A DNA stretch of 64,000 nt from Candidatus Omnitrophota bacterium (lineage in GTDB: Bacteria > Omnitrophota > Gorgyraeia > Gygaellales > Profunditerraquicolaceae): assembly GCA_043812955.1 (NCBI GenBank), contig JBDRLN010000018.1, forward strand, positions 13,849-77,848, in the 5' to 3' direction. How positions within the stretch are numbered: position 1 is the first letter of the stretch; each line of letters opens with the position of its first letter. This document shows positions 1-64,000 of this stretch, piece by piece. The notes beneath the pieces are model-generated. The model saw nothing but the letters and a program-made list of their open reading frames with translations, ran no database searches and was not told the origin of the DNA. Both the position numbers and the translations under genes were made by a program.

Positions 1-752
1 GTAAAAATAAGGCTATCTACTAAATCTAAGACCCCGCCCATTCCCGGTATCAAGGAACCAGAGTCCTTGGTCTGACAATCCCTTTTGATCAGGGACTCGG
101 ATAAATCCCCTAACTGTGCCAATACGCTTAATACCAAACCCAAAATAAAAAGATGAAGATAGGAAAAAGGCAAAAACGATTTACAAACCATCGCCCCTAA
201 AACACTAAGCATTACTCCCCCAACCGCGCCCTCCACCGACTTCTTAGGAGATATTCTCGGGATAAGCGGATGTTTGCCAAAACGCGAGCCTACCAGAAAT
301 GCCCCCATATCGGTTAATTTAGTAATAATGACTACTCCGGCCAGAAAAGCTGTCCCGTTTTCTAAGAAACGTATCTTGATCAAAAAACTCAAAAACCAGG
401 AGATATAAAGAATTCCGAATATAGTAGTGGAGATCCCCACTACCGCCCCGCTTGACTCGCGGCGCTTAAACTGCATGATTATTAAAAATAATAAAGCTAA
501 AACAATTAACAAGAGCTCCCAGCTCTTAGTCAGTTCAAAACGGGACAAGATCGAAAGCGGTATTACCGCGCCCATGCCGATGCCGAAGTATTTGTAAATA
601 CTGATGCCTTTTTTCTCCAACATCGTAAAAAACTCATAAAGCCCCAGGATTATCAATAAAGTGATCACCAGGCCAGAGAGCCAATCGCTGAATATTACCA
701 GTATTGCAAGCAAGATCAGCGCTATTGAGCTTAAGATCCTTTTATTTAGCAT
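1..752 (-). CDS. cdsA: phosphatidate cytidylyltransferase (CDP-diglyceride synthetase), 3' part cut by window edge
   Basis: Absent from the ORF track because its stop lies outside the window. The minus-strand translation of 1-752 begins MLNKRILSSIALILLAILVIF... and is a multi-TM protein with the CdsA C-terminal signature SPKKSVEGAVGG ... GMGGVLDLVDSL. Its ATG at 752..750 overlaps the uppS stop, matching the usual uppS-cdsA order. Confidence 0.75.
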   Translation of the reverse strand, partial: MLNKRILSSIALILLAILVIFSDWLSGLVITLLIILGLYEFFTMLEKKGISIYKYFGIGMGAVIPLSILSRFELTKSWELLLIVLALLFLIIMQFKRRESSGAVVGISTTIFGILYISWFLSFLIKIRFLENGTAFLAGVVIITKLTDMGAFLVGSRFGKHPLIPRISPKKSVEGAVGGVMLSVLGAMVCKSFLPFSYLHLFILGLVLSVLAQLGDLSESLIKRDCQTKDSGSLIPGMGGVLDLVDSLIF

Positions 753-1461
753 CTATCCCCCCGAACCTCCTCTTCCTCTCGGTAAAAGCCTCAATGGCCT
801 CTCTTAAATCATCTTTCTTAAAATCCGGCCAGCATTTTTTCACAAAATAGAATTCAGCGTAAGAAAGCTGCCAGAGTAGAAAATTACTTATCCTTATCTC
901 TCCGCTGGTACGAATTAGTAGGTCCGGGTCAGGCAGGTTCCCGGTATAAAGAAATCTCCCGAAAACCTCTTCATCCAAATCATCAATCCTAACCTTCCCC
1001 TTCAGAGCGAGATGGGCAAAATCTTTTGCCGCGTCCACTATCTCCTGGCGTGACCCGTAATTTAAAGCGAATACCAAGGTCATCTTGGAATTGCTATGAG
1101 TTTTTTCTTCTGCCGCTGCCATCTTCTTCCGGATATCTTCTGGAAAAGGGTCTTTCCTGCCGATAAACAATACCTTTATATTGTTTTTATGCAAATCCTT
1201 GATTTCATTATCCAGGAAATCTTTTAAGTAACGCATAAGAGCGTCAACCTCTTTTTTAGGCCGGTTCCAGTTCTCCGAGGAAAAAGCAAAAAGAGTAAGT
1301 ACCTTGACCCCGAGATCAGGCGCAACCCTGACTATCTCCCTGACCCGATTTATCCCCTCGCGGTGACCGATAACCCTGGGCAGCCTCCTGGCCTGGGCCC
1401 ACCTGCCGTTACCATCCATTATTATCGCGATATGCTTAGGGTTATTTTTTTTATCTATCAT
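742..1461 (-). CDS. uppS: undecaprenyl-diphosphate synthase (cis-prenyltransferase)
   Basis: 239 aa with the HIAIIMDGNGRWA motif and the RGHREG / FSSENWNRP motifs of UPP synthases. Confidence 0.9.
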   Translation of the reverse strand: MIDKKNNPKHIAIIMDGNGRWAQARRLPRVIGHREGINRVREIVRVAPDLGVKVLTLFAFSSENWNRPKKEVDALMRYLKDFLDNEIKDLHKNNIKVLFIGRKDPFPEDIRKKMAAAEEKTHSNSKMTLVFALNYGSRQEIVDAAKDFAHLALKGKVRIDDLDEEVFGRFLYTGNLPDPDLLIRTSGEIRISNFLLWQLSYAEFYFVKKCWPDFKKDDLREAIEAFTERKRRFGGIDAK

Positions 1462-1468
1462 ATTACTC

Positions 1469-1525
1469 TAGGGGACGTTTCTATTTTTCTCTATAAAATT
1501 TCCTGAAAAATAGAAACGTCCCCTA
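1469..1525. terminator. Perfect 19-20 nt inverted repeat (TAGGGGACGTTTCTATTTTT ... AAAAATAGAAACGTCCCCTA) between the GH57 3' end and the uppS start; terminator-like hairpin
   Basis: The arms at 1469-1488 and 1506-1525 are exact reverse complements separated by about 17 nt. It lies downstream of the GH57 stop at 1583 and upstream of the uppS start at 1461. There is no clean U-run, so it could equally be a regulatory or repeat element; the same 18-mer recurs inside the giant gene at 52270-52292. Confidence 0.35.
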
Positions 1526-1582
1526 ATTTAAACTCAAAGTTCAAAACGTTTTATTTTTACGTTTTTCGCTTTGAGCTTTAAA

Positions 1583-3199
1583 CTACTGATGGACTCGATA
1601 ATCTATTTCCGGGAAGATATTATCTTTGTATTCGATTTCCGTTAGCCATTCCTGGTCAATGGAATTTGACTTTATGTCTTCGTATAGGCGTGTAAAATTC
1701 AAAATGTGGTCTTTGGTCCTGCGGACTGCATAAGAAGTATGCGTTCCCGTGCCCATGATAAATGCCCAATCTGAACTCTGGGCCAAAAGTAATTCCCGTA
1801 AAGCCTGGTTTAATGCCCTTTTAAATAAACCGTTGGTATTAGAATAGGACCTGACGAGCTCAGTCATTCGCCCGGATGCGCTATGTAAATGCCGGTAGAT
1901 CCAGTCATTCGAGCCCTGCAGCCACATCTCAGAATAACCCTTCCATCCCCAGCTGGACATCGAAGGAGTAATCACCTGGTTACGCGGATTCTCAGCCAAA
2001 TATTCCGAAGGCGTAATCAACCGTATTATATCCTGATCACAAGAGATCTTACGGATCAGAAAATCCAACCACTGCGGGCCTTCATACCACCAATGCCCGT
2101 ATAATTCTGCGTCATAAGGAGAAATTATCAAAGGTTTCTTGCCGATAAAATCATTCAGGTATTCAACCTGCTTCTGGCGGTTAAACATAAAATTCCCGGC
2201 GTGTTCCGCGCACTTTTCAGTGGCCCATTCCGGGACATAAGGCTCTTTGTGGTTTCCCGTACCGGTTATACGATAATATTTTATCCCAGTAGCAATCCTT
2301 ACTCCGTCAGGATGGATATAAGGCCGGATGTAATTATACTCGCAGTCAAAACCGATATCCCGGTAGAATTCCCGGTAATTATAATCCCCCGGATAACCTT
2401 CGATCGAAGACCAAACCTGCTTGGAAGATTCCAGGTCCCTGCTAAAGCAGGCAACACCCGTGCCCTTGCAATACACCGGGGCGAATACCCCGTATTTAGG
2501 CCTGGGAGTGCCGTGTAAAACTCCGTGGGCATCGGAAAAAAAATATTTTAGGCCTGCCTCTTTTAGGATCTCATCCTGGCCCGGCTGAAAACCGCATTCC
2601 GGAAGCCAGATGCCCCTGGGCCTTCTGCCGTATACGCTCTCATAATGGCTGACAGCTACCTTGACCTGAGCCCTTACTGATTCTTTACAAACATCCATAA
2701 GCGGAAAATATCCATGGGTTGCCCCGCAGGTAATGATCTCCAGTTTTCCCAGGTCCTGAAACCTCTTAAAAGCCATCGCTAGATTCCTCTTGTATTTTTC
2801 AAAAGTATCCCTGGCCCGGCAAAAAGTATTCAGATACATTATTGCCAGACGTTGAAATTCCGGCTGCCAACTAGTCCTTTCTATTTCTTTATGGGCCAGT
2901 TCGATCAGCCTATTGATATGTTTTACATAGCGTTCCTGCAAAAGCTGGTCGCAAAACATCGCGGTCAGGGTCGGGGTTACCGACATGGTAATCCTAAAGT
3001 CTATTTTGTCTTCCATTAATTTTTCGTAGACCCAGATCAGTGGCAGATAAGTTTCAGTGATCGCCTCATAAAACCAATCTTCCTCCAGAAAATCCTCGTG
3101 TTCAGGATGCCGGACATAGGGGAGATGACTGTGCAGGACTAAACAAAGGTATCCTTTATTAGACATGTCTATCTTTCTTTTTTTTTCACGGATTCTCAC
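1583..3199 (-). CDS. glycoside hydrolase family 57 protein (alpha-glucan branching enzyme / amylopullulanase-like)
   Basis: 538 aa carrying the GH57 N-terminal signature LVLHSHLPYVRH. The alternative start MSNKGY at 3165 would give a more typical N-terminus. Confidence 0.75.
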   Translation of the reverse strand: MRIREKKRKIDMSNKGYLCLVLHSHLPYVRHPEHEDFLEEDWFYEAITETYLPLIWVYEKLMEDKIDFRITMSVTPTLTAMFCDQLLQERYVKHINRLIELAHKEIERTSWQPEFQRLAIMYLNTFCRARDTFEKYKRNLAMAFKRFQDLGKLEIITCGATHGYFPLMDVCKESVRAQVKVAVSHYESVYGRRPRGIWLPECGFQPGQDEILKEAGLKYFFSDAHGVLHGTPRPKYGVFAPVYCKGTGVACFSRDLESSKQVWSSIEGYPGDYNYREFYRDIGFDCEYNYIRPYIHPDGVRIATGIKYYRITGTGNHKEPYVPEWATEKCAEHAGNFMFNRQKQVEYLNDFIGKKPLIISPYDAELYGHWWYEGPQWLDFLIRKISCDQDIIRLITPSEYLAENPRNQVITPSMSSWGWKGYSEMWLQGSNDWIYRHLHSASGRMTELVRSYSNTNGLFKRALNQALRELLLAQSSDWAFIMGTGTHTSYAVRRTKDHILNFTRLYEDIKSNSIDQEWLTEIEYKDNIFPEIDYRVHQ

Positions 3200-3290
3200 G
3201 GATTTATTATACGGATTTTCACAGATTATCCGCGTAAATTTATCCGCGTAAATCCGTTATTTTATCCGTGTATATCCGTGTCAATTCAAA
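3176..3290. repeat. Intergenic repeat family D, copy 1 (ACGGAT / ATCCGCGTAAATCCGTTATTTTATCCGTGT iterated motif)
   Basis: TTTTTTTTCACGGATTCTCACGGATTTATTATACGGATTTTCACAGATTATCCGCGTAAATTTATCCGCGTAAATCCGTTATTTTATCCGTGTATATCCGTGTC; a near-identical block lies at 14741-14812. Confidence 0.6.
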
Positions 3291-3294
3291 ATTA

Positions 3295-4338
3295 TCACTT
3301 CAGCACTTGGCTGGACTTGGTTTCGCGGGATACTATCGGAGTGATAGTCCTCTCTTCCAACTCGTCGCTAGCAACAGCCTTAACCGGAATTACCTGTTTT
3401 CCGTCAGGAAGCGCGTAACGTAAAGTAAAAGTCCCATCCGGCCTTAATTTTATCGGCTTACCCTGAACGGATACTTTAGCGTCCGGTTCAGTAGCCCCGT
3501 AGACAATTAATTCGCAATCCACAACTAACCAAAATTTCCTGATCTTGGGAATTTTTTTAACCGGGCTGGCCATTGAGGCCATTCCCGGAGAAGCCAAGAT
3601 CCCGGAGAATAAGGCTTTTTTTACCCTCTCCTGCCAGGCCTTTCCTACGGGCGAACTCTGACCCAATCCAAAACCCATACCGTAAAGCTTGCCGAAAATC
3701 TCTTCAGGAATCATCCATTCTTCATCGCTGATCCAGGATGGCCCATCAAGCGGAGATTGAACTGTATTGGAACGAACTATGGTTATAAATTCTCCGTTGG
3801 GAAGTTTTAAACCAAAATCTGCACACCATGACCTCCCTGGACCGGCAGCATCAATATACCAGGTATTGGCATCATGATTAATCTCTATATCGAAAAATTT
3901 ATGCGCGTTCTTGCCATTAAAAATAATCTGGCTGACATCATAAACCCTGAGCGTTTTTTTAGCTGAATGAAATATATCTTTAAGCTGCTGCTTTAACTTG
4001 GCCCAGGTATTTAAGGTCACTTCCCAGTAAGAATGCAACCACCAGGGATCGCGAATCTGTAAAATAATCTCATCCTTATTATATCCTCCGGGCAAATCAT
4101 GAGGCATGGGCCTGGGCAATTGTTTCGCCTGAAGAAAAGAAAATTTAGCCCTTTCTATCTCCATCTGCTGCAGCCCCAACATATCCTTAAGGGGCATCTC
4201 AATAGTATTCTTTTTAGAAATAGTGCCTTTACGTATGCGACTTAAAACTTTACGTTTAACTGAGGCCGGAGTAGACTTTCTCTTGGGAATTATTTTGGAA
4301 AGCCTGTCTTTAATTTTGCGTATTTTTGTCATAGCCAT
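3295..4338 (-). CDS. hypothetical protein, DUF4912-like (a type often encoded next to GH57 genes)
   Basis: 347 aa. A GGAGGTAATGAGAT Shine-Dalgarno sits just upstream of the ATG. The central RDPWWLHSYWE motif and the position beside a GH57 gene suggest DUF4912, recalled from memory only. Confidence 0.45.
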   Translation of the reverse strand: MAMTKIRKIKDRLSKIIPKRKSTPASVKRKVLSRIRKGTISKKNTIEMPLKDMLGLQQMEIERAKFSFLQAKQLPRPMPHDLPGGYNKDEIILQIRDPWWLHSYWEVTLNTWAKLKQQLKDIFHSAKKTLRVYDVSQIIFNGKNAHKFFDIEINHDANTWYIDAAGPGRSWCADFGLKLPNGEFITIVRSNTVQSPLDGPSWISDEEWMIPEEIFGKLYGMGFGLGQSSPVGKAWQERVKKALFSGILASPGMASMASPVKKIPKIRKFWLVVDCELIVYGATEPDAKVSVQGKPIKLRPDGTFTLRYALPDGKQVIPVKAVASDELEERTITPIVSRETKSSQVLK

Positions 4339-4469
4339 ATCTCATTACCTCCTTCCGCAGTAAGCGGAATACTTAGCACTACGATTACCTGGGGCGCCGC
4401 AACAAAAAAAGGGTTAAATATCCCCTCTTTTCTACAATTTATTATTTTGCGCCGTCTTCTTTTTTTAAA

Positions 4470-4847
4470 TCATTTATTGATTATTGATTTGCTGTTTACC
4501 GAGGCGTCTTTAAACTCCTCTCCCAGGGCCTCTTTAACCTGGGTAACTTTAACCATCCCTTCTTTCAAATCCTTACTGACCAATCTCTCCTGATCCAATA
4601 GCTTTTTGGTCGCCTCATGGCTGGCTTTTTCATTCTGTAATTCCTTATCCTTGGCCATTAGCTGGAAATCCCGGCCCTTTTTTTCGTCCTGTAATTTCTC
4701 TTCAGCCTCAAGACGGGCATACATCTCCTTATCTTTCATATTCTTCTGCTTTTGAATATTTCCGCAGGATTTAATCGTAGTTATTAAAAATACCAACGTA
4801 AGTAAAACCAATATTGGAAAAAGTTTACCCCGGATATCCTCCTCCAT
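4470..4847 (-). CDS. small membrane-anchored coiled-coil protein (FtsB/DivIC-like topology), hypothetical
   Basis: 125 aa with one N-terminal hydrophobic helix (LFPILVLLTLVFLITTI) followed by a charged K/E-rich helical region. Confidence 0.4.
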   Translation of the reverse strand: MEEDIRGKLFPILVLLTLVFLITTIKSCGNIQKQKNMKDKEMYARLEAEEKLQDEKKGRDFQLMAKDKELQNEKASHEATKKLLDQERLVSKDLKEGMVKVTQVKEALGEEFKDASVNSKSIINK

Positions 4848-4970
4848 TTATATCGCCCTCATAAAAACAGGTTAAAAAGGTTAAATAGATTAAAAAAATT
4901 AAGAGGGTTGCGGAAATAAATCCGACAACCTCTTTAACATTCTCAACTTTCTTAACATTCTTAACCTCGA

Positions 4971-5615
4971 TTATTTAATGTTTTCCTTCGGTTCCTTAAG
5001 CCCTTCGGAATCCTTAATCTCTTTAACCTTAGTAGTCTTAGGCAGAATCACGATCTCAACCCTGCGGTTAAGCCTTCTGCCCTCTTTGGAATCATTAGCG
5101 CTGACCGGATGATATTCACCGTAACCTATAGCAGACAAACGCTCAGGCAATAAACTCTTTTGATCGATAAGATAATGTAAAACGCTTAAGGCCCGGGCAG
5201 TAGATAACTCCCAGTTTGACTTCCAGCTGGATACCTTAATAGGTTCGTTATCGCTATGCCCCTCTATGCCTACCTTAAATTCCGGGATATTCTCTTGTAA
5301 AACCCGGGCAACTTTATCCAGTATCGGCATCGCCTCAAGCCTGATCTTATCCTTCCCGGAATCAAATAATATATCTGCTACAAAAGTAATTACCAGGCCC
5401 TTTTCCATCATTTTAAGCCGGACGTTTTTATCCTTGATCTCCTGGGACAACCTTTTCTCCAGAATGTCTTTCACCTGGCTTAATTCATCTACCTGCTTGG
5501 ATAAATTCTCGATCTTCTGCAGATCTGAACGCCTCCCCCCCTGAAAAACAAAAGTGCACCCGTTCAAGCCTAAGGCTGAAATCAATATCATAAATAAAAT
5601 TTGCTTTTTCATCAC
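4971..5615 (-). CDS. OmpA-family lipoprotein (Pal/MotB-like peptidoglycan-binding domain)
   Basis: Signal peptide with a lipobox-like LGLNGC, then an OmpA C-terminal motif block GHSDNEP...TARALSVLHYL...NRRVEIV. Confidence 0.7.
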   Translation of the reverse strand: MMKKQILFMILISALGLNGCTFVFQGGRRSDLQKIENLSKQVDELSQVKDILEKRLSQEIKDKNVRLKMMEKGLVITFVADILFDSGKDKIRLEAMPILDKVARVLQENIPEFKVGIEGHSDNEPIKVSSWKSNWELSTARALSVLHYLIDQKSLLPERLSAIGYGEYHPVSANDSKEGRRLNRRVEIVILPKTTKVKEIKDSEGLKEPKENIK

Positions 5616-5668
5616 AACCTCCTAGTTCTTTACAGTGTTTTTTATAGTATCATAACCTCAAATTATAG

Positions 5669-6952
<1,284 letters not shown>

Positions 6953-6982
6953 TTAATTATTGCCTTGCATTAATAAAAGGTA

Positions 6983-7056
6983 CAGGTAAAGGTATAGGTA
7001 GAGATTTTGTCTTTGTTTTTCTTTACCTATACCTCTTCCTCTACCTACTTCTATAT
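6983..7056. repeat. Intergenic imperfect inverted-repeat family F, copy 1 (AGGTAAAGGTATAGGTAGAG ... CTTTACCTATACCTCTTCCTCTACCT)
   Basis: Lies between the purA start and the LeuA-like gene stop. The same architecture recurs at 11848-11925. Confidence 0.5.
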
Positions 7057-7062
7057 TTGTCC

Positions 7063-8307
7063 CTATTCTGGCGACATGGTGAATATCTTACGGGCGATAT
7101 CCGAATATTTTCCGATAAATTTCAACTCATCGTCCACTAAGGGTTTTTGGTTATGTATATTGGCGTAACGGGCCAGTTCCAGGATCTCGGTAGCCTCTTT
7201 CTCGTCTTTAAAAACTATCTCCAACTTATCATAAACATTCCGAAAACCCTTGATCCCGGAATATTCGCCGACAGTAATCTTCCTGCCGGTTTCAATAATC
7301 TCCGGTTCGCCCCGGCCTAATTCCTCATAATCATAAAGTTCATAATTACGCCTGTCCTTTAATGCCCCATCAGCATGAATACCGGATTCATGGGCAAAGG
7401 CATTTGAGCCTACGCCAGGCTGATTTATCGGTATAGGTATGCCGAAGGCGTACGAGGCATATTTACAGATCTTCCAGGCTATCTTTAAATCTACTTTCTC
7501 ATCCAGGCGATACTTATCCTTGATCTGACTGCCATATTTTAGCGCCAATATTACCGCGACTAAATCCGCATTACCCGCCCGCTCACCCATCCCATTAATG
7601 CAGGTATTAATAAAAGCATCATACCCAGCGTCATTAACCGCCATTGCCCCGGCAACTGAATTAGCCACCACCATACCTAAATCATTATGGCAATGGACTT
7701 CAATAGGCATCTGCACTTCTTCGGTTATTTTCTTAATCCGGTCATAGATGCTAAACGCAGAATCAAAACCTAAAGTATCGCAATATCTAAGCCGGTCCGC
7801 TCCCGCGGCCTTGGCTGCCTGGCCAAATTCAATCAGGTACTCCATCCGCGAACGCGAGGCATCCTCGGCATTAACCCCGATAGTCTGCGCTCCCAATTTA
7901 CGAGCCTCTTTAACCGCCTCAGCCATCTCTTTGATTATTGAAGCGTAATCTAATTTACCTTTAAACTTATGCTCAATCATCTGATCCGAGGTAGAAATAG
8001 ATAAATTTAAATGTTTTATCGCAGGCACCAACTTATACGCCTGCCGGACATCTTCCTTGATCGCCCTAAGCCACCCCCCTAAATGGATAGGAGATAATAC
8101 TCCCTTTTTAACCAGTTCCAGGTTGGCATTAAGGTAATTAGTCTCATGGTGGGTGATAGGAAAACCGAACTCGCTCTGATATGCCCCCATTTCATTCAGG
8201 TACAGATTGATCATTGTCTTCTGAAGCTTGGATAAACAGATCCGCGATGTCTGAACCCCGTCCCGGTTGGTAACGTCAATTAAATAAATCTTTGGTTTAT
8301 TAGCCAT
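7063..8307 (-). CDS. LeuA/NifV-family 2-oxoacid:acetyl-CoA C-acetyltransferase (homocitrate / citramalate / isopropylmalate synthase-like; short form lacking the LeuA regulatory domain)
   Basis: 414 aa with the N-terminal DVTNRDGVQT (TxRDGxQ) and the HCHNDLGM metal-binding motif; the substrate cannot be assigned from sequence. Confidence 0.75.
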   Translation of the reverse strand: MANKPKIYLIDVTNRDGVQTSRICLSKLQKTMINLYLNEMGAYQSEFGFPITHHETNYLNANLELVKKGVLSPIHLGGWLRAIKEDVRQAYKLVPAIKHLNLSISTSDQMIEHKFKGKLDYASIIKEMAEAVKEARKLGAQTIGVNAEDASRSRMEYLIEFGQAAKAAGADRLRYCDTLGFDSAFSIYDRIKKITEEVQMPIEVHCHNDLGMVVANSVAGAMAVNDAGYDAFINTCINGMGERAGNADLVAVILALKYGSQIKDKYRLDEKVDLKIAWKICKYASYAFGIPIPINQPGVGSNAFAHESGIHADGALKDRRNYELYDYEELGRGEPEIIETGRKITVGEYSGIKGFRNVYDKLEIVFKDEKEATEILELARYANIHNQKPLVDDELKFIGKYSDIARKIFTMSPE

Positions 8308-8327
8308 CTTATCACCTCTTATCAGTT

Positions 8328-10100
8328 TTACCTCTTTATAATCTTTCTGAGGTCTTCTTTAGAAGGAACACCCTTGGAACTAAAAACCTCCCTATTATTT
8401 AATAGATAAGTTGGCCCGAACATGACCATTAATTCTTTATTCAGGCTTATATTCTCCCTCAATAAATTTTTTCCCTCATCAGACTGAGCGCAGGCCTTAA
8501 TCTTCGCGGTATCGAATTTACCCAGGCCGCAGTCATCCCACCAGGAAGTAAAGCTATTTTTCGCCCGGCAGCTGATATAGTCCCAGAAATATTCCGGAAA
8601 ATGTTTCTGCACACATACACTACGCAAGGCCTCTTCAACTTCCGCAATACCTTTAGGGGCCTCAAATTTATCTTCTTTCTCCACTGCCAGAAAATGTACT
8701 ATAGGATTAAATTCTTTTAATGAATCGAGTGACGCGAAACTATCCTTATCAAATAAGCTAAAAAATAGATCCAACCTGCCCTTAACAAATTCGCGATTAA
8801 GAAAATACGACATACCTGACATCTGAGGCAAAACCTGATAGAATTCATTTTTTAATTCTAGATTATTTTTCAGGTTCTCGAATTCCTTTTCCTTCTCCAG
8901 CTCTTTACCCAGAAAATAAGCCGGTAGACTTAGGATATCAAACTCCCGGATTAATTTATCCGCTTCCTTACCCGGGTAAGGGACTTCCCTAACTTCTAGC
9001 CCGTTGATCTTCTTCTTAAAGAAATTTACCATCGGGTTAATATCACATACCGCGCAAGACTTAGGGCTAATAACCAAAAACCGCACTTTTTGGGCCGCGG
9101 TAAACAGGCATTGAGATCTGATTTCGCCGGGATTCTGGCAGGTCCCAATCATTTTTTCTTTTTTACAGTTACTCTCGGAAAAACAGCGCGGGAGCACTAA
9201 ACTTATATCATCGTCATCAATTATTTTATCCGACAAACGTAATTCATCTATCCTGTAATCGGAAATTTTTTTATCTTTTATATTTAAAACTGCCTTGCCT
9301 AATCTACGGCCCTGCCAAGCCGGCCTTAATATCAAAGTGGAATTTACCTTAGCAAAGATACTCTCCTTTAAACGGCTATGCCCGATTATGACTACGTCGA
9401 TACCCGGCACATTTTTAATCAGCCTAACATCCTCATCTTCGCCTAACTGGCTTAACAATATAATTATATCAACGGATTTGGATTTAAGCTCATCTACTAC
9501 CTGTTTAACCTTAGTCCCGGGGTCCGCTATATCCAAACCCCCGGTTTTAGGAGCGATTGAAACCGGGGCAACTCCGATTATCCCGATCTTTACGCCAGCC
9601 AGCTCTTTTATCACGTAAGGCAAAACGTTATCTAATTTTAAATTACTGGAGACAAAATTTACTTTAGTTTCTTTTATAGCTTGCTGGAGAAATTCCCGGC
9701 CAAAATTAAACTCATTATCCCCTAAATTCAGGGCGTCGTATTTCATTAACTCCAGGGATTTAAGGTTTACCCGGGTCCGTTTCTTATCTAAATCCGTGTT
9801 CTGGGTATATTCATCCGTTAGTCCGCTGGCAAAAAATCCGCCTGAATCCAAAACTAAGGTATTGGCATTTTTTGCCCTTATTTCCTTTATCCGGCTAGCT
9901 CTCCGGGCTACCCCGCCGTCGGATTCTATCGGGCAGCTGCAGGGATAAAGCATAGAGTGGGTCTCGCCGGTGTAAAGTAGGGTGATTTCCTCGGCAAAAC
10001 AGGGAAACGCAAAATTCAAAACTAAAAACGTAAAACTGAAACTCAAAACTAAAAAAGTTTTTCCCGTCCAGCGCTTAAGCCATAGGGCGGGATCCCGCAT
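8328..10100 (-). CDS. secreted 5'-nucleotidase/metallophosphoesterase fused to a C-terminal DsbA-like thioredoxin-fold domain
   Basis: 5'-nucleotidase family blocks are present (LVLDSGGFF, LGDNEFNFG, VKIGIIGV, DVVIIGHSR). The C-terminal ~300 aa contains a CAVC pair and a DsbA-like GPTYLLNNRE. The ORF track extends to 10223 (MTIK..., an ATGA overlap with the serA stop), but those extra 41 aa are encoded by a copy of repeat family B. A canonical signal peptide, MRDPALWLKRWTGKTFLVLSFSFTFLVLNFAFPCFA, begins at 10100, which I take as the more likely start. Confidence 0.6.
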   Translation of the reverse strand: MRDPALWLKRWTGKTFLVLSFSFTFLVLNFAFPCFAEEITLLYTGETHSMLYPCSCPIESDGGVARRASRIKEIRAKNANTLVLDSGGFFASGLTDEYTQNTDLDKKRTRVNLKSLELMKYDALNLGDNEFNFGREFLQQAIKETKVNFVSSNLKLDNVLPYVIKELAGVKIGIIGVAPVSIAPKTGGLDIADPGTKVKQVVDELKSKSVDIIILLSQLGEDEDVRLIKNVPGIDVVIIGHSRLKESIFAKVNSTLILRPAWQGRRLGKAVLNIKDKKISDYRIDELRLSDKIIDDDDISLVLPRCFSESNCKKEKMIGTCQNPGEIRSQCLFTAAQKVRFLVISPKSCAVCDINPMVNFFKKKINGLEVREVPYPGKEADKLIREFDILSLPAYFLGKELEKEKEFENLKNNLELKNEFYQVLPQMSGMSYFLNREFVKGRLDLFFSLFDKDSFASLDSLKEFNPIVHFLAVEKEDKFEAPKGIAEVEEALRSVCVQKHFPEYFWDYISCRAKNSFTSWWDDCGLGKFDTAKIKACAQSDEGKNLLRENISLNKELMVMFGPTYLLNNREVFSSKGVPSKEDLRKIIKR

Positions 10101-10142
10101 AAAAAATATTAGATTCCCAGCGGGAAAACTTTTAGTTGTAAC

Positions 10143-10212
10143 CTTGCGCTTTTCCTGCCTAACTGCCGGATAGGCAGGCCTGCCGGCAGGCAGGGCGCTT
10201 TGCGCTTTTAAC
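10143..10212. repeat. Repeat family B-like nested palindrome (GCGCTTTTCCTGCCTAACTGCCGGATAGGCAGGCCTGCCGGCAGGCAGGGCGCTTTGCGC)
   Basis: Built from CCTGCC/GGCAGG palindromic units and a GCGCAAAGCG flank, as in the in-frame family B copies inside the giant gene (26877-26965, 31291-31395, 40395-40500). Confidence 0.55.
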
Positions 10213-10219
10213 TTAATGG

Positions 10220-11806
10220 TCATAATTTTATTACCTTTACAGCCAATATATTGTCCAGCTTTTTGATCTTTTCCAAAAGTTCAGGGGATATCGAGCTATC
10301 CACGTTTAATAAACTTACCGCTTCTTGACCCTCGATCTTACGGCCAAAGGTCATTGCCGCGATATTGATATTGTGCTTTCCTAAAAGCGTACCGATACTT
10401 CCGATGATCCCGGGTTTATCCCAATTTTTCATAGTCAACAAGTATCCTGACGGAGAAGCCTCAACATAAAAATCATCGATATTAACAATCCTGGGCTCTC
10501 TCTTCGGAGAAAGTGATGCCGCAAACTTACGGGTTTCTTTATCAGTGATTATCTTAAGCGAGATCAGGTTCACGAAATCCTCTTCCACTAAAGCCTTGGT
10601 CTCTTTGATCTGGATGCCCCTCGCCTTGGCGATTGGGATAGCATTGATAAAATTAACCGTATCTTTTAAAACCGGTTTTAAGAGCCCTTTGACTAATGCC
10701 ATAGTCAGAGAAGTGGTGTTATATTTGGTGATATCGCCGCTATACAAAATACTGATTTCATTGATCCTTCCCTCGATTATCTGGCCGGAAAAATCTCCCA
10801 ATTTCTCAGCCATAATTATATACGGCTGTAATACTTTATAAAGCTCTGAGTCAATATTTGGATAATTTGCCGCATTGCGAATGCCTTTACCGGATAAAAA
10901 ATCCCGCACGCATTCAGCTACTTCAATAGCTACGTTTACCTGGGCCTCTTCGGTTGAAGCCCCTAAATGGCAGCTGACTACCACATTATCCATTTTTAAT
11001 AATTCCGAATTCGGATCCGGCGGTTCTTTTTCAAATACGTCTAAAGCAGCACCCGCGATCTTGCCTTCTTTAAGCGCTTTGATCAAAGCCTGTTCTTCGA
11101 TTATCCCGCCCCTAGCGCAATTAATTACCCGAGCTGTCTTTTTCATTAAATTAAACTCTGCATCTGAAATCAGGTATTTAGTATCTTCGGTTAGAGGGAC
11201 ATGCACAGTAATAAAATCCGCAGTTTTTAATAATTCATTTAATTCTACCGCTTCGATCCCCATATGCTGGGCTGCTTCGCGGGATAAATAAGGATCGTAG
11301 GCCAAAACCTTCATCCCGAAAGAAAGCGCCCGCTTAGCCACTTCTGAACCGATTTTGCCCAGGCCGACTACACCCAGAATTTTCTGGTAAAGCTCGACTC
11401 CCATAAACTTAGAACGTTTCCATTCCCCGGCTTTAGTAGTAGAATTTGCCAAAGGGATACTCCGGGCCAAAGATAAAATAAGGCTCAAGGTCTGCTCGCA
11501 GGTAGAAATAGTATTGCCCGCCGGAGTATTCATTACCACTATGCCTCTCTCAGTTGCTGCCGGCAGATCTACGTTATCCAGGCCCACACCTGCCCTGCCG
11601 ATAACTTTCAGTTTATTGGCCGCGGCAATAATATCCTTGGTCACCTTGGTAGCGCTCCTGATTAAAAGGGCATCGTAATCTCCGACCATAGCCTTTAATT
11701 CTTCTGGCTTCATCCCGGTCTTGATGTCAACCTGAAAATCCTTATTTGACTTTAATATTTTTAAACCTTCTTCGGACAAAGAATCACTGACTAGAATTTT
11801 GAACAT
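10220..11806 (-). CDS. serA: D-3-phosphoglycerate dehydrogenase (with C-terminal ACT domain)
   Basis: 528 aa with the NAD-binding VGLGKIGSEVAKRA motif, the 2-hydroxyacid dehydrogenase catalytic region and a C-terminal ACT-like region. Confidence 0.9.
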   Translation of the reverse strand: MFKILVSDSLSEEGLKILKSNKDFQVDIKTGMKPEELKAMVGDYDALLIRSATKVTKDIIAAANKLKVIGRAGVGLDNVDLPAATERGIVVMNTPAGNTISTCEQTLSLILSLARSIPLANSTTKAGEWKRSKFMGVELYQKILGVVGLGKIGSEVAKRALSFGMKVLAYDPYLSREAAQHMGIEAVELNELLKTADFITVHVPLTEDTKYLISDAEFNLMKKTARVINCARGGIIEEQALIKALKEGKIAGAALDVFEKEPPDPNSELLKMDNVVVSCHLGASTEEAQVNVAIEVAECVRDFLSGKGIRNAANYPNIDSELYKVLQPYIIMAEKLGDFSGQIIEGRINEISILYSGDITKYNTTSLTMALVKGLLKPVLKDTVNFINAIPIAKARGIQIKETKALVEEDFVNLISLKIITDKETRKFAASLSPKREPRIVNIDDFYVEASPSGYLLTMKNWDKPGIIGSIGTLLGKHNINIAAMTFGRKIEGQEAVSLLNVDSSISPELLEKIKKLDNILAVKVIKL

Positions 11807-11847
11807 CGCGTTAATCCTCCTTACTTATCTGTTAAATATAATCTAGG

Positions 11848-11925
11848 CATAGGTAAAGGTGTAGGTATAGAAAAATTTACGCCTTAAAAAATGCTTTACT
11901 CTACCTCTACCTTTTCCTTTACCTT
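11848..11925. repeat. Intergenic inverted-repeat family F, copy 2 (GCATAGGTAAAGGTGTAGGTATAG ... CTCTACCTCTACCTTTTCCTTTACC)
   Basis: Same GGTAAAGGTRTAGGTA ... TACCTMTACC architecture as 6983-7056, here between the serA start and the aminotransferase stop. Confidence 0.5.
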
Positions 11926-11927
11926 CT

Positions 11928-13064
11928 TTATTTTAAAAATATCTCTTCCGCTGCTTTGACCCCTGCGCCCAATTGAAACTTATAACCCATCTGGGTCAGG
12001 ACTTTTTCTAAACAAGATATTCCTAAAATAATATCAAACTCTCCGATATAACCCATGTGGGCGATCCGGATAAGCTTGCCTTTCATTTCTGATTGGCCGC
12101 CGGCAATAGTAACCCCATGAGTATCCCGCATAGTCTTGACCAGCTTTTCTCCGTCGATTCCAGCCGGAACTTTAGCCGCGGTTACCACATCTGACGCAGC
12201 GTGAGGTGCAAAAAGCTCTAACCCTAAAGCTTTCATTGCAGCCCTGGTAGCATCCGCCATTTTCTGGTGCCGCTTAAAAATATTCTCCAGGCCATCCTGT
12301 TTCATTAATTTGATTGCTTCGTTAAGCGCAATAATCAAACCAATAGCCGGTGTCCAGGGAGTATCGGTGCTCTCGTAAGCCTTCTGGCAGGCTTTTAAAC
12401 TAAAATAATATTTCGGGCATTTAGATGTTTCGATCAATTTCCAGGCCTTGGGGCTGACTGAAATAAAACCTAGTCCCGGAGGAAGCATCAGCCCTTTTTG
12501 AGAACCTGAAACCACTACATCGCAATTCCAGGCATCGGTCTTTAAATCAATCGCTCCTAAGCCGCTGATAGCATCAACCACCAATACTGCCGGAGTATCT
12601 TTTAAAACCGCACCGATCGCCTGCATATCTACCGCGACACCGGTTGAAGTTTCGCAAAGAGTAGTAAATACCGCCTTTATTTTGGGATTGCTCTTTAATT
12701 TTTTTTCTATCTCTTTGGGGTCTACTGCCTGGCCCCATTCCACTTTTAATACTTCACAATTAATCCCGTAGGCTTGGGCGATTTCAGTCCAGCGCTCGCC
12801 GAATTTACCGCCCTCTACAGTGATAACCGTATCGCCTGGCGAAAGCAGATTTATAACTGCCGCCTCCATCGCCCCGGTTCCGGAAGAAGCTAAAATAAAG
12901 ACGTTACTGGTGGTCTGGTATACGTATTTTAAACCTTCATGCGCTTCTTTTAATATCACCTGGAACTGCGGAGTGCGGTGATGGATTATTGGTCTGGCCA
13001 AAGCCTCACAAACTTCCGCCGGCAATGGTGTCGGGCCTGGAGTAAGTAAATAATTTTTCTTCAT
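11928..13064 (-). CDS. class V aminotransferase, AGXT (serine-pyruvate / alanine-glyoxylate) family; candidate non-canonical phosphoserine aminotransferase
   Basis: 378 aa with PLP-fold motifs and the lysine region SGSQKGLMLPPGLG; it sits immediately downstream of serA. Confidence 0.75.
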   Translation of the reverse strand: MKKNYLLTPGPTPLPAEVCEALARPIIHHRTPQFQVILKEAHEGLKYVYQTTSNVFILASSGTGAMEAAVINLLSPGDTVITVEGGKFGERWTEIAQAYGINCEVLKVEWGQAVDPKEIEKKLKSNPKIKAVFTTLCETSTGVAVDMQAIGAVLKDTPAVLVVDAISGLGAIDLKTDAWNCDVVVSGSQKGLMLPPGLGFISVSPKAWKLIETSKCPKYYFSLKACQKAYESTDTPWTPAIGLIIALNEAIKLMKQDGLENIFKRHQKMADATRAAMKALGLELFAPHAASDVVTAAKVPAGIDGEKLVKTMRDTHGVTIAGGQSEMKGKLIRIAHMGYIGEFDIILGISCLEKVLTQMGYKFQLGAGVKAAEEIFLK

Positions 13065-13091
13065 CGTAATTCCCTCCCATCTTAACCACTC

Positions 13092-13124
13092 CCACCCCGT
13101 AGGTGTCTTACACCTACGGGGTGG
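13092..13124. repeat. Repeat family C hairpin, perfect 14-bp stem (CCACCCCGTAGGTG tctta CACCTACGGGGTGG)
   Basis: Intergenic between the clpP stop and the aminotransferase start. An identical copy lies at 22698-22730, and diverged in-frame derivatives sit inside the giant gene at 31268-31294 and 61111-61150. Confidence 0.8.
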
Positions 13125-13130
13125 CTGTGG

Positions 13131-13736
13131 TTATTTTTTCTTACCTATAAATACTTCATCCACTAAGCCATACTCTTTGGCTTCCTGGGCTGACATAAAA
13201 AAATCCCGGTCGCTGTCATTTTTAATCCTCTCAATCAACTGGCCGGTATGCATTGCCAGAATCTCATTTACTCTATCTCTGAGTTTTAAAATCTCCTGGG
13301 CATGCCTGGAGATATCTTCTGCCGCTCCCTGAACCCCTCCCCAGGGCTGGTGTATCATAACCCGCGAGTTAGGCAAAGAAGAACGTTTCCCTTTGGTTCC
13401 GGCGCATAAAAGAATTGCCCCCATACTGGCAGCCTGGCCCACGCAATAAGTAGCCACATCGCACTTAATAAATTGCATTGTATCATAAATAGCCATCCCG
13501 GAAGTAACCGAACCTCCGGGCGAATTAATATAAAGGCTGATATCTTTGGCCGCATCTTCCTGCTGTAAAAATAACATCTGGGCAATAATCAGATTTGCCA
13601 CATTATCATCTATGGCAGTGCCTAAAAAAATTATCCTGTCCTTTAAAAGCCGGGAGTAAATATCATAAGCCCTTTCATAACCCCGGGCAGTCTGCTCGAT
13701 CACCATCGGAACCAAAACCTGATTCTTAATATCCAT
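13131..13736 (-). CDS. clpP: ATP-dependent Clp protease proteolytic subunit
   Basis: ClpP catalytic motifs GQAASMGA and MIHQPWGG. The ORF track start at 13790 is probably too long: the ATG at 13736 ([16 protein letters not shown]...) is preceded by AAGGAGGTGGAGA. Confidence 0.88.
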
Positions 13737-13842
13737 TCTCCACCTCCTTAAGCTCACACCTGCGCCGTAGGCGCATTTAGCGAAATCCACCAGCCCTTTT
13801 GGATATTTACTTAACGTAGGTTCCCTAAAAGGGCTAGGCTAG

Positions 13843-14718
13843 TTATTTAATTTCCCAATTTGCTTCTCTGAACAAAAACTCCATTACCTTCTGCGGCATA
13901 TGGTCGTCTACTATTATATTCTCTTTTTTAGCTATGGCAGCCAGGATCATATAGATTTTTACTTGTTTTCTCGCCTGCGGCTCCAATTCCTGGGCAATCT
14001 TTTTCTCCTCTTCTTCGATCTTCTCTTTAGGCACTCCCTTTATAGCCAAGTCCACCTTAGTCTGCCGGAGCAGGTCTTCCTGCTGCTTTTTTACCAATGA
14101 CTCCGGAAGTTTAAAATCCAGTTCCTTGGTAAGCGCTTCGACGACCTGGCCTTCAACTTTCTGGCGCTGCTGATTATCTTTTTGGGCAGCCAGCTGCCTC
14201 TCCATTACCTTCTCCAACTCAGCGATATTAGGATAACCTAAACTCCTGGCAAAATTATCGTCTAGTGTTTGAGCCTTGCGCGATTCCTTGATAGAATCGA
14301 TATTACGCTTGATTTCATCTGCGCTAACTATCGCATTCTGATATTCAATCTTTAAACCCTTGTATTTATTGACTGCTATCTCCGGCATTATCTCTAATCT
14401 CGCCTTAAAAGAAAGCACATTCCTGTCTAACTTAACATCGGTTATCTGAGGCAAGTCTATGACTCCTAAATTCTCTTTATCCAGGGCCTGGCCATAAACC
14501 TCAGGTATTAATTCCCGCATAACCTGCTCATGGGCCAAAGAAGAATAATTCTTTTCCAATATATCCCGCGGCACATGCCCGGGACGGAAACCTTTTACTT
14601 TAGCTTCCTGGCCTATCCTTTTAAAAACATCCTCAAATTTATTCTTGACCACATCTCCACTGACTTCCACGGATATTTCTCTCTTGGCGTCATCGATTAC
14701 CTTAACTTCAGTTTTCAT
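13843..14718 (-). CDS. tig: trigger factor, short form lacking the central FKBP-type PPIase domain
   Basis: 291 aa. The N-terminal ribosome-binding domain carries the GFRPGHVP signature and is followed directly by the C-terminal chaperone arm. No FKBP segment is present, whereas typical tig products are about 430 aa. Confidence 0.7.
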   Translation of the reverse strand: MKTEVKVIDDAKREISVEVSGDVVKNKFEDVFKRIGQEAKVKGFRPGHVPRDILEKNYSSLAHEQVMRELIPEVYGQALDKENLGVIDLPQITDVKLDRNVLSFKARLEIMPEIAVNKYKGLKIEYQNAIVSADEIKRNIDSIKESRKAQTLDDNFARSLGYPNIAELEKVMERQLAAQKDNQQRQKVEGQVVEALTKELDFKLPESLVKKQQEDLLRQTKVDLAIKGVPKEKIEEEEKKIAQELEPQARKQVKIYMILAAIAKKENIIVDDHMPQKVMEFLFREANWEIK

Positions 14719-14740
14719 TGGTTGCTATTCTCCTTCTTTT

Positions 14741-14812
14741 TTTTACACGGATTTCCGCGGATTATCCGCGTAAATCCGTTATTTTATCTGCGTGTATCCG
14801 CGTTTTACATCC
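14741..14812. repeat. Intergenic repeat family D, copy 2
   Basis: TTTTTTTTACACGGATTTCCGCGGATTATCCGCGTAAATCCGTTATTTTATCTGCGTGTATCCGCGTTTTA, nearly identical to 3176-3290 and likewise just upstream of a minus-strand gene start (tig). Confidence 0.6.
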
Positions 14813-15527
14813 TAAATTTTTCCCCTAAATATATCTCTTTAGCCTTAGGGTTATTGATCAGTTCTTCGGTCGGACCCGAAATCAAAATCCTGCCGTCAGC
14901 GATCAAGTAAGCCCGATCAGTAATTGACAAGGTCTCTCTTACATTATGGTCGGTAAGTAAAATTCCTAAGCCTTTCTGTTTTAATTCTTTAATGATCTCC
15001 TGGGCTTCATTAACAATGATCGGATCTATCCCGGAAAACGGCTCATCTAAAAGTATAAATGACGGATTGGTAACCAATGCCCGGGTGATCTCTAAACGCC
15101 TTCTCTCCCCGCCGGAAAGGGTAAAGGCCTTATTCCTGGCCAGATGGGCGATCTTTAATTCCTCAAGCAAATTCTTCAACCTCTTCAAACGATGCTTCTT
15201 GTTCATCGGAAGAGTCTCTAAGATCGCCATAATATTTTCTTCAACCGTGAGCTTCCGGAATATCGACGGCTCCTGAGAAAGATAGCCTATGCCGTAACGC
15301 GAACGCTCGTGTATCGGTAAAGAAGTTATATCCTCATTATCAAAAATGATCTTTCCTTTATTAGGCGGAATGATCCCGACCACCATATAGAATGTTGTAG
15401 TCTTGCCCGCGCCGTTAGGGCCCAAAAGCCCGACTATCTCGCCGCGTTTAACCAACATATCAACACCCTTAACTACTTCCCTGCCATCGTAGGATTTGGA
15501 TAAACCCTTAATTTCCAGTAAGTGCAC
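14805..15527 (-). CDS. lptB: LPS export ABC transporter ATP-binding protein
   Basis: 240 aa with Walker A GPNGAGKTT, ABC signature LSGGERRRLEI and Walker B ILLDEP; it sits in the lpt/kds context. Confidence 0.85.
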   Translation of the reverse strand: MHLLEIKGLSKSYDGREVVKGVDMLVKRGEIVGLLGPNGAGKTTTFYMVVGIIPPNKGKIIFDNEDITSLPIHERSRYGIGYLSQEPSIFRKLTVEENIMAILETLPMNKKHRLKRLKNLLEELKIAHLARNKAFTLSGGERRRLEITRALVTNPSFILLDEPFSGIDPIIVNEAQEIIKELKQKGLGILLTDHNVRETLSITDRAYLIADGRILISGPTEELINNPKAKEIYLGEKFRM

Positions 15528-16428
15528 CTTTAAAATCCTCCGCTGAGGCTATCTCAAGTTTTGGCCTTCCTGAGAGTATGATCTTATTATCCACTGAGTT
15601 ATAGATCGCCTCATCACTGTAAGAGACGTTGCTCCCCCGAACTATCTTAACATTGCCCCAGGCCCGGATTTTATCAATCTGCGAACCCATGAACATCGAA
15701 CCTTCGCCGATAATTTCGGGTTTTTTTGGCGCTGCTTTTTTATCTGAGGAGCTAAAATATATATCCATTATATCGCTATAGATAGTCATATCATCAGTGA
15801 CTACTTTAACGTTCTTATTAAAAGTAGCGGTTTTTTTACGATAATCGATCTGTAAAGGCCCATCGCAGGTAATCATTACCTTGCCAAAACCTTTTCCTTT
15901 AGTCTTGGATCCGGGAAGCGGTAAAACATCCACCGATACATCCTTGGATAAGCTAGCCTGACTTAAGTCTGGATGGCTTATCGCGCCTTTACCGGTAGTA
16001 ACCACATTTTCTTTTTCTATTTTTACGCTATCCTCGGTAGAAATAGTCTTATTCTGCTTATCCCAATCTAAGGAATCGGTAGTCATCTTGGCTCCAGAAG
16101 AAATAGTCACTACTACATTCTTCTCTAGATGCATCTTTCCGGCGCTACGGTTATAATCCCCGGTATCAGCCATTAAGGTAACGTTATCCTGCTCCCCGTA
16201 AAAATTACTGGTAATATTATTAAGTTTTATGCTCTCCGCCGAAATATCCGCGGATTTTCCTTTAATATCCCAATTCCTTTTGCCCTTATCAGCGTAACCA
16301 GAAAGGGTAAAATCCTGGACCTGCTGGTCAGAGTCATTATTCGACTGGTTAGTGTTATCCGCAGCCTGAGCAGGCGTTGCGGAAAATATCAGAATCAGCA
16401 TTAAAGGAACCAGTCTTTTAAATATCAT
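15508..16428 (-). CDS. LptA/OstA-family periplasmic LPS transport protein
   Basis: 306 aa. A signal peptide MIFKRLVPLMLILIFSATPAQA is followed by repeated OstA-like beta-jellyroll segments (MHLEKNVVVT, FNKNVKVVTDDMTIYSD, AWGNVKIVRGSNVSYSDEAIY). Confidence 0.65.
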   Translation of the reverse strand: MIFKRLVPLMLILIFSATPAQAADNTNQSNNDSDQQVQDFTLSGYADKGKRNWDIKGKSADISAESIKLNNITSNFYGEQDNVTLMADTGDYNRSAGKMHLEKNVVVTISSGAKMTTDSLDWDKQNKTISTEDSVKIEKENVVTTGKGAISHPDLSQASLSKDVSVDVLPLPGSKTKGKGFGKVMITCDGPLQIDYRKKTATFNKNVKVVTDDMTIYSDIMDIYFSSSDKKAAPKKPEIIGEGSMFMGSQIDKIRAWGNVKIVRGSNVSYSDEAIYNSVDNKIILSGRPKLEIASAEDFKGALTGN

Positions 16429-16945
16429 AAAACCCGACCGCTTCTTTCCATTTCCCCTGAGTCTTAAGGATCAGTTCGGCAATCTCCCTGACCGCGCCCC
16501 TGCCCCCTTCTTTCATCGTAATATAAGAGGCCACTCTTTTGACTTCCGGACAAGCGTTAAACACAGCCACCGAAAAACCCACCCTCTTCATCAGACAGAT
16601 GTCCACCAGGTCGTCGCCGGCAAAACATACCTCATCCTTAGTCAACCTGTATTTCTTTAGAATCTTCGCCAGAACCTTACTCTTAGGAGTTATATTTTTA
16701 AATACCATATCTACCCGCATATCCCGGGCCCGGGGTTTGATCGCCCGCGAATCTTTGGCAGTGATAAGTACCGTCGGAATACCGCACTTTTTCAAAAGAT
16801 ATACTCCCAGTCCATCATGCACGTCAAAGGACTTCAGATCCGAGCCTTTAGAATCATAGACTATCCTTCCGTCGGTCAGGACCCCGTCAACATCCAATAA
16901 CAATAGTTTAACCTTCTTGGCTTTCTCTAGTATATATTCTTCCAT
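16418..16945 (-). CDS. kdsC: 3-deoxy-D-manno-octulosonate 8-phosphate phosphatase (HAD family)
   Basis: 175 aa with the HAD motif I LLLLDVDGVLTDG; the KdsC size and position next to kdsD fit. Confidence 0.85.
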   Translation of the reverse strand: MEEYILEKAKKVKLLLLDVDGVLTDGRIVYDSKGSDLKSFDVHDGLGVYLLKKCGIPTVLITAKDSRAIKPRARDMRVDMVFKNITPKSKVLAKILKKYRLTKDEVCFAGDDLVDICLMKRVGFSVAVFNACPEVKRVASYITMKEGGRGAVREIAELILKTQGKWKEAVGFYDI

Positions 16946-16958
16946 TTTTTTAGGGGAA

Positions 16959-17930
16959 TTAAACCAGACCTGCCCTTAACAAATCCTGGATATCCAAGAG
17001 CCCGACCGGCTTATTATTTTTATCCACAACCGGGATTTCGTCAATCTTTTTTTCTTCCAGGATACGCATGCCTTCGGCAGCCAGCCTATCCGCAGTAATC
17101 ACTAAAGGATCCTTGGTCATTATCTCTTTGATCTTACGCCGGGTGAGATTAACATCCTCCTCTAAATGCCGGCGCAGGTCTCCGTCGGTAAATATACCAA
17201 CGAGCCTCCCTTTATTATCCACTATTGTGGCTGAGCCTGCCCTGGCCTGGGTTATTTTAAGTAAGACTTGAGAAACTCTCATATCTTCACTGACTACAGG
17301 GCTGGCTTTTCCAGTGCGCATAATATCGCTTACCTTTAAAAGCAGGCGCTTGCCTAAAGCCCCGCCGGGATGAAAAAAAGCGAAATCCTTCTCCTTAAAA
17401 CCTTTTAGTTCCAACAGACAAACTGCCAAAGCATCCGCCATAGCCAAAGCAGCGGTAGTAGACGCGGTAGGAGCCAGACCTAAAGAACAAGCCTCTTTTT
17501 TAACCGACACATCCAAAACCGAATCGCTATATTTTGCTAAAAGAGATTTGAGATTTCCGGTAAGGGCTATGACCTTAGAGCCTATTTTTTTTAAAAGCGG
17601 CATTAATTGCCTTAATTCTTCGCTTGAGCCGCTATTAGAGATTATTATTACCACATCATCGCAAGTCACTCTGCCTAAATCACCATGAACTGCCTCGGTA
17701 GTATGCAAAAATAAACTGGGAGTGCCTGTTGAAGCTAAAGTAGCAGAAAACTTCTGGGCGATAATACCGGTCTTGCCCATTCCGCTGACCACAATCCTCC
17801 CCCTGGCCTTAAACATTAGGTCCAGGGCTTTTGTAAATTCATCGCCTAGGCGAGATTTTAAAACCCTGATCGCCTCGATCTCAATATCCAGGACTTCTCT
17901 CGCTCTTTTTATAGTATTCATTCTATACAT
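16959..17930 (-). CDS. kdsD: arabinose-5-phosphate isomerase (SIS domain + tandem CBS)
   Basis: 323 aa with the SIS motif VVSGMGKTG, followed by two CBS-like repeats. Confidence 0.88.
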   Translation of the reverse strand: MYRMNTIKRAREVLDIEIEAIRVLKSRLGDEFTKALDLMFKARGRIVVSGMGKTGIIAQKFSATLASTGTPSLFLHTTEAVHGDLGRVTCDDVVIIISNSGSSEELRQLMPLLKKIGSKVIALTGNLKSLLAKYSDSVLDVSVKKEACSLGLAPTASTTAALAMADALAVCLLELKGFKEKDFAFFHPGGALGKRLLLKVSDIMRTGKASPVVSEDMRVSQVLLKITQARAGSATIVDNKGRLVGIFTDGDLRRHLEEDVNLTRRKIKEIMTKDPLVITADRLAAEGMRILEEKKIDEIPVVDKNNKPVGLLDIQDLLRAGLV

Positions 17931-17933
17931 GAT

Positions 17934-18045
17934 GACACGCTGTCCTATCTAATCGGGACACGCTGTCCTAACTGAAGCGGAAACAGTGTCCCCTTTGACT
18001 TGGACAGCGTGTCCGCTTTAGCTCTAACAGCGTGGCAGGGATTCA
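17934..18045. repeat. Repeat family A cluster: iterated imperfect palindrome GGACACGCTGTCC / GGACAGCGTGTCC with flanks (CTAATCGGGACACGCTGTCC ... AAGCGGAAACAGTGTCC ... GGACAGCGTGTCCGCTTTAGCT ... ACAGCGTGGCAGGG)
   Basis: Fills the whole kdsD-kdsA intergenic space. Units of 40-65 nt nearly identical to it occur in-frame in the giant gene at 26208-26280 and 59308-59372. The plus-strand ORFs 18000..18275 and 18032..18283 are just translations of this element. Confidence 0.8.
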
Positions 18046-18864
18046 GGGATTCAGGGATTTTTCTATGCTTTTTACCTGCCTTAATAAACTCTCCAGCTCT
18101 TTCAGATCAATCATATTCGGCCCGTCGCAAAGAGCCTTCCCCAGAGAAACATGCACTTCTAAAAATAACCCATCGCAGCCAAAAGCTACAGCTGCCCGAG
18201 ACAACCCTGAAACAAATTCTCTCTGGCCTCCGGAAGAAGTGCCTTTTCCTCCGGGAAGCTGGATACTATGGGTAGCGTCATAAATTACCGGATAACCAAA
18301 CCCCCGAATTATTGCCAGGGAGCGTAAATCGGAAACTAAATTATTATAACCGAATGAAAAACCTCTCTCAGTGATCAGAATGGATTTATTCCCAGTTGAT
18401 TCTGCCTTTCTGATGATCGGCTGGATATCCCAAGGCGCTATAAATTGCCCTTTCTTAATATTAACTACCTTGCCACTTTTGGCTGCCGCTACCACTAAAT
18501 CAGTCTGACGGCATAATAAAGCCGGGATCTGGATTACGTCCAAAACTTTACTTACCTCAATAACTTCCTTCTGGCAGTGCACATCGCTTAATACCGGAAC
18601 TTTGATCTTTTGTTTTACCTTATGTAAAATATCCAAACCCTTTTTTAATCCCGGTCCTCGATAAGACTCTAAAGACATCCGGTTAGCCTTATCAAAACTG
18701 GACTTAAAAATAAAAGGTACGCCCAGTTTCACCGTGATATCTTTAATCCTGCGGGCCGCGTCTAAACAATTAGTTTCGGATTCAATAACACAAGGCCCGG
18801 CAATCAACGCTAAAGGATTGCCCCCTCCGATTTTTATATCCTGTATTTTTACGACTCTGGTCAT
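18043..18864 (-). CDS. kdsA: 2-dehydro-3-deoxyphosphooctonate aldolase (KDO-8-phosphate synthase)
   Basis: 273 aa with the LALIAGPCVIESE N-terminus and the KASFDKANR motif. Confidence 0.92.
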   Translation of the reverse strand: MTRVVKIQDIKIGGGNPLALIAGPCVIESETNCLDAARRIKDITVKLGVPFIFKSSFDKANRMSLESYRGPGLKKGLDILHKVKQKIKVPVLSDVHCQKEVIEVSKVLDVIQIPALLCRQTDLVVAAAKSGKVVNIKKGQFIAPWDIQPIIRKAESTGNKSILITERGFSFGYNNLVSDLRSLAIIRGFGYPVIYDATHSIQLPGGKGTSSGGQREFVSGLSRAAVAFGCDGLFLEVHVSLGKALCDGPNMIDLKELESLLRQVKSIEKSLNP

Positions 18865-18958
18865 AATTAAAAAGTTTTCCCGCTCATAACCTTCAGGATT
18901 AGGCGGAATCCCGCATTATCTCAAATTCTATTGCGGGAAAAGAAAGATTAAAGTAAAT

Positions 18959-19714
18959 TTATTTCTTTCCTGTTTCTGCCTTAATATATTCTTCTACTCT
19001 TACCAGATCCTCAGGCGTATCTACACCAATAGTATCGTACTTAGTTTCCACAACCTTTATCCGGTAGCCTTCTTCCAAAACCCTCAGCTGTTCCAACTTT
19101 TCTATTCTTTCCAAATTTGACGGCGCCAGGTTCTTATATATAAAAAGAAAATCTTTGGTGTAACCGTATAAGCCGATATGTTTATAGTAGCTTGGTGAAT
19201 CGACTTCTGAATTTAGGGCCTTAAAAGGTATGACGGCCCGGGAAAAATAAAGGGCAAAATTATTCATATCTACAACCACCTTGACTATATTCGGGTCGTT
19301 TATAAGCTCCTGATTTTCAATTTTTTTCATCAGCGTAGCCATAGAAATTGATTTATTCCCCAGTAATGCCTGAGCCACGCTGTCGATCATAGTAGGGTGG
19401 ATCAAGGGCTCGTCAGCCTGAATATTTATTATTACCTTTACATCTAAGGGATTAACTACTTCAGCTATCCGGTCACTACCACAGGCATGGTCCTTGGAGG
19501 TCATTACTACCTTGGCCCCGAATTCCCGGGCCTTTTCAGCTACTTTCTCCTCATCGCAGGCAATAATTAAATCATCCAAAAGCCGGGATTTTTTAGCCCT
19601 TTCCCAAACATGCTCTAACATAGACTTGCCGGATATCTCAGCTAAAACCTTCCCTGAAAACCTGGCGGAAGAATATCTTGCCGGTATTACTCCTATTACA
19701 TCCATATTTTCCAT
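18959..19714 (-). CDS. kdsB: 3-deoxy-manno-octulosonate cytidylyltransferase (CMP-Kdo synthetase)
   Basis: 251 aa with VIGVIPARYSSARFSGK and IINIQADEP. Confidence 0.9.
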   Translation of the reverse strand: MENMDVIGVIPARYSSARFSGKVLAEISGKSMLEHVWERAKKSRLLDDLIIACDEEKVAEKAREFGAKVVMTSKDHACGSDRIAEVVNPLDVKVIINIQADEPLIHPTMIDSVAQALLGNKSISMATLMKKIENQELINDPNIVKVVVDMNNFALYFSRAVIPFKALNSEVDSPSYYKHIGLYGYTKDFLFIYKNLAPSNLERIEKLEQLRVLEEGYRIKVVETKYDTIGVDTPEDLVRVEEYIKAETGKK

Positions 19715-19717
19715 TCC

Positions 19718-20731
19718 TTAATTTAGTTTTTGCAATAACTCTTTTCGGTTAGTTACCGCTGTACCCAATTTCCCCACAACTATTCCGGCGGCATAATTAG
19801 CGATATGCGCTGCCTCAACCTTTCCGGCCCCTGAACAAAGGCTTAAAGTAAAAGCGGCAATAACTGTATCTCCGGCTCCAGATACGTCAAACACCTCCTG
19901 AGATATTGTCGGTATATGAATAGTTTTTTTATTCTTTTCAAATAGTTTCATCCCCTGTTCGCCTAAAGTAACTAAAACCGCGTCAAGGTTTAAGTATTTC
20001 ATTATATGCTCAGCCGCCACATCTACATCCTTCATAGTCGACAGCCGGTAAGTGTCCAGCTTGAACCTATTGGTATTATCCTTGATCTTTAAATTTCTGG
20101 CCGCGTTCTCCAACTCTTTGCGATTAGGGGTAATACAGGTAACTCCCTTATAATACTGAAAATGTTCCTCCTTCGGATCGACATTAATAATCTTTTTATG
20201 CTTTTTAGCTAAGCTGATAACCGTTTCCAAGAGCTCCATATTGATTACGCCTTTGCCGTAATCCTCGATAATAATCGCGTCAAACTTACGGATGTTTTTT
20301 TTAATAAAACCGATGATTCCCTGGTTTAACGCCTTAGGCAATGGCTCAACATCTTCCCAGTCGAGCCTTACTACCTGCTGGTGGCCAGAAACAATCCTGG
20401 TCTTTAAAGTAGTGCATCTTTGCGCAGATACAAAAATACCTGCGGCGGAAATCTTTCTTTTCTTTAATTCTGAAAGCAATATTCCGGTATTCTTATCCTT
20501 ACCGATCACTCCGGCCAAACAGACAAATCCGCCCAGGGAACTAATATTATTAGCTACGTTAGCCGCGCCTCCGGGTAGAAATGTGCGTTTTTTAGCCCAG
20601 ACTACCGGTACCGGCGCCTCCGGCGATATCCTCTCCACATCTCCCCAGATAAATTCATCCAGGATCAAGTCGCCGATTACCAGTATATTCGCTTGGCTAA
20701 ATTTATTTACTATCTGCTTAAAATCCTGCAT
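19718..20731 (-). CDS. hldA: D-glycero-beta-D-manno-heptose-7-phosphate kinase (PfkB-family kinase, HldE domain-I type, stand-alone)
   Basis: 337 aa. The N-terminus ILVIGDLILDEFIWGDVERISPEAPVPVV matches the HldE kinase-domain signature, and the C-terminal GAGDT motif is present. Confidence 0.75.
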   Translation of the reverse strand: MQDFKQIVNKFSQANILVIGDLILDEFIWGDVERISPEAPVPVVWAKKRTFLPGGAANVANNISSLGGFVCLAGVIGKDKNTGILLSELKKRKISAAGIFVSAQRCTTLKTRIVSGHQQVVRLDWEDVEPLPKALNQGIIGFIKKNIRKFDAIIIEDYGKGVINMELLETVISLAKKHKKIINVDPKEEHFQYYKGVTCITPNRKELENAARNLKIKDNTNRFKLDTYRLSTMKDVDVAAEHIMKYLNLDAVLVTLGEQGMKLFEKNKKTIHIPTISQEVFDVSGAGDTVIAAFTLSLCSGAGKVEAAHIANYAAGIVVGKLGTAVTNRKELLQKLN

Positions 20732-20805
20732 ATTCTTTTAGCCCCCAATAAGGTTATAGACAACCTTATTAATTTATCACAATTTCAAATTCAAATCAAC
20801 TCTAT

Positions 20806-22605
20806 TTAGTTTTCGGGTTTACGGAAATCCTGGTTGCAATAGAGTTTATGGTATAGCCCCTGCTTTTCCAGGAGTTCGGCGTGCGTTCCTTCCTCGACTA
20901 TCCTTCCTTCGCTTAAAACAAGTATCCGGTGGGCATGCCTAATAGTAGAAAGACGGTGAGCGATGATAAATACCGTACGTCCTTTGATCAGCTTATTTAT
21001 CGCCTCCTGCACTATACGTTCAGCCTCAGTATCTAACTGCGAGGTTGCCTCATCTAATATTAATATCGGAGGGTCTTTAAGAATCGCCCGGGCAATAGCA
21101 ATCCTCTGCCTTTCTCCTCCGGATAATTTCATCCCCCTGTCTCCGATAAATGTTTCATATCTTAAAGGCAGCCGTTTGATAAAATCATGGGCATGGGATT
21201 GCACTGCAGCTAATTCTATTTCTTCATAATTCGCGTCCGGCCGGCCATAAGTGATATTAGTCCTGATGGTATCATTAAACAGAATAGTCTCCTGAGTAAC
21301 AATCCCTATTTGCTGGCGCAGGGATTTCAGGCTGAAATTCTTCGTCTCCTGTCCATCAATTAAAATCCTCCCGCGTAAAGGATCATAAAAACGCGGGATC
21401 AGATCTACCAGGGTAGTCTTGCCGGAACCGCTAGGCCCCACTATAGCCACGACCTGGCCTTTTTTTACCTCCAGGTTAATGTTCTTTAAAATCTCCTGGT
21501 TTCCATGATTAAACCAGACATCTTCAAACAGGATACTGCCTTTAAAATCCTTCAATTCCTGGGTATTCTTCCTATCTAATACCGTCGGAATGGTATCTAA
21601 GACTTCGTAGATGCGGGCATTGGCTGCCATAGCCTGCTGGATTATGGAATTAACCTGGCTCAATTTTTTAAAAGGCCGAATCAAAGAGAGCAATGCTCCC
21701 ATAAACAAACCAAACATGCCGAAAGAAAGTTTTCCGGCAATTACCTCTTTACCCGCCCATAAAAAAACAAAAATACCGGCAAGGACGCCTAAAATCTCGG
21801 TAAACGGCCCTAATAACAGTGTACGCTTAATAGATTTCATTGAGAGTTTATAATAATACTGGTTGGTCTGGCTGAATTTGGCTACCTCGTAACTCTCCAT
21901 ATTAAATGCCTTGATGATTCTGGCGCCCAATATACTCTCATAAAGTATGGAATTAATATCAGCCATGGCCTCCTGGGTCTTACGGGATAACTTTCTTAAT
22001 ACCCTACCTACCTTAATAATAGGAAAACTGATTAAAGGAAGAAGCACCAGGGCAGTCAGGGCCAGCTTCCAATGGATAAAAAATATTAAACAGGTAAAAA
22101 GAACTACCTGCAGAGTCTGGTAAATCAAGTCCGTAGAACCATAAGAAACAGCATTTTCCACTAACTTTACGTCGTTGGTGATCCGGGAAATCAGCTCGCC
22201 TCCGCGCTTCTGGGTAAAATAATCCATGGATAAGGCGTGAAGCTTGGTATAAAGCTTGGCCCGGATATCCCTAACTACTAACTGGCCTATATCAGACATA
22301 AGATAACTCTGCAAAAAACCGAATATCCCCTTAAATACAAACAGGATTATTGTAGCCACGGCCATATAATTAAGCATGGCCAACGGCTGAATACCGTTAA
22401 TAAAACTGATGAAATTGGAAAGGAAGGCTGGTAATTTGGTCGGAATAATGATTTGCTTATTGGTCAGTACTTTATCCGCCATCGGTACTATCATACCCAA
22501 AGAAACGCCATCAAATATAGCAGAAAAAAACATGCATATGCCTGCTATAATGAAAAGCCCGGGATAGGGTTTGACAAATCGCAGCAATTTCAGGTAATCA
22601 CGCAT
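20806..22605 (-). CDS. msbA: lipid A export ABC transporter (fused permease/ATPase)
   Basis: 599 aa with a six-TM ABC exporter domain, Walker A GPSGSGKTT, signature LSGGERQRIAIARA and Walker B ILILDEATS; the LPS cluster context fits. Confidence 0.82.
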   Translation of the reverse strand: MRDYLKLLRFVKPYPGLFIIAGICMFFSAIFDGVSLGMIVPMADKVLTNKQIIIPTKLPAFLSNFISFINGIQPLAMLNYMAVATIILFVFKGIFGFLQSYLMSDIGQLVVRDIRAKLYTKLHALSMDYFTQKRGGELISRITNDVKLVENAVSYGSTDLIYQTLQVVLFTCLIFFIHWKLALTALVLLPLISFPIIKVGRVLRKLSRKTQEAMADINSILYESILGARIIKAFNMESYEVAKFSQTNQYYYKLSMKSIKRTLLLGPFTEILGVLAGIFVFLWAGKEVIAGKLSFGMFGLFMGALLSLIRPFKKLSQVNSIIQQAMAANARIYEVLDTIPTVLDRKNTQELKDFKGSILFEDVWFNHGNQEILKNINLEVKKGQVVAIVGPSGSGKTTLVDLIPRFYDPLRGRILIDGQETKNFSLKSLRQQIGIVTQETILFNDTIRTNITYGRPDANYEEIELAAVQSHAHDFIKRLPLRYETFIGDRGMKLSGGERQRIAIARAILKDPPILILDEATSQLDTEAERIVQEAINKLIKGRTVFIIAHRLSTIRHAHRILVLSEGRIVEEGTHAELLEKQGLYHKLYCNQDFRKPEN

Positions 22606-22697
22606 CAGTTTCTCCTAAGATATATTGCTTTTTTTAGAGAAATATATATTAACACAATAGTTTATTTTTGTCGAGTGTTCTATTTTTAACCCTTCGT

Positions 22698-22730
22698 CCA
22701 CCCCGTAGGTGTCTTACACCTACGGGGTGG
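22698..22730. repeat. Repeat family C hairpin, second perfect copy (CCACCCCGTAGGTG tctta CACCTACGGGGTGG)
   Basis: Identical 33-mer to 13092-13124, sitting in the divergent msbA / comFB-cheR intergenic region. Confidence 0.8.
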
Positions 22731-22787
22731 AGCTGGTTCATAAATATTCTTTTAAATAGTACATATTTATGCTATAATTTTATCCCT

Positions 22788-23888
22788 ATGGCCCAAAGCA
22801 AATTAAGAAACATTACTGAAGAGATGATCCGGGAGCGCTTAAATAAAGCCCTGGCTATCCATTATGATATCTGCAGCTGCATAACCTGCGAAACCGATAT
22901 GCTTGCCTATATCCTTTCCCGGGTCCCGGCCAATTACTCAACCACTGAAAAAGGCGCAATCCATACCCTGGCTGAAAAAAACAACCAAGAAGAAGAAAGT
23001 TTAATTAACCACCTGATCTTTTCCGCCATAGATATCGTAAGTAAGAAACCTACGCATGAATTAAAGGAAGACCATCAGGCACTACTTAAATTAATGCTCA
23101 AGAAGATATTCCATGAAAGAGGCGTAGATTTCCGCAATTACCACCAGGAGATCTTAAAAAGAAGGCTGGCACTGAGGATCCGCGCCAACGGCTTAAAATC
23201 ATATTCCGAATATATGAACTTCCTCTTCAGCAATCCCAAAGAATACGATAAGCTATTTGAAACATTATGCATAAATGTTTCCGAATTTTTCCGGGATAGC
23301 AGTATCTGGATAACCGTAAAAGCCCTTTTGGAAAACCTGGTCCGCTTAAAAAATAAAAACAACGAAAAGAGTATAAAAATCTGGTCAGCCGGATGCGCCT
23401 GCGGAGAAGAGCCTTATACCATTGCCATCATTTTAAAAGAGCTGTTAAATGACGATCTGAATAAATTCGACTTAGATATCTACGGCACGGACATTGATAA
23501 AGAAGCCCTGGAGGCCGCAGAGGAGACGGTATATCCAAAAGCAAGCGTTAAAAATTTAACCCCTCGGATCGCCGAAAAATACTTCCTGGCTATCGGCGGG
23601 AATTATAAATTAAGGAGTCAAATAAGGGATATGGTTAAATTATGCTATCTGGACCTGACTTCTTTTGATCTCATTGAAAATGTTGATGTGATATTTTGCC
23701 GGAATGTTTTTATTTATTTTAATCTTCGTCTTCAAAAAGAACTGGTCACTAAATTCCACAGGTCCCTGAAATCCGGCGGCTATATAGTTATGGGAAAGGT
23801 CGAAACTATTTTAAGAGATTCCGAAGAATTGTTTCAAGAGGTAGATGCCGGGGCTAATATTTTCCAAAAAAAAATAACCAGTAAATGA
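22788..23888 (+). CDS. ComFB-like N-terminal domain fused to a CheR-type SAM-dependent methyltransferase
   Basis: The ORF track starts at 22668, but its N-terminal stretch overlaps the family C hairpin. The ATG at 22788 gives MAQSKL.... The N-terminus HYDICSCITCETDMLAYILSRVPANY resembles the ComFB cysteine motif. The C-terminal ~270 aa is CheR-like (KIWSAGCACGEEPYTIAI, VIFCRNVFIYF). A TATAAT box lies 11 nt before the ATG, so the transcript may be leaderless. Confidence 0.7.
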   Translation: MAQSKLRNITEEMIRERLNKALAIHYDICSCITCETDMLAYILSRVPANYSTTEKGAIHTLAEKNNQEEESLINHLIFSAIDIVSKKPTHELKEDHQALLKLMLKKIFHERGVDFRNYHQEILKRRLALRIRANGLKSYSEYMNFLFSNPKEYDKLFETLCINVSEFFRDSSIWITVKALLENLVRLKNKNNEKSIKIWSAGCACGEEPYTIAIILKELLNDDLNKFDLDIYGTDIDKEALEAAEETVYPKASVKNLTPRIAEKYFLAIGGNYKLRSQIRDMVKLCYLDLTSFDLIENVDVIFCRNVFIYFNLRLQKELVTKFHRSLKSGGYIVMGKVETILRDSEELFQEVDAGANIFQKKITSK

Positions 23889-23889
23889 T

Positions 23890-24165
23890 CTAAAGCGGGA
23901 TCGTGCTTACTTTATTGAATTTAACTCCAATTTCCCTTCCTTTAACCCAAACTATTTCTCCGCAGACATAAAAATGCCCTAATCCAGGCAGGATCTGAAA
24001 TTGGCCAAATATAGAACTACCCGGCTGCAATCCAGCATCTAAAACCACCTTCATCCCACCGGCGGAGATATTTAAAACTATACATTTTTCTACCTTACCG
24101 TCGCCTTTATGGTAAAACGCGCCGTCTTTTTTATCTACCCGGTTAAATTTACGCTTCTCTTTCAT
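23890..24165 (-). CDS. PilZ-domain protein (c-di-GMP receptor-like)
   Basis: 91 aa with RKFNRV (RxxxR) and LNISAGGMKV (D/NxSxxG) motifs. Confidence 0.7.
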   Translation of the reverse strand: MKEKRKFNRVDKKDGAFYHKGDGKVEKCIVLNISAGGMKVVLDAGLQPGSSIFGQFQILPGLGHFYVCGEIVWVKGREIGVKFNKVSTIPL

Positions 24166-24176
24166 TTCCCCTTCCC

Positions 24177-24887
24177 TTAACCTTTGAAATTCCTGGCCAG
24201 GCTCATTAGATCCGCCCGCTCCAGGTTAATTCCGCAGCGAAAACCAGAGGCGCCGGATCCTTCTGACCAGACTACCTCACCCCGGGTATAAAGAGGCTCT
24301 AGTCTATCCGGAATATTCAGCCACATCTCTAACGAAGTATTGGGTAATAATTTTTCTTGAGTAACCAAACCCATCCCCTTGGAACTTATATCTACTGATT
24401 TAGCCAGGCCTTCCCGGTCAGCGCTGGACTCAAGAAACCTAAGAGGCAGCTCCATAGGAAAACGCGCGAATATTCTTTTATCCTCAAAATTCTGGCTCTG
24501 CAGCATAACCTCTTCTCCTGTTTTAAGGCCTTCCCACCAACGCTTGTTTACCTCTTGGGGTGCGGATTTAAAAACGTATTTAAAAAGCTTATCTTTATCG
24601 CTATCCTTGATCTTGATAAAATAAAACCCGTAGTAGTTCCTGCTGTCTATAACCCTATGCCAGACCACCCAGGTTTCTATATCCAGGGTAAAATCATCGG
24701 CCAGCAAAATATTTAAATTCAGAAATTGGTCCTTTTCAATAACCTTAGGCCCCAGAGACAGTTGCAATCCTTTGAAATTAACATCGATCAGACGGCCATC
24801 GACAAAATCACCCTCACCTGCCAATTTTATTTTTATTGGGCGGCTGATCAGCCATCTGGTAATCTTGCGCTGCTCTTTAGTATCCAA
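24177..24887 (-). CDS. tandem PilZ-domain protein
   Basis: 236 aa with two RxxxR ... DxSxxG-type units (RKITRW...DVNFKGLQL; KRIFARF...VDISSKGMGL). It apparently starts with TTG, preceded by an AGGAG. It lies 71 nt downstream of the giant-gene stop on the same strand. Confidence 0.65.
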   Translation of the reverse strand: MDTKEQRKITRWLISRPIKIKLAGEGDFVDGRLIDVNFKGLQLSLGPKVIEKDQFLNLNILLADDFTLDIETWVVWHRVIDSRNYYGFYFIKIKDSDKDKLFKYVFKSAPQEVNKRWWEGLKTGEEVMLQSQNFEDKRIFARFPMELPLRFLESSADREGLAKSVDISSKGMGLVTQEKLLPNTSLEMWLNIPDRLEPLYTRGEVVWSEGSGASGFRCGINLERADLMSLARNFKG

Positions 24888-24957
24888 GGGCTTACTCCTA
24901 TTATATTAAAAATTTCTTATAATGCAACCAATTTATTGCTATAATTTAGCGCCATAG

Positions 24958-27900
24958 CTACGGCCTAATAGCAATAAATCTCATCCCTCCATAATAAAAA
25001 GTATTATACATATCATTAATCGCCTCGATTACCCCTATTTCTTTGAGGCTTTCTACATCAATCGGTTTAATATCAAGCCGGGGGTTAACACTTTTTAACT
25101 GTTCAAAATCAAACCTGCGGCCTTCATTTTTAACCAAAGCCAAAGCTATTGTTTTATATAAAATCCGGAAATTATTACTAATGGGTATCTTATTATAATT
25201 ATTTCTGCTAATTACCTTTGTTTTAAGCGATAATTCCTCCATAGCCAAATGATTAATTCCGTCGACATAACTCTTATCAACCATATCAGCCATCATAATA
25301 TCGTTTTCCGCCTCCTCAAATAACAGATTGAGTTGTGCCGCGTCTTCCTGGCTGAGGGCTTTACCTAAAATCCATCTTAATTCTACTTTAAACAATAATT
25401 CTTCAACCGATAACAAGGCCAGACTAGCTTTAAGATGAAACCCCCGGGCAAAATACCTGCTGGCATAAGAATCACTCTGCATTATCTCGGCAGTATATTC
25501 CGGAGTAAGCGCTAAGTTTATTTTTTCCTTAGCCTCGGAATATTTACCCTGTCGATTTAAGGCATCGGCTAAAATTATATGGCTTAAAACCAGCCAATCC
25601 TGTCTTTTATGATTCACCAACCATCTCTTAAACTTTAATAGTTCTTTTGCGTTATTTTCTATCTCCTGATTTAAATATACGCCTCCTACGTAGAACTTAT
25701 TTTTAGTCGACATTTTATCCAGATATTGGATTTTTTCAAAAATATACCTGGTCCGATTATCAGCGCCCTTAGACAAGCGGACTGCTTCATCAAAATCCGC
25801 TAGACACTCTTTAAGATTGCTTTTATCAAAATTAAGTATGGCCCGGATATAATAAGCTACCGGAGAAAAAAAATTCGGCGTATTGATAATCTCTTCGAGT
25901 TTATCAAAAGCCTCTTTAGTAAATCCTCTTTTTTTCTCGGCCAGTTTAAGATAAAAATCTTTCATTTTTATATCCTGCGGGTCATATTTAAATAGCTCGC
26001 CCAATAATCCTAATGCCAACGGATAATTCTTCGGTTCTCCTGATATAAGTTTTGAATTAATGATCCGGTATAATTTTTCCTTGTGCTTGTCAACAACCGG
26101 CGACGACGAGGGACACCCTTTCAGCCAATCGAGGGACACCCTTTCAGACAATCGGGATGATGTCCCCTGCTGTTTTACATCCAATACCATAGCCACCAAC
26201 GCTCCCATTCCTTGCCACGCTGGCAAACCTAATCGGGACACGCTGTCCGAGCCAAAGCGGACACTGTGTCCTAGAGCGGCCGGCGAGCTAGAACAAATAT
26301 TAGCTACTTCTGCAAGAAACCTTAATGTTTTTCTAAACATAATCTTGCCCACTCTATCCTTGCACCAAAGCGCCTTGCCAATATCCAAAGCCAAGGGATT
26401 ACAATCAAGCTTCCTTCTCTTTACATTAGAAAACCAGTCCTTCTGTAATTTGGCATAGTCAGACCCGGTAAATTCAATTTTCCCCATGAGCTTGACATTA
26501 ATAGTATTTAAGTCAAACTGTTCATCTTTGCTATTAAATACGTGGCCGTGGCGCCACATAGTTTCATCAAAGTATGTCCTGATAAACAAAATAACAGGCA
26601 AGTGTTTAAGGTCTTCTTCTGCGGCATCAAATTTATTTTTAATTTTCTTCATGCCTAATAGGAAAACCTCAAGTATCATCTCCTCTAAGAACTTCTTAAT
26701 ATTATTTTCTTCTATTCTGTTGCTTATAATATAAACATTGCCGTAAAATTGCTTAGAGTCGCTTTCCATTATTGAATTAAATAATGACTGCGGCATGCCG
26801 TGAATACCTATATCAGGCAATCTTTCAATTAATTTTTTTACCTGGATTTGATCTTGCCGTAGATTATTTTTAACAGCCGGCGAGCTTCCAACGCAAAGCG
26901 TATCGCCTGCCTGCCGATCAGGCAGTAATCCGTCACTTCTTCTGGCGGAAGACTGCGCCACCGGCAAGGCGGCCGGCGAGCTGGAGCGAAACGTACCCCG
27001 CGACGAGGTAGTTCCGTTTAATCCCGTATTATTTAAAGCCGCAAAGGGAAAGGTATATTCTTCTTCTATTTTCACCTCAAAATCCGCCAACCTCTCCTGC
27101 GCTTCTATAACGCATCCTATCCTGGAATTACTCTCATCCAGATCAACCATCTCTCCGACTAAAATTATCCTTTTCACTCCCAGTTCAAACTTTAATATCC
27201 ATCGTAACCTATCCCAATTTGTAGATAAGCCAACCGGGCAAGCCATCCCTTCCAATTCCACGGGCTCCAAATCATCTAAATAAGTATTAATTAAAATCCC
27301 GTATAAATTATATTTTCTAAATAATTTACCTGCCTCTGTCAATAAATCCATCTTTGGCTTTAACCTGATTGTACTTTTAATATAACGCTGGTCTCCTATC
27401 CCGGCGAATATGGGCCCAGGATAAGACCGGACACGATCGGATAACCTATGAATAAAACTCCGATAACCTCTAACGGCATTCCCTCTTATTGCTTTCCGCA
27501 GTATCAAGGGGACTCTCTTAAAATTCCTGCTGATATAATCATCTAACACATTTTCAAAAAATAACGGGTGGCTCCATAATATAATCTCGTGATTATTCCG
27601 CGAAATACTCCGCCGTAATTCCTCTGAGGCTAAAACTGTGGATATCGGGATAAGCCTTTGACCATTGCCTGCAGGCGGACTGGAAGGTTTAGGCCCTAAC
27701 CTATTGACGCTCCGATCAGCTACAAATTTGGAGGCAAACCCCAATAAAACCCTACCTAACCTAAGGAATTTAACCGGCGAGCTTCCTTTCGGCACTGGCG
27801 AGGCGGAGGTTTTTTGGACTAAGGGAACAGCTGTGCCTGCAGATTTACCCAGCTGATAAATATATCTAAAAGCCTCATCTGGATTGTCACAAGAACTTAA

Positions 27901-30900
27901 AAGCGCTAGATAGCCAAGGGCATCGGCATAATCATATACCCACGCATTGAACCTCTCAGTTAGAATTTGAGGAATTATATAATCGCCAGGCCCAAGCCCC
28001 TTAAATACTTCGTCCAGTTCGCTTAACGTATCTACTCCTCTTGATTTAAATCTCGGGTATTCATTAATAGTAATTATTTTTCTTAAAATGGCCTCTTTCT
28101 GCCGAAAATTAAGCTTAGGCTTAATATGTATTACATCCACCAAGTGCCAATAGGCAGCCCCTGCATAGCTAAATTTATACCCTTTAATTTTGTAAAAAAT
28201 CGTATTGGCATAAGCATGGGCTAACAAAGGATGGTCGGGCAATTCTAGAAGATGGGCCATTTCGTGCGCCATATACCAATAAAAAGCGGTTAATCCTTCG
28301 ACATTATCCTTAGGTATAATTATTCTGCCTTTAATTGTTACCCCCATAGAGGGAGACACAGGGAAGAGAAATTTGTTTATATGCCAGACTCCCGCAATAA
28401 TAACACTCAAACCTAAAATGAATTTACCAAAACCCCTTCTGGATAATATTTCTTGAGGGGTTGTTGCCTTTGCCCCAAAGTATAAAGCCAAACCCGATAC
28501 CCCTAAAAATCTTGCCTCTTGAAGTTTCTCTTGACCTTTTTCAGAAAATCTCGGGTGGTCGAGCGACCGAATAACTTCCTGACAAATTTCTTCTTCCGAG
28601 AATTCCTTAATCGGAAACCCGACAAACCTAGAAGCCTCTTTATATGCATCATATACATCTAATACTACTGGTTTTAGTTCTGGTTTAATTTCATCCCCTT
28701 TACTAAATAGAAAAACTCCGTCATAGAAAAGTTCTTTAAGTAGGTCTAGATAGGCGAATATCATCCCATATATTTTTAAACTTTTTAAGAACCCCCGCCT
28801 ACTTTGTATACCCTCTATAGAACCCTCTGCTGCAGAAGAAGATACAGAACAAATACCTTTATCGGATTTGCCTGATAACCTATTATTTGGCAATGGTTTA
28901 GATAGAGCGTCTCTAGAATCTCTTACTGCCGGCGAGACAAAGGCCGGGCTGGAAGATGTTTTATCCATTGATATGCCTAATATATTTTCTATAAAACTTT
29001 CCGGCCAGCTGAAATACAATTTAAAATCTATATTGTTGCCTTCTTTAGCTGTAAACATAAACTCAGGGACCCAAGAACCATCTTTCCTCAAATACCCTTT
29101 TGTCCTGGCGGGGTTAATTTCAAGCAGTGCAGAGTGGCCGCGAAATGACAGGGCAAAGCGCGCTAATTTAAATTCTCTCCCCAGCCGCGCTTCTAATTGA
29201 GTTATTGAAGGTAAATACCCGGAAGAAACAATCAGAATGGTTGCTTCTTGCGGGCTTATATTATTATTTTTTAATTTGGATTTCAGACTCCGGATAAAAT
29301 AATCCAGATCTGCGTCTTTGTTCTCCCTGTACTTTAGGTAAACCTGCGCCAAGGCAGCAATTTTTCTGTCTTTAGCAATAATGAGGTAGGCGTCTTTACT
29401 ATTTAAAACATTGGAGACAAAAGTTTTATTATCGTTGCCTATGCCGCGAAACTGGTTGCCGGAGCTAAAATTGTCTATAGAAGAGGTAAATAAAATTACT
29501 ATCGCTGCTGCTATTAAAGAAGGATATTGTAGACGCTTTACGTAATCTATTACTGGAGAAGATGTTGCAGAATAAATACTTCGAACTGAACCTGTTGGCC
29601 CGGCCTTATTCAACCCTCTTTTGGCGATATAATTTAAAAATAGTGAGCTGGACTTATTAGTTATTATTTGATAGTTCATAGTTAATAGAGAAGCATCTCC
29701 CATTAAACTACCAACTACTAACTGCGTACTATGAACTAAACTAGCCGGAGAACTGGTAGTTGGTACGGCCAGATAGACGAATTCAAAATCCGACTTTCTT
29801 TTGCCGCTAGAAGTAGTAAGCAGGGCTTTGGTGATTGATTCTAAACTAAGGCTGCTTCCATAAAGATGGTAACCAACCCCTATCTTAAATCTCTCTTCCA
29901 TGATGCCGAAATGTTCAAACAAAGCTGGACGCTGCGGCAAATAAACATAGTATTCATTTACTGAATGCCCTAATGCCTTTCTTAGCATGCTATAAATAAG
30001 AAAAGAGCCTAACCCTATTCCCCGGTAACACTCTTCCTCTACCTGAAAATAATACCTTTGCTCTGTTCCCATCTTCAGCTTACCTTTGCGGATATGAAAT
30101 AAATTATATCCTACCCACGCTTCATTAAAATCAGCTTGATCAACTTTGAGAATTAAATGATAAAATTGCTCGTCACTAAAAAATTTGACAAAATTCCGAT
30201 TTTCCCTTATTGCAAATATTCCCTTCTTATTCTTTACACCTCCGATGAGTTCGCCATCCATTGTCTTAAAGGGCAACTGTCTTAGTACCATCTCTAATAA
30301 ATTTTGGGCGTCTATATTTTTACCCGACGCCGGTGAGGCGGCGGTATATTTAGCGTTTAGCGAATAACGGTTAGCAGATAGATCAAATAGACTACTATAC
30401 ACTCTACGCTCCATGCTATCCGCTGCTTTTTCCACCGGTGAGGCGGCAACCTTTTGAATAATCCTAACTGGCACACACCCTGCGGTAAAGGAAGTCCCAT
30501 CAACAAAAGATTTATTAATCTCACTCGTGCACAAGGACAAGATGTAGTTTACTTTTTTATATTCCCGCTTCATTAATACATCCTTAAATCCTTGCTGCTT
30601 TAATAAAAAATTAACAATCCAAAAATCGTGTTTTGAGGCAATAATAATAAAACCGTTCTTATGCAATAATTCTTTAATAATTTTTTGAATCAAGTTCAAT
30701 ATGGCTTTATCCGCTCCGCCCTTGACATAAGGAACTATGTTCGCGTATAAACCCTTGCTCCAAACAGTCAATCCTTTTACAAATAATACATCTATGCCGC
30801 CCGCCTGTTTTATTTGAGGAAAATATGATTCCGTCTTAAAATTATTCGCGACTATCGTAGTTAGATTTTTTGTCTTCTCTTTAAAAAATACCGGTAAGTT

Positions 30901-33900
30901 CATTTTCTCGCTAGCCATATTTTCTAATGCCTGCGGGCTTTGAACTGTGATGCCTAAACCGAATCCATTAAACATCTCGGCATTAATCCCAAACGTCCTA
31001 GCGGCAAAATAGGAAACAAAATAATCATTGCCGATCGAATTATATAGGACATTGCCTCCTAAGACCCCCATTTTTTTCAGGAGATGTAATATTGTAATAT
31101 AGTGTATAAGGGCGTTATCTAATCTTAACTTGTCATACTTAATATAGTCTCTAGTCCTTAACCATGTTAACGTTTGCCGGTCTAAATGAATTTGGTCAAG
31201 TATCCTTTCTATGTCGTTTTCGAAGAATAAACGGTAGAAATATTCCTCATCTAAAGGCGAGCTGGACCCATTTCCACCCCGTAGGTGGAAATGGTTTGCG
31301 GCTGGCGAGCTTCCGACACAAAGCCTGGCGCTTGCCTGCCGGTCAGACAGGGATCCGCCACGTATTGTGGCGCGGGGCTGAAGCACTGGTTCCTCAAACC
31401 AATTCACTATCAATCTACGGGTTCCCGGGATCATCTCGCCACCATTGATGAGAGGGCTCGATGTCGAGGCGGAACGCTTATCCATTAACATTACCTCCGG
31501 GAAACCTTCACTCAGGAATTTTGCCAAAGTTTCAACTGCGAGCTCCGCATCTTCGCCTTCTGCAATAAGCTTTACCTGGGCTGCGCTTATCCATGAATCA
31601 ACGATAGCATCCGCAACCGCTGCCAGCGAATCCAGTATTTTTTTAAGATTTACGGTTTCATTTTTATGTTCTATATAGATACGGGATAAAAATTTATTAG
31701 CTAGCGCCACTAAATTGCTGATATCATGTTCGTGTACTTCTTCGCAATTATCAACTATACATATTTTTTCTATCCTTTTCAGAGTATTTTCTTCAGGTGA
31801 AGATTTTACCGGCGAGCTGGATATAACAAAACTGCTACTATTTACTTCTGCCATTTTCACTTTATCTAATTTATAATAAGTTGTATATACGGGATCAGGA
31901 ATATTAGAAACAATTCTAAAGGGATCTGATTTTTGAAAAATTAATGGGATGCCTAATCCGGCATTATAATTTACTATTTTCAAACCTTGATGTGGTATAA
32001 ATTTAAAATCTCTTCCCCAAACCTTTATACTCCGCAAAATTGTTTTAGGTTTTATGCAAACTAAATTTGCAAATCCTACTCCTTCCGGTTTCAGCCTCCT
32101 TTTAAGAACATTGTAAACTTCCACTCTATCTTTGAAATATTGGCCAACATTATACCCAACCACAAAGATATCAAATAGGCCGGCCCCCAGAAATAATTGG
32201 CCCTCGTTCAAATCCCGCAAAATAAAATTATTCCTAAGGTGTTGAGAGTATCTTTCCGCCCTATCTAGGTCTATTTTCACTCCTAACCTTTGCATAAATC
32301 GGCCGGCTATACTATTTGCGTCTATTTCAACGAGATCATGCTTCGCTAAGGAGTAAAAACTTATCCCCTCTATATTTATTCTTTCTTTTACTTCCAGCAA
32401 AAACATTAATTCAAAAAGTTCATAACCCCTGCCCGGGCCGACCCATAAAATACTGATTTCGGGATTTCTTTTCATACTTTTTTTAATTCTGCTTAAAATT
32501 GACTTATAGAGATGTCCGTCGAATGCTTGGTTAATCTCCCTGAAAAAGTGGCTAATATAACCTTCAGGATAGTTAATCATCGGCGAGGCGGCGGTATTGT
32601 TCCTTATGGCCGAATTGCGACCGGAATGAATCGTTTGATTGATGGATTCATTTTTTGACTCAATGCCAGACAATGGGCTAGATACAGCGTCTACATCTTC
32701 TTTTTTGCTTAAATTTGAAGATATCGATGAAGTAAAGATAAGCCTGTCCACCCAGAAAAAAATCGCCGCGCCGATTAAATTAGCTATGACCGTCGCAAAT
32801 AAGCTGACGCCTAACCACCAGACAACCAACCACAAAACAGGGGTACTCAACTGCCAACGGATAAGATAAAGAATAAACCTTTTTATTGATAGCCCGCTGT
32901 TCGTTTTTTCTGCCGGATTGCTGGATTCTTTCTCTACAGGCGAGGCGGCGGCATATATGTTATTGATTATAAAACTGGCTGAATAAACGGCAGGGTTTAA
33001 AAACGCAGCTTTAAAAATTAGCAGCGGCTTTGGACCTGCCCTGATAGGACAGCTATCCATCAGCGGACTTGAACCGGAGTTTTCCGTAGAATTATCGGTT
33101 AATGTAATAGCCTGGGCCAAGCTCTTGCCTTCCCAAAGTAACCTGGCTACAAAATATTTGGAAGGTACATCGTATGGAAAATAATAATCCAGCGCTCCAT
33201 ACAGCATCTTTCCGTATTTATAAGTCCAAACCGGTTCTCTTGATAGGTTATCCCATAAACTCACCCTGCTCGCATCCAGTAAATATTTCTGCAATATCCC
33301 TACCGGGACAGCGCTGGCGATCAATTCACCTTCTGAGATATATTTACCTTCGGTTTCGGAAGATTTAATCATCTGAGATAATAACCTTTTTTCTTCTAAG
33401 CGTATAAGATTTATTAAATTCGGCAATCCTTCCCGATGAGCCTTTCTCAATTTTCCTGGCCATAACGCGTGAATAAATTCATGGGCAACAGTTAGTTCGG
33501 AATTTAACTCTACTAAATCTTTTGACCAAAGTTTTCTCCGTTTAACCAATATAGTCCAATTGCCAAGCACGGACTTATAAGCTGTCCCTAAACCCGGACA
33601 ATAACCTCTACCTCGACAAAAATCATGTAGCCGATATTTTACATGCATATAAAAATACAAAATAATCGTAGAAATAGCGATGCTGATTAGGATAGAACTA
33701 AATTCGTTGTCCGGGATTAACCCAAAAGGCTTAATTATAAATTCAGCATATGCCCAGAAAACCGTAAAAGCAGGCAACCCCAACAATAAAAACCCGGCTA
33801 AAAAAATAACCGACTCGCCGATAAAACCTACCATGTTTAACCATGAAGTACGCGGCGTATACGGTCTAACCGTAATTGCCGAAATAAATTTTTTAATTTC

Positions 33901-36900
33901 CTCGGTTGGTATCTCCGGATATAGGCGCGCTGCTATCTCTTCCATTTTTTTGCGAGCAGATTTAGCGTATTTTTTTGAAAAAGATTCTAAACCAATCGCC
34001 TTCTCAATAAATGAATCGATCTTCCGCGTCCATAGCGGCGCAACTCCAAAAACTCTATTTGTTACCGGCGAGCTGGAACAGCCTTCAGCTTCGGATATTT
34101 TCTTCTGGCTTAGGCTGGCCAAATCGGCTATAAGCCGATCGAGTTCTTTTTTAAAAGCTTTTCCTGACTCCTGACTCCAGAAATAATTAAATACCTGGAC
34201 TCTGGATAAACCATTTAGAATATCGCAAAGCATAACTGGATCTATTTTCATTAATGGCTTAAGCCGGCAACAAAGATAGAGGTTAATATCGCTAATACTC
34301 AAATTATGAGCGCCTAACCACATCTCGCTATCCCGGATTAACAAACCTATCTCATGCTCTATCCTCGCTCGCCTATCAACTATTTCAATAGCCCTTAAGA
34401 AAATATATAATTTCTTAAAATATTCCCCCAATTTTAGCTGTAAAGCATTCTTTTGTTCTGCGCTGACGGTTTTCTCGCTACTTTTGATATATTGTATGCG
34501 CAGACGAACATTATTAATTAATTCAACCAATATCTCGCCGGGATTATAAATCTTTTCCTGAAAACCAAACTGGGGATGATTTAAAAACTCTTTTAAATCA
34601 CTGGGATAATTTCTGGCCCCAAGGCGTAAATTACTAGATCTTGCTATAACTAAAGCTTTCTGAATAACTCTGTTGTTATCCGCTGAATCTACCATTGTCA
34701 TAACAGAATTTAAAATACCGCTAATACTTACATCGCTACTCCCTTGAAAAATTTCACTCAGTAGCATTTTTTGTTTTTCCCAATCAGCGCCTATTCTGTT
34801 AAATGCCTCTTCAATTAAACGATTAGACAACAAGCTATTACTCTTAGCAGCCGGTGAGCTGGCAGAAACCATGCTTACTCCGATAATTACATCGAATTTC
34901 GCCCCGCTTAACTGTCTTATTTTGGCGTTGATTATTCTATCCATATACCGGTAGTTCTCGGGTAAAAACCTTATCCCATACTTTTTCTCTTCTTCTCTCG
35001 CAAATGCCAAGGTGGTATCGCTACGGAGAAAATTTTTCATCTGGGCTAAGGGGAACTTCGCAGAGAATCCCTTATTTTCAGTAAAAATAAATTTTGGAAC
35101 TCTGCGCTGCCTAATTCCGGAGCCGTTAAAAATGAAGGCTTTGATTGTCTTTACCACATAACCGTCATCTGCTTCTCCAAAATATACGATATTCCTTATA
35201 TTACTGAATCTGGGTTCGGTAAGCACCTGAAGGTGGGGCCTGCGCAATTTCGAAGTTCCGATTACCTGTTGATATAGCTTACGCAGGGTAAGATGGAATT
35301 TAAATTCAAAAACAGTATTATCGCTGATCGCGTCAAATTCCTTGCCCGCCCCCCTCTTATCATAAAAAATCGGGTTAACTGATTGCACAATGCCCAAACT
35401 TATACCTTCTAAAGTAGTCCCTCTTTTGATGATTGCCTCATAAAGCCCGGATATTTCTCCGGCTAGACCCAGGACCTGTCCATTGCCGCTTTCTCCCTTA
35501 TAAACCCCTTCTGCCATTTTAGTAATGGCATTATTAACAGCCGCTTGGACGACAGATTCATTTTTACCCTTATAAACAAACAGCTTCTGCATCTTAAGCC
35601 ATAATCTGTTAAAAGAGAAATCTCTAGCGGCAAAAGCACTGATTACCAGAAGGCATTCTTTTAATTCTTCCGGCAAGGAAGAAGTTTTTATCTGTGTAAT
35701 ATTTTCAAGAAGGCTTTCAAGCGGCGAGGCGGCCGGCGAGCTGACGCCCTCATGGTATAGCCACAACAAATCACTAATTATCTCAGCCTGCCATTCAGGG
35801 ATTAGCTTAAGAAATGACGCATGTGTTACAATTTCATCTGGGGAATTAATTTTTGCTATGCTGTTATCGGAGAGTTTGAGGTTCGTGGTAATATTTAATA
35901 CCAGCTCCGGAGGGGCGCGGGCTTCTTGAGCCAGGCATACTGCCAGCTTCTGCAAACCAGCTCGCGACCCCAGAGCAATCCTACCTTCAGCTAAAATCAC
36001 GCTATATTTACCATTATTCAATTTAAACTTAATCTTAGCAAACAATTCCTTGCCGTATTCCGTTTCTGCCTCCTGCTGATCCTGCGCAGATACATCCAAA
36101 TACGATCTGATCGGCGAATTTACGCCGTAGACGTATCCGCTTCCGGCGGTGAACTGTGCCGCCGGCGAGGCGGCGCCTTGGCGCAAATCAATAAATTCAA
36201 ACCCCTTAGAACTAGCAATATTGGGTAATCTCCAGGGTGTGTTATTATCAAATGGGGCTTGCGGGTTTACGGCTAAATCTAATACCATATCGAACTCGGT
36301 TTTAATCGTACTCCTCACTAAGCCCAGCTTGCTCCAAAAGTCAAACTGACATGGCAGAGCCTTTAAAACAATAAACTTTTGGAGATTTAGACTATGCGCT
36401 TCCTCTATAATTAATGAGCCTATTGCCGAAAAAAGCCCTTTTTCCTGAAATGACGGACTAATATTGATATCCGCACGCCGGTTATCAATAACCATAGCAG
36501 CTTCTCTTTTATCCACGCGGTAATGACAGTAGCCGCAGAAAGGTCGTTCTGTTTCTATAAATTTATATCCTTCTCCCTGATAAAGTTTATCTTGATTAAT
36601 CCTATGTAAATCAATACTGATTAATGCTTCGCTGGGTATTTCCTTTTGCCTTAATGTAAAAAGCTCTTCTTTAATTAAGACAACCAACTGCAACACGCCG
36701 AATTGTTCTTTTTCTAATAACTCAGCGTTATCTAAACTAATTTTAACTGGCGAGCTGGAACCCCTGGAGCCCGATACCGGCAAAGCAGCAGATGATCCGG
36801 CTAGATAGACGGATTCAAAATCCGACTTTCTTTTGCCGCTAGAATTAGTAAACAAGGCTTTGGTGATTGATTCTAAACTAAGGCCGCGGCCATAAAGACA

Positions 36901-39900
36901 GTAGCCCACTCCTTTTTCCAACCTCTCTTCTTTAATACCGAAATGCCGGAATAAACCCGGCTGCTGCAGATAAACATAATATTCATTTACTGAACGCTCT
37001 AAAGCTCTTCTTAACATACAATAAATAAGAAAAGAGCCCAATCCTTCATTCCAATAATCTTCTTTTATCTTTAAATAACTTTCTCGCTCGTGCCCCATTT
37101 TGAGCTCATTTATAAGAATATAAAATAAGATATTTCCTACTCGCGATTCTTTAAAATCAGGCACGTCAACTTTTAGAATTAAATAATGAAATTGTTCACC
37201 TTGGCTTAAATTGATAAAGGTGCGCTTTTCTCTTACTATAAACATCCCTTTCCTGTTTTTTATGCCTCCAATTAGCCTGCCGTCTATCGCCTTAAGCGTG
37301 ATCTGCCTTAGCGCATACTCAAGGCCGTTTCTTTCAACGCCTGAATTGCCCGCCGGCGAGCTGGAAATTGTATTAAATTCTTGGGGACTAAATAGAATCT
37401 TTACGTCCGCGCCCCGATACAAACAGATCCCTTCTCTCCTTCTTATCGTCCGTCTGTTTAACTCTAAACCATACTGTTTCTTATAAATATCTTCCGCTAA
37501 ATCAGCAACTAAATAAGGGTTCCCGGGAAGGAAGTAGTAATCTGGGCCGAATTCTACTAAGATATCGATCATATCTATAAACAGCCTATTTAAACCCGCG
37601 CTATTTACGGCTTTTCTCAAAATAAAAAACTGGGCATAGGCATATTTATGAAAACCTGCGTCATAGATTGTGTTTGAACTTATAAACTTAAACGCTGATT
37701 TAAAAATACAATATGTGAATTCATTTCTTTGCTCCTGTCTAATCTTTAGTTGATTTAGTAGGACAGCCGCTGTAAATTCTGCAACAAATTCCTGTAATCC
37801 GGCAAAGGCTCTATATTTTGAATCAACGGAAAGCGGATTAGAATTATCCTTTAATTTTACAATAAACGATTGATTAGGGAAAAGAGCGTAAAGCCAATTA
37901 TGGCCTATTTCATGCGCGATTATTCTTAGGATTCCTTCAATACCATGGCTCAAATAATAGCCCTTAAGCCTGGCATAGTCATATTTAAAATTCGCGTTGG
38001 CTGTTCCACGATAAGAACCTATATCTAAATTCTGTATAATCTTTTGCGTAATACGCCTAACTATCGCGGGCGTAAATAAGGTATCTAATGACAATAACTG
38101 TACCGAAAGCGCAATATTCCACCCCAATAACTCTTCTTGAATCATTTTTAGCGTATTGTATTTAAAATACCGGTCTATCTTTTCTCGATACTCCATAGAT
38201 ACAAGTTTCTCGTTCAAATCACTCCTTACCAGATCGATTGAACGCCGTAGCAAAAAATTGATCCGCGAATTAATTAATAGGATTAGTTGATGGGTTCCAA
38301 CTGGCCATTTACCAGTTGCCGGCGAGCTGGCCTGCGGCGCCAGCGGCGAAGAAACAAATTCAAATTCTGATGGGTTTCTTTGGACCTTGATTCTTACACC
38401 AAGATGATCCGAGGCCAAGAAGATTCCTCCTTCATTTTTTATAACTTTTAATCCCTCAAATAGTTTCTTTAAACGTTCCTGATTCACTTCATCTGTTTTA
38501 AATAAAGAACGATACTGGGATATATACTCGTTAAAGGTGGGTTTAATGGTAACCGTATCAACAAAATCTCCATTCTCTGCCCAACGAAACACCCTAAAAA
38601 CAAGATTATAAATATACCAAAGAAACATTATCTCTGGATTTATCGCTGCTAACTCATCATCTATGACTTTATAACTACTCTTAAGCCTCCCATCGGGAAA
38701 TTTTATTATCATTTTATTAACATACCCTACAAATTTGCTTACCCTCCATTCAGACACCGGCGGGCTTGAGTCGAGAACCTCATTTTTTTCTATTTCTACA
38801 AATATTTCCGGGTATAGTTTCTTTAACCATGGCGTAATTTGTACGTCATTTTCTTTATAGATCACCTTAAATCTCTCTCCCAATTCTTCCGTAAATGGCA
38901 ATTGCATGCGGCCATCCGCCAAAGAATGGCCCCTAAGTATGAGCTTAAGCGCTGCGTCAGTAAGTTTAAGGCTAACTTTCGGATTTTCATTTTTATAATA
39001 TAGACTTAAAAGATACCAAACTTCACCGATATATATCGGAATATTTAAAGATTCATGATAAGACATATCTGGCTCTCTTTTTATTACCTCATCCGCGCAA
39101 TAGTTAAACATATCCACAATTAAATCTTCCGGCAGCTGACATAGTATAACGAAAAGTTCTTTATGTACGCTTTCACTTTCTAAAAATAGATAATATATAT
39201 TACTAGGATCAATATAATAATAAGCTTTCATGACTTCCCTTACCCACCTTGCCGTACTTTCATAGTCACCCCCTATCTTAAGATTGCGTAGTTTATCCTC
39301 TATTTCTTGAATAGATATTCCTTTGGGTGGAAAAAGATACCGTCCCTCCTTTAAAACGCTCATATCAGGCGTTCCCCATTTCCATTCCCGCTGCCGCCAA
39401 TAGGGATGCATATTAGTCTCAACCGGCGAGGCGGCGGTTTCACTCCTGACCCTGCTTTCATCCGCCGGCGAGCTGGCATAAAGCGTAGATGCCGGTATTA
39501 TTTTTCCGTCTACGGTTGCATCATTACCGCTAACCAATAAAGCAGAATAATCTCTCCGCAGAGAACCAGTAATGGCTCTGTGAAGATGTGCCGGCAAAGG
39601 CACCTCTTCACCCTGTTCTATCAAAACATTCGTAAAAAATATGGCTTCTGCTCTGTGTTGCGTTAACATGCCACTCTGCGCCGGATCTAAGAGATCGATA
39701 TATTTCGGCTCTACCAACGCGCGGATGTTGTTTTTCAAACGACAATAACGCGTGTCGTCCTTTACGATTTCGAAAAAGATATCAAAGTTTTCTTGTGTTA
39801 TACACTCGCAGACATAGGCAAGCTTATAAATACCCATTTTTACCGCGTATAAAAGCGGTATATTTTTATCCCAAGCCTCTATTCCTATGCTCCATGGTAA

Positions 39901-42900
39901 AGAAATAGCAAGGTTATCTTTCGCACGCAAACCTCCCCGTTTACCATAGAGGGCCATCAGGATAGAGTACGGCTGGTCTCCGCGCGAACAACCCAGGGAT
40001 TTTATGGTGAGGTGAAAATCTTTTTTCTTTTGTTTTTCTGGTACGAGCATATTGAGAAAGTTATCTAGATTCCATCGGTCAACGAATCTAAACAATGTCG
40101 ACATTTTCTCAGCTTCATTCAAGGGCACAAAACCGTTAAAAATCGCTCTGGTAATATAGCGGCGCTCTGTAGCATGGTCAGCCCCTGTTTTTTCGAGTAC
40201 CTCCAGATACCCGGTCAAATCGGTCTTCCAAGAACGGGCGCGCGATGCAATAAAATCCTGACATACCTCTGCCAGAAAGACTGGCAGCTCGACAGTAGCA
40301 AGACGGAAACTAAACACGGGTATTGTTTGATTTATGAACTGAGACAGATAATGCAAATCTTCGCCATTAAGAATAAAACGGATAACTTCCTCTGTTTTTT
40401 TATCCGCCGGCGAGCTCCCGCCACAAGGCGTGTCGCCTGCCTGCCGATCAGGCAGGGATCCGCCACGTATTGTGGCGGAGGACTGATCCACCGGTGAGGC
40501 GGCGATCTTAGTTAATTTATACACAAAGATACCGCCAAACGGAGCACTTAAGACGTGGAAACAATCTAAAACAGAATGCCTAAATTTACCTTTAAGTTCT
40601 TTGGCTAACCGCAAAGCAGGCGGATACTGTGAACGTAAATCCGGATAAGGTATTATAATTGTGCCATTTTTCTTAAGGAAGCCGGGAGACTCGGTAATGA
40701 AACGTGAGGTTAACCTGAATTTAGGATCGTGCGTAGCAAGATGTTCCGGTTTCTCAATAGGCATATCTACGAAAGGCGGATCAAATATTATGTAATCAAA
40801 TTTTCTGTCATTAGGAATGTTAGAAAAAAGATCGCTTACGATAGCTTCTGCCTTGTCTTCCAAGCCGGTAATTCTAAAATTCAGGTTAGCATTATCTACT
40901 TGCTCTTTGAATGCGTCAACCGCTAAAACAGAACCGCCCTTCAAGGCGGCTATTATAGCTTGAATGCCGGAGCCTGTGCCCATATCCAAAACTTCCTTAT
41001 TCCTGAAATCCGCCTTATTGAACAGCGCGTTTGCTAATATTGCGGTAATTAACATATCAGGTGGGTATGTTCCCGGAAAACTAACGATTACCGGAACCGG
41101 TTGGTCCGGGAAATACCTTTTGATCCCAAAAACGATTGTGTTTAACTTGAATTGGCGCTTAGTTACTGAAACTACATCCTCTGATTGGCCGGCCGGCGAG
41201 CTGGAGTGTTTCTTTTTTAGGATCTTTTGTTCAAAATATTCTTCTATTATTAATGCCGGGTCGACCGGCAAACTGGATAATTTACTAGGGTTGTCCGCCC
41301 GCAAAACGGCGTCCTGATTAATATCTATCGATACATAAGAATCAGTGTGACTTTTTGATTCACGTAGAATTCCTACTAAACACTTAACAATAACGGTTGG
41401 AATGGCAAAAATTAAATAGAAGGAAAGATAGAACTGCCAGGTAAAATAAGGTTCGGCTGCCACAAGATATAAATCTAGAATAAAAGCCGTAAGCCAGGGG
41501 ATAATGATCAACTCTGAACTCGTAGACCAGTACGTAGAAATAAATTTTAAAACAATAGGATTAATCTTTTCTTTAGAAAAAGATATTTGGATTTCTCCTT
41601 TGAAGAACAACGTCAGAAATGTTTTTAAAGAGATTGATTCCCAAATTATTTCTTGCGGCAATAATTTCTTAAGAGTAAAGGGGATGTGCAAGATTCTCCA
41701 AAGGTTAAAAGTTATCCAAGTTGAAATAAAAAGTGAGCCAAACATTCCATATGTCAATATGAGCGGGCTTTTAAAATTCCAGCCATTAAACCAAAATAGA
41801 AATATTAGATTCGCACTTCCAACAAAACCGCCTACTTCAATCAAAGAAGGCACCATGATCTGGCCTATAAACCACCCTATCTTCGGCAATCCGAATTTCA
41901 TAAATAGTTTTTGAAGGTAGGAATAAAATCGTTGTAAGAACGGCCAGCCAATGAATACTACATTGACTCTTGGTATATTGGAACGGCCAACCGGAGAGCT
42001 GGAGGGGCGCAAATAAATTTCTACCACTGATTTCAATATTTCTATTTGTTTTTGTTCCGGCAATGTAAAAAGGTAGGGATTAATTAAAAAACGTGTTAAG
42101 GAACGGTGGGCTATAATAATATATTCCGGAGGTGCGGTAGCCATATGATAACTAGTCAATATTAAACGATTTTTTAACTTTTCCTTCATGCCGGAGACAG
42201 CGCCGGCATAATTATCGCCATATAATAAATAAATTGATTTGGGTAATCTTAACGGCCCCATTACACTCAGTTTAGAACATTCCTCTTGGACAAATGTATG
42301 GATTATGTCAACCCTAACTCCGAACTTTTGAATTAATCTGCCTGTTATTATATTAATATCAGCAGCATCTACCCTCTTCATCTTTGGCCATAATCTAACA
42401 GATAATAATTCAGTTAACGTTGCCAATTTTATCTTATCATTATTATCTTTGGAAATTTCCGCCGGCGAACTGGAATAAAATAGCTCCCATAAACCTTTTA
42501 TCCGCTCATCTACAGAGACTGCCCGACTTCCGATAAACCAAAGACTGCTCTTTCGGGCATTAGGAAATCTATCATAAACAATACATTTACCTATCCTGAT
42601 AGAATCTCCGATTGCTTTCTTATTTTCTCTAAGCCATCCTGCTAATGAATCGTCATACCTGGATGAATCTTCAGCAAAGATTTCTTTATATGCCCCTGCT
42701 ATTTTGCTAAATTCTTCCTCTAGAATACCAAACCCCCCAGGGTTAGCTGTAATAGGCAACATAAGATAAAATTGCGCGCCGGGCTGATTTTCCCTGTATT
42801 TATGTGCAGCTATACTTTTAATAGCGTTAGCAACGCAGGTAGTTAGGTTACATCCAAATATAATAAAATGTTTCCCGGCAAAGAATTCTTTACGCAGCTC

Positions 42901-45900
42901 GAATTCACCTGCCCCAATCCATCCGAAAAATTCGTTTGATATATTGGATTTTTCCTCAATAATACGGTTGTCGTCAACGTTTTGCATGACCTCTAATTTA
43001 TAATTAAACCCGGTAAACAAATCACCAATCTTATCTGCCATCTTATCTGCCCTAGCAATATCCAGTTTGCTTATCAGGCCTTCCGTATGTACTCCTATAA
43101 CCCTATAATCTTGCGGGATAAATAAACGCTTTACCAGCGGCGAGGCGGCAACAGGTGAGCCGGGAAAACCGTTATTTACAGCTTGAGTAATACTATTTAA
43201 AAAATCCCGGTTGATAAACGCATTTTCTTGAACAGGTAACAGCCGGCTCAAAATCATCCTTAATATAGCTGGATGAATATTTTCCTCTTCCAAGGTGGAA
43301 ATAATCCCGTAAACCATCAGACGTTCTCTTAAAGCCATGCCTTTTTTGGTACGTGCAACAAGGCTGACTTGCGTTGCTTCCTGATACCGCCGCATGGCTT
43401 CTAACACCGTAATTGCCCCTAATCCTTTCTGGATTGGGCTCCCAAGCTCAATACATAATAAACGAAGTTTATCTATATCGTAAGAATAGTCGAGCCAGCT
43501 TATCACTTTATTATTTTCTACCTCCATTACTTCTAACCTGCTTATTCCATTTGGCTCAGGCCCGTTATGCGCGGGGTAAAAAACATTTAAAAGTATATTT
43601 TTAGCTAGCTCTGCCGCACCATTATTAAACCGAAACGTGGATCCTTTATAAACATCCTGCCAGAGATGTTTCCACTGGCTGAGTCCACTAGAAAGATACT
43701 CCGCTGGCGAGCTGGACTGGCTTACGCCTCCCCGAGCCATTTTTTCCGCCCAAGCCTTATTGAGCACTCGTTTTATTACAGGTATACCTTCTGCGGGACA
43801 ATAATTCTTAGATTCGGCAGCTATAATACCTTTTATTTTTATACCTCTTGCTTCCAACGCCATAAATAGCTGGCGGGCTTCCTGCAATAAGATATTCTCT
43901 GGAATATCAACTCTTCGCCCAATTATCTGCCCAGTATTGTCAAAATCTATAGCCCAAGTCCCTTTGTGAAGGAAATAATCGGAACAGATACTTACCCAAG
44001 CTGGTTCATCTATATCGGGCAGTTCACGAAAAAAACTCCTCACTGTAATCACTTTAATCCCTTCAATAAACCGTCTTGGCACTTGCTCTATCTGATAAAC
44101 GGGATGGATCAGAAAATAATCTTTTATCTGTCCCGTAATTTCGCCTTTGGTAACCCAATTACTTTCGGTTCTAAAAAATGGCTTGTTAGCTTTTATAGCT
44201 TCGTGGATTTTATGGTCTCCTCTATCCGCATGAAAATCAAAGATTAAGACAATTTCGTCTTGTCCAAGCATATCCAGTGTTTTATCATGGGTATCAACAA
44301 AGATTATGCCTGAAGAAAACATAACTTCCACCGGCGAGGCTGAACTATTAAGCACCTTAACTTCATATAAGAAAACAGGATGAGAAAAACTTGTATCTGC
44401 GATTTCAACCTTAACTAATTTTGCGATGCCGCTCCGGGAAAGCACTCTTATTGTTTCTTTTTCTGCTGTTCCCAATTTATCGCCTAATATTGCGGCGCAA
44501 AAAGTCTGGCCGGTATATATAAAATCAAAAACATTACTCATAAACGGAATATTCCGGACATCCGCCTGCGCAATAAAAACTCTAGAGCGCTCTTCCCCTG
44601 TAAATTTATTTAACTCCTTGCGCAAATTACGGATATTTTTATCCCAAAATTCAATTACGTATATTTGAACATCGGGAGCGGTTATTTCCAATAAATATTT
44701 TACCTCTCCCAGCGTAGGGCCGGGTCCTATCACACATATACGCTTAACACCCTCCGGAAGATATTTAATCGTTGTTTTAATAAGGCTATGTACAAATGAA
44801 CGCTCAGGAAAGAAATAATCTAAGAGGCTTCTTCTATAATAGTAACGGCCGGCAAGTCCCGGGTAATCCCTTAAATTATTCCTTACCGGATCATTGTATT
44901 TTTTAAAAATCGGCGAGGCCGCGGAATATATGTTATTAATTATAGTGTTGGCCGAAAATACGGAATGGCTTATAAGAAATGTATTTTGCGGATTTTCCAC
45001 ATTAATAACAGGGCTGCTGGTTATTTTCTCTATTTTCAGGTGAGTTGTTACTGCGCCTTTTACACCCCCCTGCATGATCCTTCTTAGAATATTTTCGATG
45101 GCTTTTTTGTCTTCGGGGTATATGATTCTTTCTAGCAGTCTTTCCAGCCAAACAACAGATTCCTTAACGCGTAATAAATATAAGCTATCCACCGCAGAAA
45201 ATACTTCTTCCCTGTTGCGAACAAGGTCGGCTTCCAACATCCGCATTAAACAGCTAACTATCTGTGCTTTTTCTTTATCATTTAGCATATTGTTAAACCA
45301 CTTCCTAAAACTAACCCTTATCTTCTTTTTTGCATCTTTCATTGGTGCCCTATCAAATAAATAAGGTATAGCTATATTTCGAAACAAAAATCTTCTTAAA
45401 TCTTCATCATTCGGAATTTGTAGATCTTTCTTTTCTTTCCGCAGTAAATTCCTTATATTGCTGACATCTTCAACGCTTAATCCCTGGCCGTGCGCCTTAA
45501 AAATTGAAGCCAAAAATAAACTCAACCATGTTTCTTTTTCAAGCCCCTTTCTTCCGATCCCTAAATTGTTTAATCTCTTCAGATAAAGTTCTGGATTAGA
45601 TATTGGAGATTTGGTCTGCGCCAGCGGCGAGCTGCTGAAAACAGGCAGATTGATTTTATACTGCGGCTTGCTTCTTACTTCTTGGCCAACAACAAAAGTA
45701 AACCCGTCAGGAAGGATACTGCCTATTCTGGTAACCAATGTTTCAAAGATAAATTTGTAATGCTTAGAAATATCATCTTCTTTTAATCCTATCTTCTTTC
45801 TTATCGCATCTATTTCTTTAAATGTAATTTTGTCCTTTTTTTCTGAAACAAGCTCAACTGAATGTATTCGCCAATTAACCGTTAGCCGAGCTATGTACTC

Positions 45901-48900
45901 TTCGGCTATTATTCCTGACATATTCCTTAATCTTATCTCCATCAGCCATTCTTTATCGAAACCTTCTTTAATCTTCTGTATCTTGCCTTTGTATTTGGGC
46001 GTTAAATCTAAACTCTGAGATAGTGATTTTTGGAAACCGCTGCAATCTTCTTCTGTAGGCTCAATAAAACGTATAAGGCCCTGTTTTTTCAGCTTATCTA
46101 AATGTTCAGTTAAGATAAGTTCGCCATCGGCTAATTTTATAATGATCCCATCTTTTAATAATCGTTTTATTTCTTGGGGAGTTCTTGCTTTACCATTTTT
46201 AGTGGTTATTAATTTCATGGGCTCTTCGCAGGTAAGCGGCCTAAAATTTTCCGGGGTAAAATTTCCCGGATCTGACCATTCGCCAATATGGTATAACAAT
46301 CTATCCTTAAGCCGCATTTCCTTAAAGTCTCTGTGCCCATCTTTTATTTTAGTTAGTTCAGGAGTAAAAAGCGTACCCTGAATTGATTTATAATACTTTG
46401 CAATATTCGGAGTCTGGATGGCCTCTATATTAATAAAGGAATCCAGGGCGTAAACATAATGTTTGGCTTCTTTTAGATCCCAAGTTGATCGAGGAATACT
46501 TAAATTATCGCCGCGGTCAAGCAATTTAATTGCCCTGGCATACTTGGAACTTGAGTGAAATATCCTGCTTATAAACTCCTCTTGAGTTTCACCTTTTCTT
46601 TGAGTGAGAATTAAGACTATATTCAATATAAAATAGGCTTTTCTAAACTGTAAAGTTTTAAAAAGAGCGAAACCAAGTTTAAGTATGAACCAACTTATTC
46701 TTTTTCCTGCATCTCTGTATTCTTCTATGGTATCGTGCAAGAGGATTACAGAAACAAAAACATCCAATTGTAGTTTTAGATTATCAATGTCCTGAAAGAT
46801 TCCTTTATCCTTAACAATTTTTGCAACCATACGTAGGAGGTGCATAAGATATGGCTCGCCAAGCGCCTGCCGAAATCCGGGATGAATCTTCTTGGCTATC
46901 TGATAGGAAACTTCGATAAGGTTAATATTAATCCCGGGAGACATAAGTGCCAGATTATCCTTTAGTGCATTAAATTGCTGATCAAGTTCTTGTTCAGTAT
47001 ATTCGCGCGGAGAATATTTCATAAGATAAACCGGTACGGAAATCCTGTCTTTCTCCCAAAATGTTGCCGTGCCCCTGACTACCTCCTTCATTTGCGGGAA
47101 AAAGCTAAACCATTTTTCAGCGGTAGTAAGTAAAAACCCGTTATTTTCAAGCCAATCAAGCATATTACTGGCAATGATAAAAGTCCGAATATGGCCGATT
47201 GGTTTTTGTTCTTTTTCAATCAGGTATTCATAAAAATTATAAAGAATAGCGTAAAACTTCTCCTCCCTTGGAACATCTAGTCGAATATCAATAAATTTAC
47301 GCACATCCTCTTTTATCTGATAAGTCCCCTCTTCTCTTAAATCAAAATAGCGCTTAAGTAGTACCCTGGTTGTCTCGGAGAGATAACGCTCTCTATTTAA
47401 GGTTTTAAAACAATCTACATGATAAATACCTTTTTTTGCTTTATTAAACGCCTTCTTATCGAAATCAAATACCGCAACTTTTAAAATATCGGGGGTAAGT
47501 TCTATTCCTTCCCAGGCCCCGGGATTTTCTCTTCTATCCTCTAGAAGCCAAATGACTACCTGGTGAGCCTCGGCAATAGTGGAAATACCGTATAATTCTC
47601 GTACTGAGCCAAAACTTAAAATTTTAATCTGCTCCCCTGGTTTTGCCTGCGCTAAACGCTTTCTAATTAAAGGAATAACATCTTCTTTAAACAAGCCCAT
47701 TACCTCTTTTCTTTCACCTATACCTACATTAAAGAAGCGATAAGGATACGATACTTCTTCCTTACCCTGAGCCCTCATCTCTTTCGGCACTCCCACTGCC
47801 GATTTTCTTCTATCCTGATTAACCGGCGAGCTAACCGAAAAATTGATTTGGGCTTGAGCGCGCGGAACAATAAATACACTCATATCCCCATAATAATATT
47901 CGGGTGAATCCTGTATTGTTCCAATTACTTTTATTACCTTAAGAATTTCTATATCTTTAGGATCTATATCAATATTTATTTCACTCAATTCATTTAGGCT
48001 AAACCTGCGGCTGTCTTTTTTACGTAAGAGCCAGGCAATCTCTCGGAGCAATTTGCTAAGGCTTTTTCTGTAGGAAATGCAAGAGATAATATCATCGAAA
48101 TCCTTTTCTTCAATCATCGTAAATTTATTGGATAAATTCATAATTGTTAAACAGTTTCTGCCTTGAAGATAAGATCCCCCTCGCTCAAAGGCATTCTTTA
48201 TGTCGTTTGCAGCCGCAGCAAACAAAAGTTTTAAACCATGGATGTCATCCCTGATAGCTAATCCACTAATCCAGCTTAGTTCCGTCTTTACGAGCATCTC
48301 TTCAATATTAGTCAGCCTTATGCTCGCCCTAAGGTCAAAGGCCCGGGCAATATATTTATCCACCGGGAATCTATCTCCTTTTATATTTATCAGGTAGCTT
48401 TTCTGGAATAAGGTGTTTAAAAAATCTTCCGCATATTGATATTCGTTTTTACCGATTAAGGCCTGAATAAGAAAAACATTTACAATAAATTCCCAATTAG
48501 GGGTTACATACTGACGTAATATTTGATCAAATTGAGAAACCTCCAATACCGTCCGATTAAGCTCATCGGCAATATCAAATCCGTGAGCATATAATCTACC
48601 GGACTGAAGAAAATCATCCAAGTAGGCTGCTTTTTCAAAAAGATATGCTACTCTGTCCTCTAGCGTCTGTGAAAACCTGATCGCAGAATTTAAATCTTTT
48701 AACCCCGCCTCAAAGTTACGCATCTTAAGATGGAAAAATGACCTTAAGTGGTAGCCCGCCGGGCATAGATCGATCTCGCCGATGATCTCCTCTGTTTTTT
48801 GAAAAGCCAAGGCAAACAGATCTTCACTCATATCGGCAACTTTTAAGTAATCAAGAATGGGCGCTATATCTTGAGGATCCCATAGAATCAATTCTTTAAG

Positions 48901-51900
48901 CCATTCTAAAGCTAATGAATAATTTCTCTCATATATTGCCGTCCCGACTGCATAATTCAACCTTTCCTTATACTTGTCCTCTACGGGCGAGCTGGAGAAC
49001 CCGGATATCTTTTCTAACAGTAGTTTTTCTAGACTATCCTCTTCTCTTAAAAGACTCCTTATCACCTTCTTAGATCTTTTCCTACGGTAGGCATCTGCTT
49101 TCAGGACTTCCTGCTCAGCTTCATCGCGTTTACCGGAAACATCCTCTAGAGTTTTGAGTCTATTTGAAGTATCAGGCGATTTTATCCCCTGCGTAACCTT
49201 TCTTAATTCGCTTAGGAAACCTACCTCTTCAATCATTTTCTTTGGATCGTTTTCTGCCTGCCAATCCTCAACCCAAGACATCTCAAAAAGCAATTTTACC
49301 TTAAAGTGCTTCCATAAAAATTTGTCTACCTCTGCCTTAACTTTATCTAACTGTTCCAGGAGATTTTTTGGATAAGGTAAGACTGTATTCCTTTCTATAA
49401 CTAAGTAAAATACTTCCGGAGGCTGCCTTACAATAGTAACCTGATAACCTAAATCCTGGTTATTGAAGAACCGGTCTAGGGCTAAATTTAACAATAATAT
49501 CAGGGTATTCCCCGCTTTATGGAAAAAGACTCCCTCAAAAGATTTAAAACCAAAAATATTTGATCCATCATTAGCTTTTCTGATTTGTCTGCTGCCTGAA
49601 GCCTTTATCATATTTTTAAGAGTATCCGGGTCATCGCTGGTATAAGCCGGGTTTAGCCTGCAAAGTGAAATATCTTTTTCAGCCTGGATAAGCTGGTCTC
49701 GTAGAATATAATATAAGGCAATACGCATGAATGAAGGATAAAGCTCTTCTCTTTTATAGGGCAGTCTTTTTAAACCCTGCCCTATCTGGGCTGATTCTTT
49801 AAACAATCCAGCTCTCTCTTCCTCAAAATCTGAATCGCCAATGCTTATTTCTGCTTCAGGAATTTCAACCGATTCCTCTATCAAAACATAAGGTTTATTA
49901 TTTTTGGCTATATCCTGAAGCATAGACCCGGCCTTAAGGATATTCTCGACTAATTCATCTATATTATTTTGCGAGGCAAAACTTGCTGCCCTGGCACCGC
50001 CTATAGGCAATAAAGGAACAGGGACAGGCAAATCAAATTTCCCTCTTAGCTTAAACTTATCTTCGGAATTAACCGCCAAAACTATCCTTTTTAAAGTTTC
50101 TCTCAAAGAATAAAGGCTTCCTCTTTCAAAAAATATAAAATATTTATTCTCTGCCCGGCTACCAACTAACACCGGAAGAATAATGACTTTTTTTACTGAT
50201 TCGGTTTCTTTAAGCTTAGTTATTACGTCCTCACTATTTCCTTTTAATATATCCAAAGACGCTATAGCGTATCTTCCTTTAAAATATTGCATCAGCTCAA
50301 AAAGAATAAGATAGGATATCCTCTCAACCTCTTCCTTCTTATATTTCTTAGGGCTGATACTCAAAATCTCATCGGCAACCAGATGCCTGGTGAATCCGCC
50401 AAACCTTTGCTCAACGCTATCGGCGATCTCTATTGCCTTATTAATTAAAAGATCCATAACCTCCCGGCCAAAGGTATTATTTCTATCGTAGAGTTTTTTC
50501 ATATCGCCAAATTTAACCCAGCAATCGCCCTCCTGCGCCAGGAACTCTTTTAATTCAGTCAGGGCAGTCGGCTTTATAACTCTCTTAAAGAAGGGAATTT
50601 CCTGCTCATAGCCCTCTTCCGCTTCTAACCATTCCACATATTGGCCTATGGCGCAATCTATCTCCTGCCGATACCTCAATTCAATCTCTGAAAGAGTATA
50701 CTTTGTCTTGATGCCATCTATAAAATCAAGCGCTTCTTTAAAAAATTCAAATTCTATTTCTTTTAATTTCTGATAACATTCCGCGGCTTTTTCACCGATT
50801 GTAGAATCAAAATCGTAGTAAGAAAGCTCCTGGAGTTCTCTAAAATAAATCATAACTTCATAGGTATTATCGGAAAATCTTTTGGTAATATCGTAAAGCA
50901 TTGCCACCTGGGGATCTATAAACTCATAATCAAACTCCAGATCTCCGAACTGAATAAGCCCAATACCTTGTTTTATATATTTGCGGTACAGGAGTGTGTT
51001 AATATATATTCTTAATTTGCTGGCAGGAGTAGCTATACTTGCCTGCAAACCATAGTTCTCAATAAATTCAGTATTATTCCTTATCTGCCGAAGGTTACTT
51101 TCTCTTGAGAAATTGATTAATCCAACCCTGACCAATATGCCTATTCCCTTAAGAATCCTTATCGCTTCTCTATTTTGTTCAGGTATTATTCCTTTAGTGA
51201 AATATTTCAACTGGCCAGAATCATTACTCTCAACCCCTAAAAATACTTGCTTAAGGCCTGCCTTTTTCAATAACTCAAACACCTCTCTGCTATCTTCGGT
51301 TACAGCATCGGAACGCGTAAGTATCCAGAAATTTATCCTTAGGCCTCTTTTAATAATTTCATCGGCTATTCCCCTGGCTCTTTCAGGCTGATTACCGATA
51401 AAATCATCATCAACAAAATCTATTCCGGTTATCCCGACTTTTATGAGGTATTCTATTTCATCCACTACTCTTATGGCTGAACGGTGACGCCAGAATAAAT
51501 CCTTGGCCCGAATTAAAGAATTCTCGCGGTTGATACAATGGGCTTCATCAAAAAATTTATGTATGCCGCAAAAGGCGCAAGACCCAGGACAGCCGCGGGA
51601 AGAATCTAACTGGGCTATCTTGGCAAACCTGTCCGTTTTATCATGAACTATTGACCAATCCAAAGGAGGTAATTTATCCAGGTCTTCCGTGGTCAGAACA
51701 TAGCGGGGATTACTGACGATTTCGCCTTGCTGGTTTCTATAAATCACATTTTCTACGCCTTCTAAATCCTGCCTTTCTGATAATTGCTTTATAGCCTTTA
51801 CAAAAGCCAATTCTCCCTCCCCAGCCACAATAAAATCAATATCCGGGAATTCCTTCAAGAAATTGTCTTTGGAAATACTAGGTAAATAGCCACCGGCTGA

Positions 51901-54900
51901 GATGAAAAACTTTCTATTGCTTTTTAATTCTTTAGGCAGGAGACTAAGGAAATTTGTAAGATACGCCTTGTCAGCCGGAAATAAGCTTAAACCCAGGAAT
52001 ATCTCTTCTTGCGGATATTTTACCGAAAGAGCTACAACCTTGTTGGCTAAAGCTTCTGCGGATAAATTAAGCTTATTGGCATCAATAAATTCTACCGCGA
52101 TATCATTTGCTTTTAAGGAGGCGCTGATTCTGGCGAGGCCTAAAGGTTTAACGCTTCTAAGGGAGGCGTGATCGGGATTTATTAAGATAACTACGGGGCT
52201 TGAGGATGGCGGCGCATGCGCAAAAAATCCTTTTTTCTCATTCAACAGCTGATTTAAAAATCCCTCTAAAATAGGGGACGTTTCTATTTTCCTTTGCGCC
52301 GGGGAGCTGGATTTTCTGGCAGTAACTAGGTATTTATTCTCTAGGCTTACCTGTGAATAATGATATACTGCGGGATAGTCTACAGGTATATTCTTACCCT
52401 TAAATAATCTAACGCTGGATGCTTCAAAACCAGCCCCTTTTATAATAACAGCTATCTCTTCGGCTTGAAACCCGTTATCCCGGTCATTGTCCACACTCAT
52501 AAACGCAACTCCGCCTCCGAGGCTGCATACCCGTAAAGACTCCTGTAAAGCTTCTTTTATTGATCCCAATCCTACAGTAGGATTAGGATAATTCAAGGTG
52601 ATAAGGTTAAAGGTGCCATCCCGGAATTCAAGACAGGACCAGTTCATATTCCATATTAAAACAAGGTTCTTCTCCGCAGCAAAGCCGGATAATATCTTTT
52701 CACCGTCATTATCAATGCAAGTAAAACGCGCTCTTTTCCCCCACAGCGTATACCTGGCATCCCTGGCAAAATCGCCAAACCCCGCCCCGATGTCTAAACC
52801 CCAGAGCAAACGCAAGCCCGTATACCTAAGAATATGGTTACAAAATTCGGTGAAAATATTCCAGCCTGCTTTGCCTCTTTTAATTTCAATCCGCTGGTTA
52901 ATTACATACGCTGCCTGCCTGATAAACTCCTGCTTACGGGGGTCGCTTTCGCTTGCCAGAAGAGACTCTAACTCTCCAAGGACGCTCCTACCGACTAAAT
53001 CCACCAAACAAATCATCGCCCGATGGTAAACATATGGCATATCGCTGGATAAAAACAGCTCCAGAAGAATATGTTTAACCTTACTCTTTTGAGTAGAAAC
53101 CTCTCTTTCGCAAATAGCCGCAATCGCATCAATTGATTTTTGCCTAAATGAAAACACGGGATAACTGGCAAATCCGGCAAGAGTACTAAAAGAACCAATG
53201 CTACCGCAATGCTTGAGAGCGTTAATAAATTCCAAAGTTAAGTTAAAATATTTAGAGAAATTACCATCTCTATGTATAGCCTCAAGCGCTTTTAATAACA
53301 CCGCCTCTAAACTAAGGTCTACGCCTTTTACTATAGCAATTTTAGGTATAACAACTTCAAGATACTGTAATTTTTTGATATTCATCCGCACCAGCCCGGA
53401 GGGATTCCTTAAAAAATTTTCCAAAACCGGCGAGGCGGAAGTTTTTTGGACATTTTGTCTAAGGAAATCGGCGAACTGCTTTATTAATCTCCCTTCCCTG
53501 AAGAATCCCAGAAAAATTTTTCCGCTAAGCTGATTATCAATATTATCCCCTAACTCAAGGTATTTATAAGCATTGTCTTTACTTAAAATAAAGTAGCGCG
53601 GAGCAAAGCTCAACAGGACAAGATTTGATAACAAACAGGCGGTACGCTTATTACCTGCAGCAAATAGCTTAAGATGGGTTAATTTAACAAAGCATCCGGC
53701 AGCCAGCAAAAACGACGAGTCAGGACCTAAATTATTTCTGTAATTTCTCATAAACCAATTGGCAAACCTCCTGACTGAGCGGGTAGCGCCTTTATGGTTA
53801 ACCTCTCCGGCAGGCCTAATTGCCAGATTTAATTGATTTAAGAACACGCTAAATTCACCCGCATCCTTAAACTTGGTTTCAATATAATTATTAATGAATT
53901 TACATCCAACAATAAATCCGGCAATTATTTTTATATCCGGGCTAAAGTGTTTAAAAAGTAAATTTTTAGCGCCTTGATTAATCTCCGGCCAACTAATTGA
54001 TAATTCGCTAAGCTTATCGAAAACCAATCCTAAATCTATTCTTCCTTTGAGCGAACCCGCAGAGAGCATACTAAAACAAAAATTACTAATCGCGCGCAAG
54101 GTTCTTTCATCTTTTCTCCGTAACGCGCTTTCGTGATCAACGCCTTCAATTCTTCTTACTGCCGGCATGCCAGTATCCTCGGGATCAAAACTGATCAATT
54201 CAGTTATGCCGTCCGTATTTGGGGTAGCTAAATGATCAAATATTTTTCCAATCAGCCCTTTCTTCACTTCGGGAATAATCCTGCCTTCTTTAGTAAAAGT
54301 ACTGATGATTAATGCTTCCCCTTTTCCCCAATGCCTAAGCCTCTTTTGAATATCTTCTAAAAGGGCCGTATTCTCCGGCCTCCCCTTTATAAGCTGGCGG
54401 TGTATTCCCTTGCGAGGATCCCTTATCTTAGCTAAAGAAAGTAAATCCCAAAATAAAGGCATCTGCAACCTCATCCATCGAGATATTCCTTTACTGAAAG
54501 AGAACGCCGGATTAACCAGCACTAATCCATCCACCCCTTTATTTTTTAAAAATTCGCTGTTATAGGAGGCTAAAACCCCTCCGAAACTTTCGCCGATTAC
54601 TATTATCTTAGGATCTTTAGGATAAGGTTGAGTTTCAAAAATTCGCTCCATTATCGGGATAAAAATACTTTGGCTTATATCTTGAATGTTCATGAGTATA
54701 TTCTTTGGCTTAAAGTCAGCGTGAGGAAAAGAGATTACCGCAAATCCCAGCCCTAAAAAATACCTTAAGAATGAATCTTCCTGCCAAGAGATAAGATCGT
54801 AGTAGGGTAGATATAGCTGGCGCATCTTAGGGCGAAAGATAGACCGCAGGAAATTATAGGCATCCAACACCCTCTTACCGTGAACATATATTATAGTTAT

Positions 54901-57900
54901 GCCGACAGGGTTAGCCGGCGAGGCTATTCGAAATATAAACTTTTTTCCCGAGACTTCAAATTTATACGGATAAGGTAACGCTTCAGCTTTTTCGCCCTCC
55001 AGCGGCGAGCTACCTAATTTATGGGAGTTGGAGCAGCTACTAATTTTTTGATTATTTTCTTTCCTTTGCGCAATTTCATCCAAAATGGTTAAATTATTCT
55101 TAAAAGAAGGATTTTCTAAAAAGCTCATTTCTTTGGCTTTCATAACTAAAATAGCTGTTAAATCCGGATTTACTGATATATTTTTATAGGCAAACCCGCC
55201 TACACATTCAATCGGCAACCTACCATTAATAAACCAATATTTACCTTTCCTCGCAGGCACAAGGCCTTTTTCTTTCAAGCCAGTCCTGTTAAATAATAAA
55301 GTTACTTCTTTACTGCGTAAATAACGGTCATCATCGTCTTCCCAAGAATCAAATAACCAAACATCTAACATATACCCGCTATTTAAAAATTTTACGAGAG
55401 ACTCTTCGTCGGTGTTATGAAAAAAATATTCGATAGATCTATGTAATTGAGCGCTATTTAAAATACCCCCGTCATTTACCGGCGAGCTGGAAGATTGTTT
55501 CTTGAGTTCATTCCAATCAATTGTTTCCCGGCCTCCGGTTTCTTTAATGGTCAGCAGGTGCTTAGACTGTATTGCTGCTGTAAGAAGGCCGCTCAAAACC
55601 TCAATTCTCTTTATCAAACGCGGCATTACCTCGATAAAGCTCGCAACATCATATGTCTCTTTCAGGGTAGCAACCGTTAACCAAATCATTTGAGCCGTAA
55701 CACCCAAATCCAACGAAGAATCCCAAAGTAACGGCAAATCCCGTTTAGCCTGCTCCAGGAAGCTCGCCTGGCCATTGCCTAAATCTGTTCCGCTTGCCAT
55801 TAATCGAATAGCGTCTTTAATTTCATCGGCGTTTTTCTCGACTTCTTCGCAAAGCGAGACAGATTTAACCTGCAAAACGCTATTCTTAATTCTAACTACC
55901 TGTTTATTCAAACCATCCACAAAGGCCTGGAGTTTAGTAAATTCCTCATCGGAAAGCGGCGAGGCGGCGGAATATGTAATATTGACAATTGGACTGGCTG
56001 AAAATACGGTAGGGCTTGAAGGAATAACTAAAGGAGATAATTGTGGTTTTGGCCCTGCCCGGGCAGGATTTATCGTATTTGAGTTAAGTAGGGGTAATAT
56101 TATATTTTGCGGATTAATTACATTAACAATTGGGCTACTATTAGCTATGTCTATTGCCAACCGGGTTGCTACTGAAGCGCCGCACGGTCTCTTGGAATAA
56201 AAAGTAGAATTTCTAGATTGCTCTAGCGGCAGATTGGAATGGCTGGCTGCCAATGGACTTGAGCCGGATGAGTTCTTGGAAAGCATACTATTCGTAAGTT
56301 CGAGCTTAATAAATACTGCCTGTTTATCCTCAGCTTGCTCTAAACTATCATACTTTCTTTTTGCGCCAGAATGAACGATGATTTTATAAATCCGCCCTAA
56401 CTTAAATTCCCCTATTGTAAGGCTTGAAATAGGGATATAGGCCACGCCATAATCGCCTTCTTCGCTGATTGTATACATCCAGGGATTACGGCCAAGGTCG
56501 ACATCTGAAATATTACAAATCCAAACTTCATCTTCATCTAACAAACTGACAAAAATGTTTATTCCTGCCTGCGTCTTGGGAAAGATAATTTTTAAAAATT
56601 TATAGCGGCGTAAATCCTTAAATGGTTCATCATTTCCATTTTCATCTTTCGGGCTATTCTTCCAGCAAGAGAACTCTCCATTTTTGGACGCTGTATCATC
56701 AAATCCTTTGGCAATAATTTTTGCCGGCAGAAGAGCTTTAGCTGATTCCCCGCGTGCCACATTAACAATAGCAGGATACTTAAAAGCCACTGCTCCAACA
56801 ATTACGGCCTTTAAAAGCTGTCTGCGGGTTAAGACCTTTGAATTAAATGAATCAGTGCCAAAACTAAGCGGCGAGGCGACGGATGGCGAACTGCTTACAC
56901 GCGCAGGCGAGCTGGCGACGTAAGCGCCCTGAGATTCATTTCCGTAATATTTGCCAAAGGCAAGAATAAAACTCGTCCTTATATTCTCCAGATATCTCCG
57001 GCAGGGCGATAACCAATACTCTTTGTCCCGACTCTGCCAATACTGTTTCTGGGGTGAATCTATCAAAGTTATATAATCAAATTTAAACCCGTTTTCTTTT
57101 AACTTCTTCAGGAAATTATCTATCACTTCAGGCAGGTTTTTTGGATTCACATACTGAAGCGCATCCAGGTCTATACTCAACACACGGTAAATGCGCGGCG
57201 AGGAAATCTTTTCTTCTGGCGGGTGTAACGCAGTAAAACTCAAGGCGGTTTCGGTTATCCTGCGCTGCATTAACACTCTCCCCCCCGGCATATTTTCCTG
57301 TATATCGATAAGAAATCTTCCACTGCTCTTCATATCTACGCTCACCGGCCAATATCCACGACGGGTATTAACCAACATTGCTTCTAATACAATATTATCC
57401 CGGTAGAAGTTACTGCCAGTAATAGGCAAATCATATAACTTCACTAAAGTGCCCTCGATCACCAGAGGACCTATCCATAACCCAGGGGAACGCATTCTGG
57501 CATAATGACGTATTGTCTCTATGTCCGCCGGATTAATAAAGTAAGGGCATTGTTTAAGCTCTCCGTTTAACCAGCGCTCCAGGAGTTCCCGGTGTCGGAA
57601 ATACCGGTCGTTTCGTATGTCAAGACGTTCATTCTCAACCCGGCCTTCGTCAACCCATCTAAAAAATGCCATTTCTTTCGTTTTCTTATCCAGTAGTTCA
57701 TGCAACAATGGCGGAGTAGGAGCCCCCGGATTTCTGTCGTCATGCTGATCCGTGTTGTAAACCACAAAAACACCACCCTCTCTCAGTCTTATTTCGGTAA
57801 GAAGGCCGTATAAAAGATTATGGTCTGCGAAAGAGAATACGGATATCCCATTACATTGATAGAGCTTGATATCATTTCCGTAGGGGCAAGGGAGTTCTAT

Positions 57901-60900
57901 GATGCGCTGCGGGTTGTATTCTCTATCTACTGGCCAGGCGGGAATACTGCTAAACCGGTTCAGCAAAGACCGTAACCAACGCCAAGCTTGTAGCGGCGAA
58001 CTAAAGCCTCTTTCTTTAGCCAGCGGCGAGGAGGCAGAATTTATACCAGCTACAAGAATACTTTCTTCAGGCTGAGGGCTTAAAACAATGAATTTTCCTC
58101 TTTCCGGGCCACTGCTTAATATTTTCCCTTTTTGATCAAACTGTTTATTCAAGAAAATAAGGGCATTCTGAGTAAAGTAGGTGCCTTCTTCTAAACCTTG
58201 AATATCTTCAAACCCTGCAAGCGGGAGCTTTTCCGAGAAAACGCTTTCTGCCAGAAGCAAAAAAAACAGCGTCGGTGCTTTTAAGAATACCCGGGAATAT
58301 AAACACGCGCTCATCCCCCTGCGAGGATACTCTGCGCATTTTTCATGCCTTATCGGGTATTTAGAACATCCGGAGGCAAAGATAAGCCCGCCTGCCGATG
58401 AATAATCAAAAACTGCCCGAATAGCCCAGCAAGGAAAATACGTATCGAAATCATTTCCTTTCTTCCCGCGATAAATACCCAGCGCCATTTCTCTTCTAAC
58501 AACCGGGCAATCCCTGCCGTACTCCTTTTTTAAAAATCTTCTTATTTTAGGATAATCGTTGAATCTAAATTTTCCCGGGATATCCTGCTCCAAGAAACAA
58601 CAAAAACTATCTACGCAGCGCCTTCTACCTAATATCTCTGCGAACCTTAAGTCTACCAGGCCTTCTTGGAAGTTTACTCCGGAAAAATTATTTGGCGAAA
58701 AGTTAACCGGCGAACTGGCTTCCTTTTTAATAAGCTCCTGGTTTTTAACCAATTCCGGATAATTAATTATTTTAGGGTTATTTAAATCGGCTAGGAAATC
58801 TTTATATCCCACTACTCTTATCAGGCCCTTTTGGCCCTGATAGCAAGTATTATACATATGCACAATTACTTTTCCCGAGGGATAAAGAAATATACCGATA
58901 CGTGAAATATCTATTGATTTGGTTTCTTCTATCTTAAAATTCTCCTTTAATACATATTTCGTAGTTAGTATTTTTTTAATGTCCGGAATCCTTGATATAT
59001 CCTCGGATTCATCTGTATATAACATAAGTATCCTGGTCATCGGATCCCTGATCAACTCTAATATATATTCCTGGCTTAAATCATACTTAAACAAATCCCA
59101 GATATCGGTATCACTAGAATACCTCCTTAAGTATAAAACTTTGTTCCGGCTATCGGCTATAACCATATCTATGCATTGAGATAGAAACTCAACCACGGGT
59201 CTATTCTTAACCTCAACAGGATAATCTAAATAGCTCATTCTTCTGTATCCGGAAAGGTCGACCAAATCTTTCGTTTTAATTATTACCGGAGAGCTGCCTT
59301 TGTAACCTTGCCACGCTGTCCCAGCTAAAGCGGACACGCTGTCCGAACCAAAGCGGACACTGTGTCTTAGAATCAGCGGCGAGGCAATAGCAGGTGCCTG
59401 AAAATTATACGCTATTGGGCTTGAGCCGGATCGAAATTTATTTTCAGCCCTGCGTCGCTTTGCACCATCAGGGGCCTTCCCGGTATTTTTTATAAATTGA
59501 CCCGGAGAAGGAAAGCCTTTATCATTTACATAATGAGATGAGAGATAGTTAATGCCGCCGTGCCCGGGAACAAAAATAAACTTTTTTCCGCTATTACGGA
59601 AGATATTTTCTTTAACCCAGTGTAAAATTAAACCTAACTCGTTGGTAAGCCTGAAAAAATCTCTTTCCGACAGTTTCAAAAAATCTTTCAACGCCCCGAA
59701 TTCTATTAAAATGGCATTATAGCCCAGGATTTTTGAAACTTCTTCTTTCCACTCGCGGACCGAGACTTTCTGATTTTTAAGCTCCACCACATAATTACGG
59801 CTATCCCGCGCGAAAAATACCTTTAAACCGGGATCAGTATTAAAATGGCCCTCTGCCACTAAACTGTCGCTACCATATTTATCTTTAATCAATAAAATCA
59901 GATTTTTAAAATAATCATTGCTCTTTAACCCACTGGGCGGCTCATAATATTTTTTCCCAAATATAATTGATAACCTTTTAAACAAATGATGCGCAACTAC
60001 TGCCTCAGGTATCTCGGATAACCCAGCAGCTTGAATATACTGTTTAGTTTCATCAATTAAACCGGGCAAAACGGAATCTTCTGAAACTGACGATTTAGCT
60101 TCGATCAGCGCCATATCCGCTGCGGGCTGATTATTTAAATTATTATCCTTACCATCTGTAAATCCCAGGTTAAATAAACCTATAGTTAAAATAACTGCCA
60201 GGTTAACAGGCCTAAAACTTGCCGGCGAGCTGGCTGTTTCTTTTAAAATTCCTCCTATAAATTCATCCTCAAAATACATATCTGTGTCAATTCTGTAAGG
60301 TAGGTTTTCTTTTTTTAGATGCTTTCTTAAACAAGCGGTGTCTGCGCTGCCGGAGAGAATAACTACTCTGGGCCTGAAAAATCTGGTTAAATCAGCTAAA
60401 TCATCATTCTTAATGCAATCTTCAGATGGCCCGACTAAACAAGGAATGCCAAAATGTTCCAAATTAGCTACTAAAATATCAACGCTATCATTAAATCCGC
60501 TTTTTTTCTTTAATTCGGAGAATAAACAACCCATATATTTAAAGCTGACTCTTTCTTGCGGCAAGGCGTTTACTTTAATAGACTCAAGGAGAATTCTCTT
60601 AGACTCTTCATGCCTATCCAAGGCGTATACTTTTTTAGCCCCTAATGATAAGGCTGCGAAAGTTATCACTCCGTCTCCGCAGCCGGCATCTACCACCACT
60701 TTATCTTTAATTTCAAGATGCTGCATCCCCAGCAGGCATCCCGCTGTCCAATGTTGAAAAGTCCTGTTATCATAAGCATAATCTTCTTTGCGCATATTTA
60801 ACATATCTACGCCAATGGCTATTAACCCCTGTTCGGTGAATTTCATCAAGTCGAATAAATGCAAATAATAATTATCAATAATAACTATTCGTCCCGAACG

Positions 60901-63900
60901 ATAAAAATAAGTTTCCATATTACTGGAATGAGGCCCAACATGAAGGTTCACTCTGTCTTTATGCCCGTTAAAATTTACGTATCCCGCGTAACGGATGTCT
61001 TCCTTAAAACCATAATCACCCAACTTATTCGCTAAATCTGCCTCGATCGCTAAGGCCTGTATTTCATCAGCCGGATTTAAAGATTGAGCAGAAGCAGCCG
61101 GCGAACTAGACCATTTTCCACCTACGGGGTGGCGCCCACCTACGGGGTGGAATAAGATATAATTCCTTTGCACCGGTGAACTAACCTTATCGCCCAATCT
61201 TCCGATCGGACTATAAACAACTTCCGAGGCTTTGGCTATTCTTAAGACCGCATTCACATCTCCTGCTATACGATAAGATTTTATCCCATATTTAATCCTG
61301 GTTTTTTTTACGGCCCAGGCAGCTGCTTCTAAAACCTGCCTTCTTCTTAAATTTACCTGCTCGATAGAAAGCCATTTTCCGGTTAGGGCCTGTTCAGTTT
61401 CAAAACTGGATACAATGACTCCGCCGGCATTACTCAAGGTATCAGGGATCACTATAATGCCTCTTTCGTATAATTTAAGCTCGGCATCACTGCTTGTCGG
61501 ACCATTAGCCAGCTCTACCACTATATCAGCCTTGACCAAATCCACGTTATCCCGCCTTAACTGATTTTCTAATGCCGCCAGGACTAAAATATCAACCTGC
61601 GCCCCGATTATCTCAGCAGACCTGCCAGACAAACCGATCCTCCAATCTTTAACATCGAATTTTCCTAACATCTGCGCGTTGACCCTCCCCTGCAGAAAAT
61701 AATTTACCAGAGCTTCTCCTTGCAGACGATTATTTGCCCACTCCACCATAGGCGTTAGGTCTTCCAGGCTAAAACCTTCCTTCTTATAAAGAACGGCTGT
61801 ATGGTCGCTGATATATTGGATAACCGCCCCTTTTTTGACTAAATCTAAAGCTGCATATGAAGCAACATTGCCAAAACCCTGTATAGCCACGGTCTTTAGC
61901 CTTAAACCATCGACTATAACCCGCATAACATCCACTCCGCCAAAACCTGTTGCCTCAGTCCTACCCCAGGAACCGCCTAAATCAATTGGCGTAACCGGCT
62001 TGCCGGTATAAACTCCCAATAGAGGGAATGAATGACCCATCTTTGAATAACGGTTGACCTCTTTAAGCAAAGGCGTATCGGTAATGTCACGCTCTCCTTT
62101 ATTTATTATCCCGATCAACTCCGCGTATAGCTCCGGGTAATTATTCTGTATTTCACTGGTTTCTTCCAGAAAATATTTTATATATTCATCGGCATACCAA
62201 GAGAGGATCCTACCGTTTGTATTCATATCCGGGGCAGGTATATCTATATCTATACCGACCTGGTTATTCCTGGCTAACTCCCGGCTATGTAACCTGGAAA
62301 TCAAAGCTAAGTTATGCGGATCGCGCCAATTTTCGCAATCCTTTAAAACCAATTTTCCGGACTGAGCGGTTAATTCCCCGATAAAAACAATCCCTTTCCC
62401 GCCGCCCAGATTTAAACCCGCCTGTGAATTCTTTAAGGACATATCCAGCGACAGAGCATTGCATAATTCTTTAACCCACTTAATAATGAAATGTTTTATT
62501 TCCTCTTCCGTTGCCCGGAGTCCATTTAAACGCTCAATGGCTTGAGCGAATAATCCCGAACTTTCATTCATCAGGGTTGAGCCCGTGATATAACGTATTC
62601 CGCCTTTGCCCGGGCCCAAAACTACATTATTCCTAATTCTTACCTGATATATATTAGCCTGGTAGATAGAGTAATTCTGCCTTATCAATTCCGCGCTATA
62701 CCAGCTATCATATACATTAAAAGGAATCTTTAGTTGATTAATTATTCCCAGATTTACGCTATCTACGTAAGGCCTGGTTGCTTCCAGACGCTGCAGTGTA
62801 TCCTGCCAATAAGGATTAACCGTTTCCTGAATAAGTTTCTGGACTGCGGATTGAATGGAAGAAGAAGCAAGGACCCAACTTTGGCTGGCAAAAGGGTACA
62901 GATTTAAATAATTATGGTTTAAAGAATTAACTATGCTCGAAAAACTTATTCCCCGCGTTAATTCTTCTGGCAGAAAAATTTTACCCTCAACATCGATTAA
63001 GCCATTGACATTAGTATCAGTTTCCTGCATCAAGAGATTAAACTTAACGGATAAATTAAAGTTAATTGATCTTATATATTCATATAACTCAAGCCTGCAT
63101 TCATTAGTTTTAACTTCAATAATTAAATCTATGTCCGCGCCGGGATAGATATCTTCAAAGTGCTTCACGGAACTGCCAAATAACCAGATTTTTTTAATAT
63201 CGTCATAACGACTAACCAGCTCCTCGGTAATTAATATTGAGAGCGCATACCTTAATATACTATGCGCCGGTTTATAGCGGCTTGGGTCATCTAAAAGGTT
63301 TAACTCTGAAATTAACTCCTCTGCGCCATTTAAACGTAATCTTTGAGAAGTCTTAAACAAAGCCTTCTGCCATAATTTTTCCACCCTCATTGCTATAATT
63401 GTAGTTACGTCCGCGCCTACGGGCGAAGAGGAGATTGCTTTACCCGCAGAAGAAGAAAATCCGGGCTTTTTCGCCTGCAATTCCCACATTTTGTATATTT
63501 CTGTAATTAGGCCATTGACTTTTGCTTTTTTTATTTTGACAATAGTAAAACCTTTAAATAACTTCTCCAGAGATTCCGGTTCAAAAAACCGGTAAGGCAG
63601 CCCATCAAGAATGTAGATCTCTTTATCGACCGGTAAACCTTGGCCATATTTACCATCAGCCTGAGAATATACTATTGCAAAAACTCTTCCCCTCGGCTTA
63701 AGCACCCGCCAAATCTCATCAACTATACGCCTCATCATCCTATCGTCAAAAGATATCAGGCTGCAGTTAGCGTAAACTATATCAAATTCTCCATTAGAAA
63801 ACGGCAAAGGTTCTGTTAAATCCTGGACCTGGGCAACCAGCCTGCCTGCAATACCCTGCCGGATTGCCTCTTTAGATACCCGTTCTATGCAAACAGGGGA

Positions 63901-64000: not shown

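Follow-up and report, generated by a model that had tools for sequence, protein, structure and literature searches.

The giant protein encoded in the window (the whole 64,000-nucleotide stretch that we analyzed) carries a class 1 cobalamin-domain-type radical SAM module that is maintained by selection. The module starts with a Rossmann domain, continues with a [4Fe-4S]/SAM partial TIM barrel, and ends in a helical bundle; its overall fold is OxsB-like. With two palm domains it forms a cassette of approximately 1,070 amino acids. We are highly confident that the module is genuine and functional and that the cassette is autonomous. A fuller account, in which the module has the mechanism proposed below, acts on a nucleotide, and is linked to a PilZ protein, is one that we lean toward.

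Host and giant ORF

The window comes from an uncultured Omnitrophota MAG, and its giant ORF is of the Archaeovorin type (Table 1). As listed, the ORF has 13,005 codons (24958-63975, minus strand). There is no in-frame stop up to the edge at 64000, and therefore it is truncated N-terminally by the window. It resembles the Archaeovorin-type giants of two preprints (West-Roberts et al. 2023, 10.1101/2023.11.21.568195; 10.64898/2026.06.07.730766) in its Omnitrophota host, its single ORF of more than 13,000 amino acids, its methyltransferases, other enzymes, and TM helices, and the pilZ gene immediately downstream. Radical_SAM domains were already catalogued in Omnitrophota giant proteins by these preprints, where Radical_SAM and GGDEF are recurrent domains and Radical_SAM is a Pfam label only, glossed as "SAM-dependent methyltransferase." Neither preprint mentions B12 or cobalamin, a radical SAM-palm cassette, or a junction motif, and the cleavage points of the giant proteins are stated there to be unknown. 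What is new is the cassette, along with the SSSPV marks at its boundaries.

Table 1. Features of the giant ORF and its radical SAM-palm cassette
Feature	Residues	Window positions	Strand	Remarks
Giant ORF, Archaeovorin-type multi-enzyme protein		24958..64000	-	At least 13,005 codons; runs off window edge
PilZ-domain gene, NCBI MFH1397158.1		24177..24887	-	Directly downstream of giant ORF
SSSPA junction	3889-3893	52297..52311	-	Start of block conserved with L001 and L005
30-residue leader peptide QRKIETSPILEGFLNQLLNEKKGFFAHAPP		52207..52296	-	Conserved alongside cassette in L001 and L005
SSSPV junction	3924-3928	52192..52206	-	Directly before Rossmann strand 1
Cobalamin-type Rossmann domain	3928-4066	51778..52194	-	GG and GEGE motifs retained
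Phe3999	3999	51979-51981	-	After strand 3; position of OxsB Asn186 and TokK Trp76
Linker/beta-hairpin, Rossmann domain to barrel	4067-4119	51619..51777	-	
Radical SAM partial TIM-barrel core	4120-4350	50926..51618	-	
CPGSCAFC, CX3CXphiC [4Fe-4S] motif		51568..51591	-	Cys4129, Cys4133, Cys4136
GVES ribose motif in radical SAM core		51226-51237	-	
C-terminal helical bundle of radical SAM module	4355-4467	50575..50913	-	Comparable to OxsB C-terminal domain
Palm domain 1, GGDEF/cyclase-like	4486-4692	49900..50520	-	
Palm domain 2, degenerate	4751-4923	49207..49725	-	
Long C-terminal helix closing cassette	4943-4990	49006..49149	-	
SSSPV junction	4994-4998	48982..48996	-	L001/L005 homology stops here
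Class I methyltransferase domains above Pfam cutoffs	1-141, 1077-1225, 6430-6517, 7644-7791, 7967-8119			Five domains
Class I methyltransferase domains, sub-threshold	3727-3821, 5498-5564			Two domains

The radical SAM module is probably cytoplasmic. There is no hydrophobic segment from the visible N terminus to residue 7489, and the TM segments of the giant ORF are paired. However, by inspection, signal-peptide-like segments open those relatives whose N termini are visible, which, read literally, would place the radical SAM module outside the cytoplasm. Kdo and LPS genes lie nearby.

Identity of the radical SAM module

A sequence-only reading had proposed that the giant protein contains a B12-type Rossmann segment with a radical SAM core after it, and Pfam, a PDB search, and the AlphaFold (AF2) fold all agree with it. 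Pfam Radical_SAM matched residues 4126 to 4288 with 47.3 bits (gathering score, 29.5). SRGCPGSCAFCGI (residues 4126 to 4138, window 51562-51600, minus strand) is within this domain and holds the only CxxxCxxC in 13,005 residues. The earlier reading had found this real motif but placed it at 51572-51600, with its start 10 nt off; plus-strand translation there is meaningless. The interval that it gave for the module, 48990-52200, is almost exactly one junction-to-junction module (residues 3929 to 4993). The expected B12-binding match was obtained only in part. The window copy (residues 3942 to 4060) scored 29.7 to 30.8 bits, just under the cutoff of 32.1, but three of the seven relatives passed it (L001, 32.5; P0001, 39; P0123, 46.6). 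Profile searches of the giant ORF gave no match to twitch or to SPASM, the latter having been suggested as a family to look for.

The AF2 model of the module had a pLDDT of 91.9, and it resembled cobalamin-dependent radical SAM enzymes in a Foldseek search. OxsB was the best match (TM, 0.75; E, 1e-28), followed by TsrM, TokK, CysS, AprD4, and MgmA. OxsB was also best in the PDB sequence search (E, 2e-22; 1e-33 using the clade profile). OxsB (PDB 5UL2-5UL4) is a cobalamin-dependent radical SAM non-methyltransferase of oxetanocin A biosynthesis that acts on deoxyadenosine phosphates. OxsB and the module have in common the Rossmann domain, the radical SAM barrel, and a helical domain at the C terminus, and their GxES and GxIxF motifs can be aligned. 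However, identity is only about 20%, the extra N-terminal domain of OxsB is missing, and OxsB has Asn186 under the cobalt where the module has Phe. An OxsA-type partner is not in the window, and the free-standing relative has only a borderline HD gene beside it. Fusion with a palm pair is found in this clade alone. The class 1 cobalamin-dependent radical SAM methyltransferases TokK, TsrM, and CysS have the same three-domain architecture by fold search, and TokK likewise has a bulky hydrophobic residue (Trp76) after strand 3. However, they are 13 to 17% identical to the module with weak sequence scores (TokK, 26 bits), and their substrates and gene contexts are unrelated.

All curated families scored below their cutoffs. 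The top one, the anaerobic Mg-protoporphyrin IX monomethyl ester cyclase BchE (TIGR02026), matched the Rossmann domain and core with 126 bits, far under its cutoff of 481, and there is no bacteriochlorophyll context and no match to the C-terminal region. Several homologs have been automatically named BchE. HpnR scored 93 bits (cutoff, 650), PhpK and other methylase families were among the sub-threshold matches, and RiPP-type families scored lowest. No curated equivalog family was reached. The clade to which the module belongs contains only Omnitrophota and lies below every curated family cutoff. In an exhaustive search, a threshold of at least 450 bits delimited a discrete clade of long Omnitrophota proteins only, all with the same tail.

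Cassette and junctions

SSSP[V/A] junctions occur 37 times in the giant ORF, against 0.5 expected, and the protein is best explained as at least 38 modules delimited by them. Standalone homologs have their start Met at the position of the SSSPV junction at residues 3924 to 3928. The cassette is 80% identical in the orthologous giant genes L001 and L005 and is their main conserved block, whereas the other modules are shuffled. Its neighbors differ in each of three orthologous genes: the upstream ones are alpha/beta-hydrolase-like, GT1, and HPr-like, and of the downstream ones the second is GNAT-like and the first and third are unknown. The same cassette is a free-standing 1,196-amino-acid gene in another Omnitrophota MAG (GCA_016213925.1), where it is preceded by a borderline HD-domain gene (25.7; cutoff, 27.2). 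The palm pair are the only invariant partners of the radical SAM module.

The methyltransferases, counted earlier as at least six, had been taken to hint at a modification assembly line. Several are indeed present: in the part of the protein that is visible, five class I domains score above the Pfam cutoffs and two more fall below threshold. A cassette that is conserved amid shuffled modules and free-standing elsewhere argues against a colinear assembly line. Instead, the module would work on its own within a fused "bag of enzymes."

The two palm domains had been missed. Their fold is that of tandem palms, as in GGDEF cyclases, Cas10, soluble adenylyl cyclase (sAC), and GTP cyclohydrolase III; the E values are modest (3e-6), and the TM for both palms together is about 0.2. 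Palm 1 retains the metal Asp4491 and the guanine-pocket Asn and Asp; VADEI replaces GGDEF, so that xDE is kept without the two glycines. Palm 2 has lost the beta1 Asp (FGFK) and has PPEVF instead of GGDEF. Pfam GGDEF did not match the window copy but matched P0001 at 36 bits. From these residues, the first palm looks competent and the second degenerate. A first palm that keeps its metal- and base-binding residues, paired with a degenerate second palm, is also the layout of sAC and Cas10, but the cassette differs from such cyclases and polymerases (Cas10/Csm1, GGDEF diguanylate cyclases) in having VADEI and PPEVF.

Proposed mechanism and alternatives

The module is likely to be catalytically active and to use cobalamin. 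The cluster held by Cys4129, Cys4133, and Cys4136 would cleave SAM reductively, and the resulting 5'-deoxyadenosyl radical would take hydrogen from a small-molecule substrate. Base-off, His-off cobalamin above Phe3999 would then donate a methyl group or serve as the radical partner. Among substrate classes, we favor a nucleotide made or bound by the adjacent palms, but only tentatively, as a speculative idea. It is suggested by OxsB chemistry, by the adenylate-kinase and IMPase/CysQ-family domains appended in relatives, by the borderline HD gene, and by PilZ genes. Against it, the window copy has no adenylate-kinase neighbor, no Walker-A motif occurs anywhere in the 13,005 residues of the giant ORF, palm 1 lacks GG, and the HD match is sub-cutoff. 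PilZ genes flank three of the five loci examined. They are found beside the giant ORF of the window, in L009, and in L005, where the gene follows the giant gene, and P0123 has one next to it. The PilZ protein downstream of the giant ORF is possibly a reader of cyclic-nucleotide output, but its link to the output of the cassette is speculative.

Alternatively, the module may be a classical class B radical SAM methyltransferase that acts on a lipid, on a small molecule other than a nucleotide, or on a component of the cell envelope or of a prey surface, with unrelated or regulatory palms. We regard this as a tentative possibility; in essence, it is the earlier reading minus its assembly line. 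According to PMC11659888, methylation is the commonest cobalamin-dependent radical SAM reaction. Phe3999 is hydrophobic and non-ligating under the cobalt and resembles Trp76 of TokK, a radical methyl-transfer enzyme; some sub-threshold matches, HpnR and PhpK included, are to methylase families; and the Kdo and LPS genes are close by. However, the methylation of unactivated carbons proposed earlier is a reasonable prior only, as the top solved relative and the top curated family, OxsB and BchE, are both non-methylating. Furthermore, the cassette has no conserved lipid or polysaccharide partner next to it in the three orthologous genes, and its sole invariant partners are nucleotide-type palms.

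It is unlikely that the enzyme is cobalamin independent, with a structural or substrate-binding Rossmann domain. AprD4 (6fd2), which has the same architecture and no cobalamin, is a strong fold match (E, 2e-16; TMt, 0.73); cobalamin binding is not readable from sequence. The B12-binding score of the window copy is under the Pfam cutoff, no cobalamin synthesis or uptake genes are within the window, and Omnitrophota are not universally cobalamin synthesizing (PMC10066038). However, no part of the cassette is under stronger constraint than the Rossmann domain (dN/dS versus L001, 0.053; radical SAM core, 0.105; dS, 0.68), and GG and GEGE are retained across the clade. After strand 3, clade members have Phe or Leu at the position that in OxsB, TsrM, and TokK lies beneath the cobalt. 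These cobalamin-bound enzymes outrank AprD4 in the fold search, and three relatives pass the B12-binding cutoff.

In another, improbable, explanation, the radical SAM module is the input or sensor of a diguanylate-cyclase-like unit. The occupancy or redox state of the Fe-S cluster, cobalamin, or SAM site would control the output of palm 1 through the helical bundle, PilZ would read that output, and an external substrate would be turned over only secondarily or not at all. Diguanylate cyclases usually have an N-terminal domain, a helical linker, and then the GGDEF domain. The cassette has this order, with a bundle of about 110 residues connecting the barrel to palm 1, and the window, L009, and L005 each have an adjacent PilZ gene. 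P0122, in which Trp replaces the first cluster Cys, tolerates losing it. However, all catalytic radical SAM motifs are under strong purifying selection, we found no precedent for a radical SAM sensor in the literature searched, and the GG of GGDEF is missing from palm 1.

[quoted passage not shown] Some members of the family, among them the MCR glutamine methylase MgmA/QCMT, methylate residues in proteins, and an enzyme tethered to its substrate in a single chain would be efficient. However, the cassette occurs elsewhere as a free-standing gene, its neighbors are not conserved, the giant ORF has no SPASM or RRE-type recognition element, and RiPP-type families gave the lowest scores.

An inactive relic in a fast-evolving giant gene is scarcely credible and already disfavored: giant-protein domains are described in the literature as highly divergent and P0122 has its Trp for Cys, but dN/dS is 0.05 to 0.10, motifs are intact in eight of the nine clade members, GxES is retained across the clade, and the cassette is the best-conserved block among mosaic orthologs. 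The three cluster cysteines, whose loss from orthologs would have counted against the earlier reading, are conserved in L001 and L005. In an alignment of 100 sequences, neither these cysteines nor G209 and G321 vary.

An OxsB-like cobalamin-type radical SAM module in the giant protein

The sequence-only reading had placed a B12-binding radical SAM (rSAM) module with a CxxxCxxC peptide inside the giant open reading frame (ORF), in which amino acids (aa) are counted from the visible N terminus. The peptide, SRGCPGSCAFCGI, is real, although its position had been given slightly wrongly and is corrected here to aa 4126 to 4138. CxxxCxxC occurs only once in the whole giant ORF. Within it, CPGSCAFC (aa 4129 to 4136) is a CX3CXphiC [4Fe-4S] motif with Phe at the aromatic position. 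Radical_SAM (PF04055) matched aa 4126 to 4288 with 47.3 bits (cutoff, 29.5), and the orthologs scored 46.7 to 52.7 bits. B12-binding (PF02310) matched aa 3942 to 4060 of the window copy with 29.7 to 30.8 bits, which is formally borderline against the cutoff of 32.1. That cutoff was passed by the ortholog at locus L001 (32.5) and by the homologous proteins P0001 (39) and P0123 (46.6). SPASM (PF13186) had no match in the giant ORF at E values up to 0.05, which places the module outside the SPASM/twitch group.

An AlphaFold2 model of the module, built on a 100-sequence alignment, was confident (pLDDT, 91.9; pTM, 0.91). In it, a Rossmann domain of five strands comes first, then a partial TIM barrel, and then an all-helical bundle at the C terminus. 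The Rossmann fold is clearly present in the model, and the Pfam assignment of a B12-binding domain in the window copy is marginal. In a Foldseek comparison with the PDB, the matches were, in order, OxsB (E value, 1e-28; TM score, 0.75), TsrM, TokK, CysS, AprD4, and MgmA. OxsB was also the best solved relative by sequence in a PDB search (E value, 2e-22), and the GVES and RVGLINF motifs of the module align to it. With NCBIfam, the module fell among the B12-domain rSAM proteins yet far beneath the cutoff in 19 of 19 families (for example, HpnR at 93 versus 650 bits, PhpK at 78 versus 600, and HpnJ at 69 versus 578). The names BchE (TIGR02026; 126 bits versus a cutoff of 481) and YgiQ (also far beneath its cutoff) are automatic labels on homologs, and we rejected both. 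Judged by sequence and predicted fold, the module is an OxsB-like cobalamin-type rSAM enzyme, intact and strongly constrained.

The constraint is visible at several levels. The three cluster Cys residues, G209, and G321 were invariant across the 100 aligned sequences. Throughout the clade described below, the Rossmann domain retained its GG and GEGE motifs, and the ribose motif GxES was retained as well. We found orthologous giant genes in a genome scan (L001, a 12.9-kb Omnitrophota MAG contig with one uninterrupted 4,297-codon ORF) and in a metagenome scan (L005, with a complete 6,493-aa ORF). CxxxCxxC is intact in both, and the module is 83 to 84% identical. Between the window and L001, dS was 0.68, and dN/dS was 0.053 for the Rossmann segment and 0.105 for the rSAM core. 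Therefore, a relic domain is very unlikely. One homolog, P0122 (5,182 aa; Logan assembly), has Trp at aa 2112 in place of the first cluster Cys (SRGWPGNCRFCG), with the rest of its cassette intact. The substitution may stem from an error in sequencing, or the variant may lack the cluster naturally.

[quoted passage not shown] In the OxsB alignment, the position of Asn186 is taken by Phe3999, and it was Phe or Leu in 9 of 9 clade members and never His. These residues would be compatible with base-off, His-off cobalamin binding. They are not proof of it, because AprD4, one of the fold matches, has the same architecture and is not known to bind cobalamin.

A tandem palm pair accompanies the module

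An exhaustive representative search recovered a discrete clade at 450 bits or more and 45 to 53% identity, made up of long proteins only: P0121 (1,196 aa), P0122, P0123 (2,145 aa), P0124 (1,671 aa), P0001, P0125, and P0131. Below it, scores fell to 244 bits and then to about 170 bits in ordinary standalone B12-rSAM proteins. Without exception, the clade members that carry names are from Omnitrophota. All members share a tail of about 520 aa after the rSAM part, which demonstrates co-inheritance of the two. When the tail (aa 4470 to 4995) was the query of a word-indexed homolog search, there were no matches, and the comparison of tails is based on the clade members from the exhaustive search.

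The tail model (pLDDT, 81) matched GGDEF cyclases, Cas10/Csm1, soluble adenylyl cyclase, and GTP cyclohydrolase III. Because of the matches to cyclases, Cas10/Csm1, and GTP cyclohydrolase III, the tail is predicted to be two palm domains in tandem. Palm 1 retains the metal-binding Asp and an acidic pair (VADEI at the place of GGDEF), as well as the Asn and Asp that contact the guanine base in diguanylate cyclases; this residue set is kept in six of seven members. In palm 2, the beta1 Asp is gone (FGFK), and PP[E/D]xF is invariant (PPEVF in the window copy). Pfam GGDEF (PF00990) reached 36 bits in P0001. The window copy had no Pfam GGDEF match and no GG[D/E]EF signature (VADEI and PPEVF stand there). 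The tail resembles a cyclase in its predicted fold and in the D/N/D/DE set of palm 1, but it is not assignable to the GGDEF family.

By inspection, P0121 to P0124 start with Sec-signal-like segments; the N terminus of the window protein lies outside the view. Read literally, such N termini would mean that domains dependent on SAM, Fe-S, and ATP are located beyond the cytoplasm, which is hard to reconcile with rSAM chemistry.

The cassette behaves as an autonomous unit

The rSAM module and the palm pair together form a cassette of about 1,070 aa (aa 3929 to 4993). The window and L005 have no more than two recognizable blocks in common, the cassette (giant aa 3889 to 5001; 80.5% identity) and one other, and the blocks shared with L001 stand in rearranged order. 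More broadly, the giant genes at L001 (positions 1 to 12893) and L005 (positions 110 to 19591) are mosaics relative to the window gene, with some modules in common at 57 to 80% identity and in a different order.

The sequence-only reading had proposed that the module belongs to a modification assembly line. The neighbors of the cassette do not bear this out. Upstream of it are an alpha/beta-hydrolase-like domain and a weak methyltransferase in the window, a GT1 glycosyltransferase in L005, and an HPr-like domain in L001. Downstream is a GNAT-like domain in L005 and no assigned domain in the window or L001; the 3' module in the window (aa 4996 to 5382) matched no entry of PDB or Pfam. The P0123 protein carries adenylate-kinase and IMPase/CysQ-family domains after the cassette. 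In GCA_016213925.1, it is a free-standing 1,196-aa gene, named "B12-binding domain-containing radical SAM protein" by NCBI. This gene closes a row of codirectional genes, among them one for a methyltransferase and one for a protein with a borderline HD domain (25.7 bits; cutoff, 27.2). The cassette thus acts like an independent unit that occurs in three forms: on its own as a gene, within a midsize fusion, and within a giant ORF. The differing neighbors and the free-standing copy favor a fused "bag of enzymes" over a colinear logic. The earlier observation of the module is confirmed, and its interpretation finds support in part, though not for a modification assembly line.

The giant ORF and its surroundings

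The giant ORF runs in a single frame (see the table). There is no in-frame stop between its visible start and the window edge at 64000, and its first residues are already inside a methyltransferase domain, so the ORF is cut by the window. The L001 counterpart of its first module begins about 67 residues earlier. Since the source contig is 87.9 kb (87,877 bp), thousands of residues may lie beyond the visible 13,005 aa of the protein. The flanking PurA, KdsA, and PilZ proteins are identical to proteins that NCBI lists on this contig, in a "Candidatus Omnitrophota bacterium" MAG.

Positions of features in the window
Feature	Position	Strand	Remarks
Giant ORF	24958-63975	-	13,005 codons
CxxxCxxC peptide	51562-51600	-	rSAM module
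Junction examples	52192-52206, 48982-48996, 52297-52311	-	SSSPV/SSSPA
Copies of the junction 10-mer	26280-60231	-	
Nucleotidyltransferase-like domain	62977-63225	-	Precedes the dehydrogenase within one junction-bounded module
Glu/Leu/Phe/Val dehydrogenase domain	61222-62640	-	Full; 156 bits; inside giant protein
CheR-like module	40119-40577	-	aa 7967-8119 of giant protein
PTS HPr-like domain	31510-31770	-	30 bits; inside giant protein
PilZ gene (MFH1397158.1)	24177-24887	-	78.7 bits; immediately downstream of giant ORF
ComFB-CheR_N-CheR methyltransferase gene	22668-23888	+	Sole plus-strand gene of the window; adjoins PilZ gene
GH57 branching-enzyme, DUF4912, and ClpP families	1583-4338, 13131-13790		Flank the housekeeping region

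West-Roberts et al. (2023; bioRxiv 10.1101/2023.11.21.568195) described giant Omnitrophota proteins as "Archaeovorin," with Radical_SAM and GGDEF within the 20 commonest domains and pilZ directly downstream. Our giant ORF has these features of the type: an Omnitrophota genome, one giant ORF, many enzyme domains including methyltransferases, transmembrane (TM) helices (paired hydrophobic segments at aa 7489/7519, 10049 to 10112, and 10376 to 10414), and the downstream PilZ gene. The type is further marked by an upstream type II secretion-like locus, whose place would be outside the window, and by glycosyl hydrolase, peptidase, NUDIX, and SecA-like domains. We found none of these four kinds of domain in the visible 13,005 aa, and no Walker-A (GxxxxGK[ST]) motif or adenylate-kinase-like segment. 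A 2026 preprint (10.64898/2026.06.07.730766) counted PF04055 in 90 long Omnitrophota proteins. An rSAM domain within an Omnitrophota giant protein is, as a bare fact, already known. Neither West-Roberts et al. (2023) nor the 2026 preprint mentions B12 or cobalamin. What is new is the rSAM and palm-pair cassette, by which a known enzyme class takes on an architecture specific to Omnitrophota, within an already described giant-protein type.

The other window genes are housekeeping genes: UppS, GH57, PurA, SerA, SerC, ClpP, trigger factor, and PfkB, along with Kds and Lpt genes, an MsbA-like gene, and CheR. No cobalamin synthesis or transport genes (cob or btu) lie within the 64-kb window. Between 47 and 54 kb, there were no Rfam families and no significant repeats, and all antisense ORFs were 92 aa or shorter.

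A recurrent peptide marks the module junctions

The giant ORF has 37 copies of the peptide SSP[V/I/A], mostly as SSSPV or SSSPA, whereas 0.5 copies are expected from shuffles and one was found in the 7,389 aa of the remaining window ORFs. These junctions split the giant ORF into 38 modules with a median of 268 aa, the largest being the cassette. None of them breaks a Pfam domain or TM pair in the giant ORF. Of the 15 ends of homology blocks, 10 were no more than 15 aa away from a junction, which was equaled in none of 10,000 random draws. Homology of the cassette with L001 and L005 stops at junctions on both sides, and standalone homologs start at the SSSPV position. In both models (rSAM module and tail), the junction residues are unstructured and of lower confidence. 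The junction may be a processing site, a recombination joint, or a mere linker.

In the window, the junction coding word is nearly constant and GC rich (CC-AGC-TCG-CCG-G), with its synonymous positions conserved. AGC and TCG each appear in 68% of motif copies, whereas elsewhere they make up 20% and 10% of Ser codons, respectively. All 15 copies of the exact 10-mer AGCTCGCCGG are in the giant gene and on its strand (0.1 expected). This uniformity could reflect recent spread, gene conversion, or a recombination joint. A signal at the DNA level alone does not account for the junction; L005 has the same peptide but varies the codons for it, which makes the peptide itself the primary constraint. 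Assembly chimerism can be dismissed, as the motif is in three independent assemblies and a 12-nucleotide word is too short to misjoin contigs. We did not find the motif in more distant clade members, and no mention of it came up in the Omnitrophota papers examined or in a full-text search.

Possible activity and significance

A 5'-deoxyadenosyl radical generated by the [4Fe-4S] cluster and SAM would, together with cobalamin, act on a small molecule. By analogy, the reaction could be a methylation (TokK-like, the family prior) or a nonmethylating rearrangement or cyclization, as in OxsB and BchE. For the substrate class, we prefer a nucleotide, a tentative choice made on circumstantial evidence. 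It is based on the likeness to OxsB, on the palm pair, which is invariant, on domains of kinase and phosphatase type that relatives carry, on the HD-domain gene next to the free-standing copy, and on PilZ genes, which adjoin the window giant gene, the P0123 gene, and the L005 gene.

A broader reading joins these observations, and we consider it improbable as a whole. The giant protein would be a string of autonomous cassettes held together by the lineage-specific SSSP[V/A/I] mark, which would be the missing polyprotein "cleavage point" or an in-frame joint for module swapping. Acting possibly inside prey or host cells that offer SAM, reductant, and corrinoids, the B12-rSAM/tandem-palm cassette would produce or alter a nucleotide signal for the adjacent PilZ protein to read.

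The giant proteins of Omnitrophota rank with the longest known. West-Roberts et al. (2023) stated that the cleavage points are unknown and that information of this kind on modules and processing sites is lacking, and they reported implausible localization predictions. The SSSP[V/A] junctions offer objective cuts into modules for structure prediction and a guide to processing sites in proteomes. One recurrent "Radical_SAM" label of these proteins is now tied to an OxsB-like cobalamin-type enzyme locked to a cyclase-like pair. The cassette data speak against treating the giant proteins as assembly lines, supply a concrete hypothesis of nucleotide chemistry coupled to PilZ signaling, and define a 1,070-aa construct tractable for biochemistry.

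Gene contexts and termini of relatives

The nearest standalone homologs, P0002 and P0005, have gene contexts without a functional clue, save for a flavodoxin-like gene after P0002. P0005 (L004, positions 344 to 8398) sits among GH57 branching-enzyme, DUF4912, and ClpP genes, families that also occur in the window (see the table). This likeness may be phylum-level synteny or coincidence.

In GCA_016213925.1 (locus L008, JACQZH010000056.1, positions 1 to 11591), five codirectional genes, including the free-standing cassette, share a C-terminal [VLI][EG]QAI, and the majority have signal-peptide-like N termini. Other clade proteins end in QAA, SNA, LSA, IAA, or TAA. The common C-terminal peptide may be a shared sorting or processing tag.
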